DNA of 64,000 nt from Amoebophrya sp. A120 (taxonomy: Eukaryota; Protista; Dinoflagellata). The stretch lies in NCBI GenBank assembly GCA_905178155.1, contig CAJINV010000001.1:10073432-10137431 (forward strand), read 5' to 3'. Below the pieces are notes generated by a model. The model saw only the letters and a program-made list of their open reading frames with translations. It searched no databases and was not told the DNA's origin. Within the stretch, counting starts at the first letter, position 1; each line of letters starts with the position of its first letter. Both the position numbers and the translations under genes were made by a program. Below are positions 1 through 64,000 of this stretch, in pieces.

Positions 1-2
1 AC

Positions 3-3000
3 ACCAGCGCGTTGCTTGCAAATCCATTAGTGTGCACAGAAGTTGTCCCTCGTGACTGCCTGCTGCCGCATGTGGAGACTGCACTCGTAGAGGAACGAAA
101 ACCGGCCGCGCACTCCTTTTTCCTACCTGACACCGAGGTGTTTCTTCTTGGGCGCGCGCCGGAACTCGATCCCGCGTGCCAGAAACTGTTTGACTTGTAC
201 TATGCACCGGGGAGCGATCCGTCGACGAAGGTAAAGCTTCTCGTGCGAGCACAGCAGGGGGCGAGTGTTTGCGTAGAGCCGGTGCTTGCGCGGCTGACAA
301 AAGGTGCGCTTTTCCAAGGAGAATCAGAACGCGAAAGACCGTTCGTGCTGCCGGCCGAGCTGTTGACCCAAGCGCAACCTATTTTTGACTCGGTGGCTGC
401 AGTAGCTGGAGAAGACGACGAGCACGAGAGGTACTTTGCCCCACTGACGGAGGTGCTATTGCGAGACGTGCAAGTGAGTGCAAAGGAATACCCGAGCGTA
501 CAGCTTATCAGGCAGCACGTGGAGGAGCGCGGTGCGATTTTGGTCATCGCACAGTACCTGCACAGGGACGACTTCGTTACTGATGAAATGATAGCACCCG
601 ACTTCTCGGTTGCGGACGGTTGCGCTCGCATTGACGTTGCGGTGATGCTGCCCGAGGTCTGGGAAGGGGCGCAGCACGCGGCGAAGCAAGAGAATTTACA
701 GGCTGCTGCTCTTGACGAGTACTACAGCCAGTTTTTCCAAAGCTCTTCCGAAGTCGCCATGATCTCTGCGCTACCTTCGGTGTTTCTTGTGCCCCGCCAG
801 CACTTCCATTTCCACCCCGATGCGGCAGGCGCGAACTCGTTGCCTGTTGCTGGGGAAATAGTGCGGATCAGGTCCGTCGTGTTCCCCTGGGCCAGTATGA
901 CGGAGGCTCACTACGAGCTGGTGTCGAGTCTTCGCGATTTCAGCACTGAGAAGCTGTTGCTCCACAGTGTGGACACGAAGCTGGAGGAGGCGACGGTCTG
1001 GGTGCTTGACGCACAGGTCCCCGACCAGCACCCGGTGACCACGGTGAATCTTCCATTGTCTGCGCTTGAACCTGTGATCACCGTGGAAAATGTTGCGGCC
1101 TATTCGTACCGGGAGAGCCAGTTGCAGCAGTGCCTGCAGTACCAGGCGTTCTTGGCCGAACGGGTAGATCAGACACAGGAATCACCAACGGTGATGCAAA
1201 GCACCGCTCCCGCTGCTGCTGCACCACCGCAGCCAGCTGGCCACTACAGCAGAAGGGTCACGCAAAACAGCGCGCGAAGCCGAAAGCGCAGCAGTGTTGC
1301 CCGAGGCAGCATTGTGAATGGAACGTTGAACTTAGATCCGAATCGCCTTTTGCCTGTGATCGAAGAGGAGCTTTCGGGCAGCATACTGCAGGCGATCGCA
1401 CCCGAGGACAAACGCTTGCGACCGCTGACTCTGGAACGAAAAACGTTTTCGCCGTTGTCTCGCTACTACGTTGCACCGGGGGATACTGTTCTGCTAACCA
1501 AGCAAGACACGAAAAACACGCAAGCGGAACCTTTGTTGCAGAAAGTGCGGCAAATGAGCGTGAACCCGAACAACCGAACGAGGGTCCTATCGTACAAGCC
1601 CGATTTGGCGGAAATTGCCGTCTCCCGCACGGGGATCAGGAGAGCGAGCGTTTTAGACCACCAACACGCTGGATTTCAGCAGCAAACCTTCCACGTGCCG
1701 GCGGTGGCCCTCGTTCCGCACATTGATCCGGATGTCAAGAAGTGCAGAATTGGTGACTACGTCCATCTTCGTGACGTCTTTCTCGGGGCAGACGAACATG
1801 TCACTGTTGCCGAACAATTTGTGCAAGATGAAGCGGCTGCGCAGAAAAATACAGAGACGCCACACCGCCACTTGATCCGCTTGTGCCAGGATGTAGAGGA
1901 GAAAGACCCCTTGGAGAAACCGACGCTTGCGTGTGAACTTGTCGTTGCAGGGATCCACGGCGGTGTTGAATACAAAACAGTCCAGACAACCGTCCATCTG
2001 CCGGTGCAAGTGCTAGCCCCGACGTTGCGGACGCCAGAAGTCGGCGAGACCGGGATTCTCCGCTCTCTCGTCGTCTCCAGATCCGCAGACGATGCGGTGC
2101 GATTGCTTCGTTCAATGTTGCACTCCATCATCGGCTCGGTGTTGTTTGTCGCCCGGAAATCCGCCGCGTATGCGGAAGTTTGCGTCTTTGTGGGCGGAAA
2201 GATTGTTGTGCCGCCCAGTGGAAGATCAGCCGCCTCACGCAGCAGCCAGCGGCAAAGTGCTGCGGCTGATCGCGGTTCTGGCAGTTCGGTAATTGGCGAT
2301 TTCGGGAACGAGAAGGGATTCTTGGTTGTACCTCTTCACGTCCTTGCTGCCGTCGAGTACAAGACCATGTCTGAGCTCTGTGCCCCGCTGCGTCCGCGAC
2401 TCCCGAAATTAGAATGGTTGCAGGAGGTTTTCCTCACCCTGCCGCAGAAGAACTTCACAGAGCCCCGCACCGACATCGCCAGAACGCTCGCGTTGCTGGA
2501 AAAGGAGAACAGCCGCGAGCCGTTCGTGCTCCGCGTTCTTCGGTTGGCAAAGCGAAGCGAGTTTGCGAAGGTCAACGCGGACGACGAAACAGAATTCGCG
2601 TGGGACGCCGAGGTCGTGGTGTCCAGGAGAAAGGGCCCTGCGGGCGAAGTTTTACAGTCCAAAAAGATCATCATCCCGGCCGAGCGCCTGGATCGTGCAT
2701 GGATTTCGGCAATCGACGTGCGACCAGGAGAATTCGTCCATATCCGAGCCTGTGTGTTTTGCGAGAAGACGTTCCCCGATGTTGCGGAAGCGCGGCAGGC
2801 GGTGCGGAAGGGTGCGCAATTGCGCGTTTTGACGAGAATGCCGGTTATCGAGGACGACTCTGTGTTTCTCCTTCGCGTGGTGGCAGGCGAGCAAACGTTC
2901 TCGTTGCCGCATTTCAGTGTCATCCGTTGGGATTCGGGTGCCGTTGACGATGCCGACCTCTCTGCCCCGCTTCGGATCCGCGCGATTGAGGTTGACGACC

Positions 3001-4824
3001 GATGGCAGAAGGAGGCGGAGAAGCTTTGGGCCATTCGGTCAGGTGCGGACTACGGTGCGTTTACCGTCACCGTCGCACCAGACTGGAAAACGGACAAGGA
3101 GATAGAGCGGATAAGGACATCGGGCGTGAAGCTGAAGAACTTTAAAATGTCGACGAAGAAGCGTCACAAGAACCTAGCAACTTGGAAAAAGGACGTCGAG
3201 GCAGGTCGGTTGGTGCGAATCTTGATCAGAAGGAGGCTACCAGTAGAGGCCGACATCGTGCATTTGCATAGAGGACAGCTGGCCGCGAATCTGAAAGGTC
3301 ATCCCGCGATAGACGCAATCGATGACGCACGACACAAGTACGCAGAAAACTCTCTGGAAAAACTTTTGCAACTACCGCGAGCGTATTTGGAAGAGGACAA
3401 TGAGGCACCTACGCGACTCCTGCACGATATTCCCTCGCCGGAGACTTCTTCCAAAGCGGTCGTGTTACACCGTGAAGTGTTTCTTCCAGTCCGGCGCGAC
3501 ACCGACGAGGACGACACCGCGTGGAGTGAATTTTCCGTCGAAGAAACAAAGGAACTACAAGCGGGTGAGAACACCGATCGAACAGTACGGGGCACCGAGG
3601 AGGTAAGAAGTGTAAGTGCAGTTCTTTATTCGCAGCTCTTTGCATCGGTATAGTTCGCTTCTTAGGGTTTTCTAGTATGCAGAGGTTGTAGAAAATGAAA
3701 GAGCGTTCTTATCTATCAGCTTACACAAACTATGCACAGAGCACTGCTCCGGAAAAGGCTCTGACGAAAGCGTTATTGGAAAAAATTTCGCCTGTAACCG
3801 GCGACTCCGGCCTGCAGCGCACCGCTGTGGAGCGTGGCAGAGCGCTACTCGAGGATGTGCACATGAAGCATTTTGACGCACTGCGAACGGCTGATCGAGG
3901 TGCTGCTGGGAGACTCCGCACGAAATTCAGGCAGAATATTCAGGAGGAGGTCGAGCGAGTCGAGAGCCAGCTGTCCGGTTTAAAGCAGCTCACGAACCAG
4001 ATCAAGGGCGCTCGGGCAATTGCACAGATGAAACGAGAAGAGCAGCGTAAAGCCGACGCAATACAGCGCGGGCTCGTGGGGCGAGCGTACATATTTCACT
4101 TGGACAGTTGCCATAGCTGCTTTAGCTTTTTCCCTCCTCGCCTCTTACTCTGATGACTAGTTCTGTCGCAAATCATGCCAGTTCCAGTAGCATAAGTTGC
4201 AAGCCTGATACAAATCTTCCCAACAGTTACGTTCCCGCTTCTGACATCTACTCCGTCGGCGCTGCATTTTCGGTAATCGAATCCGACGAGGACGACAATA
4301 GGGCGAACGAGCCGAAGCCAAGCTTTCTGCAGTCCATGGGAGGCCAAGGAGCGTCCGTGCGCCTTTCAAGTATACGCTCGGAAGGGTCTACGAATGCGCA
4401 ACAGGCTCCCGTGTTTGATTTGTTCCAGGCCCGGCACGAGGCTGCCACGGGCAAGCGAGGTGGAGGTCCACCAGATGCGTTTTCGACGAAGGGCGGTTTT
4501 CTCGGCCCGATGCCGGTTGACGACGTGCTTGGTAGCGGGATTTCTGTGAACAGTTTCGAACCTCGAATCGACCCGGACCGCCAGTCTGACATAAATCGAA
4601 GGGGCGAGTCCGATGTGTTGTCGTCGTCAGTTGCCTCCGAAGCGCAGCTAGAACTCGACATGAACTTCCTGCCGAAGCAAAACGTGTTCGTTGCGGACTA
4701 CAGGAAAGTGGGTCGCAGGGAGTTAGGGAAAGCGAAGGTGCCGCGGACAAGCATAGCGGAGCGGCAAAGAGGAAATCAAGATTCTCGATACGTCGAGTTC
4801 ATGCGCTTGATTGGAGATGACTAA
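3..4824 (+). CDS. Large hypothetical protein with tandem SH3/KOW-like repeats and a C-terminal coiled coil; 5'-truncated by the window; exons <3-3602, 3740-4080, 4227-4824
   Basis: ORFs 12-3653, 3695-4153 and 4153-4824 join in frame after removing GT-AG intron 3603-3739 (EE|STAPE) and GC-AG intron 4081-4226 (LVG|YVPAS). The frame is open from base 3. Recurrent GE/GDxVxIR motifs. Confidence 0.8.
4081..4226 (+). other. GC-AG intron (146 nt) in gene 1
   Basis: GG|GCGAGC donor and CCCAACAG|T acceptor restore the frame between the flanking ORFs. Confidence 0.6.
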
Positions 4825-5334
4825 ATGCATTCGAGGTATAGATGAATGTGCGTGTGCTGGTTATGTAACAATCCTGTGGTGTTTTGTTGTACCCTGCTCA
4901 TGCTCTTGGATTTGCTGTTGCTCTGCTCCGTTTGACGATGTTTGCGAAAGTCCGAACTCAGCTCTGATTTGGCTTTTTTTCAATCTACTTTTGATGATTT
5001 CATGTAGTAATTCCAAGAATGCTTTAGAGATGGAGAATAGACCGACTCGGACTCCACTAGGTCTGAAGACCTCGCTCTTGCAGAACTGTTAATCGTAAAT
5101 CTCAGCGTCAGACGCTTCTTTCTTTCTTTCAATTTTACACTTGGCAAACTTCCAACGAGGTAAACAAATCCGAGAACTAAAAGCATGGTTTTGGTGAAGA
5201 TGAGATGAAGTATGTGTGACTGTTGTCTTTCTCGAAGCTCGCGTTCTCTTTCAAGATCATGTTGCTGTGTTCAAATATAGTGTGTGTGATGCCATGCGTT
5301 GCGATCTGTTTTCGTTGATGTTATGGCGCCGCTC

Positions 5335-7300
5335 GCAGGCAAGCAGGGGCGGGAGGGAACAAGTTCGACCTGTTCTTCACGAACGGGGTCGGGATAGTGG
5401 TCTACGACCCGCACCTTCGCGACCGGATCCGGCGCGGGGCATATGAGACGTTTGGGGGGACGGAGTTAAGGCGCTCCGGTTCCCGCTCGGGGGGGCAGAG
5501 TAGTGGCTGGCGTCTGGGCGAGGCAGTTGCGCCCTTTGTGGCCGTTTTCGCTTTCAACCACCAGGGGGCCGGATGCAGCACGCGCGCGCGCCATTGGGGG
5601 GCGCGGCATGTATGTTGAAGCGCCGCACAAGCGCGTGGCCCCGTGAATTTGTGGGGCGTGGTTTAATGCGCAGCGGCCCGCCGCGTTGCTCGGGCCCGGG
5701 CCGATGGGAGGCCTACCCGCGCATAAGAGGCGGAGGGAGTTTTGGAGCGGGCGGGGTGTTTGGGTTCCTCGTGGAGCCCCCGGCGGGACTTTCCGAACGA
5801 GCTCCGGCTGCTTGCGGACGGCAAGCGGGCAGCGCTGCCGGACCGGCTGTGGGCCGAGGTTGCCGGCTTCGTATTCAACATCGCCCCGACTATGCAGCAG
5901 GTGGAATCCCTGCACAGCGCCCCTGGCAGAATCCCCAACCGCAGCGCCCTGCGCGCGCCGCCCTGCTGCAGGGGCGGCCCGCGGTGCTTAGCTGGACGCG
6001 CGCCGGCCGCCAGACCCAGACAGAGCGCCAGCAAGCCCGACCGGGCCCGCCGTGTGGGCCTCTCCCGCGGCAGGCCGGAAGCAGTGCGGCGCGTGGCGGT
6101 CGAGACGCTGCCTGTCCACAGCCTCGGCTCCGCGCAGGAGGAGCTAGACGCTGCGACTGCCACAAGGGGCAGCATCCTCCGCAATTCTTTACGGCGGAGC
6201 GCGCGGGCATTTTTGCGGAACGACCTTCCAGCCAGTTACTTGGGATGCACAGCCTGCCTGCAGGAGCTACGCGACGAATGCACGCGGAACGCCGGCCAGC
6301 TTGGCCGTCCGGATAAGTTTTACAGGTGACGACGACGGCGGGCCGCGCGGAGTTTTCCGACAACCCTCTGGCGCAAGAGCAGAGTCCGACGCATGCGATG
6401 TCCTTGGGCCCGTTCTTTACCGCGCGAGTTTTCCAGGACCGACGCGGCTTGTTGTTTCAAGTTCTGGAGGCCGCCCGCGACATCCAGGGGAAAGCATACG
6501 CCGTCGAGTGGCAAGGACGTGGCAACCCGCGCCGCCGCATCGTCTGGAGAAGCGGCAGCAACTACAGGGCGTTCGAGCAGCTCGACAAGGAAACCCGGGC
6601 GCGAATTTCCGACCTGAATCCGGGCGCGTGGCGCCATTCCCTTCGCCGATGGGCGCGGCCGCTCCGATACTAGCCCGCAAATAGCGCCGCCCGTTCTCGT
6701 CCTCCGCGGCCAGGAACCTGGGAAGCCGCTGCAGGCCTTCGGACTTGCAACCGTCCGGGGTCGGAGGCGTTGCGCGCCCGATGCTTTAGCGTGCGCCCGC
6801 CCCGTATCTGTTTGCCCACGCGTGGCGACGCCACCCCGCTCGGCCCCTTTGCCAGCGCGGAAGCCCACCCCCCGCCGGCCTTGAGGCCGATTCCGCGGGC
6901 GGGCCTTCCCACCCCCCGCCCGTCGGGCACCTTCGGGGCGGGCAGCCCCGCTGGCCCGGGGGCCGTTTTGCATCTGGCGGCAGCTGGCCCTGGCAGTTGC
7001 CGCTGCTGCTTTTTCTTTCTGCCTTTGCAGCGCGGGGGCGCCGACATGTGGCTGCGCTTGCGACAGATCGCTCTTGTGCGGCGCCTGGTTTGATAATTTT
7101 GCATCGTTCTCTGTCTCGCCGCCCTTCCGGCCCCGAGGGGGCCGCGGTTGAATAATTGACAGTTCCGCGGGCGTGCCTCAGAGGCCGTGCCAAACAATAA
7201 CTGACATTGCCCCGGCCCCGGCGAAACAACCGGAGGCGGGTGCCACGTGTGCTCGGGAGAGGAAGAGGCTGCTACTCGGTCGCTGGCGTTCGGCAATCGC
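5335..7300. other. GC-rich intergenic insertion of foreign or degenerate mobile DNA (approximate limits)
   Basis: Abrupt switch from AT-richer intergenic DNA to very GC-rich sequence with G/C runs and only broken ORFs. Similar in style to inserts A and C in the NIPA intron. Confidence 0.6.
5742..6673 (+). pseudogene. Frameshifted ORF relic with a possible C-terminal chromodomain-like segment
   Basis: ORFs 5742-6329 and 6326-6673 overlap and would join with one extra base (DKFYR-VTTTAG). FQVLEAARDIQGKAYAVEWQG...IVWRSGSNY resembles the chromodomain pattern. Confidence 0.3.
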
Positions 7301-7619
7301 GTTGGTGAGTGCTTTATTCGTGTAGCTAAGACAGGGGTTCTCTCCTTATGATCGTGCAGTCGCCCTTCTTTCGGTGGCACAGCTTCATTATGTCATTTTG
7401 AGCGCGAGCGATGAGTGCGATGTTGATCTGTGTAATGGTGTCGCTCTCGAGACTACAGCATCCGCACTTGTTCGGTTGCCGTTGCGCCTTGCAATACTTC
7501 GATTCGGAACGGCAGAGCAAATGTAATTAGAGAACATAAGAAGTCCTTCCGCCTCTGCTCACTGAAGACTAGTAACAGTAAGTGTATTGCTCGACAAATA
7601 TATATCTTCCGTCCACTGC

Positions 7620-8447
7620 ATGGCCCTCACCACCGCCGCCGCGGTCGGCAACTTCGCCGGCGCCGCCGGCGATGTCGGCGACACGGTGCACAACATCGGT
7701 CAGGCCGAAAGTCTTTCCGACTTGGGCTCCGGGTTGAAGGGCTTCGCAGACAGCATGGAGAACGCAGAAAAGTCAATGCAGGACCTCAACCCCATTTTGA
7801 ATCAGCTTGCGCAGGCCGCCGGTGCGGACAAGGGCGGGCGGAGTTTGGAAGATACAATACCGCTCTGCAAACCTTGGTACGTGATGGGCGCGGTCGAGAA
7901 TTTCCAAGACTATCTTTTAGTCTTGCAGAAGCAGCTCTGGCGGCTGCATAACCTTTATCCTGATGCCCAGGTTGTCAACAACGCATTTCTGGACTCTGCG
8001 AAAGTGGAACTTCTTATCGCCCCGTTGGCGGGAAAGGGCATGCTCAACCGGGTAACGAAAGCAGAGATGGACCGAGTCGAGCAGCTGCGCACCTTTCTTG
8101 ACGGAGATTTCGGGAAATCGGTAAAAGCAGGGATCAGCGGGATTGAGCAGTTCAGCGGGGCGCACGGCTCAGCGACGTCAGCCAAGAACGGAGTTTCTCT
8201 AGGAAAAGTACGTAGCGACGCGAAACTGGACATCGGGTATGCAAAAACCAAGGAGGAAGCTGCGTCGAGCGACAGACCGCCTTTGGAAAATGAAATCGAG
8301 ATCGACGAGCCGCTAGCTTTGACGTACCACGACGGGAATCGATTTCAGGGTCTGAAGAAGGTTATCGTAGACACCCTGGAAAACATGAAGGCTGCGCTCA
8401 AAGATGTCCATCGGGCGTCGGAGCCGTGTCGGCTCAGCAACTTTTAG
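7620..8447 (+). CDS. Hypothetical protein, 275 aa, single exon, probably helical
   Basis: Uninterrupted ORF from ATG 7620 with coding-like composition, flanked by AT-richer DNA. No recognisable domain. Confidence 0.75.
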   Translation: MALTTAAAVGNFAGAAGDVGDTVHNIGQAESLSDLGSGLKGFADSMENAEKSMQDLNPILNQLAQAAGADKGGRSLEDTIPLCKPWYVMGAVENFQDYLLVLQKQLWRLHNLYPDAQVVNNAFLDSAKVELLIAPLAGKGMLNRVTKAEMDRVEQLRTFLDGDFGKSVKAGISGIEQFSGAHGSATSAKNGVSLGKVRSDAKLDIGYAKTKEEAASSDRPPLENEIEIDEPLALTYHDGNRFQGLKKVIVDTLENMKAALKDVHRASEPCRLSNF

Positions 8448-9110
8448 TTTCGTTTGCTGGTTTTTGTTTCAAGGTAAAAATGAATAGAAGAAGAGAACAT
8501 GCAGTTTCTGTTTCACGTGAAACATTTGGTTTGATTTTGCTGAACTGTCGATAGTTGTACCATCAAGCCAGTAGTTACGAGAAAGAGCAGGCTTGCTCTT
8601 CTGTGTTTCAGCAGCCTTTATCAGGTTTGATCATTCATTTGTTCATAGACGAGTGTGTCGAGTGAAGAGGCAATTTACACGATCGACTGTCCATCGTCAT
8701 TCGCCTTAGGTTGTGTCCTTCAGCGAACATCGAATCTACGCCTTCGTTCGCCGACAGCTACACTCGTGAAGAGCACCGGCATCGTGGCCGGAATCGCTGT
8801 CGCTTCGTCGTAATTTTGAATTATGTCGTATATGGCTGTTTTGGCACTTCAGTTTTCGAAAAAAGAAAAATGTTCTAGCGGCTACCGTAGTTGTTCTCCT
8901 CGACTGCCGACTTGGTTTTTTCAACGAAGTGCATGGCACATGAATCACGCATCCTCTACTAAGGGAGCAACTGTCTGCAGCAGGTAGTCCCTTTGCGCAC
9001 AGCAAGTCCAAGACGACAACCTAGAAGATTGTTGCTTCAGTTTGCGACGGAGTCGTACTTATCAGACGCACGATACTCCTGCAGAAACGGAATCCGCTCC
9101 TCTGCCTGTC

Positions 9111-10509
9111 ATGTCGATGGCCCCCGGTGCGCAGACGTACGGCTCACGGCGGCGAGCTAAAACGAGCAGCATCCTCTCGCAGATTGAAGGCAGAATACTG
9201 GTTCGAAGCACACGAACACACTCGCTGCGAAAGCACCTGAGTCACGATTTTCGCCAGAGAACAGACCCAAAACCCCAATGGTACATCACGACTTAGCCGG
9301 TCAGAATGTGTTAGTCTGACCTTTTTGCGTCATCAAATCAATGGTGTGGTTCTTGCACTTATGCGTCGATCTCAATTTTCAACCTGAAACGAAAGCGCAA
9401 CATTGGAAATCAACGCAGGACCTACAAGGACAGCGAGCTACGATCTACCTCGGAGAGAAAAAAGCAGCTCCAGGTCCGCAGAGGGGACGAGGAAGACGGA
9501 CGAATTTTCTTTGCTGAAGAAAATGCGAAACAATCGGCGAAGACGAAGATCGTCGAACTAGACCCACGGGAGGAAAGGCGGATGGTAATTTTTGCGCTTC
9601 GTGTTGTAACTGCATGTCGTTGTCGTGTCGAAAATCAAAATGCGAAAGCAGGAGCAACTTGGTGAGGTACTAGAATGGTTGATGTACAAGAATAAAAATG
9701 AATTTGAACAAGAGAGACTATTCTTATCACAGGCAATCAGCAGCAGCGTACTTGACGTGCTGGGACCGAGACCACGTGAAGAACAGATGTTAATGCCCGC
9801 TACTGCTGCAAAGAAGCGCCCGGTGTCTGCGCGGAGGATGCCGGCCTCGCCACGAGGGGTAAATGAAAATGAAAATTTAGCACATGCGGCAGTATGTTTT
9901 GTCGAAATGCGCTTGAGTGAAAGATTCCGTTCGAGGCTTATATGCTCTGACGCAAAACATGAAAATAAACAGGCCGAGCCGAAGCCAACATGGAGTCACA
10001 TTTTGCGAACAGCGCTCAATAAGCAAGACCGACCCGGCTCACCAGGCGTCGTGCGTGCAGTGCCAGGCCATCCTGCTAGCAATGCCCCGTCACCACATCG
10101 TATTATTTCATTGCTGAGAGATCGGATCCAGTTCTACCTTTGCTAGTTACACCCACACACGCGCCCACTACGCAGCGTGTTGTGAAAGGCTTCCGTAAAG
10201 CCGCTACGTAAAACTTGATAAAAAACAGGTACGCCCCGGGCACACGGGGGTAAGAAGAAATCACCCCGCGCGGGTTCGAAATCGCCACGGGGTAAAGGCT
10301 CCAAGTCTCCTCGGGCAGGTAGCCGCAGTCCGCGGGGCGGTTCGAAAAGTCCGCACCGAACGCCGAGGTCACCAAAATCACCGACGAGCCCCAGGTCGCC
10401 CCGGGTGATGTACAGTTTTGACAACTACAACTTGCCATACTTCATGAAGAAACGCGTCGAAGTGGTTCAGGTCGAGGAACTGCCACCTGAGCTGCAGACT
10501 CCTTTTTGA
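9111..10509 (+). CDS. Basic protein (~289 aa) with C-terminal SPR/SPK repeats; exons 9111-9280, 9419-9584, 9733-9858, 9973-10099, 10229-10509; start uncertain
   Basis: Four GT-AG introns (9281-9418, 9585-9732, 9859-9972, 10100-10228) give a continuous 870-nt frame. The last exon reads TPRAHGGKKKSPRAGSKSPRGKGSKSPRAGSRSPRGGSKSPHRTPRSPKSPTSPRSPRVMYSFDNY...TPF*. A further exon from ATG 8940 via a 57-nt intron (8984-9040) is possible. Confidence 0.65.
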
Positions 10510-11447
10510 TGAGAGCTACGACATTTTCTTGTCCTGATGTTGATGTAACCTGTTTGTAGTTTCTCTTGTACAATGTACTTCAATTTCCTTGTCAGGAGAG
10601 GACTCTACTGTACTGGCTTCCCGCCCCCTTTTTGTAGATGACGTTGAACTTGGCTTCAGAGTTTTGAGATTACGTTCCACACGTGCATTTTCACTTTCAC
10701 ACCATCAATGGATTCCAATAGTAATAGAAGATACAAAACTGCATCTGCTTTTGCAACGCAGATCCTTTTCTAACACTAACGTCACCAGAATGAACTCAAG
10801 ATCGAGTGTCGACAAGCTTGAAATGTAGAAGTTTAACTCAGTCCATCGCCAGAATCCCATTGTCGCCGCAGCAGCAGCTTGGCCGATTTGCGAGCCACCG
10901 CTGGGAAGCGTACGATATCGGTCCTGCTTGTGAAGTCAAATATTCATTCGATTCACCTTTGCCAGTTCCTGCACTGCTCGGTCTTCGTGAATGTCAAAAA
11001 TACAATGACTTCGAATGAAGAATGAACAAGATGATAAAATTACTTGGGTTGGCAGTCGCCTTCGTTGACCCGTCGAACACGTCGTTACCTCGATGATCCA
11101 GTATCGTCCGTATGAAGAAGAAGACTCTGACTCCGCCGATCAACACTCGAATTTCGGTCCTTCGGTAAAACCAAGTCGTGGGTTTCGGGTCGAATGTCGA
11201 ACAATCGAATCGTTTGTTGCCGGTTTACTGCGGATTGCTGTCAAGTTTTAGTTAACTCGAGCGTTTCAAGATTGTTGCTTACTTCGCGACTTTTTCGTGT
11301 ACTGAATCGTTTTTGGTGTACTGATTCAACCGTAGTCGTAGCGCAGAGCCTGCTGCTGCCCATGTATTTTTTTGAAATTGATTTCCGCGTCTCTTCCCAT
11401 ACAATTGTAAACATACCCCCGCCCTCTTTGATTCCACTTTGAAAAGC

Positions 11448-14400
11448 ATGAAGGCATCCTCGTCCTCCTCCGCAGCGCCAAGCGCTGCTGATGCCGCTGG
11501 TAAAGCCCAAAAGCGTGTCACTATCCAAGAACCCCGTGCAATTTCCCCCCGAAGTGCGGCTGCCAATGCGCGGAAGAAGAAGAGTACGGTTGGAGAGGAC
11601 TTGCGCGAGCAGAGCACCTCGAGTCCCACTCGAGCAGTACCCCCTGGCAGAGAACGAGAACCTACCACAGCTCTGAATCTGTTCGCGAAGCTTACAGGCA
11701 CGAGTCCACCGAAGGTAGCGGAGCGAGGTCGTGAATCCGTTTCGGTTTTGGTGACAGAAAGTTCGGCAGTTCTCCATAGAAAATCGGGATCGAAGTCTCC
11801 ACCTGGCGGCAGCGAGCACGCAGCTTCTCATGCGCCAGGGGCGTCGAGATCGGCGAAACGGCGCACCAGCGCGGTGTTGCGCAAGCTCGAGAGGCGGCGG
11901 TCCGATTTTTTCGCAAAGCGAGAGGCACCGTCCCAGGCGGAAGGAGAGCAGGATGACGCATCTCCTATCGTCACCGAGGGCGCGGAGGAAGCGGAAGAAG
12001 AGTCAGCACCCAATGTTGCGGCTGCAAAGCAGAAACCGAAACGCCGTAGGAGCACAAGCACTGCAACCATATCGCCAGTCGGGCCGAGAACAACACGGAG
12101 TCGGAACGGAGCCTCGACCGAACAGGAAAAGAAACGTCGTGTCTCCACCAGAAGCCGTGGCACAGCAGCGAAAAATGCATCAGTGACCGGTCCCGCTGCG
12201 TCCACAATATCAAAAGCTCCTCGGCCCGCCAAGAAGACCACAAAGTTTGCACCGCAACTCTTGGCGCACGATGATGAAGTCAGTCTGGCCTTGGAGAAGA
12301 TTCTTTACCTTCGGCAGATGGAATCAGCTCCGCCCATCGGTGTGCCTATCGCCGAAATGCAGCGGCTGATTTCTCTACTGGTAGACAGGATCGCGGGGGA
12401 TGCCTACCACGAAAGTGGTCCTGCCCAGAAAGTTCACGAAGTCCGAGCTTTGGCCGCGCAAATTGTCAGCGCGAACTTGATCGAGCGGGACGGGGCAAAG
12501 AAGAAGCTGCAGGAGGATTACATCGAGTCCTTACTTCGTCGCTCCGACCGCGACTTGTGTGAAAAAGTCGTCGAGCAGCTTGCCAGACTCGGCCACCAAT
12601 TTAGCGACGGCGATCCGAATCTGGCACAAATGGCCTTCGGCGAAGACACGAAGGTGTTCCAGCCGAATATGTGGATCCGCGTGGCGCAGGAGAGTTTGGA
12701 AATGCTCACCCGGTATGTAGAGCCCTTCACGAAGCGACTCGACACGAGAGGTGGAGAAGTACGACGGTGCTTGGAGATTCTGAAGAGTTTTTGCTTGAAC
12801 TACGACGGTGAGGTACCCCCAAGTCCGCTGGACGAGGAGGATACTACCAGCACCTGGCGGTCCCAGGGCGCGGCTGCTTTCGCCCTTGCGCGGATCGGAT
12901 TTCACAGCGACCTCCGCATTGTCGCAATCCGGGACGCGATTTACCACCTGCAGCGTTTTGTCTATTTGCGGGAAAGCGTGTGGGCATTGGCTGTGAGTGG
13001 TAGCGAGAAGAAAGCCGGAACTTTTCCGAAGTTGCGATCACTTTTGGAAGAAGCCGTTTGCCCGACTAGTGACAATGAAGCCGCAAGTGAAGACGAACCG
13101 GCCCGCACATCCGAGGAAATGATGAACTTCATCCGAGATTCCACAACAATTCCAGTTTTCGAAAACGGAGAAGATTTCGTTCGTGCCTTGATTTTCGGCG
13201 ACCCACTTTTTCTCGAAGATCCGCAGTTCTACGCCCGGTTGTCGGGCAAGGACCTCAGTCTGAGGAGCTCGGTTGCCGAATTCGGGAGAAAGTACTACGA
13301 TCTGCGAGACCTGGAGCAGCTGCCGGCGTTCAAGAACTTCGCTGGCGCAGTGTCTACTTCAAAGACTAAGATTGCAGAATTGTCTGAGCAGCACGAGAGC
13401 GCAATGGCAGAAGTTTCTAGGGAGCTCGTGCTGAAAGCCGAGATGCAGGAAATCCGGGACAAGTTGAGAAAAGACGTCCCTGCCGCGCCCGGAGCTGTGT
13501 ACGAGAAACACGATAAGGCTGACAGCGAGGATATGCTGGACTCCGAAGAACTGCAGCTCACCAACGAAGAGGCTCTGGCTTCCCGTCTCCTGATCGCCCG
13601 ACTGCATGACCGGCGCGCGCGCCCGCTGGGGATTCAAGTCCGGATGGCGGTGCGCAGGTGTACCAGGAGAATCACGGCGAGGAAGATTGTGACGCATTGC
13701 TGGCGGTTGCTGCTCGACTTGGTGAAAAGCTTGGCTACTACTTCTTCTAGGAGATCAAAATCGGCTGCTCCTACTGCTACAGACAAAGAACTTGCACAAC
13801 TTACAGAAACTTTGAACGAGGTGGTGACTGTTTGCAAAACTGAATGCATCTCCGTCCAGCGCGCCTTCTTCCCGGTCGCCCATCACCACCATGACTCAGA
13901 CGAGCACGAGCGGTCCATTCTCGCGAATTACGTAGATACAAAAGTTCCGATCCGCGAGTGGCCCAGTGACGTCTACGAAAGGTACGAGTGCTTGCGGCGG
14001 TGCCAGAAGATCAGTGTGCTGTCGATTCTGGACGACTTCGAAGCGTTTTTCCCAAAAGAAGCGGCGACTCTCGGAGAACACATGACGAGATTGTTTTTCG
14101 ACGAAGAGTCTGTGCAACGACTTGGGTTCGATTTGACCGAGCGGGTGTTTACTTTGACACAAGTTTTATCCACGGACGGTGGCCTTGAAGGACAAAACTT
14201 CTACAGTGACTACTTCCTCGAGGATTCCTCACCAGAAAAGCAAGACCCGCACGACAGCATTCTCCGCTTGGCAATTCAAGGGTCCACCACTTCTGCGAAA
14301 ACGGACCTCGCTTCAGATAACGAGGATAACAGTCCGGCGCAGCGGAACGTTTTACTCCGTCGCAGAGTCGAGGAGGTGTCGGCGGAGTTGGTTTTGAGAA

Positions 14401-17400
14401 AGCAAGAATACAAAATAAAAGCCGACGACGTCGAGCGGAAGGCCGTCGAGGCAAAGTTGCTGCGGGCGCGGGTCAATTCCGAGGTGCAGCACATGATGTC
14501 CGATGAGGATGATGCGATCTTGCATCAGGCACTCTCCACCGACCTCCCCCGTCGAGGCGCATTTGTGGTGAAGAAGCGCGATCCGATCGCCTACGCGAGT
14601 GTGGGGCAGATTCTGCAAGATAGTGACCTCGGCGTCCACCACTTGAAATACGCTTACGACTACGAGACCGAGGCTGATCAGGCCGTCGTCGGTGTCTTGT
14701 TCGGGGACGGGACGCACGAAGCCGTGCAAGTTGGGTCGTTGGAGTGCGTGTCTCTAGCGCTCTTCGTCAAGGGCCTACCTGCCGCGTCCGCCTTGTACCG
14801 GCACCCGGTGAACGGGCGATACGACCAGGTTTTCTTGACCGACGGGGCGTCTCTCGCGATCTTCCGCCACTGGCAGGGCCACTGCGTCATCTTCTTGCAC
14901 GAAGTCGAGGAGCCGGAATTTTTACAGCAAGTACAAGTTGGTACTAAAGACCACAACCACTCGTCGTCAGAAAGTGAGCCCAGCAGAGGCAGTTTCGCGG
15001 CAGAACGAAGGCGAAGCAGGAGCAGGGAATTGTCTTCGAAAAACAGTAGTACGAGAGGAAATACGGTGGAGCTGCATGGGCCTCGGCGGAAGCGTTTCTG
15101 GGTGATGACGCCAAGCTATCACCTCGCGGAGGCTGCGCTCCAGGAAGAGAGTGAGAATGCGCTGAAACATGCAGCAAGAAGCGGAGGACCTGATGGTGCA
15201 GGAGCTTTTGGCGCTTTCGACTACATGCACTACATGACGAAAACTCGGGGGAATCGCATTTACGGTTTTTCTCCCGCACGTGAGGACGAATGTCTACCCC
15301 TCCCATCCCGCTCCTGGTACTGGTGTCCGGCTTTGAGCGACGAAATGACGGCGCGGGGCGGCGGAATGAATGAGCAAGTGATCTTGAATCCGGGGACCAA
15401 AGCAGTATCGTCTTTCGTCGTAGTAGAGCCTGCAGTAGTCACGAGGCCACAACAAGAGGCATCCGAAAATGCAAATAAGAAAGCGAAGCTGCAGAAATCT
15501 CCGGAAAGGATAGACCGGCCAGACGTCATCCGTTTAATACTGCAGTCGCAAAACGAAGGAGCCGGTGGATCTTCTTCCGCCGATTCGAATGAGTTCAATA
15601 GCACCCATTTGAGAAAGCGGATGGGGAAGTCTGCCAAAGTCCGCGGGCCGCTCCCAATGTCATCTTCCGGGACAGAAGAAGAGGGCGCTGCAATAGATTT
15701 CGGATCGGGCGAAACGTTCCAGGACGAGGAGGACGGCACAAATATTCCCGAATGTTGGCGGTTTGCCCTTCTTGCGCACCGCTTAGCCCGGAAACGCGGC
15801 CTGATCAACTACGATCTACCGGACATTGACCAAGTGATTCGCCACATGCGACGAGCCGGAGCGCGTGTGGCCGCTGCTTCGCGGGACGTGACACCAGAAC
15901 CAAAGCGAAAAGCGAAGTCGCCGGAGCGGAAAACAAGTCCCGACGATTTTGATTTGAGCAAAAGAAGTCAAAACGCGCTATTTGCAGATTTCCAAAGCCG
16001 GAAGGAAAGCGCGGTCGAGTCCGACTTGAAGATGATTGCGTCGCCGACTCGGGTGCGTAGGATGTCTTTAATCAAGGGCGATGGGGTCGACGAAAATTTT
16101 CCACCTCCGAGTCCCGCCGTGACTTCTGCGCCACCCTCTCCGGACAAGCAACTGAACTCGTCTGTTTTAAATGTCAGAGAGCTGCGTGCGGAGATGCAGC
16201 AGCACTTTGCCGCGGGGGTGCATTTGGACGTGGACAAGCTGAAGAGGGCGACGCTGACACTTGCAGCGGAGGCGATGAAAGCCGTGGATGTGAAAATTTC
16301 ATCAGACCTGAACCCGGCCGAAAGGGCCGCAGCATTGGAAAAATTCGGCGAAAGTCACGAATGGGATGCGATTTTGGAAAAAATCCACGCAGGCGGCCGT
16401 GCCGACCTCCTTGCCGGCTTGGGAAGACAACTTGGAGTTGAGCGCGAAGACAAAGGAAGTAAGCACGCGGTGACTTTGAACGTCAGTTGCCAGGTCCTGT
16501 TACGGACCACAGTCTACGACCCGCTGGTGCAGCTTACGCATCCAGAAATCGCGCATCTTGCGAAAGCGTGCGAAATGGGAGCAACTTTGCGTGTGGCCGA
16601 AGTCGAGACGGAGACTGGAATCGTCATCGTGCGCGCGGAAAGGAATAAACCGAAGGGAGAACATATCAAGGAAGAGAACGGATCAGAAAAGAAGAACCAA
16701 GTTGAGAAAGAGCATATCGTCGCCGTTCCACAAGCGCTGGTCGTGCGATACGACCGCAGCAAGCACTTTCGCATGCCGAGAATCGGGGACGTCGTCGCAG
16801 TGAGAAATGTGGTGTACCCGAAAGACATCCTCCCAGCACTTGTGAAGCCGCACAGAGCCAGACTGCGCGTCGAGCGCGTCTTCTGTGACCGGCTGTTTGT
16901 TCGGGACATTGGCTCGGAAACGACCACGCAGCCGGCGTTTCTGATTCCGTTAGGATACGTGAACAGCACCGTTGACCCGACAACCGGCGCCAAGATGGAT
17001 CATCCAGTAGCTGAAGAAGCCACGACCGAGAAGACTGGTGAAGTAGACGCACGGCAGAGGGACTCACTTCTGTACGGATCGGAGCACCGGCGACGATCCT
17101 TGACCTCATCCTTCACCCCCGGAACGCGAATTTTGCTCCGTCCGGTGGTGAAGGAGATCCCCCACTGGGTCAGCAACAAGATCCGGCTGCACGGATTTTC
17201 CTGTGAACTCGTGAATACGGAAAAAAGTGCGGACGGTTCCATAACCATATCGGTGTCGCACCCGTCGGCAGCGGCAAAATTTGCGTCTGTGCCGGTGGTC
17301 TGTGTGTTGGATGCGAATTTCGAAGCTTGTGAACCGTTAAAGGCAGGGGACGACGTTCTATTACGTGACGTGCTGCACAACGAAAATATCGTCGGAATGC

Positions 17401-20400
17401 TCGAAGCAGTTGACACGGTCCGCGCCGGGGGCTTCTTGAAAATCCTAGGGCTTCTTGACGAGGAAGCGGAGACCATCGAGGACATCGCGAACCAAACCAA
17501 CCTCCACGCCATTTGTGAGGTTTTGTTCGAGGAGAAGAGTCACGAAATTCGGCTTCCCTTGGAGTATCTGGAGAAGAAGGAAATCGGGGTAATTGCGGAA
17601 GAGGAGTTTCGTCCCGGTGACGTCGTGCACCTGCGCCCCGTGGTCGCGCGGCGCCACTACGAATTGCAGAAAATTTGGCGCGTTCTCGCCAAGGAGGGCA
17701 TGTTGAAGTATCTAGGGCGCGCGGTGAAGGACAAAAACGGCAAGCACCATCCCGTGCACGACGAAAAGCATTCGCACAGCCGCGTGGAGCTTTGGAACGC
17801 CGACGGACAGCGCGTGCGCAAAGAGCTGGTCCTTCCAAACTACCTTTTCCGGTCGATGGAACGACAGCCTTCGCAGCCGGAGGTTTTGGTCGCGGGCGGT
17901 GAGGACCGTGGGAAGATGACCGTGGAGAGTCGGCAGTTCTCGGTTGCAGAAGACGGAGGAGGGTTCGATCGATTTTTTTCTCTGGTATCACAGGAAACGA
18001 GGATGACGACGCAATCGCAGGCGTTCGCGCACATGAAGGACGAGCAAAATAACGCAGATCGAGCTGAGGGCGGATCGCAACAAGAGTTGGAAAATGGCGT
18101 TCCGAGAAGTTCTCACAACGAAATCGAGGTGCTGCTGTGCCTTCCTCTGGACAGAGACAAACTGCTTGATGAGACGACGGGAATGAACGATGGCACTGAC
18201 CAGAATAAAGAAGATCCGGATGCTGACGAACTGTCGTCAGAGGCGGAGAGGCAGAAAATCAACTCGGCACAGATATTCAGCGAACTGCAAGCGCGTCTCG
18301 GCGTTCCAGGGAGACGGTTGATGCAGATCACAGACGGGACTGGGCTTCAGTGGCTCGAGCTACGCGACGGGCGAATGGTTTTGGACAAGATTTTCGACGA
18401 GCGAATCTTGCAGCAGTGTGTTTCTACCAATTTGGTTGCGGAGCATGCGACGCAGAGCGGGTCTTCACAAATGCCGGTAGTTACAACACTCGACGAATCG
18501 GCTTTGCAAGCGGAGCAAAGCGCTCTGCGGTGCCTCACACTTGGCGGTGGATTGGCGATACAAACAACTGCGGAGAGTTCCTTGAAAACAAGCGGTGAAA
18601 ATTCAGATTTTCGGGTCATCTTACGCAACGTAGTGTTTAGTGACGCGGAGCGCGCTGCACCTATTCTGCAAAGACTTCTAGCCGGTGGAGAAGTGGTGGC
18701 ATGCAGGAAGCTGGTTGGAGATGCTTCGATTGAGCTTCACGAAACGCAAACGGAGCAGGAAGTGGAGCCTCCACAGCGCAGTAGCTCAGCGAGGGTTTTG
18801 AAGACACAGACTGTGGACATGGCAAGCATGCACGACGATCTCAATCGTTCCTTTGCAGAACAACCGCGACAAAGCGCTCCCGAGACATCGATGCCTTTGG
18901 TGGAAGAGCCTCCAGTCCTACACACAGATTCTGTGGTGGTTGATTTCGACAACGCCGATGCCGTGAGCCGCCCACGAAAATCAGTTCCGGTAGAGACAAA
19001 ACATGAAGAAGCGGTAGTTGATGTCGTTGCACGTCATGACGAAGATGATTTGAGTCCAACTGCGGAACACGCGCCTCCAAGGAGCAGCAGGTCATTTTCG
19101 AAGAGTTTTGGAAAAGCCAAGATATCGAAGGGTGCTGCTCCACCAGTGCCGTTGAAAAAGGGTGATGGCAAGCATCCAGCGTCTCCGGCTAAATCAACGA
19201 AAAACGTGCCAGCGGTGCCCCTGAAATCCGTAAAGGGAGAGGCCCGGTTCTCGTCGAGCACAACAAAGAACGATGGTAGAAGCCTGGTACGTGAAGATGA
19301 TGAAACTGTAATATCCGAGCACCCGAGTCCAAGCACGTCGAAAGGCAGCAAGAACGTGCCTCCAGTACCACAAAAGGGAAAAACAGAGCGGCCGTCCGAA
19401 ATAGACCATACGATCTCCGCGCAGGACCTGAAAGATAAAAGATCGGCACTGGCGTCGCTTATGTATGGCAAACCACGAGACGAATCTCCGACCAGTAGTG
19501 CGCCTTCCCCTAGTAATGTGCAAGAGCGGGGGCAAGAAGAAGCATCGGTCGGGGCCGGGGTTTTTGCTGCTAGTAAACCTGCCGCAGCGGTGCACAAAGG
19601 ACAGAAAAGTGTACCCAAAGTGCCATCAAAGGGACTTCCCACACGCAGCGCTGTTAGTGTTGACGATAGTAGAGACTCGTCTCCAAGTCCAGAAGACGTG
19701 CGGGATTCCGTACTGAAGTATCTCGTACCTGCAAAACCTGACTCTCCACCTTCCTTCGGGCCGAGGATCTCGTCGTCGAGTCACGAAGATGAACAAGAAC
19801 ATGCGCCGTCAACAGCGAGCAAAGGTCACAACCCTATCCCAGACGTCCCAGAAAAAGGATCATCCCCGTCTGCTCCTAGTCGTGTCTCATCGAAAAATCT
19901 CGGCGCCGGGCGGAAGAGCGCCGACAAGCAGGTTCTCTTCCAGTGGTCACCAGGCAAAGGGCCGGCAGTCAAAGGCCAGGCCACGTTGGATCGCATGACG
20001 CGCCAGTCAGCGACTACCCAGCGACTTACAAATGCTCCTGCAGCCAGTATGGACGCCCGTCGAGACGCCCTGTCAGCGTTACTTGGACAGGGCAAGGGGT
20101 CACTGTCCTCGCTGTCTGTCCGCAAGACTAGCCCGTCAGCGGGGCAGAAGAGTACTGTGGGCGAGGAAGGTACATCGAAAGTAGAACATCCTGCCGTAAA
20201 AGGCCAAGACACATTGGACCGGATGACAAACCAGCTTGTAACTGGCCAGCGGATTACTGACGTGGACTACGCAGCCCCTGCAGCAGCAAGCATGGCCGAA
20301 CGGAAAGACGCATTGTCGGCGTTACTTGGGAAGGGCAAGGGATCACTGTCATCTTTCTCTGCGCACGACCATGTTGCCGCAAAAGGACAACAGCCTGCAG

Positions 20401-23400
20401 TGAAGGGGCAAGACACACTGGAGCGGATGACGAATCAGACCGTACCACAGACGACTACGGTCCATCGTTTTTCGGACGAAGATGAGAGGTTTGCTTCTCG
20501 CTCCCTGTCGGAGCGGACGACTGCGCTGGCTGCGATGTTTGGGCCCACGGGGGCCATGTCACCCAGGGCGGCTTCTATTGCAAAAGCGCCGCCGTCGCCC
20601 GGGAGAGCACCTAGTAAGGGCACGAAACCTGAAGCGCCACCAATTCCGCAAAAAGGCGGTAGCGCAGGAGGTCTGGTGGCAAGTGAAGATGACGATTCTG
20701 TGGATCCGGAACACCATGCTGCGAATTTACATCGCTACCTGAAGGGGAGTTCTGCGTCTGCGTCCAGCCCACAAGACGAAGCTTCTTCCGCGACAGGAAA
20801 TTCGTCTACCACGAAGGGCCAAAAGAGCGCACCTCCTGTGCCGAAGAAAGGAATCGGTTCGGGGACGTTTTTGTACTTCCCCGAGCCTGTTATAGCAGAG
20901 GAAAGCGTAGATCTGGACGAAGTGGAGTCGGTCGCCAGTATGTTCCGAGTCGAACCGTCAAAAATTTACTCCCAGATGCTCACACTTACGCTGCGCGATT
21001 CACAGGTTTTTTATCACTCATTTTCGTTTTCCAACAGAACTTCCAATACCCGGCATTTTGAATTCTCAGATTCAAAGCGCAAATGCAAAGTCAGAAAGGC
21101 CGACCCGTATAATTTTAAAGTTCACATCATTCTTGCAGGTGCTAGCTTCCACAACGTCCGACGTCAACAGCGCCACACTAGCGAAAAAGTTTCAGTCCAT
21201 CGGGATCTCTTCCAAGTACGTGGCTCCGCTCTGGCTTCCCGGCATCGTGCCTGACGCGTGCGTGACGTTCCGCACTGACGTGGTGTGGGCCGTGGCGTGG
21301 AGAGACAAGTTGAGCGAGTTGATTACCAGGGGAGCATCTTCACCATCGACACCTACGATGCTGCAAGTAGTGGAAAATCATTTTTACCCGGAGCGCGACA
21401 GCGCAACAACTGCATCAACTCGCGACGAGGAGCGTTGGGACGCAGATATTCTCCTATCGGTCTTGACACCGCATGAAATAAACGCATCAAGTTCAGCGGG
21501 AGACCGGAATCTTCCTTCTACTTCCGCGAAAAAGCCATTAGCGGCCGGGATACCAGAGCGGCTGAGCAACATGATGAAACTAGTGCGGTGTCCACGAGCG
21601 TACTTGCGACCAGTGGTATTTGACACCGCTCGTCCTAGCATACGCGCTGCACCGTACACGCGTGTTGTGTTTCATGTCTCTGTGACACACGATCCCCTCC
21701 TCTGGCCGCAGCTGCGCAAGCAGTGCGTCCTTGCTTCTGTGGACGACGTAGCGGAGCATGGCGCGGTGGTTGGAGAGTCAGCGCTTTTTTCAGAGATTCA
21801 TCCTGAATTTGCTGCATTGAGTTTGTTCGAAACAAGTTCAAGTAGACACTCAAGACCTGCTGCGAACAAAACTTGTGCAAATGACCAATCGCTGTTCCCG
21901 TTCCCGATCGCAAATCTGCGTCAGGCTCACGACCAAGAGAGCTGGGCCTACAGCGGGAAAGTGAAGCATGATCCGGGGGAAGAAAATAGAGGCCATTTTT
22001 CCCCCAAGCCCTACCGGACGCTCGCGGAATATGTGTCGCACAACCCGGACCTGCTCTCGAACGCCGAACTTAAGGGTGGAATACATGTCTGTTTGCGGGA
22101 TTTGCTGTTACCAACACGACTGACTAGTTTACAACAGTGGGTGCATCGAGGCGCCCATTTGTACGTCTGCGATTTGCTCTCTCGCGAGCGCGCTCGCGTG
22201 CGAGTCCACATACCGCACAACCAGAAAAAGAAAGCGGTGAAAAAGAGTGTTGTATTCGGAGAAATACTGCAGAGTAGCAAGGATCCTGCCGATGCGGATG
22301 CCGAAGAGAATGTCGTGCGTGAACGCGGCAGCAGCAAACATTCGCTCCTAAACGACGAGCAGCTGTCGCAGCACGAGCGATCAACAGGCAGATATTCCAG
22401 TACGGACGATTTCAGCTCTGCCCGCGAAGATAACGACGTGGAAGAAGGAAGAGAAACTCACAGAAAAAGAACACACAGCAGCAGCAGTCACCACGGAAGT
22501 AGAAGATCAAGCAAAAGTGGAAAGCGCCATCACCTGTACTTTGAGGTTCCGACGGCGCTTCTGGCTCCCTTTCAAACAACGACAATCATTCAAAAGAACG
22601 ACGTCGTCAGGATCCGCGAGGTCCATGCAGATGCGCGGTACCACGAGGACCTGTTGACGTTGCGTCGAGCTGCGGCCTGTGGGGCGGAGCTCACGATTGC
22701 AGACATGAGCGATCGCGCTGCGCACATCGTCACGGTGCGAGCGAGAAGCGAATTTGATCCGCCGTTCACCGTGCCGAGGATACCGACGCACTTGCTAGAG
22801 AGGGCGGAGAAAGTAGAGGCGGCTCCCGCAAAAGAATCTCCTGGTGTCGTAGTAACACAAGGTATGAAGAACAAGAAAAGTACCGCGCCCACCTCCACTG
22901 AAACTGCGCATCTTCGTCTTCAGAGCCAGGACGCGGCAAGTGAAGCCCGTGCTGGGCCTACTTCTGCGCTTGCGAAACGCGCGTCAGCTTTCTCGGCGAG
23001 CATCTCTCGCGAAAACCGGACACGTGCGATGGAAGCACACTCTAACGCATCGAGCTCTAGCAAAGCGTCGACTCCGGGCGAAGAGCACCTTCAGGCGTCT
23101 CTCCATATTTTGAAGACGGAAGTGCAGGACTTACGGGAGGTCTTGGCCACTTCCTTAGACGAGTTGGGGGAAGAAGCGATGGCGCAGCTCGAGTGGCAGA
23201 TATCGACGAACCCCGAGGCGCTTGCTGCGTTTGAGCGCGAACGGGAGAACGTGAAAAAAGCGCATCAGGAAGGGGGTCCGAGCGCGCAGAAGGCTTCCGC
23301 TCGCCGTCTGGTCGACACGTTGCTTAACACAAATACCGCAAGAGAAGGAGGGATTACAGGCTCACTACAGCTGGAGAAAAGAGCGAACACGACCGCTGCG

Positions 23401-23772
23401 TCCGGCGGCCACATAAGTGTACAAATCGACACCGCGCGCTCCTGGCAATCTGAAGGCTCCGAGAACCAGCACCTAGAGCTGCTGCCGAAGAGTGCTGGCG
23501 TGAACCTTGGCAGTAGAAGTTTTGCTGCGCCCACCGGAAGAGATCTCGGTAGTGAGTTACCATCCGCGTCTCCGTCTCCTATGGAATTGCTTTCCTCCGC
23601 TGGCAATATCAAGGCAAGACGCGAAGGTAGTGGTGTGAACCTGCCAGGAGATCACGCGGGTCGGAACGTCCGGAATTCTCGGCAGGATGTGCTAGACGCT
23701 AGGAAGGCGCAAAGAAAGCTGAAAGAGCTCCAGGCCCAGACCTACGGCTTGCGCGATGCTCTGTCAGGCTGA
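11448..23772 (+). CDS. Giant hypothetical protein (~4063 aa) with SH3/KOW-like repeats, Pro/Lys-rich disordered region and coiled coils; exons 11448-21005, 21139-23772
   Basis: The 3271-aa and 904-aa ORFs join in frame via GT-AG intron 21006-21138 (DSQ|VLAST). First ATG is at 11448. Confidence 0.85.
19960..20450 (+). repeat. Coding tandem repeat, about 2.5 diverged units (PAVKGQxTLxRMT...AASMxxRxDALSALLGxGKGSLSS)
   Basis: Three PAVKGQ(A/D)TL(D/E)RMT copies and two DALSALLGxGKGSLSS copies, visible at both protein and DNA level. Confidence 0.85.
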
Positions 23773-24621
23773 GCTCTGTGCTGGCTTTTTTGTTGAACAC
23801 ACAGACTCTGGCTCTCCGATACCGATTTCACTGCAAATGTTTCCAAAAGAAAAACATAGATGAGCAAAGGTGTTTTCTCAATCAAAATGAAACTAAGTAT
23901 TGCAAAGGTCATGGATGATGTTGGATGTTGTATTCGTTTCCAAACACAACTGACTCGCACTTGAAAGATCTGGTTTTTGTGAACAAAAGGAACAGCGAAC
24001 ATCAAGATACGAAACATGAAAATTGGAAAGAAGCACGAGCTGTTCCATCAAGAAAAAGATAGACATTGAATTCTGTTCACTCAGACAGCGTAAGAAAAAG
24101 AAGAGATCTGAATTGCGGCACTGCAAGGAACAAAGAAGAATAGTCTTCAAAGTCTTCGCTTTGATCGATCGAGGTTTGCTGTCATTCAGTGAAGACGAAT
24201 TTCATGTCCGTTTGTTTGCCGAGCAGGTGACTTCACAAGCACAAGACAGCATCTGAATTAAGAAACCAGCAAGTAAGTAGTTCTTCTCACGCATTTGTAT
24301 TTGAACTTTCAAAGAGTTCTGTATGCACGCGGACGCTTTCCCTACGTTTGAGGTTTGACGTCAGTTTTTTATGCCAATTTTTTCATCCTTAATCTTAATG
24401 CTTTTTCCTTTTTTCACTTGAACACCAAAACACCTCCCTTGTCAACAAAATACCCTCGTGCGCTTCCTTGCTTCTGATTTTGCAGAAATCTTCTAGATAC
24501 AGCCTGTGCTGGAGCATCACAAAGGAGAATGTCTGGACGAACGCGAAAACCTGTCAGCGCAACAAGCACAGCACGTTGTTTTGGCGAGCATTTCCCCGCA
24601 GCATGACCGCCCTAGCTGAGG

Positions 24622-27600
24622 ATGGCATCATGGTGGTCGTCGGGCAAGAAAGGTGGCGGAAAGAATCCGGACGCCACCAAGGGCGGCAAGAAGTCGTCCT
24701 ACAAAAGCAACGACTACTACCAAGATAGCAGCTACAGCAGAGCCGCGCATCAACCCCAGTCAGGAGGTGGAGCCGGCTACAACCCAAATGTTTACCAAGA
24801 CCAACATGCGCCGTACCAACCGGCTGCCAGGACTGCGGACCAGTACTACCATAGTGTTGTTCCGGAGTACAACAACGGGAAGCAGGGCAAAAGCGCGTAC
24901 GGAGGAGGGTACAACAACCCTGGTTCCTACCAAGGGTCTTCCTCGGAGGAGAGCTCGACTGTGAATAAAGGACACCACTATGGAGGAAAGAAGAAGGGAG
25001 GAGGGCCCTACGTAGAGCCAAGCATTTACCACAACTCCACCTACGGAGCTGCCGGTAAATTATCTGGCGGTGGTACTTCTAAAGGAAACAAACACGCAAA
25101 GTCGGATGCGTATTACGCTTGGAACGAGTACAATGCCGACTACAATCGCCACAGCAACGCCGGGAGGCAAGCGGTTCTGCAAGACGCTGACCACCGGCCG
25201 GAGCACGTCCCCTTCGCAGGTCCCTCCGGTGCGCCGCCGGGTCTCTCTCCCCCGGCAAGCATGCTGCAGGCGCCCCCGCTCGTGCCGGACTATCCCGGGA
25301 CCAAGGGGTACCTGAGTAAGGGAAAAGACGGAAACTTCGGCGGGCAAGCGAACATCAAGGGGGCAGGAGCCGAGCAACTCACATCCAACGGCACGACCGC
25401 CGCAACCACTGCAGGTACTACAGCTGCAGGGATCACCGCTAAAGCCGCCCCTCCCGCAGACAACAGCCTCTGCCTTGCGACGATTGCCTCCCAGCAAGCC
25501 GGTGGAAGTTCTGTGTACAAATACAAGCGTGAGAGTCCCAACGGGATGCACGTGTTGACGCACATGCCGCTCGTCTCGGATGAGTACCGGATGAAGTTGC
25601 TGCTGAAGAAGACCCGTCTGGACGCCGACGACTTTCCCCTGGAGGAGCGAAAGGAAACCTCCCCGGAGGGGCGGCAACAGCAAAAGCGCTCCCGGTGCCG
25701 CGAGGCCGCGGCGGCGAAGTACTACGACTTTGTGAAGATGTCTACGCAGGACTTGGTGTTCTGCCTGGGTCGCGGCGGGCACACGAAAATGAAGATCGCC
25801 GACGCGGCGGGCTGTAATGTGGAGATCGACCAGGATCGCGGTATCGGCGAGTGCTACTCCAACACGGATTTTGCCGCGTGTCGACGCGGAATCCAGTGTC
25901 TCCAATTCTGCGGTGCCCAGCGGCGCGATGAAACCCCAGTGGTGCGGTACCCGGAGGATTTCAGTGCGGACGTGACGATCATTCATGTTCCGGAGGAAAC
26001 CAGCGGGTTTGTTATGGGAAGGCAGGGCTCTTTTCTCCGGCAACTGGAGGAGATGTACATGGTGTACATCTTTTTCTGCGAACCCGAAGGCCGGGGGATC
26101 TCGCGGGAGCGCGGGATGCGGTACGTGTGCATTCTCGGGGCAAACGAGATGGGGCGGAAAGGGGCGGCGCTGAAAGTCATGGGAGCGGTGGAGACAAAAC
26201 TCCCGGGGTACTACTTGGACGATTGCGACATCCACTACTGTCCGGCGAGCCGGGGCGGGCCGCACGGAGGGACGGGGTTTGACACGGAAGCGAGGACCAT
26301 GAGCAACGACGAAATGAGCTTTGCGGTGGGGAAGGAGGGCCAGACGCGGAAAAAGTTGGCTCGTGCCAGCGCGGGGGCGGCTTTTGAGTTCGTCGGTCTG
26401 ACGGCTTTCATGGCGGGACCGGAGAACGCGAGGAAAAGGTATATTTGAAGTTTAGTTTGCTTTTTGAATTGCGTGCTTGCTATTTCGTGGTCAATTTACT
26501 TAGTTATAGTTTCTCTTCAGGCTTGTGCATTTAGTGAAGGCAATTATCGCGTATTACCGCCACGAGAAGCCCAACTTTTTCTCACTATTCCGAAACTCAT
26601 AATCAAAAAAACAGGCTCCGAAACTATCTTGAAATCCTGCTCCGTCAGCGCTCTTACAGCACTGTTGGCCTCACATTCCCCGACAAGAACACCCGACCGG
26701 ACTGCACTGTTTTGAAAATTCCTTCCACCTACATGGGTCTGCTGAAGGGACAGGCGTTGCGGGACCTGGAAAACCAAACGGACACGTTTTGCTTGGTCGA
26801 AGGAGATCCTGACCTGTCAACCGTGCTGATCATCCTGGGCGGCGAAAACGAGCGGCACAACGCCCAGGTTCGCGTGCAGGAAATCGTGCGGCTCCCGGAG
26901 AATGTTTTGCTCGGGAAGGAAAGCCTCAACACGGGCAAGACCAGGGGCGGAGGTATAGTTTTTTCATGTCAGAATACGCGTTTTTGTTTTCGTTTTGCTG
27001 TGGGTATTTTTCTCGAGCAAGAGACACCGACGTACCTGCATCACAACGATCTTGTCTAAATAATGAAGAGTTTGAGAAGAACAATGAAAATGCCACGAAA
27101 AAACTTTCAGGCTCGGGTAGACTGATTATGGTGGAAGTTCCGATCCCAACACTGCTTCTAGTCGAGAACGTCGAGGAGCTGTTACCTAAGCTTCGCGACC
27201 AGCTGGGCAAACTGCGTATTTCCGTATTACAATGAAAAATGCCCCCACCCCCAAAGTTGCAGTAATTTGTGATACAAAGTATCCAAATGAAAACTTTTTG
27301 TCATGCATGAAAGGACTAATGAATCTTTCTGATGCAGTGTCTAGGCGTATATCGCATTGCTTGCATGACAAGCGCCGCTCTTGCTGGGATCTTGCGCAAT
27401 ACAAATTTTTCTCTATTCACGATTGGAAATCTGTGATGCTGATAGATGCAAGAGGGCGAATGTTTCATTTGCAAAGGTTTGCAATACAAATGCTCCCAAG
27501 TTCGGGGGTGGGGGCATTTTTCATTGTAATATTCCGAGGCGAAGATTCAAGAAGACGCGTTGCGGATCAAAGTGAGCCAGGAGAACGCGGCCCAGTGTGC

Positions 27601-30600
27601 GATGATCTGTGAGAACTTTCTCAACAAGGACATTGATTGCGAAGTTCCCTACTACATCCCACGTGGCATCGGGTTTGCCGTGCTCACTTCGAAGCAACGG
27701 GAAGCGTGGAAGTTCGTAATGGATCAAGGGAGCGGGAAACTGGTCAAGCAGGTAATTTTCTCGCTTTTCCTTTTCCTTTTCAGTGAAACGTTAGAAGTAG
27801 CTGAGAAGTTTTTCATCACTTTTAGCATGCGCCTTTTCAAATCATTTGCTACTCATCGCAGCACACCGCGCCGGCCGCCGTTGCGACTCGGTGTGCAAGA
27901 ACACGATTTTTTTGGCCAGAAAATTTTGAAAAACTTTCAGACCTTCCGCGACCCGAAGAACCCTTTGAACTATCTCGATGAGGAAACAAGCCGGATTTTC
28001 GACTACCCCATCGCCGGCGAGCGCGGCGACCGGGGAGAGGTGATTCCGGCTAGTTTCATTCCCTGTGGCGCCATACCGGTCAACAGCATTCTCGAGGATG
28101 TCCGCAGCCGCTCGCGGCTCCGGGTGCGGATTTTCAAGGACCAACGCCGAGTCTTGTTCAGCGGTTCGCTCAGTCAGGTGGTTGCGGCGAAGCGGGATCT
28201 GGACTTGTGTCTCGGATCCTTTTTAACTTTAGTGATTCTCGTGAACCAGGAGTGCGTGTTTGACGAAAAAATGGTGAGCCATTGCGTCGGGAAGATTCAG
28301 GCAGACATGCAGTACAGGCATCACATGATCGCGGCAAACATCAAGGATTTCCGTCTGACTTTGTCCGGCAGTAACCTCGCCGTCTGGGAGGCGAAGGAGC
28401 TGGTAGAGAAGGAGCTACAACACACCGTTCTCGTCGCGAAGCAACAGAAAAAGAACAAGGAGAAGACCCCCAAAAATCATACCGGTGCGGCTGCCTCTTC
28501 TGCTGACACCGCGGCGTCCTCGTCGAAAAGCACTACTAATCCGGCGGAAATCGGGTCGCTGACGCTGACCGAGGGGAATTTGAAGAAACTTGCGGACAAG
28601 CCCAAGAAGAAAAACTGGGCGGATTACGAAGATGATCTCTCCAACGAACAGAACCAGTGGGAGAATCGGAACAAAAATAAACCACCGCCCGTCGTGTTTG
28701 TGTCCGTCGACCAGTACTACTTGTTGCCGCACTTAAGACAGGGCGTTTTGGCGAAGGAACGGAACGAACCGACGTCGGAATGGCTGCGGGTTCCGGAGGA
28801 CGATAGCAGCTTTGTAATGGGAAAAGGGGGCCGAACGAGACTGAAAATTTCCGTCGTGTCCGGGTGCCGCATCGAAATCAAGCGCGACCAGGAGGATGGA
28901 TTGGAAGTGATTGAGTTGACCGGCACTGCGCTGGAACGACGTCGGGCGAGGAAATACTTGGACATGATCCGGATCCAGCGAAAGGGAGCCGTGCACGTGG
29001 ACGAAGAAGCGCACAACGACAAGGACTTAACCGCGATTTCCGTTCCGCACGACTGCGTCGGGTTTGTGACGGGGGGCGGAGGGTCTCATCTGCGAAATTG
29101 CGAAACTGAATTCCACACGCTCATGTTCTTCTGCGATTACCACCACCAGCGGGGCAAGGGTATCCGGCAGCAGACGGAGGAACGACTCGTGATTTTCGGG
29201 CAGCGGCGCGGCCAGCTCGGCAGCAAGTTAAAGGTGATGAGCGCGATCGAAACGAAGATGCCAGGCTACTTCACGCGGAACCGGCGTGCGGACTACTTGC
29301 GCGGGCGGGAGATCGCGTCCGTTCCGGTCGAGGAGGGCCGCGGGAGAAAAAACGTGATCCACGGCGAAGATTGGAAACGAGAGGACTTCACGCCGATCCT
29401 TTGCGGGGCGGAGTGGGGCATTGACACGATGTGGGTGGAGCAGAACGACTTGTCCTTCGCGATGGGGTCAAACGGGGTGACGCGGAAGAAGTTGTGTAAG
29501 GCGACGAACTGCATTTTGGAATTCGTCGGCAACATCGCCCACCTCGGTGGGACGAAGCGGGAGAGAAGGACCTGCCGGGACTATTTGAACTGGTTGTTGT
29601 GCCAACGAACCGGCGTCGTTGCTTTGGAAGATCTCGATGGCTCCGTCTACTCCGCGAAGCAGGTTTTCGCGGAAACCAAGCGCCGCGAGCGCCGCCGACG
29701 GAGGTTGAAAGAGGAGGTCCTGGCCGAGCGGGCCGCGGCCAAGAAGCGCATGCGCTCGAAGCACAATAAGGACGGCGGAAATCAGCAGGAACTGACCGTC
29801 GAGGAGATCAACGCAGCGGAGGAGCGCGAGATTAAGCAAAGCCCCATGTCCGCGAGTCCGGACGTCGACCGGCTGGAGAAACAAGCGGCTTCTTCCCCCG
29901 ACGCGGTGAATCAAGATCCTGACCAGAACCACCACAACTCTGACCACAGCGACAACTCGAACATGGGTGACTTTTCCGCAGAAGAGGAAGACGCGGTCAT
30001 TCTGGCGGTGTCTCAGCACCGGAAGAACCCGGATCTGAAAACCAAGCACCGCCGGCGCGACCAGAAGCGGTTCACGCACAACATTTCCCGGGAGGAGTAC
30101 CACGAGTTTGTCTACGACTGGATGGCGGACCGGGATGACGTGGATGTGCTGTTTTTCTACGAAAAATGCGACATCTTTTCCGTACAGGCCTTGCGGCAAG
30201 TGGAGGAAAACACAGGGACGTACACGTTCGTCGACAATCTGTCAAAACCGAACTGCCTGTTCGTCTGCGGTGCGTACCGGCAGAACCGCCAGAAGGCCAT
30301 GGACGCCATTTACGAAATTTTGCGCGAGTACGACGAGTTGGACAGAACCTCGTGGGCGGACGAAACCCCCGAAGCGGGCAAGGCATGTCGGATCAAGGGG
30401 CCAGTTGGACCGAACAAACGACATTTGTCAACGGTATTTATATTCCTCGAATGTTTTGACTATCACTATTACAGTTTTTGCTTTTGTATCTGTGCCGATG
30501 TATGAGTATGATGATGAAGATTGAAGCTGAAGATCCTTTGTTGCAAAAGTGAGTTTGTAGCTTTCAAATGAGCCCGAAAATCAAAATTCAAAACACCCAC

Positions 30601-33600
30601 CACCACAGTCCGAGAAAGATCTGCTGATCCAGTCCGGGGGCGCCAATGTGGAAGTAGGAGCGGCGTACCAAGAGCTTTCCATGACCCACACGCGGTTCGA
30701 AGACCGCGATCTCGCCTTCTACACGATGCTGGCGAACCGCAGAGACAACGTTGCGTTTTACAACAACGAGTTCCGCGAGGAAAAACTGGTGTACAACAAG
30801 AGCAAGGATTTCCGCGAGGAGGACGAACACAGTGACGGGGGGCGATTTGATTCTGTGGAGCTCTGGCAGAGCCCGCTGCCGGACATGCAGATCTACCAGC
30901 AGCCGGGACCGCTGGGTGAGGATCCGTTGATTGAGGGACTGGAAAGCTCCCGGTTGCGGGTCAGCTTGCTCGTCGCGAAACACGCCATCCGCTTAGAGGG
31001 CGAGCCGAAGGAACTGCGCGACGCCTGGCGGAAACTGAACACCTTTGCCGCGAAGTTTGAAACTCTGCAGTTGGAGGTCCGACAGCAGAACGCGGACCAG
31101 AATCTGCTCCGGTCGGTGTTGTCGCACTACGTCGGGCCGCTGCCGTGGTTGAGCAAGGCGGAGATCAAGGACGGGGACAAGGTGACGCTCGTGGGCCACA
31201 GTGTTAGTTTGAACAAAGCCTTGAAGATTTTAGAGGAGTACCTCGGTGACAAATCCTTCGTCTACAAGACAAAAGCCGTCGCGAATCCGAACAGCGCATC
31301 GCTCGCTCTGAAAACCGGCGGCGCCTTGGCCGCAGACCGATCTGCGTCCGCCGCAGCACACAAGTCCGGCGGCGAACGCAGCCAGGCCAGACGCCAGGAG
31401 CAGGCCAGCATCGCGGACAAGCACGCGTCGCTGGATCCGTCGGCCGTAGTGGGGGTGCGCGATTTCCGCACCAATAACGACCTGACCGACAAGATCAAAA
31501 TGGCCTCGGAGGAGATTGGTTTCGTGCTCGGCACGTCCGGCACGACGCGCGACAAACTCGGTATTGCTGCGAAAGCGTTGCTGCACGGCGATGTGATGGA
31601 CAGTGACACGGTGACGGTGGAGGGAAGCAATTTCGCGCGCGAGTTCGCGAAGAAGTACATCGGCATGGTGCGACAGCAGCGCGTCGGCCCGGTCCCGGTG
31701 AATCGGGATGACGAGGATCTGATGTTGGTGGAGATTCCCTACGACTGCATTGGGCTCGTCACCGGCGTCCACGGCGCACATTTGCGGAAACTGGAGCGCG
31801 CTTGCCAAACGCTGATGTTCTTCGCGGACTACTTCAGAAAGGACAGCGAGAAGAACAGCAAGGAAACCGGCATCGCTTCGGATACCGAGGGGAAACCACA
31901 GAAACTCGCCATCTTTTCTCCCGACCCCCGTGCGCGCGCTTGGGCGTTGCTCCGGGTTTTCGGACTCAGTGATTTCCCGCGGGAGCAGGTTGTGATCTCC
32001 GATTTGGAAAAGCTGATCTCGACCGCGTTCGAAAGGCACAACGAGCGCGTGCGGGGAGAAGTGTTGCAGAATCTGGACGGTAGTGGTCAAGGTGAAAACC
32101 AGGCCGCTGCCCGCGTCGAGCGCGACGAGGTCATCGGGGTCGAGTCCCTGCCGATGAGCAAGAAGTACCATGCGGCAACGGACGGTCACGTGCTGCGCCG
32201 CACCGCAAGGAGCTCCGGGTGCATCGTCGAGCAAATCGGCAACAGAGCGATTGTGCTGGTCGGGTCGGAAAGCGAGCGGAAACGGGCAAAAGCGTATCTC
32301 GAATGGAACAGCGACGAGAAGCAGCTGCCGCAAGCGCTGGAGGCCTCGAAGCGCAAGGACTGCATCGTTTTGCGCAGTGGGAAGAAACTGTCGACCAGTT
32401 ACGCCAAGACCTATGGCTCCGGGTTCGATTCTCTAGAGACAAACCAGCTGGAATCCTGCATCGTTTTCCCGCTTCTTGAGGGTGACATCAACGCGAAAAC
32501 AGCGGAGCCACAATCCGGGGCCACGACCGCCTCGGACTTACACAAAGTCGCGGACGGATCGGTCGAGATTCTGGACGGGACGCTCTCTTCCTCCTCTTCT
32601 GACAATCCCCACCCGGTTTCGGCGGAGCAGAAGTCACAGCAGTGCCACTACCAGGTCGGGATCTTCGCGTGCTCCATGCGCGCACGGGTCTTGATGATGC
32701 TGCGGCTGTTGAAGCAAGACCACGAAAAGGAAAAGTCCAGTGCCTTCCTGGATCTCTGCAAGCAGGAGCTGAACCGCAGTCGCCGCCATCTGCGCCACGC
32801 CGTCGCCGCTAGAAAGGCGAGCGCCGACGCAAACAGCATCGACGCCGCAACCAACAGCAACCCGCCGTCGCCACCGAGCGTGCACTCGCGGCAGTCGTCA
32901 AAGGAGTCGAAGCAGGAAATGAAGAAATCCACCTGGCTGTACCAGTACCATTCCTTCGCCGACTACACCGAGTCCGCGATCCAGAAGGAAGTCAAGGACT
33001 TGGAGGATTTCGAGTTTGAGGAGCTGAAATTCACGAAAAACGAAAAGTACTACACCGGGTCGCTCTCCAAGCACCGCTCGAAGCTCGTGGAGGCGTCCGG
33101 TGCCTTCCTGGAGTTCTGCGGCAACGGCTGCATTCTCGGCGGATCGAAAGACAATCGCCAGCGGTGCAAGGATTACATGGCCTGGCTGCTGCGAAAGTGC
33201 TTCGAAAAGTCTGGTTGGGACGAGTACGACCTGGACGCCGAGGAGAACTGCAGTGCGTGGCGGGCGGTCATTCCGCATTTGGAGAACGTGTCTTTGAACC
33301 TCCGCACCGACGTTCTCTGCTTCCGCAATCCGGGGGCCGCGATCACGACCGAGCAGATTCGCGACGCAGAAATCAACTTCGGCGTCTTCACCTACTTCCG
33401 ACGAACCAACGACGATAAGGACCGCGAATTGCTAATTTTCGCTGCACAGTACGAAAAGCGGCTCCACGCCTACCGCCAACTGCTCGCGTGCCTGCTCGGA
33501 GGCAGGGACCGCAATCGAAAGCGTTTCCGTCGGCGGAGAAGGGACAGGGAACGGCGGCGCCGCTGGTGGGACGAAGACGACGGAAAATGGGACGACGAGG

Positions 33601-34397
33601 ATGGAAATTATTACGACGATGAAGACGCTGGCAATGCAGCGAACTACGACGAGGAGGACGATTACGAAAAACCTAAGAAAACTACCTCTACTCGCTCGGG
33701 TAAAAAGAAACAGGTCGATGATGATTTGGATTATGCGCGGTCGCCAAGAAAGCGAGGCGTTACGCCTCCGCCGAGGGGAGCTGCAAACAAAGCTGCCAGC
33801 CAGCGGTCCTCCCCTTCGAAAGCGGGTAAGAGCAGTCGGGCCGAAACCCCAGCGAATGCGAGTCGCGCGAGTCGGCGACGGCGCGCTCCGCTGCAGAGTG
33901 AGGAGAATAATCGCAACGAATTTCAAGCCTTGTCCCCCGCGAAGTCTGGTTCGAGGCGAGCTGGGATGCAGTCGAATCGGGATGCGGACTACGTGTCCGA
34001 ATCCAGTTCCGAATTGGACGAAGACTACACTCCGCGGGGCCGGGGTCGTGGCGCGCGCCGCAACTCTGTGCGCTCGAAGGGCACGGGCAAGGCGAATGCC
34101 AGGGGAGAGGCGACGCCGGCGGGCAGTTCGGCGAGCCGACAGCGTGGAGGTGCAGGAACCGCGGGCGCTCTCGGGGGCACCAGTCCGCGCGACAACAAGG
34201 GACGAGGAAAGCAGGCGACACTTGGGGGAGGAGGCTTGTTGTCCTCGGACTCGGAAGACGACTACAGTTCGGACGATGATGAAGACGATGACGGCACTCA
34301 CTCGGAGTACAGTTCCGCTAGTGGCTCGCAAGAACCTCGTGGTTACCCTGGAAGCGAGAACAGCGGCAGCTGGAACGGACACAGCAGGTACACATGA
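24622..34397 (+). CDS. Multi-KH-domain RNA-binding protein (~2920 aa); exons 24622-26438, 26615-26952, 27111-27223, 27536-27751, 27920(or 27941)-30433, 30609-34397
   Basis: Repeated KH GxxG loops (LGRGGHTK, MGRQGSFLR, VGKEGQTR, MGKGGRTR, VTGGGGSHLR, MGSNGVTR, LGTSGTTR, VTGVHGAHLR). Five listed ORFs join in frame through introns 26439-26614, 26953-27110, 27224-27535 and 30434-30608. Intron 27752-27919/27940 is tentative. Confidence 0.85.
27224..27535 (+). mobile_element. Introner-like non-canonical intron (312 nt, GT...CC) with a perfect 28-bp TIR and 5-bp direct repeat TTCCG
   Basis: TATTACAATGAAAAATGCCCCCACCCCC (27225-27252) is the exact reverse complement of 27504-27531. TTCCG occurs at 27220-27224 and 27532-27536. 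Removal joins KLRIS|EAKIQEDAL in frame. Confidence 0.92.
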
Positions 34398-36295
34398 TCC
34401 CGGTACTGCGCACAGCCGCGTCGCAGGCGGCTCTCATACCTGCCGAAACTACAACATGATCGAAGTACATAGTGGTTCTGGTTCTGCCGGTGCATTCTGC
34501 CTGAGTGGGGCCGAAGAGGATTTATTTGGGCTGTGTCAAAATCGGAGGAGGTGACACTGACACGACTGATTCCCTGGAATTTTTCGTAGGAGTCCCGCTC
34601 GACTGCTTCCCATCTCCGCTGGGTGTGACGCGTTGGATCGGACTGAGTTGCAGGGATTCGTGTAAAAGAACGCAAGTTCTAGTAGACCCAGCAGACAGCT
34701 GCAAATGGAGACGCAATTATCCCGATCACTCCACCGCAATCGCGAGTACCACCTGTGGTCGAGAGGGCTTGATGATGGGGGAGAAGGTAAATGCAAATCT
34801 GCGAAATCAAAAGCATAAGCAGTAGAACATGAGTCTACTCTTCGGATCCCGAATCTGTTGGACGTGCTCGGTATTAGTACTACGGTTATTCTGGTTTTGA
34901 AGTAGCGGAGGCGCTTCTTCATTTTCCATGCGGACTGGGCTAAAGAAAGAAACAGAATGGACTGCGCTATAGCTGCTAGGGCGCCAAAGATTTCTGATCT
35001 TTCCCAGAAGCAGAAGGTGCATGCCCTAAGCATTCCCTTTTTCACATGCTCATGCCTTAATTATTTCCTACGAAACTGACAGTGCGTCTCGCAGAATTTC
35101 ATTGTCGCGCATGCCTCTTAGAAGTTCTTACACGAAGAACTAGCTTCCTGAAATGGACCATGAATCTTGGCGTAAATAAAACTGAAACGGATGGAGGACA
35201 AGATGCTTTCAGATCTGTAGTTCACATCTAGGTTTGCTTATATATGTATCAAGTGTGCGTCTGGAACGCTCAAATTCGATTTTTGGTCGCAGAACAGGGC
35301 GACCACGGCTCAGTAGTTTGTGAAAAGACGCGCGGTTGATGAAGCTTGAGCTTCTTGCTTCAGAACAGACCCATCGAACGACTCATACCCGGAGTAACTC
35401 GATGCTCAGCAGCGACTACACCACTCGAAAATCCGTTTCATTTTTTAACTGTAAAAACGTTTGATGTCCATGCAATCGAGCAAGCACCATTTACCAGCGA
35501 CTGTCAGTTTCTGCTTGTAAACTATTTCTGACCGATGAAAAAGCTGTGCTACACACATCTACCTGCTTGTCTCAACAGCGGTAAATTTGTTGCAGTATGT
35601 TCCCGCTACCGCTGCATTTTTCCAGGGCGCAGAAGTCAAGATGGAAACGTTCCGTAATTCAGGAGGAATCGAAGGTTGAAATAAGCAGTGAAGTTTATTT
35701 GCATGCCATCGAGTTCTCGGTCGTTGGTAAACACGTAGTCTCTCGTGGTTTCATTAGAAGTGCAAGGGTGAATGTCTGTGTGGGCACAACTGCTTCTCGG
35801 CGATTCGGTAAAAATGTTTTGGTGTGATCACATGTAAAAAGCATTTTGGGTTCACATTTAGGAATGTCCTCCCCTGTACAACTCTGTTGCACTCGTATCA
35901 GCGATCAGACTCACAGTTCGTTCTTTTGGAGCGATTCCCTCGTGTTGCTCTACTCCGTCGTGTGTTATGAGCCTCGTCATTTCGTCATCGAATCGGGATT
36001 AAAAGCGCATCTTTGGGCAGCATTGTGGTTCGACAATTAATTTTTGTGGTCGAAATTACCTGTCTTCTGCTGCTTTAGTCGAATTCAAGCTCGTTTGTCT
36101 TGTCGCGCTTAGGCCACTTTATTTAGGTTCGTGTAGCCATTCAGAAGGATTCATCACACAGTGTTTTTTTGAACGAGCCCTAATATTATTGTCTTCACGT
36201 TGAAATCTTAAGAGCGGAGCACGTCTCTGAATATGTAACCGGAACAAGAAGTCACCTACTAGCACCACGACTCTTTTGACCAACATAGAAGAACC

Positions 36296-39200
36296 ATGGC
36301 GGAGCAGGCGAGTCCGACTCCTGTCGTTCCGCTCGCGACCGCGAACGCAACAACCTCCTCCGTATCGGGGCTTTCTTGGCTTCTGGGCGTTGCGCTACTG
36401 AACGTTTCCTCCTTCACGTGTACATTGGGCCTGGTTGTGCAGAAATGGTCAACGTTGCAAAAAGACTGGAGCAAGCTCGTCTGGATCCTCGGGTTCGCAG
36501 TTTTTATGCTCGGAAACATCGTCAACGCCGCGGCGCTCACGTTGGCTCCGCAGTCTTTGCTATCGTGCCTGGCGCCGACCACGCTGGTCTACAACTCGAT
36601 TTTGTCTCCCTGCATCCTGGGCGAGAAATTATGCATTGCAAAAGTATCGTACTAGTATAAATCGCAATACAAATTTTTTCAAGAAGAAAAATGGAATTTG
36701 TAATGCTGTTTTACCTTAGGAAGGACATTTGTCATGCATATTTGCAATTAGTACGAGTACGATACTTTTGCACAGGATAGAAATTCACCAAGTACCATTC
36801 CGCCTCGATCGTGTGCATCTTCGTGGGCTGTTTCATAACGGTGAACTTCGGTCTCCATCCCCCCTCAAACGCACAGACGAAACTAACCGTGGAGCAAGTG
36901 TGGTATTTCGCGACCCGACCTCTGTTCCTGGTCCTGATCTCGCTCAGCGGCATTGTCGCACTCAGCATCTCGGGGCCCATCGTCGCGTGGCGGAAGAGCG
37001 GTTTACCAATCTGGGCGTTGAGGGAGAAGGTGTCGGCTTTGCAGCTGATGTGCCTTTCCTGCATCTTCGGGGCGATTTCGATTACGAACACGAAGATCAC
37101 GTCGACGCTTTTTGCGAACAAGTACGTGGAAAACGAAAACACAGCAGCGAGTACAAGTCTGCCATATTGGATTCTGACTACAGAAACCGGCAGAGTGTGC
37201 CTGTTGCTTGCGACCTTCGGAATTTTCGCCGTCGCATTTTTCTCCATCGGACTCCTAAATGTCACACTCACGCTCTACAGCTCCCTGACCACAGTATTAA
37301 TATTTAGTCTTAGTGATTTTTATGATTTGCTAGGTAATAAACCAGCCAAACCCCGGCGAAAGCCGCCGGGGTCGGGGCTGTACGTTAGAGGGGACCCAGG
37401 GGAGAGGTGATTCCAAGGTAGAGGGGGGTGGGGCAGGGGAAATCGAGCGCAGACAAACCGATAACGCAGCGACGGTGCGGAACGTGGAACGACGTTGAAC
37501 AGAGCGGTCCGGAGCGAAGAGCCTCGTAGTGACGGAGACGGAGACGCGCGGAGAAGCGGCTTCATTCACGATCAAATATTTTTCACAATACCGCTTTCAT
37601 TCATCAATCATTCACAATACCGCTTTCATTCGATCAAATATTCATTCACAATCACGATCAAATATTTTTCATTCACGACCGGTTTGGCAAAAATGCGCCA
37701 CAAATACCGCCCTCTTGGGGTGGGCGGGGCTGCTAGATGTTTGCGATGGTGTTTGGCTGGCGCCAATCACCGTCACAAAATGGAGCGCGTCCACTTTCAG
37801 GGGACCTCCGCTATCAGGGGTCCCCCGCTTTTCGGGGTCTCTGCGCCGAGCCATGGGCCCCCGCGCCTGGGGGTCGGTCGTAGCGCTATCAAGGCTCGGC
37901 GCCTTTAGGGGACCCCCCCCTAGCTGGGGCACGTTCGCACTCGAAGGGCCACCGCTTTCAGGGGTCCTCCGCTTTCAGAGGTCCCCGTTCTGGGGGTTGA
38001 GCTTCCGCGCTCGGCGGTTCCGGTGCCTTTTCCGGGCGACGCGCTTGCCGGGGGGGGAGAGGAGGAGTTCGCGCGCGAGCGCTGCGCCCCCGAGGCGGTT
38101 GCACCGCTGCGGGGGCATTTCTTTCAGGGGCCCGGCTTTCGGGTTCCGCGGCAGAGGGCCGCTCTTCTGTGCTTTCCGTGTGATTTTTATGATTTGCTAT
38201 GTAATTTAGTCTTAGTGATTTTTATGATGTGTATATTTAGTCTTAGTGATTTTTATGATTTGCTATGTCTGGCATTGTTAAGCTTGCTGATTTGTTTCAA
38301 GTTATGAAGTCATGCATTACTAATAATTATGTGAACGTGTGTGGAAATGTACTTCTTCAAAAAGTAGGCATACCCATGGGCTTGTCAAGCGCGAACTGTA
38401 TCATAGATACAGTTCTTTGCTCGCTTGAAAGCCGATATTTAGAAAAAATTTCATATGCAGAACGCCTCAATTTCCGGGGAACATGCAGATATGTCGACGA
38501 CATCATATCAGAAAACACAAATTTTGTACGGTGTTGGCATGACATATACGATTCGACGGGTTTAACCCTCGAAACGGAAAGTTTAGGTAAAACGGCGGTA
38601 TTTTTAGATTTAGAATTAACAATAGTAAAAGAAGTTGTGCACTATAAAACCTTCTCTAAAAACTCCTTATTTTCCTTCGCTGTTAAGCGGTACGTTACTG
38701 GTCGTTCTTGTATTAGTAAATCTACAATTTTTTCCAGTTTTTGTGGTAGTTTTCTTCGCTTTTATACCAATAACAACCTATTTTTGTATTTTTTACGTGA
38801 AGTAACAGAGCTTATTCTTCGAATGAAGCCCTTACTTGGCTTCAAAATCATTAGGAAAACAATTGAAATTCTCATCACCAGACATGTAGAAAATAAGTGG
38901 TTAGACAGCGTTTCACTGCGTCGCATTTTGCTTACTTTCTGCATGAAGGTCCTAGAATACAAGTTTCAATATATCACAAAATAGCTACCTATACATATCT
39001 CCCCAACCCCCCCCCCGCTACGACATGTGCGAAATGTGTCATACTTGCATCTCCCTCGTTTGTGTCATGCGCTACCTTCTGTTCTGTCATGCAGGCCCAC
39101 AATATGTGGTTGTTTTTACCATTACACATTTCCACGCCTTCTTAGAAGTCACAAAATATGTTCCGACATATTTTACTTCTCAAAAAAGGTTGTCGTGCAT

Positions 39201-42200
39201 GGACGGGTTTTACAAAATGCATAACTTTCATACTGGGTGAGGTTATAAACTCCAAAAATTATTAACAAAGTCATGAACTAAATATTTTGTGTTTTTTTGA
39301 TGCTAAATTATTGTAATCTGCGTGCTTTTACCTATTTGTAGTTACCATGACAAGGTGAATTTGCCCTTCGACAGGAGTCGACCGTGAGTTGTTCTTCCTT
39401 CGCCTCGACGTTCTGAGCGCTCTGATATCGTTCGTATATCTTTTTGTAGTTTCTTTATGTGCTGATGCTTTTAGGACGGTATGCGATGATTTCAATGTTG
39501 TCTCTCCTTTTCTCCTTCGGTTTTGTTTATTGTCGTTCTTATTTTTATCGATTTTTGCTCTCTTTTGTGGCTTTGCATTTAGGACGGTGTGCGACGTTTT
39601 CGATGAGAGATACTCTTTTCTACTTCGGTTTTGTGTATTATTCGTACTCGTTTTGTATTTACGTATATCGGTCTCTCGGTTTCGCCTGCACGTTCCCTCG
39701 AATTTTTATTTCCATGTTCCTCGATTTGCTCGTTCTTCGATCTCTCGGCTCTCGATCTCGATCTCTCGATCTCGACACTCGATCTCGATCTCTCGCTCTC
39801 GATCTTTCTGTCTGGTGCTGTTTTCGGTTTACTAGGATCTAAATTATCTACGATCCTTACGATCACCAACACGTTAGATCTGTGAGTTCCTTGCTGGTGA
39901 ACCGGTACCCTTGTCCTCTTGGAACACGATGCCACATTTCTAAGCGAGCACTCCCATCCTGTCCTCACTAGGTCTACTTCATCGGGTAGAGAGGCACTCG
40001 ATGGTGAGACGGCAAGGGCCGAAGTGTTGTTCTTAGTTGCGCGCATAGCTAGTTATCTACGAGCGAATCAAAATTCAAAAAATCAAAACCAACAGGTAAA
40101 GTACCTCCAAAAATAAAAAACAAAAATAGCTTAAATAGTTCGCATGCGTGACATTCTTGTATCATTCCCAAAACTTCTCAAATCTTGACATTTAGTCTTA
40201 GTGATTTTTATGATTTGCTATGTAATAAATAGGTAGTTAGCTTGGGCTGGCGTACATCTATATGCGCCTCTTCCATCCTTTTGGGCTTCAGTCTGGGCCG
40301 GGTTGCCACGTCTTCAGGGCGTCGCGGTATGTTTTCTACACTGGGAAATGACCTGGCACACTCGGGGCCGGCGGCCTCTCTTCCCTGGGAGATTGATGTT
40401 GGTATGCGCACTCCCCGACAAGTAGTTTTGCGGAGACCCCCCGCATCCGCGCGGAGGATCTCGGATAATATTCTCCAAAGACTGTAGCTGTTCCGTCTCT
40501 TCGTCTTCTTGAAAGTGCTTCTATTGGCGCGCCGGTAATGTTGGGGGCATTGCTTATGTGCCCAGAGGTCTTGTCTATTTTGCAAGGTGACATCTTGTGG
40601 CCGGGGTCGCCACTGTTCGGCAGCGTCGCTTGGCGCCTTATTTCCGTGCTCTATGGTCGATATCGATATACCTTCTGTCCTCGATCCCGCCTTGCTTTGG
40701 GAACAGGGGTCGTTTGGCACTGGCGGTACCCAATCCGTTACCCTTGCGAACTTGTTCCCATGCTTCGGCTGGGGTTCTTGGTGTCCAATTTGTTCGCCCT
40801 CTGTTCCCTTAGCAGGGCGGGGCCGAGGATCCTCCAAGTCAATTACAATTTGTGGCGCTACATATTTATTGCTTCTTGTGGGACGATGGCGCTTCGGGAT
40901 GGTTGTGGTTCTCTGGTGGTGGATTCGTCTTTAACAGGATGTCTCTATGGGCACGGTGTGCCCTCGTTGGCGCGCCGATACAATCATAGGCGCACGGATT
41001 CCTTCCGGCGGTAAGGGGCTCGCGCGCGAGCCTGTATGCCTTGGGGGCTACGATAGCGTTATCGTTCGCCGCGCGCTCCTTGGGAGGACCTTTTGTCGCT
41101 AGCCGCGGCAGGCATTGTTAGGTCTAGTGCCTCTAGTGACACTTTGGTGCACGCGGAGGCGGAAGGGGGGCCGCAAAGGGGCGGCTGTTCGTGCTCGGTC
41201 TTCTGTTGTTTGTCAGTATCACGAAGACCGGCGCACGCGCCGGGGCGTTTTGTGCTCACTCAGGGCAGCTACGTTTCAAGTCTTGCGGGCTTTGAGGCTT
41301 TGCTGAGTTTACTCTGGCGGAATTGGTGTCGTCACTGTATTGCCGGATCCAGATGTGGTCACGTTTTTCGCGGTTACATGGAGCGCGCCTTCCGTTCGGG
41401 CTATAGCTGCGGAGTAGGGGCTCTGGGGCAAGTGGGGCTGGGCTGGCGCTTCTCCCCCCATATAACCACCTGCGGTGGGGTTCTGGGGGGTCTTGCCTGT
41501 TGGCCAGGTGGTGGTGGAGTGGGTCGTTCCCTGCTGCGGGAGCGAGGGTTCGACCCGCTCGACCCAGCCCCAAGGGCGCCGTCCAACGGGTTGCTCGGGT
41601 TGGTTGGACGCATAGGATAACAGATGGAAGGAACGCAACGAAATAGTCTTAGTGAAGATTTTTATGATTTGCTATGTAATAAATATGTTCATCATGGCTG
41701 TAGCTTGAAGTTGAATGCGAATCAGGATTCTGTGCTCTTCCGACTTTTTTTTGTCTACTATCTTCACATTAACTTAAGCGAAACACAGCAAAAAAACACT
41801 GACAGCCAACACACTTTATAACAGGTGACACTCGACTGTGTTTTAGGCCTCGCGATGCAGTCGCTCTACGGTGCTGTGTTTTTCGAGGAGTACAAACTTT
41901 ACTCCAGAGCAGCCTTTTTTGGGACCGTCTGCGGCGTCAGCTGTTCCTTTGTCGGTTTGGCGTGTCTGCACCTGGCCGGAAAGGAGGAGGAAAGAATGAT
42001 GGTGAACATTCCAACCGCTTTCGGAGTCGACGACATAGACAGGCATCGAGTTGGGACGAAGGATCACTGCAGCCCGTCGCTACTCAACCACCAGAAGTTC
42101 GGGCCAAACGCGCACCTGCTCGAGCGGAGCGTCAAAAAGCTCCGAGGAATTTCCGAAGAAAGGATATTGGTGCCCGCTTCGCCGATTCCCAACGTCACTG

Positions 42201-42439
42201 ATCAGGACGGCGTCGAGCCTTGTAGTGGTTTAACCCCCGCTTCAGCGACCTACAACACGTTCCATGAGCCCGTGCGAGGAATTGCGCCGGTTGGGGCAAA
42301 GACAGCCAACGTAGCACCTTCATCAAAACAAAATCAATATCAAAAACTTTCAAGAAGCGGTTCCAGTACCAGTTCTGCTAGTCACTCTACCACTGCTAGT
42401 ACAGTCAGGTCGGCCAGTAGTTCGAGTTGTGATTCCTGA
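36296..42439 (+). CDS. NIPA-like magnesium transporter (DMT superfamily), 485 aa; exons 36296-36630, 36786-37293, 41825-42439
   Basis: Multiple TM segments and NIPA-type motifs (GLVVQK, WILGFAVFMLGNIVNAAALTLAPQSLLSCL, ILGEKF, LYSSLTTVTLDCVLGLAMQSLYGAVFFEEY). Exons sum to 1458 nt in frame. Confidence 0.85.
36631..36785 (+). mobile_element. Introner-like non-canonical intron (155 nt) with a 17-bp perfect subterminal IR and 7-bp direct repeat AGAAATT
   Basis: TGCAAAAGTATCGTACT (36637-36653) pairs with AGTACGATACTTTTGCA (36756-36772). AGAAATT occurs at 36624-36630 and 36779-36785. Removal gives LGEKF-TKYHSAS, and no GT donor is available within the direct repeat. Confidence 0.88.
37561..37680. 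repeat. Scrambled micro-duplication tract
   Basis: CACGATCAAATATTTTTCA at 37567 and 37653; TTCACAATACCGCTTTCATTC at 37582 and 37611; several TTCATTCAC units. Confidence 0.85.
37795..38150. repeat. Degenerate ~17-18 bp minisatellite (CGCTTTCAGGGGTCCTC-like)
   Basis: Multiple variants: CTTTCAGGGGACCTC, CTATCAGGGGTCCCC, CTTTTCGGGGTCTC, CTTTAGGGGACCCC, CTTTCAGGGGTCCTC, CTTTCAGAGGTCCCC, CTTTCAGGGGCCC. Confidence 0.7.
38269..38984 (+). mobile_element. 5'-truncated Penelope-like retroelement reverse transcriptase (distal RT motifs plus thumb), probably Naiad/Chlamys-type
   Basis: QKVGIPMGLSSANCI, CRYVDDI, AVFLDLEL, YKTFSK..FSFAV, FCGSFLRF match PLE RT motifs. The frame is intact but begins at a copy of the 40-nt repeat. 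No endonuclease follows the thumb. Confidence 0.85.
39471..39810. repeat. Two diverged 108-bp tandem units followed by a (TCTCGA)n-like tract
   Basis: TTAGGACGGT...CTTCGGTTTTGT recurs at 39471 and 39579. A TCTCGATCTCG run at ~39737-39805 encodes RS/RD dipeptides on the minus strand. Confidence 0.7.
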
Positions 42440-43959
42440 GTTCTTGTAGTACTAAGAGGGCATCCGCATCAAAACTTAAACTCGATCTCCTGCTTTCAGA
42501 CTCTCTGGCTGACGCAGGAGCAGGACCAGATCATTTTCATGCGGATGAACCGTACCCGTAGTGGTATCGTTGCATAATTGATCCTGAAGGACCACACTAA
42601 GTAAGATCTAGACCAATTGGCGCGATGGCTGTTCCTTTCCCATTCCAAGGCTGTTAGTGCCCAATTTGGATCTGCAAGTTGTACGTAGTAAGTAAGGTCG
42701 GCGGCAGTACAACGTACAGATGAAGATGAACTGCATAGCAACGGAGATCTTGTATAGCTGAGACAATCAGACATGTAATGAAAGTGCTACCCAGCAATCA
42801 AAACGACTCCGCGAAAGCAGAAAAAGCAACAGAAGATGGAGATGCGATGCCGATATTAACTTGATAATGTTCTATTCTGTACTGAACGTGAACTACATCC
42901 CGAGGACAGATCATCTGCAAGGTCTCAAGTGGACTAGACACGTTTCTGATGCAAGGTGCGATCTCGCTTTATACTGGTACGTGAAAGTAAAGCGCTCCTA
43001 GTTGGTGCTTGTGCTACCAGGACCACGAGGTTGTGGTGGCTGGTGAAGATCTTCATGCTGATATTTCTTGGACCGTGCTAGAGGACGATCTGCGTAGAGT
43101 GACTCCGATGGTTCCTATCATTTCATAGTCATTGCGCCGCGACATGGAGATGGAGCTCATGATCTACGTATTCAATTCTGTTGTGGCTATGATGTCGAAT
43201 GTGTGAACTTGGAATTTCTCATGATGCCATGCATACGGATCAGAGGCATCTCAGAGGACGGCAGCAACGGCGTCGTAGACAATTTCGGTTTTCTTCCTGA
43301 TGTCAAGAACTCCGCTACCGCTTCGTTGTGTTGTCGTGGAAACAATGAATCGCAATCGCAATCAATCTTTCGTTTTCCTTATCCATTTCGCAGAGGCAAA
43401 GCAAAGTATCTCGTGCTTTTTTAGCACTTGTACTTTCACCGGAGACTTAAAAACTGTAGGTTGTCAAGTAGTTACTGACGATTTTACGCCCTATCAATCT
43501 ATCATTCTTCCAACGCTGGACAGAATTGTATGATCTTCTTACTTTCGATCCCTTGTCGATAGTAGAAGTAGCACGTACCCCCGCTACACCTGATAAAGCT
43601 TCCAAGAAGCAAGTACCCCCAGCCCAACTAATCTCAGCTGTAGAAAATAACCCTACTACACGAGTTAGTCGCGCGCATGACATATCGCTACTCATCCCAA
43701 GCTAGGGAAAAAGTACTTGAACAACACTGAAGTAGTACAGATACATAAAATTATTCATATTTTTCCATATTTCTATACGACCACGTACGCGCGCGTGGGG
43801 TGTCATCCACAAGTATCGATAAACATTTCGCACATACCTTAACAAGACTCTAACAAACTTACGAGTGGTTTCGAATACGCTGGTTGTGCTCTCAAAGAGT
43901 CACCAACAGCCACAGACACACGTGTCAGACACTACATATCAAGACTTTCAATAAATCTT

Positions 43960-44015
43960 CTACCTTATCTTTTACTTTTTATCTTTTTACTTACCGTACA
44001 CAAGATCTAACCAAG
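43960..44015 (+). promoter_or_regulatory. Pyrimidine-rich tract plus AG just upstream of the giant ORF; candidate (trans-)splice acceptor
   Basis: TACCTTATCTTTTACTTTTTATCTTTTTACTTACCGTACACAAG ATCTAACCAAG ATG. Dinoflagellate mRNAs are SL trans-spliced. Confidence 0.35.
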
Positions 44016-47000
44016 ATGATGATGGTAGAGCAGTACAACAACGAAGAGAAGTTGCTGCCGGATGCGGGAGCGGCCATCGGAAGGGGCTTCGGCTATTTTT
44101 CTCCAGGGAGGAAGAAAGCGCGACCGCGAGCCCCGAAATGGCCCGTGTGCAGCAGCAAGCGAATCCATTTCGGCATTCTCTGCGCCGCCTTGGTGTCCAC
44201 ACTTGTGCAGTCGGTTGTGGGCATGCGGGAGCGGTACGGAGCGCGGCGCATGGCGTCGCTCCTGAAACAGCTTGCGCCGCGGCAGAAGAGCAGCAAGGGC
44301 GACGGCCACGCTTTTGTCCAGGTTAGCCAAACCCAGCCCGCGGACTTGGCAAAAGAGTTGCTGAGTTCGCCGCTGGCGTTCTTCCTGGGACCGGCGTATT
44401 ACCGGCAGGACCCCGGTGCAACCCACGTCGCGAGTAGCAAAGCGAAGGATTTTGTTCCGGACCAGGAACTGGAGCACCCCGTTTTGTTGAAACAGTACAA
44501 GACCTTGGAACCGGCGGAGAGTATGATGCAGCAACTTCCGTTCAAGGACGTTATCAGCGGTGTGACTCACAACGAACTGCGGGAGACCGTCGAGGACACG
44601 ATGCGCTTTGTCTGGTCGCGGGTCAACCACGACACTGCTCAGGGGGATCTGGACACGCTGCGTGGTGCTGCTACCGCGAGTGAGGAGGGGAAGAAGTGGC
44701 GGGAGAGCGGAAAATTTTCGCGGCTGATGGTGCACGAGAGCGACTTCTTTTGTAATGTAAACAACCAGCGCCAACGGGTCGAGACTGGCCGCGCCTTGTT
44801 CGAAGCGGTCGAGGCTGTGGCGGATAAACTCCTCCAGCACGACAGCTATTTTGATCCGAAAAGAGAGCACGAAGACCGGGGATACGTGATGGGCCAGGTG
44901 AAGCGTGCTTGGGACGAACTCCTAGCACAGAACGCGGGGGCGCCAGCCACAAGGAACGATTGGCCGTGGTTGTTGGAATGGGGTGGCGCGCGCGAGGGAC
45001 CAGTCTGTCTCGAGCCGCGGCCGCAGTATCAGAAAAGCCATGCAGCGGGCAGTCTCGGTGACGACGAAGACACGAAGCCAAAAAGCAGCGGGTTCGGAAA
45101 ACAAGGAACTAAGATTTATCCCACAACGCTCCCCCCACCCACTTTTCGGTTTCTGATCGGGAGCAAGCAAAAGCATGTGGACAACGAAATTGCTCCGGTG
45201 TCGCAGTGGCTTGACACAACCCAACGGGGGAACAAGGCCCAGACTGCGAAAGACTTAGACGCCGCCTTTCCCGGCGGCCACACGCGGCTGTTTGCGAAGC
45301 ACCTGTTGCTCGTGCTTCTGCAAACCATGAAGGACAACGGAAAAAAAGTCGAGGGAAGCAGCACTGACGTTCACGCCAAACCGCTTTACCACCGCGGCAT
45401 CAAAGTTCGGGCACTGTACAGCTTTTACGAGATGCTACGCAACCCGCTCCTGAACCAAGGCGTCTTCCAAAAAACCCCGGAAAGCGCTTACTTTTTCGAG
45501 AGTCCTTCTGGCACCGCGGCGAAACACCGTGGTGGTCAAAATGCAGTGGAGGCTTTTGGGCGGGAAAGCGGGTATTTTACATTTGCCCACAGAATCCGCA
45601 TGGCGGTCGATGTTGCGCTTCTGCTTCGGCAGACGCTCGCGGCCAGCTCCGTTACGGCTAAGGACGGATACCCGGAGTACGAGCGCCTGAAGCAGTGGAG
45701 CTTTCTCCGCAGCAACGCGCAGCTTTTACTTCTGGTGAAGTCGCTGCGGCAGCTCATTGCTGTGCACATCACCCAGGAGCGCTTTCTGTCGGACTCGCAG
45801 CCGCTGGTTCCCAGCGAGAATGCAGAGACTGAGAAGCGAAATAAAAGCGGCCATCGCTTGTCCCTGGTTCTGCCGACGGCCGACGAGCAGGCGGAGCTGC
45901 TGGCCCAAAAGCTTGGCAAAATATCCATCCAGGAATCACCTTTTTTTTCAGAAATGATGGATGGCGACGATCCGCATGTGGCGCTGCGGCTGGTGGAGCG
46001 GTTGCCGGCACCAGGAGGACCTCAAGGCGCTGGATCGCTCCTTACCCGCACGGTCGCCTTCCGCACCGCGGTTGATCGAGACCGGTCTCGAGAGGTTCTG
46101 CTGAAGATGGGAAACGCCGAGGGGAATCCGCTTTCGTCCACTTTGTTCCTGCTGTTTGACTTAGAGCGGATGTTCCGTCAGCGGATCTTTCGTACTAAGG
46201 AGGACCTGCAGCCGGAACCGCTCGACATAGAGGATTTTGGGCAAGCGAGCCGGTTCGGCACCGGCCTGCGCGACCTCGTCACGCAGGTTTTGAGCTGGAT
46301 TAGCGACGTGTCGAAGAAGGGCCAGAGCCACAGCATGTTCGAAGAAAGCGGTGCGCGGGTGGATCGCGCGCAGTTTTCGCCGGATCTGCAGTTTGACCCG
46401 GAGGCGAGCGAAGGCCTTCCCGCGGCCGCAGTGGACCTGTGGTTAAACCTGTTCCGGATCGCGGACAAGGCCGCGAGCGCGGCGGACCAGCTGGATGCGC
46501 AGCGAGAGCGGGACGGAATCAACAAGGCAAAAATGGAAGAACATGGCCGTGATGTTGAAGATCCGACGAATCTTCAGCACGAAAAGCAAAAAGCGCGCGT
46601 TGCAACGCCAGAGGACCAGGCGCGGATGTATGCGATGCACTACCTCCGAAGCGCGGCTTTGATTCGAGGGCATAATCACCATTTTTCAGCGCTTCTGGGA
46701 GTGTTTGCGAAGCAACTGCTACCGGGCCTAAGAGCGGGCCTGCGCAGCCAAGTGAGCATAAACATTCAGGTCCAGGAAGACAAGAAGAAAAAGACGTCCC
46801 TTGCGCTGGTCCAGCCCGGGCTCCTGCGCATGTTGCACCGCGTGCGACGTGTGGCGCGCCTCATCCGGGAGTTTGTTTTGGTTTCGTATGCGGTGCAGGG
46901 ACCCGGCTACGAGGCAGACGAGGAAGCCGACGTGTTGCGCATCCCGGATGAAGAGCTGCGCTCGCTCATTGACCTCCAGTCCGATCTGGTTGCTCGGTTT

Positions 47001-50000
47001 GCCTTCATCGCGAAACACCCGCGGGCGGGGGTCTGCCCGAGTACGCACGCCGCGATGCATCTGGCAGCCAGTCTCGGGGCCGAGATTACAGCATTGGTTC
47101 GTCTGACGGTAGAGACGAGGCAAGGGGAGCGGGGTGAGCTTGACCGCCTGGAAGCGGATCTCGTGACGATCGGAGTGGAGCACAGCGATAGCGCAGAGCG
47201 AACCATTCCGACAAAAATTCTGGACAGGTACGAAGTCCCGACATTGTTGCGATTGGTGATTATGGGTGCGCGGCGCGGCGAAGCCCCGCGCCTCGTGGCG
47301 CGACACAAGAAGAAATCAGCGACCACCGCTCGGGGAAAAAAGGATCGAGTGAGGAGCACACCAACGACCAGCACGTCCCAGCTGGTCCTACATCAGGCCA
47401 CCTCATCAATCCGGTCGAAGATTCGCAAGGCTTTGAAACGAAAACGCACCACATGGCGAGTCGAGCGTGTCGCTGCTGGTGTGGCGGTGCAAGAGGTCAC
47501 TGCGTCCTCCGACCAGCTGCTTCGATCAGAGCTACCGCAAAACGTGCTTTTCGCAATCGCGCGAAACGCGTTGCTGCAGTGGTTCTTCATGGTACCGCCC
47601 ACTGACGGGGTGCGAAAGGCGTCGGATGCCAACGCCAGCCGTTCATTCGAGCATGAGACGGCTTTTTTTGCCCAACTGTTCCGCAGCGACCTCGCAAACG
47701 ATCATTCGTACAAGCAGGACGAACTACTTTCTGATGACGTGGTGCGTGACTGTGGTGGAGCGCCCCGTGTTTCAACAAGAAGCCAGCAATCACGCGGTTC
47801 CGGATGCCCCTTTCCGCTGGAAAAAACTACGATGAAGAAGGTTGGTGGAACGTTTGACAAGATGGACGGCCACCGCGTAGAGCGAAATATCCGCGAGCAC
47901 CGGGTCGTTCCTCGAGCCGGCTACTTGGAGAGCAGTAACGCGCACGCCGTCCGGGACGCGCTTTGGGTTCTGGCCAAGCACCTCCGGCAAGCGGAGGGTC
48001 GCACTGGGTCAGTGCTGCAGAACAATGCGCTGTTTCAAACTGTCACTGTTCTTCTCGCCACCCGCGGTCCGGTCGAAGCCCGCAACGTGCCGGAAGCACT
48101 GCGTCACGACATTCAGCACTTGCAAATCGTTTTGGCCAAGGGGCTGAAGCTGCACTTGGACCTTTTTCCACAGACTGCAGATGTAAACGCCATCAAGCTT
48201 TCTTCTGCCGCCTTTCTCGTGCAGCACCGGCTTTTGCACAAAGGCGCCGCGAGCGGTCCCCGGCGCGAAAGCGACCACACGGCCAAGCTGGTAGATGACG
48301 CGGGTCACGTGCAGATGCGGCAGGTGGGGTACCGAGCGATGCGAAACGCGGTGAGGTCGTTTTTCGTGCAGCTCTCGTCGCGTTTTCAACCCGCAACAGG
48401 CGAGGCTCGCGACGACATACGGCGCTTCGACACTCTTGGGGTGCTGGTTTGGCGGTATGGAGCCGAGGACTCGGACCTGGTTCGCACCTACCTGCGCCAG
48501 TTTTTAATGAGCTCGGATCTGGAGGACGACGACGACGCACTTGAGCTGGACCGTTTCCTACTCCCATTCTGTGCGAAAACAGTGCCGGAGATCCCGCGCA
48601 TCCTGACTCAGGGAATCGCGAGAGAACCGCTAGTGCCGCAGCTGAATTTTATGGCGGCAGCGAATCACCTGCTTTACCAACAGAAACAAAGTTTTGCGTC
48701 TCCGGAATCGAGAACTCAGGTCATGAAAGCGCTAGCGAAGGTTAGCGCGGAGGAGGCATTCGTTGGTAGTGCGGTGGTTACGCCTGGCATCGTGCAGCTG
48801 GTTGCCGCCATTCGGGGGCTGTTGCAAATTGGTCCGGAGGCGATGTCACCTGAAACTTTTGTAGAGAAGGCGGGGTGCCGCAATCGCGTCAAAAAGATGG
48901 ATTCCTCACAAGTGTCTGAATGGAGAAAACAAACGTCTGAAAGCAGCGACAATGAGCAGCCAATGCCGAACACTGAACGCGTGGAAAGATATACGCTGTT
49001 AGCTCACACCTCACGCAAACAGTCCGGAGCGCTTTGCCGACAGTATGTGCTGCAGATCGGCGCCGCTGCGATTCGCGCAGCACGCGAGAGCGGTGCTCTA
49101 CTCCTTCCGGCCACGACTGGGTCCACCAATTTCGGCGGAACCGCCTCCGCGATCGGGAGCATCAGCCGCGACCGCGAGCTGGTGTTGAGTCTGCTGGGGC
49201 TGCTCGTCCAGGACATTTTGGAGCATCCCGAGCTGCAGTCGTTTTTCCGAAGTCCGGCCGCTTTTCGCAAGGCGTTTCGGCCGCCAGTCGCGGAGGAGAC
49301 GCCAGAGCAGAGGTACGCTGCAGTTTCGAGCAAGGTTCGTCTCCTGGGCGACAACAGCGTGCCCGACTCGGACGCGAGTGCGGCCATCTGGGACTTGGCG
49401 CGAGAGGTAGGGCTCTTCGTGTTCGCACCCTCCGGTACGGCGAGAAGCGCATCCGGGTCCTCCGCACGCGCGCCCAATCTCTCCCAAATGGCGGCTGCCC
49501 GATTGTATAGCGTCGTTACAGCTGCGTGCCCGACCAACCCAGACGTGGACGAGCCACTTGCTATGCAATGGCTGAGGCATTCTGACGCGGCCGGACTTCA
49601 AATGGATGTCGATGCGACCGCAGATCATGATGTGGCTTCCTCAAAAGCTACACAGCCCCCCACAGACGCAGGGCGTCCTGAGGCCGCGGAGGGAATGGTG
49701 GCCATCGAGAAGCACTTGTCAAACGTTGCCGAGACCGTTGAGAGCTCGATGCGCTTTACGGACTCAGTTCGGCGGCAGGCGCAAACCAAACACATGGTAG
49801 AGCACATGGCTGCCCGCACGGCCGATTTGCTTTTGACCTCCGTGGCAGCCTCTAACACCATCGGAATGAAGCGGGTGTTTGATGAAGATGAGCGTAGACT
49901 GCTCAAAAACAAACCCAAGTACACCCTCCAGCTGCTGCAGCAGCTTCTGTCCCCGCGAATTTATTGTTTGCGCTGCGAAGATCTTCACGCGGGTGCAACG

Positions 50001-53000
50001 ACTAAAGCCGCAGACTTCACCGGCCTGGACGAAGCGATGTCGCGACGCCGGTTTGTGACAGCTGTGGCTCGCGTCGTGCGCGTCTTTTCTCGTACGAACA
50101 ATAACAATCCTGTGGTGCAAAGCTCAATCGCAGAGATCAATGCCGGCGCTCCTGCCGCCTTTGCCGCCATACAGGAGGACCTTCTCCGGTTCCTCGAGCG
50201 CATGATCCTGCGCTCGGGCCTCACGTCGGACACTACAAATGCGATTCTGGAGGAGCTCGTCAGCAAAGAGGGCGGCAATCGATTTCAGGCAGAGTCGTTG
50301 GCAGAAGCGCGCGCCTTGTTCTGGAAGCGTCTCCTCGGGCAGTACAGAAAAAAGCAGACGGTGGCCGACCTGAGCCACCAGTTGAGCTCCGTCAGTGTGC
50401 AAGATTTGTTCGTGCGGCAAACGGCTCCGTTCTGCGAACCGTCCTCGTTGGAAAAGCGGGTGCAGTTAGAGCACGCGGACCAGATCGTGCAACACATGGC
50501 GCTGGAAGAGGAAACAGGAAACAAAGCAGGTCAACCGGGTTCGCGCATCGTCGTGGCGAATTTTGGCAAGGGGCGGGTGCGGTTTGTCCGCACCAACGCC
50601 GCGATGGGGAAATCCGCCGAGAGTGGCACCGCTGGCACCTCCCCGGTGCAGTTGCAACCCCCGAAGACCCCTTTCGCGAAGGCAATCACGGCGTTGTGTC
50701 GACCGCAAAGTACTACAACTAGCACCAGAGCGTTCCTGGGAGGAAGCACGGACAGTCTACAGTCCGCGGCATCTTCTTCCGAGCAGAAGGGGCCTGGCCT
50801 TCTGAGGCTCTTGATGGGCGGCGGTCAACAAAGCAAGGAGCAACAAGCCCAGCAAGACCCCGCTGAAGGGGAACCTCCAGTGGTTGAGCCGGAGATCGAG
50901 ATCGTGCGGTTCGTCAAACCGGATGCCGTGTTTCCGCCAACGTACGGTCTGCTGGGAGAGACCGAGGCCGTGGTGACCCCGGAGGTCGCAGCGGCCCTGT
51001 TTCAGTGGTCCAAGTTGCTGCTACCGGGAGGCAAGGAAGGAGACGAGGAGTTCGGCGACGTGGGGAAAACGCGGTCCCGTCGTGCCTCTTCTGCTGCCTC
51101 GCTCCTGTCCTTTGGTAGCGCAAGTGGCTTCTCGGACACGAGCGTGGGCACTGGGACCGACAAGGACTTCGCGCGTCGCCTGCGAACCGGTTCCAGCGCT
51201 GTGGGTGCTGGGGTGGAGTTCCAAGGGCTGCCTATATCTTCCCCGCGCCAGCAGTTTACCGCCAAGCTCCGTGAGTTAGTGCAGGACGTGCTCGCCCGCG
51301 TTGCATTGGTGTCAGAGGTGTTGCAACAAAGTGGCGGTGCTGACCCGCTGGATTCTTCCGCCGCCGGCGCTGGGGCAGCTGCGGGAGCAAGAAGCGACGG
51401 CGCCGAGGAGGTGATCGATGAAACAGCCTTTCTGAATGCACAGAGGACGTCCGAAGAAAAGCGGTTGCTGGACGAGGTGCGGGGGCGGATCGTGGAGGAC
51501 GTGAACCTCGCTGCTGCGGCGGAGGCAAATGCAAACGCACCGTCGACAGCCGAGAAGAAACAAATGCGCAAGCAAGACATTACGCTGGTCCTCGCGGACG
51601 CCGTGCTTGCGGCGAGAAATCAAGACGATTCCATTCTTCTCGATCCCTCGAAAAAAGGTCGAGCGATGAAAACCGCCCTGGACGAAGAGGACGACGCAGT
51701 TTCTTTTGACGACATCGGGGAAGTTCCGCGGGAAAAAAGCGGAAAGACCGGGACAGAGCTCTTAGACTGCGCGGACGACTCGCAAACTGGTCGTGCTGAC
51801 TTCGGGCAATCCAGCTGCCAAACGCGACGGCGGATGGCGGCGCTGCTGATCCAGACCTCGTTGGTCCGCACCGTGCGGCAGATTGTGAAGGTCTGGCCGG
51901 ATGTATTCGCTGCCGAGTCGCCTGAACCACCGCCCGTCCACTTACAGGACCTGGTGGTGTTGCTCGGCAAGGTGCACGCGGCTACCGCGCCCTTTGTGCC
52001 CGCTTTGCCGGACGTAGAAAATGCGTTAATGGAGGCAGAGACAGCGAAGCAAAAGGAACAACAAGAGCAGCGCGGCGAATCGGGCGAAGATTCGCCGGCC
52101 GCAAGCACTTCCCTCGCGAAGACGGATGAAACCGACGATCCCGCCGTGCTCGCCGAGCGACAGCAAACGGAGAAAACCACCGAAATGTTGCGCGAGGCCG
52201 GGTACATTGCGCTGGAGCCGAAGAGCGGATCGGCCGAAGACCTGCGCGCACAGGCAGACGCGGTGAAACTCGGAAAGCAGCACACCGTGCTGCGGTCCGA
52301 GCTTCTAGGCTTGTTCACGTGGTTGCTTGACCGGACGATCACCAGTCCGAACGCACCGGACGCACGTTTTATCTCGGCTCAGGTTCGCGTTGCCCACCTA
52401 GAAAGCACTGGCGCAAACCGTGTCGCCATGCCGGCCAAGGACTTCTCTCGGTTTCTGTTGCACAAGTTCGATGCGGACGCGAGTCTTGGGCTGCTCGAGC
52501 GAGACGTGTGGTCGGTGGCCCTGCGCAATGCTGCAGGAGAGGAGGCGGACAGACGCGCAAAAGCGGAGAAGGCGTCCGGCGATGTCCCCATGCCGCAGGC
52601 AGGACCGAGCAGGGATGTGGCAGCAAAGCCCAGTCAAGCTCCTGCTAGTAGTTCTACTCCCAGAGTACAACTAGAGAAGGAAAATCACGCTAAAGTCGAG
52701 ACGATGCTGAAGAACGTTTTTGGCGAAACCACCTTCAACAACGCTCCTCTGACCCGGTCCGTCCGCTGGACGCGACCGGCAGTATTGGAAAACGAATTCG
52801 ATGCAGCCGTCGGACCACAGGGCAAAAAAACCTCGCTGTCTGCCATCTTTTCGGAACTCGGCGCGGATTTTCTGCGGTACGATCAGAAGGGGAAGAAGGG
52901 GAACCTCTTTCTCATTCCCGTACAGAACCACATGAACGACCAGACCTGGAGTCTCGTAGCGGTCGAGCTCCTGCGCGACGTGCTGGAGGAGGATACCTAC

Positions 53001-56000
53001 GAACTTCTGCCCCTCCGGGACGAGTTCGAGGACCAACAGGGGAACAACGCCGATCCGACGAGCGAACAGGGAGAGAAAGCGTACGAGCAGTATCGGTACA
53101 AGCTCGGTCGGCTGTTCATGTCCAGATCAGCTGACGTTCCTGCTGCGCAGTTCCGCATCGGCTCGAAAACTTCGCAAAAAGTGATGGAAAGCGCGCAGAT
53201 GTACGACGCATTGGTACGAACGAAGACTGCCGAGGAGAAAAAAGAAAAAGCCAAGAAGAACGGCGAGGAAAAGGAGGTTTATAAAAATCCTGAAATTGCT
53301 CTGAGTGACAAGAACTTCTTGGACGAGCTTGATCCCGATGTGGATTACCAGGCGCTGCTGGAAAGCATGTCCAGCGCAGGCAATGCCCCGCGCAAAAAGA
53401 CCACGGTGCGAATTTTGCAGAGCCTGGATACAGTGTCCCGCGCCCTCGACCAGCAGCGGGAGGAGGGAATGCAACCCTTTGTGCTGAAGGACTTTCACCG
53501 GAACTTGCGTTCCCTGCAAAAATTCGTCTCGGAAAGCTTCAAACCATCGGCGGTGCCCGTTCCGGCGATGGTACGCAGTGACTTCAATGCGCGGTCGCAA
53601 TGGCTCTTGAAGCGGCTCTCCACGTGGATCAAGCGTGCCCGGGAACTCGAAGTACCGCCGCGCCGCGTGCTGTTTCGCCTTGGCGGCAGACGGTTGGTGG
53701 CAAAAGTATTCATCGCCGAGCCGCCCCCGGAGGAAGCGCTGGAAGAAGCGGCCACCAAAGCTGCGGTGCAAACTCGGGCTGAAATCCGTAACCTAAAAAG
53801 GCAGGCCGGAGCCAAAAAATCCGGCGAAAGAGTGGCTGTTCCTTCTTCAGAAAGCCGCCCTGCTTCTGACGAATCCGCCAACGGATCGGACCCGGTTGAC
53901 AGCACTGTTTTGCTCAACCATGAGAAAACCACCCCGTTGCAACGCGCGGTGCTGCGCAGCGTCGATCTTGCGTTCCATCAACCGATGAACTTGCGAGCCG
54001 AAGGTGTGGGAAGTAGCTCCAGTACAGCCGCGAAAAGGCGGGTCGATCGCATTGCCCATGCGGATGTGCGCGACGCCTATTCTCGCGGACAAACCCAGGT
54101 GGTCGCGGAGCTTGCAGACGGTTTGAAAAAGAAAGATCAACACAACAAGTTCCCTCTGTTGCACAAGCGCATTCGGGACATCGCGGCGAGTGAAAAGGTG
54201 CGGATCGAAACAACGGAACAGGTGCAGTTTATGGTGCAGACCGAAGTGCAATCGCTCACGGTGCCCTGGAGCCCGCTTGCCTTCTACCAGCACGCTGCTT
54301 ACAAAGATCTGAGCACGGCCGCGCAAGAAGCGAGAAAGCGGCAAGAGATGGCGCGCAAGCTCGACCCCGGGACGAAGCAGTTGAAGCGCCTCGAGGCGAA
54401 AGCCATTCGCGCGGTGCGGAAGCCACGAGCCGCGGAGAATTTGGCCCAAATGCTCGGTACCAGCAACAACTTTAGCAAGGAGGGTCTCGTGCGCAAGGCG
54501 TACCAGTCCTGGGCGGAGACGTTCGCGCGGTCGCCCGGCGGCGAAGCGGAGCGGGACCGGTGGCTCGAGCAATTTCGGCTCCTGGGCGAGCGCTACCTGC
54601 AAGAGCAGCAGGCGCTCGAGCGACTGGTAGAAACCGCCTCACAATCAAAATTGATGAACGCGAAATTAGTCGAGATGGTGTCGCGGAAATCGGAAGACGA
54701 GTGGTTCAAGAAAAAACCGGGTGCTCCACAAACGGAAAAAGACGTCCAGTACGACACGAGCACGACGGATAGTGAGAACCCTGTGTACGGCAATTTGGAC
54801 AAAAACACACAGGAAAAGATTGCGGAAATTACGGTGAAGGACCCAAAATCTGACCTCGCGGCGCAGAAGTACCTGCAGGCCTTCATCAGCACCATGAAGC
54901 AGGCGGACGAGTTCAAGGGCCTGTCAGAACAAGACTTCCAGGCCAAGGTGCAGGGAGAAATCGACGAGTTTATGGCGAAGCATTCCGGTCTCAGTGTGTC
55001 GGACGCCATGGGGCGCGATTTTGACGAGATGGTGGAGTACGCAGTGGACGAAGGGCTGTTAGACCCGAACTGGCGGGAGAATGTTGCGAAGAGTGCTTCT
55101 TCAGATGTTGAGATGAAAGACCGGGCTCTGCTTGCTGCGCCCAAGAAAGTTTTCAAGCAGTACGATTTCAATGACCCGAACGTTCGGCAAGGGCTCATTT
55201 TGGACACCTTGAAGGACGCGTTTGTTTCGCTCGGTGCCCGCGATCGCGCCATCCGGCTCGGCGACATTCTGCAAGCGCGCCGGGACCGCCGGTGGCGGAA
55301 AGTGCTCGGGATTGGGGAAGAGGTGAAAAATCTGTCCGCGTGGTTCTACACGTACACGCAGAAGCCCAGCGAGGCGTTCGCCGACCTGTCGCACCGTTTA
55401 AGCTTCCTTTCCGCCAAAGAAACGGGTGCGAACAGAAGAGCGCTAGCGGTGTTTGAGGATGACCGTCGCCGGGCGCTCGCGGATGCCGTGCTGAAGGCAT
55501 TTGACCCACAGAAGCTGCCGCGCAGCATTCGCCGCTGGGCGTCCGCTTTTTCCGTGTTGGAGTCGGGCGTTGCCGTGGCGAAATTCGCGTTGATGACGGG
55601 TTTGCTGGATGTGCAGCTGGACCCTTTGAAGAAGCAGCACGAGGCGAGTATCAAACCATCGCAGGAAGAGACTGACCTCTTGGGCTTGCGCGCGGAGTTG
55701 GAGAAAACTTTCGCGCAAGATGCAGAAGTGGCGGGGAAGATGAACCAAGCTGGAAGTAGAAAGGGGCATGATCAAGGGCTGCAACGAGGTACAATGAGCA
55801 TCGGTTACGCAATGCTACCAAAGCTGGACCACAATGAACAAACTACCGCAGAAGGAGTTTCTGATGCCGCCATGCGACAAAGCCAGCCGGGTTACGCCGT
55901 GCTGTACAGGGACTTCGGCGCTCATCAACAAGGTACAACTGGTCCTTCTGGCTTAGCTGCTGCGGCCGGCGTAGATCATACCGCAAGTAGCGAAAGTGCG

Positions 56001-59000
56001 TCACTCGAAGTCGAAATCGGCTCGCTGGCGAAGGTGGTGCCCGGAACGACAGTCGGCATGCGTCGCAAGGGGGTGTCTGGCATGCTCGCGGAGTTTTTGC
56101 ATCACTACAAGGCGCCTCGACAGCGCGTGCAGCAGCTTTTGCACTATCTCCGTGTGGCCACCTTTTTTTCCGCACAGAACTTCCTTCGCCCATGGTGGCG
56201 CCATTTTCTATCCGTCTATCCGGGAAGCAGCCCGTCCCCGGCCTCAGTACCCAGGCAGAGCTCCGGTATGAGCAGACCCCGAGCGGGTAGTGCTGCGCTG
56301 GAGCAAGCGCCGACGCCGGATTTGTCGTGGGCAGCTGTGCTCGATTTTTTTGCGCCTACAACTTCTTTCCGCGGCACGCGCTTGCAGGCGCTGAACTCGC
56401 TGAGCGGGGTTGTCCCCTTGCTGTCGGAGTCAATCAGTGACTTGTTCTCGAGCCAACAGCAAGCCCGCTTGCTTTCGGCCGCTGGCATCCTCGCTTCGCC
56501 GGCATATCGCCGCTTAGGCGGAAATCTCGCGTTTGATGAGGAGCCGCTGGAGAACCTGAAGGAGAGCGTGAAACAGCGCAAGCCGCTGGCTGCGTTGATC
56601 CCCGCGATTAGTGCGATTGCGGCGCCGGCACACCAGACCAGTGCGGCCGCCTGGAATCCGTTTCGCAACACTCAGTCCGGAGAACTGGACAAGAGCGGCG
56701 CCGCGAACGTCGGCCTGGCCACGGAATACCAGCAAGAGCAGCAGACCGATACGGAAAAAGAACAGGAAGTCGCGGTCGATCTGGAGCAGGAGATGGAACT
56801 CGAGCAGGAGCAGGAACAGGAGATGACACACCAGTTGATGGCCTCCCTCGCGTCCCAGACCCAGCAGACCCAGCAAGCGAGCTTTGACCAGAATCTCGAC
56901 GGCGACATGGGCGAGAAGTACGTGGCTGAAATTCCAGATTCCGAGATTGAGGAGGCGGAAAGAAACAGGATCAGATATCACAACTTGTGCCAAAACGAAA
57001 ACCTTGGTCGACGCCTTTTCGGGGTGAATTGCCTTGAGGAGCTACACGAGGTTTACGACCATCTGCTCGACGACGGCTTCAAGGAGGGATTCGGTTTGGA
57101 CAAGATCGCGCAGAAAGAAGCCCGGTTGAAAGCGGGGAGGCCCTTTGCAGCGCCGGTGATGAAAACAGACAAGGATGGAAAAGATACAGGCGTCCCGAAA
57201 AGGCTCCCGCGCCACAACACGCGGCAACTGGTGGACCTTCTGTTTTCCCAGCAGGGATCTTTTGTCAACGCGAAAAGAATTCAAAGACAACACTTCTCCG
57301 GCGCGAACCTGCGAGCGCAGCACTGGGCGCAAGTCGCGACGGCCCCAAAAGAGGAGCACGAGCCCCTCCACGTCGCCCTCGACGCCGACGCAACCATGAT
57401 GAACAAGCAGGCTTCCGAAACATCGGAGCGCACGCTGCCCTTCGCGGAGAACTTGGATCGGATTCTGACGGTTTTGAATTTTAAGCCAGGTGAAGACGAA
57501 TCCAGTTTGAAGCTAAACCCGTACCGGGAACAAATTTTACTGGAGGGAGGTGAAAGTCAGCTTTATAACATGCAGATTCCGCTCAAGCGCTCGATCCCCC
57601 TGATCCGGCACAACGTGGTCGCGGAAGAAATGCAAAACCTTGCGTTCGATTTTACCGCTATGGAAATCCTGAAGTATCTGGTCACCGGCCGACCGCCCAA
57701 CTACAGCCGGAAGCCGCGGTGGGGTGACGCGAACGGCGACGAGGACGAGAGGGCTTTAGAGGACGACGGGCAGGACGGAACGTTTGAAACCCTGGAGCGC
57801 GGTCTGTATTCCGGCGTTGTTGCGATCAGCGCGCAGGCAGAGCAAGAGCGAGAAAAGCAGCTGCTCGCGTACCAGGAGAGTCATTTGCTCGACGTAAAGG
57901 TGTCGTCTCGGAAGCACGGCGAAGACAAACTCGTTCTCCCTAGCGGCAAGTACGGAGTAGATGGTGAGAACCGTCGGTCCTCAGGGTCCACGCTTGTGAT
58001 TGAGAATCGTGCCATGCTAGATGCCCGGCAGGACCCGACGCTCCTGAGCGCGGTCCAGCGGAGCGAGGTGAAGCGGCAGGAGCGCGAAGAGCAAATGCAG
58101 ACCCAAGACGCAGACAGCGACCAAGGACCGGCTTCGGCCTCTCAAACGGAAGAGAACTCGGAGGGTAAGCGCTTTGATCCGAATGGATTTTTGAATACGG
58201 GTTCCATGACCTACCGCAGAAAGGTGATCCTGCTGCTGTGGCGGCTACGACGCTACTCCAGTAAGTACATCGAGGGGAAGACCATTCAGGGCTACGAGGG
58301 CTGGCTGACAAAAGCGCGCGATGACTGGCAAAAGTACTTTTACAATTCCGATATGGACAAGAATCACAACATTGGGGCAGGAGTGTACTGGGAGTTCCTG
58401 GATCTGCCGATGTCCGAGACGTGGCGACACTGGCGCTTGACCCAAACGCGAAAAGAAGTCGAGGACAAGCATGGGGAATTCCTCGCGGAGTGGGACTGGG
58501 CTCACAAGCAACGCAACCGCAACGTGGTCTCGCGGGCCGCGCACGCCGCTGGTGCCGGCATCTGGGGCGGCATAAAGTCGCTGTGGCGTGGCGTCACGAA
58601 CGTGGTTACGACGGTTGCGTCTGGTGTTGCGCAAGGGTGTATGTATGTCGCCGCTGGGGTGCAGAAAGTTCGGCAGTTTTTTCCTGGTGGCGACTTCAAC
58701 GCGCACCGCCGCAAATGGGGCGTGCAGATGGAACGCCACATGTACTTGAACCAGCGCAACCTGCTGGAGAATATTGCGGCGAAGGAAACGCTCGTGGACA
58801 AGATCATGACCTTCTTGCGCTTCGATCCCGCGGTCGACCGTCCTCTCAGCGAGCTTTTGAAGGAGGAGGAGGATGCGCAGGCAGAAGTGGCACAAACTCG
58901 GAAAAACCGCAAGGGGCCTGGCGCACCCGAGTACTGGCGAGATGTTTTGCAGGAGTCGTGCAAAGAGACCCTCTTGCAGAAGGAGCTTGCCTCGAGGTTG

Positions 59001-62000
59001 TTCCAGCACGTCGATACGGCTGGCGCAATCGGCGAACAGACAAGTCCTCTCGTTCGAGAGATGAAGAGCCTAATCGCTGACTTCGAAACTTCAGTTCTGA
59101 CCCCGGCCCTCAGTTACGGTAACAGCGACTTCATTCGCATCATGCGCAGTCCGGACGGCGCAGAGCGCAACGCTATCCGCGACAGGGAGCCCTACAACGC
59201 GAACCGTTGGCGTGGTAACGACGGCCAGTTGGCCTCGTTATCCATCGCTGAAGGCGTCCTGCGAAAGTACTTTTTGGAACTGTTCCGACACGCCCTGCTA
59301 CCGTACTTGGTCCGGCCCGAGGATGTCTGGGCGGCCACGCAGCAAACGTGCGCAGCCGCCATGAGGGAGCACTGGCATTTCGATCAAAGTCCTGAGGACG
59401 TGAAAACCAGAATGAATTCGAAACAGAAAATCGCGAGAGTGCGTGCTACCATCAGCACCTCAGCTGCCAAAGCTGCGTTTTCTGGACGGGAATCAAAGAT
59501 GGCGGAAAAGGTACAAGACAGGGCTCGGAGGCTGCGAGCCCAATTGGATCTGCGCAACTTTGCGGCCCGTTGGGACGCGGAGCGTCGCAAAACAACTAAC
59601 ACCGACCGAACGCCAACCGCACTGGAAAACATGTACGGTTTCCTGCTTCGCGAAGTCTTTCTCAGAGATCCCGAGCCGCTGCTGACGCGTATTTCGCCTG
59701 ACCATCCCGCGGGACCAACGGCGGAATTTGTCGTCGCCGGTACGCAAAAGGAACGTGCAGACGACCTGGAGAGGATCAAATGGCCAGACAGCATGCGATG
59801 GGCGAATTCAGCGGGAATGTATCAGATGGGGAACATGAAAAAACTGCAGCGAAATGGGCCGCACGCAACCGCGCTACACAGCGTCGAAAACCAAGATGCT
59901 CGCAGTGTCGTGCGGCGGGCCCTGACTGGCGCGCCAGTGACAGTCTCCAGTTCCATCTTCACAGAAAGGGTCGACCTTGTGCGCGACCCAGAGAAGCGTG
60001 GCGATGACACGGACGCACTTCCCGTTGGCGCGCCCTGGCTTCTTTTCGACAAGGTCGGATGGTCGGTTTCGCATCACATGACCGACAAGAATGACCCACG
60101 CCTTCCTGGGGCGTCTGTCAGAGCCGCGTGGCAAGACGCGCCGGATCCGAAAACCCTGTTCGAATCGTTTCGCAACGAGCGCGTCTACCTGCACCCTTTC
60201 CTCCCGCAGTACGAGCGACAGGCGAAGTTAGAAGCGAAGATCGACGGGTCGTTTTCGGCTGCTTCGCTGTTGCGGTCGGAACGGCGGCAACGCCTGAATA
60301 TCGTACAGGGGCTGATCAACATTTTTAACCCGAACTGGAGAGACAAGCAGTCCTGGCCCGCATTCCGCGGAAATTTCCAGCACTCGATGCGGATGGAGCT
60401 TCTGCAAAGCGCACGACAGTGGGAAGCCTACGGAAAGGAAATTTTGGAGCCCGGCGGCAGCGACGCCGTGAGTGCGGCGGGGCGGTTGGCTCCTCGAAGC
60501 GGGAACTTTGTCCAGTTTGACGCACAAGGACGGCGGTCCGGCGGGGTAAAAGCTGGAATGGAACTGCTCGGCAGCACGATGCGCAACCTGAATAAGAGCG
60601 CGGCGGAAAAAGACGAGAACGAACTGCGGCAAATTGCGAACGAGCAGCCTGCGTTTAGCCAAGAGTTCATTGCGTACACGGCCGAGCAGAAGGTAAAGTT
60701 TCTGCGCGTGGGCAAGGAAGATCTGATGTACCAGTATGTTGCGCCCGAAGATTTTAAGGAGAAGCACCTAAAAGCGGAAGAGAGTCCGCTGACCGAAGCG
60801 GAGCTTGAGAAGCAAGTGAGCTTGAAGCAGAAGGAGACGGAGGAGCGTATCAAGAAACGCCGTGGGGATGGTGTGGAGGACGCGCGCGAAAAGAACCGAA
60901 GGCAGCAGGGGCCGCTGACTACAGCTGAAGTTGCTGAAGTGACAGAGACGGTGAGCCAGTGCCGAGAAAGGCTGCAAGAAGAGAACGTCGTGAAAACGAA
61001 AAATCGAGACGATCTTCGCAATGCTGAGCAGAGGCGGTGGGAAAAAATGCGGCGGGAGCGGGCGAAAGAAGCCAGAGATGTACGTGAGGCCAAGATTGCG
61101 GAGGGCTTGAAGCACTTTCAAGTGAATCGACAGGGGCTCGAGCAGAAGATCAAGCAGCGGCGCCGTGAGCTCTACAAGTTCCAGCGCCGGCGGGTGTGGC
61201 AGATGCGGTGGCTGAGCATCCAAATGCTGGAGGCTCTGCGGGAAAAGCAGCGAAACCTCCTGTATGCCGAGGAGGCGGCGTGGGATTCAAAAATAAGATT
61301 GGATCCAAGCGAGCGGGAGGCAAAGGTGTTGCAGAAGTGGTGGGAGGGCGAAAAAAGACAAGTCGAGGCCGGGGAGGCCGAGTTCGACAAGCTCCTGTAC
61401 AATTGGCTCAAGAACAACGGCAATATGGTAGACAGCATGAAGGGTGAGAACGGGAGAGATGCCACTCTGAACGCCCTCCCGGCGGATTTCGCGCCGGCGT
61501 CTAGGCTGGACAACTTCTCAGCGGAAGAGAAGCTCTGGCTGCAAACCGAGCTCCGAGCGGACTTCATTCAAACGCGCGACGCGGCGCGGGCCCGGTGCCG
61601 CCAATTAGAAGCTTTTGTGGTGGGCATCAAAGCCAACAGTGACGACGCCGGCGATGACAAAATCGGCGACGACGACGACGAAGACATCAAGGAGCTCCGC
61701 ACCATGGTGCTCGCGCGGGTGCAGAACATCGTTGATTCTATCGCGAATCTCGACCCGAACCACGCCAAGCAAAAATTCGTCAATGAACTGAAGAACGTAC
61801 GCACTAGCGTCTCGCGGGTCACGTCGCGCCGACCGCTTTCTTTGCTCGCAAACGAGTTCGAGCCGTCCGAGGATTTGAGCCCCTCGCGGGGGGGCGTCGG
61901 AAGCCTGATCAGCAGCTTCGAGAACCTGAGACTGGGATCTTCCTACGGTAGTCAACAAACCCCGGATGACAGCCGGGAGAATCTCCGATCGTTCTCCTCG

Positions 62001-64000
62001 TCCTCCACCACGGCGTCCGCATCGAGCGAGAGGAGCTTCACGTCGAGCGCCCGCGAGCGCGCTGGCACGAAGCTGCAGAGCGTCCGGCTTCGCCGCATGG
62101 CGGCAACCTACTTTTTGGAGACCGCCCGCAGTCCCAAGTGGTGCAAGCCGTTGTTCTGGGGCGCCCCGGTGGTGAACGAAATGACCGGAAGCAAACTCGA
62201 GGACACCCAGGATACCAACGCTGCCTTCGCGGAGCTGCTCGGGGCCGTCGCTTTGGAGTCGGACCTGGTAACCCGAAACCTGTATTGGGCCGCTCTGAAA
62301 AACGCATTCTACATGGTGCTCCAGCCCGCCGGCGACGACCCGGAAGACTGGCTAGCGCAGTACGAGTGGATTGCCAGTCTGGACGGTGATCTGAGCAAGA
62401 AGTACGAGGCTAGCCTGGACCGGCTCCGCGCGAAACAACCCGGAGTGGACCAGAAGTTTGTGAATCGGTACGAACTCGCGAAGAAGCTGGAGGCAGCCCT
62501 GCTTTCACTTCTGGAATTACTGGACAAACCCACGGTCGAGCGCGCGTTCAAGAAAGAGATTTTGGAGTTCGTCGAGCACATTCACGAAAAATTCAAGAAC
62601 CTGTCGGATGGCTTGTGGTCAAAGTTTGCACAGTTTATCGCGGGTGCGCACACCCAGTTGGTCAGTCTGGCTGCCGACCAACGGCAGCAGGACGCAGCAA
62701 AGAGCAAGCAGGAGCTGCGCAAGTTGTTTCGCGAAGTTCAGCAGGAGAGCATGCTCTTCGGTGAGGGTAGCGCTGCAGTTCAGCAGATGGATGTAGACGC
62801 TGGATTTGCGGGTGCAGACGATGTGGAAGCAGATGAGAAAAGGCGGAATACAAGACGCAAAAGTCAGGCAAAGACCAAGACGCGCAAGACGCGGCAAGAC
62901 CGGGAAGCCCGCATGGCGGGATCCGCGGTGCTGGACCAGGGCGACGAAGCGACGCAGCGTGCTCTTGACCGGTACACCGGTCGCTTTACACAGCAAAGGG
63001 CGGACGACACTTTTGTGGTGCAAGAGAAGCCGAACGTGGACAGCTCCGTGGTGGATGCTGCAGACTGGAGTCTGCTCTTTCTGCTCCGCAACGCACACGA
63101 ACAACGCCACAGCGCACTGGAGAGCGTCCGCACGCTGCAGGTTGGCAAGTACCAGGAGGAGCCGCTGCGCAACTTTTGGGATGCGCTGTATCGGGACTCG
63201 TACGTGGGCGAAGGAGCGGACAACACGAGTGGCGGCGACTATTCGACCTTGCTTCACCAGTCAAAAAACCGCTGGAAGAGCGTCACCACGCCTCGACGCC
63301 TGCAGACGTTGCTGCAAATGTTCGAGCCGTTACTGGTGCGTCTCCAAGATGACCGAATGCTGGTGTATGGGACGGATATGGAGGATACCGTTGTGCAACG
63401 CGCGTCTTCAGCGGCGGCCTCCGACGAGGAGAAAAACACTCAGTCACAAAGCAGAAGAGCCACGGGGGGAAAAGCGTCGGCCAAGCCGGCAGGCAAAGCT
63501 GCAGGAGCGCGAGACGAGCAGAGAAAGGACGACGAGAACAAGTCGCTGCTTCCCATTGAGAGCTACGATGGTCGTGAGTCTCCCGGGCAGAGCAGCGCGG
63601 GGAAATTCTGGAACGCGGCGGACGAGGGGCTCACAGCGGGCCGCTTCGCCGGAAGCCGGAAACCTTTCTCTGTTTTGATCGCCCGGCTGTACGCCGGACT
63701 AGCCCAAGCGCAGTGGCAGCTGGCAGACCAGACGCGCGTGGTTGTGCCTAAGTTGCGCGCCATGTGCGACCGAGTGGTGACCGCGAAAGACGAAAAACGC
63801 GCGGCGCCGGACGACGAAGCTGTTTTCAAATGGTGCCGGAAAATGAAGTTCATCACGGGCGTTATCTCTGCTGGAAAACCCGAAAGCGAGTTACCCGTCG
63901 CGGAACGCGATCGGGTGCTGCTTCAGAAGGTGCAGTTCACGGACTTTGAGCTGTCCCCAGCAGTGCTGGGCATGTTCCATTCGGTTCTCAAGTCCGGTAG
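44016..64000 (+). CDS. Giant uninterrupted ORF, at least 6661 aa, 3'-truncated by the window; N-terminal hydrophobic signal/anchor; function unknown
   Basis: ATG 44016 (MMMVEQYNNEEKLLPD...KRIHFGILCAALVSTLVQSVVGMRE). Every + strand ORF listed between 44 and 64 kb lies in the other two frames. Spot translations at the start, middle and end (...LGMFHSVLKSG) stay in this frame without stops. Confidence 0.9.
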   Translation, partial: MMMVEQYNNEEKLLPDAGAAIGRGFGYFSPGRKKARPRAPKWPVCSSKRIHFGILCAALVSTLVQSVVGMRERYGARRMASLLKQLAPRQKSSKGDGHAFVQVSQTQPADLAKELLSSPLAFFLGPAYYRQDPGATHVASSKAKDFVPDQELEHPVLLKQYKTLEPAESMMQQLPFKDVISGVTHNELRETVEDTMRFVWSRVNHDTAQGDLDTLRGAATASEEGKKWRESGKFSRLMVHESDFFCNVNNQRQRVETGRALFEAVEAVADKLLQHDSYFDPKREHEDRGYVMGQVKRAWDELLAQNAGAPATRNDWPWLLEWGGAREGPVCLEPRPQYQKSHAAGSLGDDEDTKPKSSGFGKQGTKIYPTTLPPPTFRFLIGSKQKHVDNEIAPVSQWLDTTQRGNKAQTAKDLDAAFPGGHTRLFAKHLLLVLLQTMKDNGKKVEGSSTDVHAKPLYHRGIKVRALYSFYEMLRNPLLNQGVFQKTPESAYFFESPSGTAAKHRGGQNAVEAFGRESGYFTFAHRIRMAVDVALLLRQTLAASSVTAKDGYPEYERLKQWSFLRSNAQLLLLVKSLRQLIAVHITQERFLSDSQPLVPSENAETEKRNKSGHRLSLVLPTADEQAELLAQKLGKISIQESPFFSEMMDGDDPHVALRLVERLPAPGGPQGAGSLLTRTVAFRTAVDRDRSREVLLKMGNAEGNPLSSTLFLLFDLERMFRQRIFRTKEDLQPEPLDIEDFGQASRFGTGLRDLVTQVLSWISDVSKKGQSHSMFEESGARVDRAQFSPDLQFDPEASEGLPAAAVDLWLNLFRIADKAASAADQLDAQRERDGINKAKMEEHGRDVEDPTNLQHEKQKARVATPEDQARMYAMHYLRSAALIRGHNHHFSALLGVFAKQLLPGLRAGLRSQVSINIQVQEDKKKKTSLALVQPGLLRMLHRVRRVARLIREFVLVSYAVQGPGYEADEEADVLRIPDEELRSLIDLQSDLVARFAFIAKHPRAGVCPSTHAAMHLAASLGAEITALVRLTVETRQGERGELDRLEADLVTIGVEHSDSAERTIPTKILDRYEVPTLLRLVIMGARRGEAPRLVARHKKKSATTARGKKDRVRSTPTTSTSQLVLHQATSSIRSKIRKALKRKRTTWRVERVAAGVAVQEVTASSDQLLRSELPQNVLFAIARNALLQWFFMVPPTDGVRKASDANASRSFEHETAFFAQLFRSDLANDHSYKQDELLSDDVVRDCGGAPRVSTRSQQSRGSGCPFPLEKTTMKKVGGTFDKMDGHRVERNIREHRVVPRAGYLESSNAHAVRDALWVLAKHLRQAEGRTGSVLQNNALFQTVTVLLATRGPVEARNVPEALRHDIQHLQIVLAKGLKLHLDLFPQTADVNAIKLSSAAFLVQHRLLHKGAASGPRRESDHTAKLVDDAGHVQMRQVGYRAMRNAVRSFFVQLSSRFQPATGEARDDIRRFDTLGVLVWRYGAEDSDLVRTYLRQFLMSSDLEDDDDALELDRFLLPFCAKTVPEIPRILTQGIAREPLVPQLNFMAAANHLLYQQKQSFASPESRTQVMKALAKVSAEEAFVGSAVVTPGIVQLVAAIRGLLQIGPEAMSPETFVEKAGCRNRVKKMDSSQVSEWRKQTSESSDNEQPMPNTERVERYTLLAHTSRKQSGALCRQYVLQIGAAAIRAARESGALLLPATTGSTNFGGTASAIGSISRDRELVLSLLGLLVQDILEHPELQSFFRSPAAFRKAFRPPVAEETPEQRYAAVSSKVRLLGDNSVPDSDASAAIWDLAREVGLFVFAPSGTARSASGSSARAPNLSQMAAARLYSVVTAACPTNPDVDEPLAMQWLRHSDAAGLQMDVDATADHDVASSKATQPPTDAGRPEAAEGMVAIEKHLSNVAETVESSMRFTDSVRRQAQTKHMVEHMAARTADLLLTSVAASNTIGMKRVFDEDERRLLKNKPKYTLQLLQQLLSPRIYCLRCEDLHAGATTKAADFTGLDEAMSRRRFVTAVARVVRVFSRTNNNNPVVQSSIAEINAGAPAAFAAIQEDLLRFLERMILRSGLTSDTTNAILEELVSKEGGNRFQAESLAEARALFWKRLLGQYRKKQTVADLSHQLSSVSVQDLFVRQTAPFCEPSSLEKRVQLEHADQIVQHMALEEETGNKAGQPGSRIVVANFGKGRVRFVRTNAAMGKSAESGTAGTSPVQLQPPKTPFAKAITALCRPQSTTTSTRAFLGGSTDSLQSAASSSEQKGPGLLRLLMGGGQQSKEQQAQQDPAEGEPPVVEPEIEIVRFVKPDAVFPPTYGLLGETEAVVTPEVAAALFQWSKLLLPGGKEGDEEFGDVGKTRSRRASSAASLLSFGSASGFSDTSVGTGTDKDFARRLRTGSSAVGAGVEFQGLPISSPRQQFTAKLRELVQDVLARVALVSEVLQQSGGADPLDSSAAGAGAAAGARSDGAEEVIDETAFLNAQRTSEEKRLLDEVRGRIVEDVNLAAAAEANANAPSTAEKKQMRKQDITLVLADAVLAARNQDDSILLDPSKKGRAMKTALDEEDDAVSFDDIGEVPREKSGKTGTELLDCADDSQTGRADFGQSSCQTRRRMAALLIQTSLVRTVRQIVKVWPDVFAAESPEPPPVHLQDLVVLLGKVHAATAPFVPALPDVENALMEAETAKQKEQQEQRGESGEDSPAASTSLAKTDETDDPAVLAERQQTEKTTEMLREAGYIALEPKSGSAEDLRAQADAVKLGKQHTVLRSELLGLFTWLLDRTITSPNAPDARFISAQVRVAHLESTGANRVAMPAKDFSRFLLHKFDADASLGLLERDVWSVALRNAAGEEADRRAKAEKASGDVPMPQAGPSRDVAAKPSQAPASSSTPRVQLEKENHAKVETMLKNVFGETTFNNAPLTRSVRWTRPAVLENEFDAAVGPQGKKTSLSAIFSELGADFLRYDQKGKKGNLFLIPVQNHMNDQTWSLVAVELLRDVLEEDTYELLPLRDEFEDQQGNNADPTSEQGEKAYEQYRYKLGRLFMSRSADVPAAQFRIGSKTSQKVMESAQMYDALVRTKTAEEKKEKAKKNGEEKEVYKNPEIALSDKNFLDELDPDVDYQALLESMSSAGNAPRKKTTVRILQSLDTVSRALDQQREEGMQPFVLKDFHRNLRSLQKFVSESFKPSAVPVPAMVRSDFNARSQWLLKRLSTWIKRARELEVPPRRVLFRLGGRRLVAKVFIAEPPPEEALEEAATKAAVQTRAEIRNLKRQAGAKKSGERVAVPSSESRPASDESANGSDPVDSTVLLNHEKTTPLQRAVLRSVDLAFHQPMNLRAEGVGSSSSTAAKRRVDRIAHADVRDAYSRGQTQVVAELADGLKKKDQHNKFPLLHKRIRDIAASEKVRIETTEQVQFMVQTEVQSLTVPWSPLAFYQHAAYKDLSTAAQEARKRQEMARKLDPGTKQLKRLEAKAIRAVRKPRAAENLAQMLGTSNNFSKEGLVRKAYQSWAETFARSPGGEAERDRWLEQFRLLGERYLQEQQALERLVETASQSKLMNAKLVEMVSRKSEDEWFKKKPGAPQTEKDVQYDTSTTDSENPVYGNLDKNTQEKIAEITVKDPKSDLAAQKYLQAFISTMKQADEFKGLSEQDFQAKVQGEIDEFMAKHSGLSVSDAMGRDFDEMVEYAVDEGLLDPNWRENVAKSASSDVEMKDRALLAAPKKVFKQYDFNDPNVRQGLILDTLKDAFVSLGARDRAIRLGDILQARRDRRWRKVLGIGEEVKNLSAWFYTYTQKPSEAFADLSHRLSFLSAKETGANRRALAVFEDDRRRALADAVLKAFDPQKLPRSIRRWASAFSVLESGVAVAKFALMTGLLDVQLDPLKKQHEASIKPSQEETDLLGLRAELEKTFAQDAEVAGKMNQAGSRKGHDQGLQRGTMSIGYAMLPKLDHNEQTTAEGVSDAAMRQSQPGYAVLYRDFGAHQQGTTGPSGLAAAAGVDHTASSESASLEVEIGSLAKVVPGTTVGMRRKGVSGMLAEFLHHYKAPRQRVQQLLHYLRVATFFSAQNFLRPWWRHFLSVYPGSSPSPASVPRQSSGMSRPRAGSAALEQAPTPDLSWAAVLDFFAPTTSFRGTRLQALNSLSGVVPLLSESISDLFSSQQQARLLSAAGILASPAYRRLGGNLAFDEEPLENLKESVKQRKPLAALIPAISAIAAPAHQTSAAAWNPFRNTQSGELDKSGAANVGLATEYQQEQQTDTEKEQEVAVDLEQEMELEQEQEQEMTHQLMASLASQTQQTQQASFDQNLDGDMGEKYVAEIPDSEIEEAERNRIRYHNLCQNENLGRRLFGVNCLEELHEVYDHLLDDGFKEGFGLDKIAQKEARLKAGRPFAAPVMKTDKDGKDTGVPKRLPRHNTRQLVDLLFSQQGSFVNAKRIQRQHFSGANLRAQHWAQVATAPKEEHEPLHVALDADATMMNKQASETSERTLPFAENLDRILTVLNFKPGEDESSLKLNPYREQILLEGGESQLYNMQIPLKRSIPLIRHNVVAEEMQNLAFDFTAMEILKYLVTGRPPNYSRKPRWGDANGDEDERALEDDGQDGTFETLERGLYSGVVAISAQAEQEREKQLLAYQESHLLDVKVSSRKHGEDKLVLPSGKYGVDGENRRSSGSTLVIENRAMLDARQDPTLLSAVQRSEVKRQEREEQMQTQDADSDQGPASASQTEENSEGKRFDPNGFLNTGSMTYRRKVILLLWRLRRYSSKYIEGKTIQGYEGWLTKARDDWQKYFYNSDMDKNHNIGAGVYWEFLDLPMSETWRHWRLTQTRKEVEDKHGEFLAEWDWAHKQRNRNVVSRAAHAAGAGIWGGIKSLWRGVTNVVTTVASGVAQGCMYVAAGVQKVRQFFPGGDFNAHRRKWGVQMERHMYLNQRNLLENIAAKETLVDKIMTFLRFDPAVDRPLSELLKEEEDAQAEVAQTRKNRKGPGAPEYWRDVLQESCKETLLQKELASRLFQHVDTAGAIGEQTSPLVREMKSLIADFETSVLTPALSYGNSDFIRIMRSPDGAERNAIRDREPYNANRWRGNDGQLASLSIAEGVLRKYFLELFRHALLPYLVRPEDVWAATQQTCAAAMREHWHFDQSPEDVKTRMNSKQKIARVRATISTSAAKAAFSGRESKMAEKVQDRARRLRAQLDLRNFAARWDAERRKTTNTDRTPTALENMYGFLLREVFLRDPEPLLTRISPDHPAGPTAEFVVAGTQKERADDLERIKWPDSMRWANSAGMYQMGNMKKLQRNGPHATALHSVENQDARSVVRRALTGAPVTVSSSIFTERVDLVRDPEKRGDDTDALPVGAPWLLFDKVGWSVSHHMTDKNDPRLPGASVRAAWQDAPDPKTLFESFRNERVYLHPFLPQYERQAKLEAKIDGSFSAASLLRSERRQRLNIVQGLINIFNPNWRDKQSWPAFRGNFQHSMRMELLQSARQWEAYGKEILEPGGSDAVSAAGRLAPRSGNFVQFDAQGRRSGGVKAGMELLGSTMRNLNKSAAEKDENELRQIANEQPAFSQEFIAYTAEQKVKFLRVGKEDLMYQYVAPEDFKEKHLKAEESPLTEAELEKQVSLKQKETEERIKKRRGDGVEDAREKNRRQQGPLTTAEVAEVTETVSQCRERLQEENVVKTKNRDDLRNAEQRRWEKMRRERAKEARDVREAKIAEGLKHFQVNRQGLEQKIKQRRRELYKFQRRRVWQMRWLSIQMLEALREKQRNLLYAEEAAWDSKIRLDPSEREAKVLQKWWEGEKRQVEAGEAEFDKLLYNWLKNNGNMVDSMKGENGRDATLNALPADFAPASRLDNFSAEEKLWLQTELRADFIQTRDAARARCRQLEAFVVGIKANSDDAGDDKIGDDDDEDIKELRTMVLARVQNIVDSIANLDPNHAKQKFVNELKNVRTSVSRVTSRRPLSLLANEFEPSEDLSPSRGGVGSLISSFENLRLGSSYGSQQTPDDSRENLRSFSSSSTTASASSERSFTSSARERAGTKLQSVRLRRMAATYFLETARSPKWCKPLFWGAPVVNEMTGSKLEDTQDTNAAFAELLGAVALESDLVTRNLYWAALKNAFYMVLQPAGDDPEDWLAQYEWIASLDGDLSKKYEASLDRLRAKQPGVDQKFVNRYELAKKLEAALLSLLELLDKPTVERAFKKEILEFVEHIHEKFKNLSDGLWSKFAQFIAGAHTQLVSLAADQRQQDAAKSKQELRKLFREVQQESMLFGEGSAAVQQMDVDAGFAGADDVEADEKRRNTRRKSQAKTKTRKTRQDREARMAGSAVLDQGDEATQRALDRYTGRFTQQRADDTFVVQEKPNVDSSVVDAADWSLLFLLRNAHEQRHSALESVRTLQVGKYQEEPLRNFWDALYRDSYVGEGADNTSGGDYSTLLHQSKNRWKSVTTPRRLQTLLQMFEPLLVRLQDDRMLVYGTDMEDTVVQRASSAAASDEEKNTQSQSRRATGGKASAKPAGKAAGARDEQRKDDENKSLLPIESYDGRESPGQSSAGKFWNAADEGLTAGRFAGSRKPFSVLIARLYAGLAQAQWQLADQTRVVVPKLRAMCDRVVTAKDEKRAAPDDEAVFKWCRKMKFITGVISAGKPESELPVAERDRVLLQKVQFTDFELSPAVLGMFHSVLKSG

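Follow-up and report, generated by a model that had tools for sequence, protein, structure and literature searches.

How does a gene come to hold, within one intron, a stack of unrelated sequences separated by copies of the same short segment? This question is raised by a locus of Amoebophrya sp. A120, a parasitic dinoflagellate, where an array with the layout R1-A-R2R3R4-B-R5-C-R6 lies within a single intron of a transporter-like gene (Table 1). An intron segment of ~40 nt (R) occurs six times around three inserts (A, B and C) that bear no similarity to one another and have G+C contents of 0.62, 0.40 and 0.58. A first-pass annotation had described these features as a six-copy ragged repeat bordering three unrelated fragments, and comparisons of the repeats and of the inserts bore out every part of this description. 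In the whole 64-kb stretch of DNA that we analysed (the window), the R copies are the only direct repeats of at least 20 nt at a spacing of 200–9000 nt. As detailed below, we regard the array as a side product of an unusual form of retrotransposition with long duplications, which is also found elsewhere in this genome.

Table 1. Features of the array and of the surrounding gene (positions in the window; positions within R are counted from 37302 as position 1).
Feature	Position	Strand	Description	Basis or remark
Upstream exon	36811..37293	+	host gene (weakly NIPA/EamA-like membrane protein)	open ORF; 3' end is a codon boundary
Intron	37294..41824	+	GT..AG, 4531 nt, contains the entire array	RNA-contig junction
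R1	37302..37341	+	target positions 1-40	G for T at position 32; runs on from original upstream intron
Insert A	37342..38179	+	838 nt, G+C 0.62, non-coding, single copy	genome search; read-contig depth 18.7
R2	38180..38205	+	target positions 12-37	repeat comparison
R3	38204/6..38234	+	target positions 1/3-25, then GTGT(AT) filler	alternative: extends as far as position 32, two errors
R4	38233..38268	+	target positions -2 to 34	33 nt identical to 37300-37332
Insert B	38269..40189	+	1921 nt, 5'-truncated RT-encoding Penelope-like element	homology to resident copies
R5	40190..40231	+	target positions 1-42	fullest internal copy
Insert C	40232..41643	+	1412 nt, 5'-truncated, non-coding family with 3' tail GGAAGGAACGCAACGAAA	family comparison
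R6	41644..41685	+	from target position 4 on	3-nt insertion; runs into original downstream intron
Downstream exon	41825..42400	+	open frame	ORF and RNA contig

An RNA-like contig (depth 84) spans 36900-37293 and then joins position 41825 through a GT..AG junction (37293/41825) that skips 4531 nt. Since this contig connects the two exons directly, the 4.5-kb intron is removed by splicing, and the splice sites are intact as had been claimed. Collapsing R1 onto R6 leaves 189 nt, in agreement with the normal-size intron of ~190 nt predicted by the first-pass annotation. The intron has grown from 189 to 4531 nt and is still spliced out; the array in it has no function. The same annotation had assigned the gene an intact NIPA frame. 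The frame is indeed open on both sides of the intron, but the NIPA identity is weak: in a search of the individual exons of the gene model, Mg_trans_NIPA matched an exon further upstream (36296-36637) with E = 3e-4, which is below the curated cut-off, and the two exons flanking the intron gave no NIPA match in Pfam.

In principle, such a structure could be mimicked by a chimera that arose during long-read assembly or when a gap was filled. The contigs assembled from 31-mers are interrupted within R, and the order of the inserts is not proven by them but rests on the long-read assembly. However, every unique junction is present in short-read contigs at single-copy depth: read-derived contigs match R1-A-R2R3R4, R4-B, B-R5, R5-C and C-R6-exon without differences, the last of them spanning 41614-42300. 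The depth of the array contigs is 18.7–26, compared to 21.6–23.6 for the flanking exons (single-copy level), and a collapsed form of the array was absent from the DNA read-derived contigs. The array therefore withstands the objection of a gap-filling chimera, and we consider an assembly artefact to be a negligible possibility.

We then turn to the origin of R. A 29-nt core of R, searched with up to three mismatches, matches the 115.5-Mb genome at the array locus only (reversed control: 0), and this settles the uniqueness of the 40-mer in the affirmative. Because R is unique to this locus, it is, judging from sequence, a target-site duplication derived from the target and not from the inserts. 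All copies are sub-intervals of one master interval of ~44 nt (positions -2 to 42). R2, R3 and R4 are contiguous, with no insert separating them, and the end of R2 and the start of R3 share two nucleotides (AT) of microhomology; the junctions of the array generally show microhomologies of 1–5 nt and short fillers. The copies differ from each other by only about 2%, so the near-identity noted in the first pass is close but not perfect. We considered and rejected a single composite element that would carry R at its termini, since R has no other copies in the genome and nowhere else are A, B and C found together. The uniqueness of R also dismisses a possibility raised as a potential refutation, namely that a multicopy element has the 40-mer as its own terminal repeat.

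The inserts themselves indicate which process placed them there. Insert C belongs to a family of about 40 copies, whose 18-nt tail occurs 40 times in the genome with a duplication directly after it. Eight other C-type copies carry duplications of 41, 42, 48, 48, 55, 65, 68 and 71 nt that start right at the 3' tail, and control windows 300 nt downstream gave no matches except where they fell in another stack or in internal repeats. The 5' starts of C-type copies vary (40232, 40584, 40592, 40714 and 40717), and one copy, L014, reaches further 5'. Homology to L014 and L002 sets in precisely where C and A begin, and these 5' ends might be taken for full-length termini; this reading was dropped because the coincidence is trivial, the array copies themselves beginning at these points, and because L014 extends further upstream. 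Insert C has also lost ~228 nt by an internal deletion at 41216-41220, where a 5-nt microhomology is found. Two loci of the families in the array show further rearrangements: L026 is a head-to-tail partial tandem of the 6-kb C-type element, the only partial tandem seen, and L004 contains a duplicated 5' stub plus filler. Together with the microhomology at the C deletion, these structures suggest template jumping in these families. The 6-kb C-type members contain no long ORF. An 1850-aa RT ORF on contig C20 shares no DNA with the C-type family or the array and gave no Pfam match; hence a coding partner (RT/endonuclease) for the C family was found neither among the 6-kb relatives nor in this RT element.

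Insert B encodes the C-terminal 239 codons of an RT followed by the 3' UTR, and the first ~210 RT codons are missing. The encoded sequence is 72% identical to an intact 449-aa ORF at C2:151746-153092. The suggestion that B is composite did not hold, as B is one contiguous 5'-truncated element and another copy (L009) has the RT and the 3' region in the same order. The canonical 3' end of B (CTTGAC-A/T-TTTA) overlaps R5 by 5 nt, and four other B-type copies end at points corresponding to 40189-40194, consistent with a fixed 3' end adjoining the target. By read depth B is single copy; its nearest relatives are 67–86% identical, and the genome holds no close source copy. A HMMER search with the B-family RT returned 528 matches, the best long ones of which combine an N-terminal GIY-YIG with RVT_1, and a protein atlas places this RT near HTH_animal/RVT_1 clusters. 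These matches and clusters point to membership in the Penelope/telomerase-related RT clade. Pfam gave no match, GIY-YIG endonuclease included, for the B ORF and the related 420-, 449- and 595-aa ORFs, and the B family may be endonuclease-deficient. No hammerhead ribozyme was detected with Rfam in the array and six related loci, and no other Rfam ribozyme or small RNA in the array and related elements. A search of solved structures with the B-family RT gave no match, and the only match in a word-indexed protein search was the organism's own protein. Two B-type copies elsewhere have duplications of 13–22 nt, whereas B in the array lies between R copies of 34 and 42 nt; in this respect B looks like a passenger.

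Insert A has a single relative in the genome, the locus C11:1457135-1457322, which matches the first ~180 nt of A at 71% identity. Pfam searches with the ORFs of A and C gave no matches. A is single copy and has only this partial relative; it can be called no more than a putative 5'-truncated copy of a parasite mobile-element RNA. The first-pass annotation had suggested another source, namely that the fragments could be host DNA archived in a repeat-spacer-like array. In a wider form of this view, DNA of the dinoflagellate host, or other foreign DNA or RNA, would be stored in a repeat-spacer array with a function of its own. The single-copy state of A and B, their lack of a close source copy in the assembly and the high G+C content of A would agree with this view. 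But the C family is resident and has more than 40 members, B is 72% identical at the protein level to resident ORFs, and the first 180 nt of A have a resident relative. In addition, exact-pattern scans, which detect exact matches only, found no match of A in metagenome contigs, the array is spliced out, and R differs from the repeats of comparable stacks in the genome. An archive of host DNA is contradicted by these findings, and we regard foreign archiving in general as very improbable.

These comparable stacks occur at three further loci, on contigs C3, C12 and C4, each with its own repeat. At ~5.965 Mb of C3, a 64-70-nt repeat occurs three times around two different inserts. At ~1.5965 Mb of C12 there are four copies of a 37-66-nt repeat, and the rightmost insert is C-type. 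At ~0.103 Mb of C4, two 99.9%-identical inserts (E) lie between 38-nt repeats in the order R38-E-R38-E-R38. The repeats of these stacks are unrelated to R and to one another. Since no repeat is common to two stacks, R does not qualify as a functional repeat. Counting the intron array, four of ~20 distinct C-type sites sampled are stacks, which is too frequent for independent insertions across 115 Mb.

How, then, was the array assembled? B and C end at canonical 3' termini of their families in one common orientation, which marks them as products of reverse transcription from RNA and not of the capture of loose DNA. Both are truncated at the 5' end, and the fixed 3' end (B and C), the 5' truncation and the target-site duplication are hallmarks of target-primed (non-LTR-type) retrotransposition. 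We propose that one target-primed reverse-transcription event, jumping between RNAs and the target overhang, built the whole array, and we give this proposal about an even chance. The chain of steps, the strand geometry and the enzyme are what we infer from the finished product. A staggered break would have opened 8 nt inside the short intron, with one nick in the bottom strand close to position 1 and another in the top strand about 42 nt further downstream, a long stagger that appears to be the norm of the C-type family. The 3'-OH of the bottom strand would then prime reverse transcription of a C-type RNA. Jumping at each template end, the RT would copy the ~42-nt top-strand overhang, then B RNA via an ATTTA microhomology, the overhang three more times, A RNA, and the overhang one last time. 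Sealing of this product to the left flank would give R1-A-R2R3R4-B-R5-C-R6, all in one orientation. In this model the rightmost insert is the first to be copied, and it is C-type both in the intron array and in the C12 stack. The five re-copyings of the overhang would require repeated strand displacement, which to our knowledge has been shown for no RT in this setting. A counter-point to a single event concerns sequence divergence: A and B are without a close source copy, yet the R copies are ~2% divergent. Of the two mechanisms put forward earlier, synthesis that returns to the same target, in the form of template switching by an RT, fits the junctions better than plain serial insertion does; the capture of loose DNA is not supported.

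A series of separate retrotranspositions, each re-cutting an existing copy of the duplication, would also give repeats around inserts, with later unequal exchange blurring the boundaries. Re-cutting is possible in this scheme because the nick sites are restored whenever the duplication is long, and the R1 elements of Drosophila, spaced by a 14-bp duplication, offer a precedent (PMC2718515). The two 99.9%-identical inserts of C4 would be explained by re-insertion or unequal crossing-over, and insertions that were aborted could have left the R-R junctions that contain no insert. The ragged ends speak against such a series: the last target position is 40 in R1 and 37 in R2 but 32 in R3 and 34 in R4, and the first is 12 in R2 but about 1 in R3-R5. 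Simple serial cut-and-fill insertion requires for adjacent junctions that the right start is not left of the left start, or that the left end is not right of the right end. However the 2-nt overlap is assigned, this rule is violated, either at A/R2-R3 or at R2-R3/R3-R4, and the ends of R thus misfit the simple series, by a margin of only 2–5 nt. Unequal exchange of R copies, or fillers that mimic the target by chance, could rescue it. The stack repeats are also unrelated and unique, with no common recognition site for re-hitting about one fifth of the sites, and the B-type duplications elsewhere measure only 13–22 nt. On balance we consider serial re-insertion the main alternative, though less likely than the single event. 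Repair of a double-strand break with long overhangs by microhomology-guided synthesis is less probable still. Polymerase theta produces templated insertions through repeated annealing and dissociation, and an enzyme of this type might have captured free cDNAs and copied the flank as filler. The 1–5-nt microhomologies and short fillers at the junctions would suit this process, and a check of the gene inventory found that the genome has three loci for family-A polymerases and two for Ku. On the other hand, B and C adjoin R at their exact canonical 3' ends and the inserts are co-oriented, as is characteristic of priming on the target. Furthermore, duplications of 41–71 nt flank single C-type insertions genome-wide, so the stagger belongs to the element's own insertion route. 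Returning to the single target-primed event, we suggest tentatively, and at somewhat less than an even chance, that it represents a distinct mode determined by the enzyme, in which a complex at a 40-70-nt staggered break re-copies the overhang, switches between unrelated RNAs and completes an array in one step.

Several known systems share parts of this picture. The R1 arrays of Drosophila 28S genes have been explained by new copies entering the duplication that lies 5' of a copy already in place (Stage and Eickbush 2009, PMC2718515). Like these arrays, the array of Amoebophrya consists of retroelement copies arranged head to tail in one orientation with a target-duplication spacer between neighbours. 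In contrast to R1, which uses one 28S site, one element family and a 14-bp spacer, Amoebophrya uses unique unrelated sites, different families and spacers of 26–42 nt (up to 70 nt elsewhere); there is no common target site, and the spacer ends misfit stepwise re-insertion by the same few nucleotides as above. Known RT chimeras likewise string several templates together in one event through joints of short microhomology. They join RNA copies directly, whereas here a copy of the target overhang stands between them, up to three in a row. The rotifer element R9 makes a 126-bp target duplication. This too is far above the usual 5–20 bp and implies widely staggered nicks; however, R9 is rDNA-specific and inserts singly, while the duplications in Amoebophrya are variable (41–71 nt) and lie at non-specific sites. 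Naiad/Chlamys Penelope-like elements (Craig et al. 2021, PMC8557442) resemble the B family in that the B-family RT matches proteins with GIY-YIG and RT, and they resemble the Amoebophrya genome more broadly in having partial head-to-tail tandems and non-autonomous relatives. Unlike this type, the B-family ORFs (449 and 595 aa) show no endonuclease domain in Pfam and no hammerhead was found. The duplications of Penelope-like elements are short, 8–10 bp (PMC3846280). With CRISPR and integron cassette arrays the likeness is limited to the repeat-insert-repeat picture: here the repeat is a one-off local piece of intron, the inserts are truncated retroelements, and there is no common repeat or recombination site.

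Arrays of CRISPR- or integron-like appearance in this genome consist of stacked, truncated retroelements whose target duplications are very long, and the resemblance is a false lead. If the single-event reading is true, re-copying of the target by an RT between template jumps would be a possible new junction type; we found no description of it in the literature searched. On the more tentative reading of a distinct, enzyme-determined mode, the templates would include RNAs that have no close source copy in the genome, as for A and B, and nature would here provide a DNA writer that uses several templates, through which foreign or rare RNAs could enter the genome. The process can enlarge introns more than 20-fold with splicing unbroken and can fuse unrelated sequences, and in this way it bears on how introns and genes evolve in a parasite with a compact genome, most of whose repeats are unclassified (PMC7789003).

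The intron at 37294-41824 of a transporter-like gene contains six copies (R1-R6) of a piece of intron sequence of about 40 nt, R, which border three inserts, A, B and C. The coordinates that we re-derived for this array agree with the repeat layout of the first-pass annotation. The original target, as inferred and numbered from 37302 as position 1, reads ATTTAGTCTTAGTGATTTTTATGATTTGCTATGTAATAAATA, and the R copies diverge from each other by about 2%. Besides these copies, the 64-kb window contains no direct repeats of at least 20 nt at a spacing of 200-9000 nt. As to the uniqueness of R, its 29-nt core, searched in the 115.5-Mb genome with up to 3 mismatches allowed, matched at the array locus alone (reversed control: 0). 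R is therefore part of the target and not of any element.

Features of the array, contigs from DNA-like run reads that cover its junctions, and stacks at other loci. The target is read up to position t before a junction and from position b after it.
Feature	Position	Target positions or content	t	b
R1	37302-37341	up to 40; position 32 G instead of T		
A	37342-38179	insert	40	12
R2	38180-38205	12-37		
R2/R3 junction			35-37	1-3
R3	38204/6-38234	1/3-25 + GTGT, or to 32 with two errors		
R3/R4 junction			32	1 or -2
R4	38233-38268	-2 to 34		
B	38269-40189	insert	34	1
R5	40190-40231	1-42		
C	40232-41643	insert	42	4
R6	41644 onward	from 4; 3-nt insertion		
R1-A-R2R3R4 contig	37303-38262			
R4-B contig	38239-39922			
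B-R5 contig	40006-40219			
R5-C contig	40194-40417			
C-R6-exon contig	41614-42300			
Stack on C3	~5.965 Mb	64-70-nt repeat x3; C-type insert and unrelated 838-nt insert; array extends past retrieved sequence		
Stack on C12	~1.5965 Mb	37-66-nt repeat x4; one A+T-rich and two C-type inserts		
Stack on C4	~0.103 Mb (G000:C4:102129-105040, L050/L051)	R38-E-R38-E-R38		

The junction-covering contigs show zero differences from the assembly. Their depth (18.7-26) is like that of the exons in the same run (21.6-23.6), and a collapsed, array-free form was sought among the DNA-like run contigs without being seen. On these grounds we reject an assembly artefact. The read contigs end within R, so that the order of the inserts depends on the long-read assembly, and the DNA-like run is possibly the one behind that assembly. 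In the RNA-like run, a 1954-nt contig of depth 84 connects 37293 to 41825 with GT..AG ends, skipping 4531 nt; the intron is thus removed together with the whole array. This contig and the open frame preserved in both flanking exons bear out the intact splicing and frame claimed earlier. Without the array, the intron would measure 189 nt. The Mg_trans_NIPA match in an exon further upstream (36296-36637), from a domain search in which exons were taken singly, is weak (E = 3e-4, under the curated cut-off). The intron separating exons 36296-36637 and 36811-37293 holds a 38-nt inverted repeat (36630-36779; 82% complementary, arms 74 nt apart), which we take to resemble the hairpin-type introner introns of Amoebophrya.

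Insert C is a member of a non-coding family. The genome contains 40 occurrences of its 18-nt 3' tail, GGAAGGAACGCAACGAAA (reversed control: 0); the sequence taken as the head of the family is GACAYATCTACCCCGGTAGA, and the 5' truncation points of the copies differ. Since the copy at locus L014 reaches further upstream, insert C is also 5'-truncated. At 41216-41220 it lacks about 228 nt that are present in all other copies; the BLAST segments overlap here by 5 nt, which suggests a microhomology-mediated jump or deletion. Relatives of its final 135 nt stand at 96-98%. A reverse transcriptase (RT) or nuclease linked to this family was sought in its 6-kb members and in an RT ORF on contig C20, and none was found. 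A non-coding 6.1-kb element with segments of C (L026 2186-8701; G000:C1:5535185-5541700) is followed, without an intervening target copy, by a repeat of its initial 218 nt and final 130 nt, a head-to-tail partial tandem reminiscent of the pseudo-LTRs of Penelope-like elements.

Insert B had been considered probably composite. It is a single contiguous, 5'-truncated element, as the copy at L009 keeps the RT and 3' region in identical order. Its ORF of 239 codons shares 72% identity with an intact ORF of 449 aa (C2:151746-153092), over residues 212-447 of the latter, and its 3' terminus, CTTGAC-(A/T)-TTTA, is common to four further copies. Pfam does not recognise the B-type RT. A full HMMER scan with this protein returned 528 relatives, the long ones with an N-terminal GIY-YIG nuclease domain joined to RVT_1. 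Among Penelope-like elements, those of the Naiad/Chlamys type have this architecture (PMC8557442); the B-family ORFs themselves differ from it by having no recognisable nuclease domain. The ORF in the array (38265-38984) is intact and encodes the C-terminal RT part, the first RT motifs being absent; its start ATG (38265-38267) is contributed by R4. An RNA-like contig covers 38235-38984 at a depth of 28.7, about one third of exon depth. Another, of depth 15, leaps 243 nt between 38984 and 39228, directly after the stop codon, with non-canonical CT..TT ends; as one side is only 30 nt long, it may be an artefact or derive from another copy. Within the 3' UTR lie a tandem duplication of 108 nt and a microsatellite of the CTCGAT type (39321-39640 and 39740-39800). 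In the B-type copy L004 (G000:C4:10451225-10451834, minus strand), the 5' end of the element recurs at the 5' junction as an 18-nt stub, and this stub and a TCC-T9 filler lie between the element and its 13-18-nt duplication. On C20, an open frame of 1850 codons (L072 797-6349) is RT-like at its C-terminus, where it has the motifs RGMPMG and YLDD. The frame shares 29% identity with the B-type RT, has relatives on both C18 and C6, and gave no Pfam match.

Insert A is non-coding and single copy, and a relative (71% identity, C11:1457135) exists for no more than its first ~180 nt. It starts with a G+C-rich hairpin (37342-37385), CCCCGGCG-AAAGC-CGCCGGGG, followed by GTCGGGGCTGTACG. This hairpin is retained in the sole relative (L002, G000:C11:1457135-1457322, minus strand), where the changes still permit pairing; Rfam gave no match to it. 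The three inserts share no mutual similarity and never occur jointly at other loci. The proposal that they archive host DNA is rejected: none of these features points to host DNA, B and C belong to resident families, and the first ~180 nt of A have a resident relative. A and B, both single copy by read depth, are without a close source copy in the genome (nearest relatives at 71% for A and 67-86% for B), in contrast to the small divergence between the R copies and the close relatives of the end of C. Possibly the source copies were lost or are polymorphic in the population; an origin outside the genome is less likely.

At C-type copies elsewhere, the sequence right after the 3' tail repeats upstream of the copy. 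These duplications measure 42, 65, 71, 68, 41, 48 and 55 nt, and 48 nt in a subfamily with another tail. The sampled pairs contain 0-2 mismatches each and 7 in 438 nt in total, and control windows 300 nt further downstream gave matches solely within internal repeats or a different stack. R is such a long target-site duplication, which is a habit of the C-type family; B-type copies at other loci have duplications of merely 13-22 nt. Four of about 20 distinct C-type sites sampled, the array locus included, are stacked, each on a repeat of its own that is unrelated to the others. This fraction is beyond chance re-hits in 115 Mb, and stacking therefore belongs to the insertion process itself. On C4, the two C-type inserts of 1.4 kb are 99.9% identical (one base different in 1475), and arose either by unequal exchange between duplication copies or from one RNA copied twice. 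The searched passages of the A120-genome paper describe mostly unclassified repeats and make no mention of such stacks (PMC7789003).

Such an array could have been built by serial re-insertion into the duplication, which is the published account of R1 arrays with 14-bp spacers (PMC2718515). Here this is possible if the R copies were reshaped by unequal exchange, but there is no shared target to account for the re-hits. Under stepwise insertion, an uninterrupted copy of the target is cut each time at left b and right t, giving [..t] insert [b..]; for neighbouring junctions k and k+1, it follows that t(k) <= t(k+1) or b(k+1) >= b(k). Neither inequality holds between A and R2/R3. With three A residues assigned to insert A (t = 37), these two junctions comply only when R2/R3 is taken as (37, 3), a reading under which R2/R3 and R3/R4 break the rule. 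The violation amounts to only 2-5 nt. All R copies are contained in one interval, -2 to 42, with entry points clustered towards its 3' end (32-42) and exit points towards its 5' end (-2 to 12). Nested copies with clustered entry and exit points are expected from repeated copying of one physical template. The stepwise failure and the common interval together favour a single event of target-primed reverse transcription. Polymerase-theta-type repair that captures free cDNA also fits the junction microhomologies, and a gene inventory found Ku and family-A polymerase genes in the genome; this repair leaves unexplained, however, the canonical 3' ends and uniform orientation of the inserts and the equally long duplications at single insertions.

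In a single target-primed event, a nick in the bottom strand near position 1 and another in the top strand, about 42 nt downstream of it, would leave complementary 3' overhangs. A C-type RNA would be the first template copied. At every template end the enzyme would switch to the top-strand overhang, and at the end of the overhang to another RNA or back onto the overhang; the B RNA may have entered via the 5-nt ATTTA common to its 3' end and R positions 1-5. Such an event would explain why B is flanked by 34- and 42-nt copies despite the short duplications of its family, and why the rightmost, first-copied insert is C-type both here and at C12. Signs of template jumping in these families are the partial copy adjoining the full-length 6-kb element of L026 and the 18-nt stub with filler of L004. 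End-to-end template jumping is documented for the R2 RT (cited in PMC2718515). From the first-pass interpretation, then, a real array and RT template switching back to the target are retained, and the host archive is not. Truncated retroelements, stacked together with long target duplications, make up the array, which a single template-switching event probably produced. The array itself is without function and is lost with the intron at splicing.
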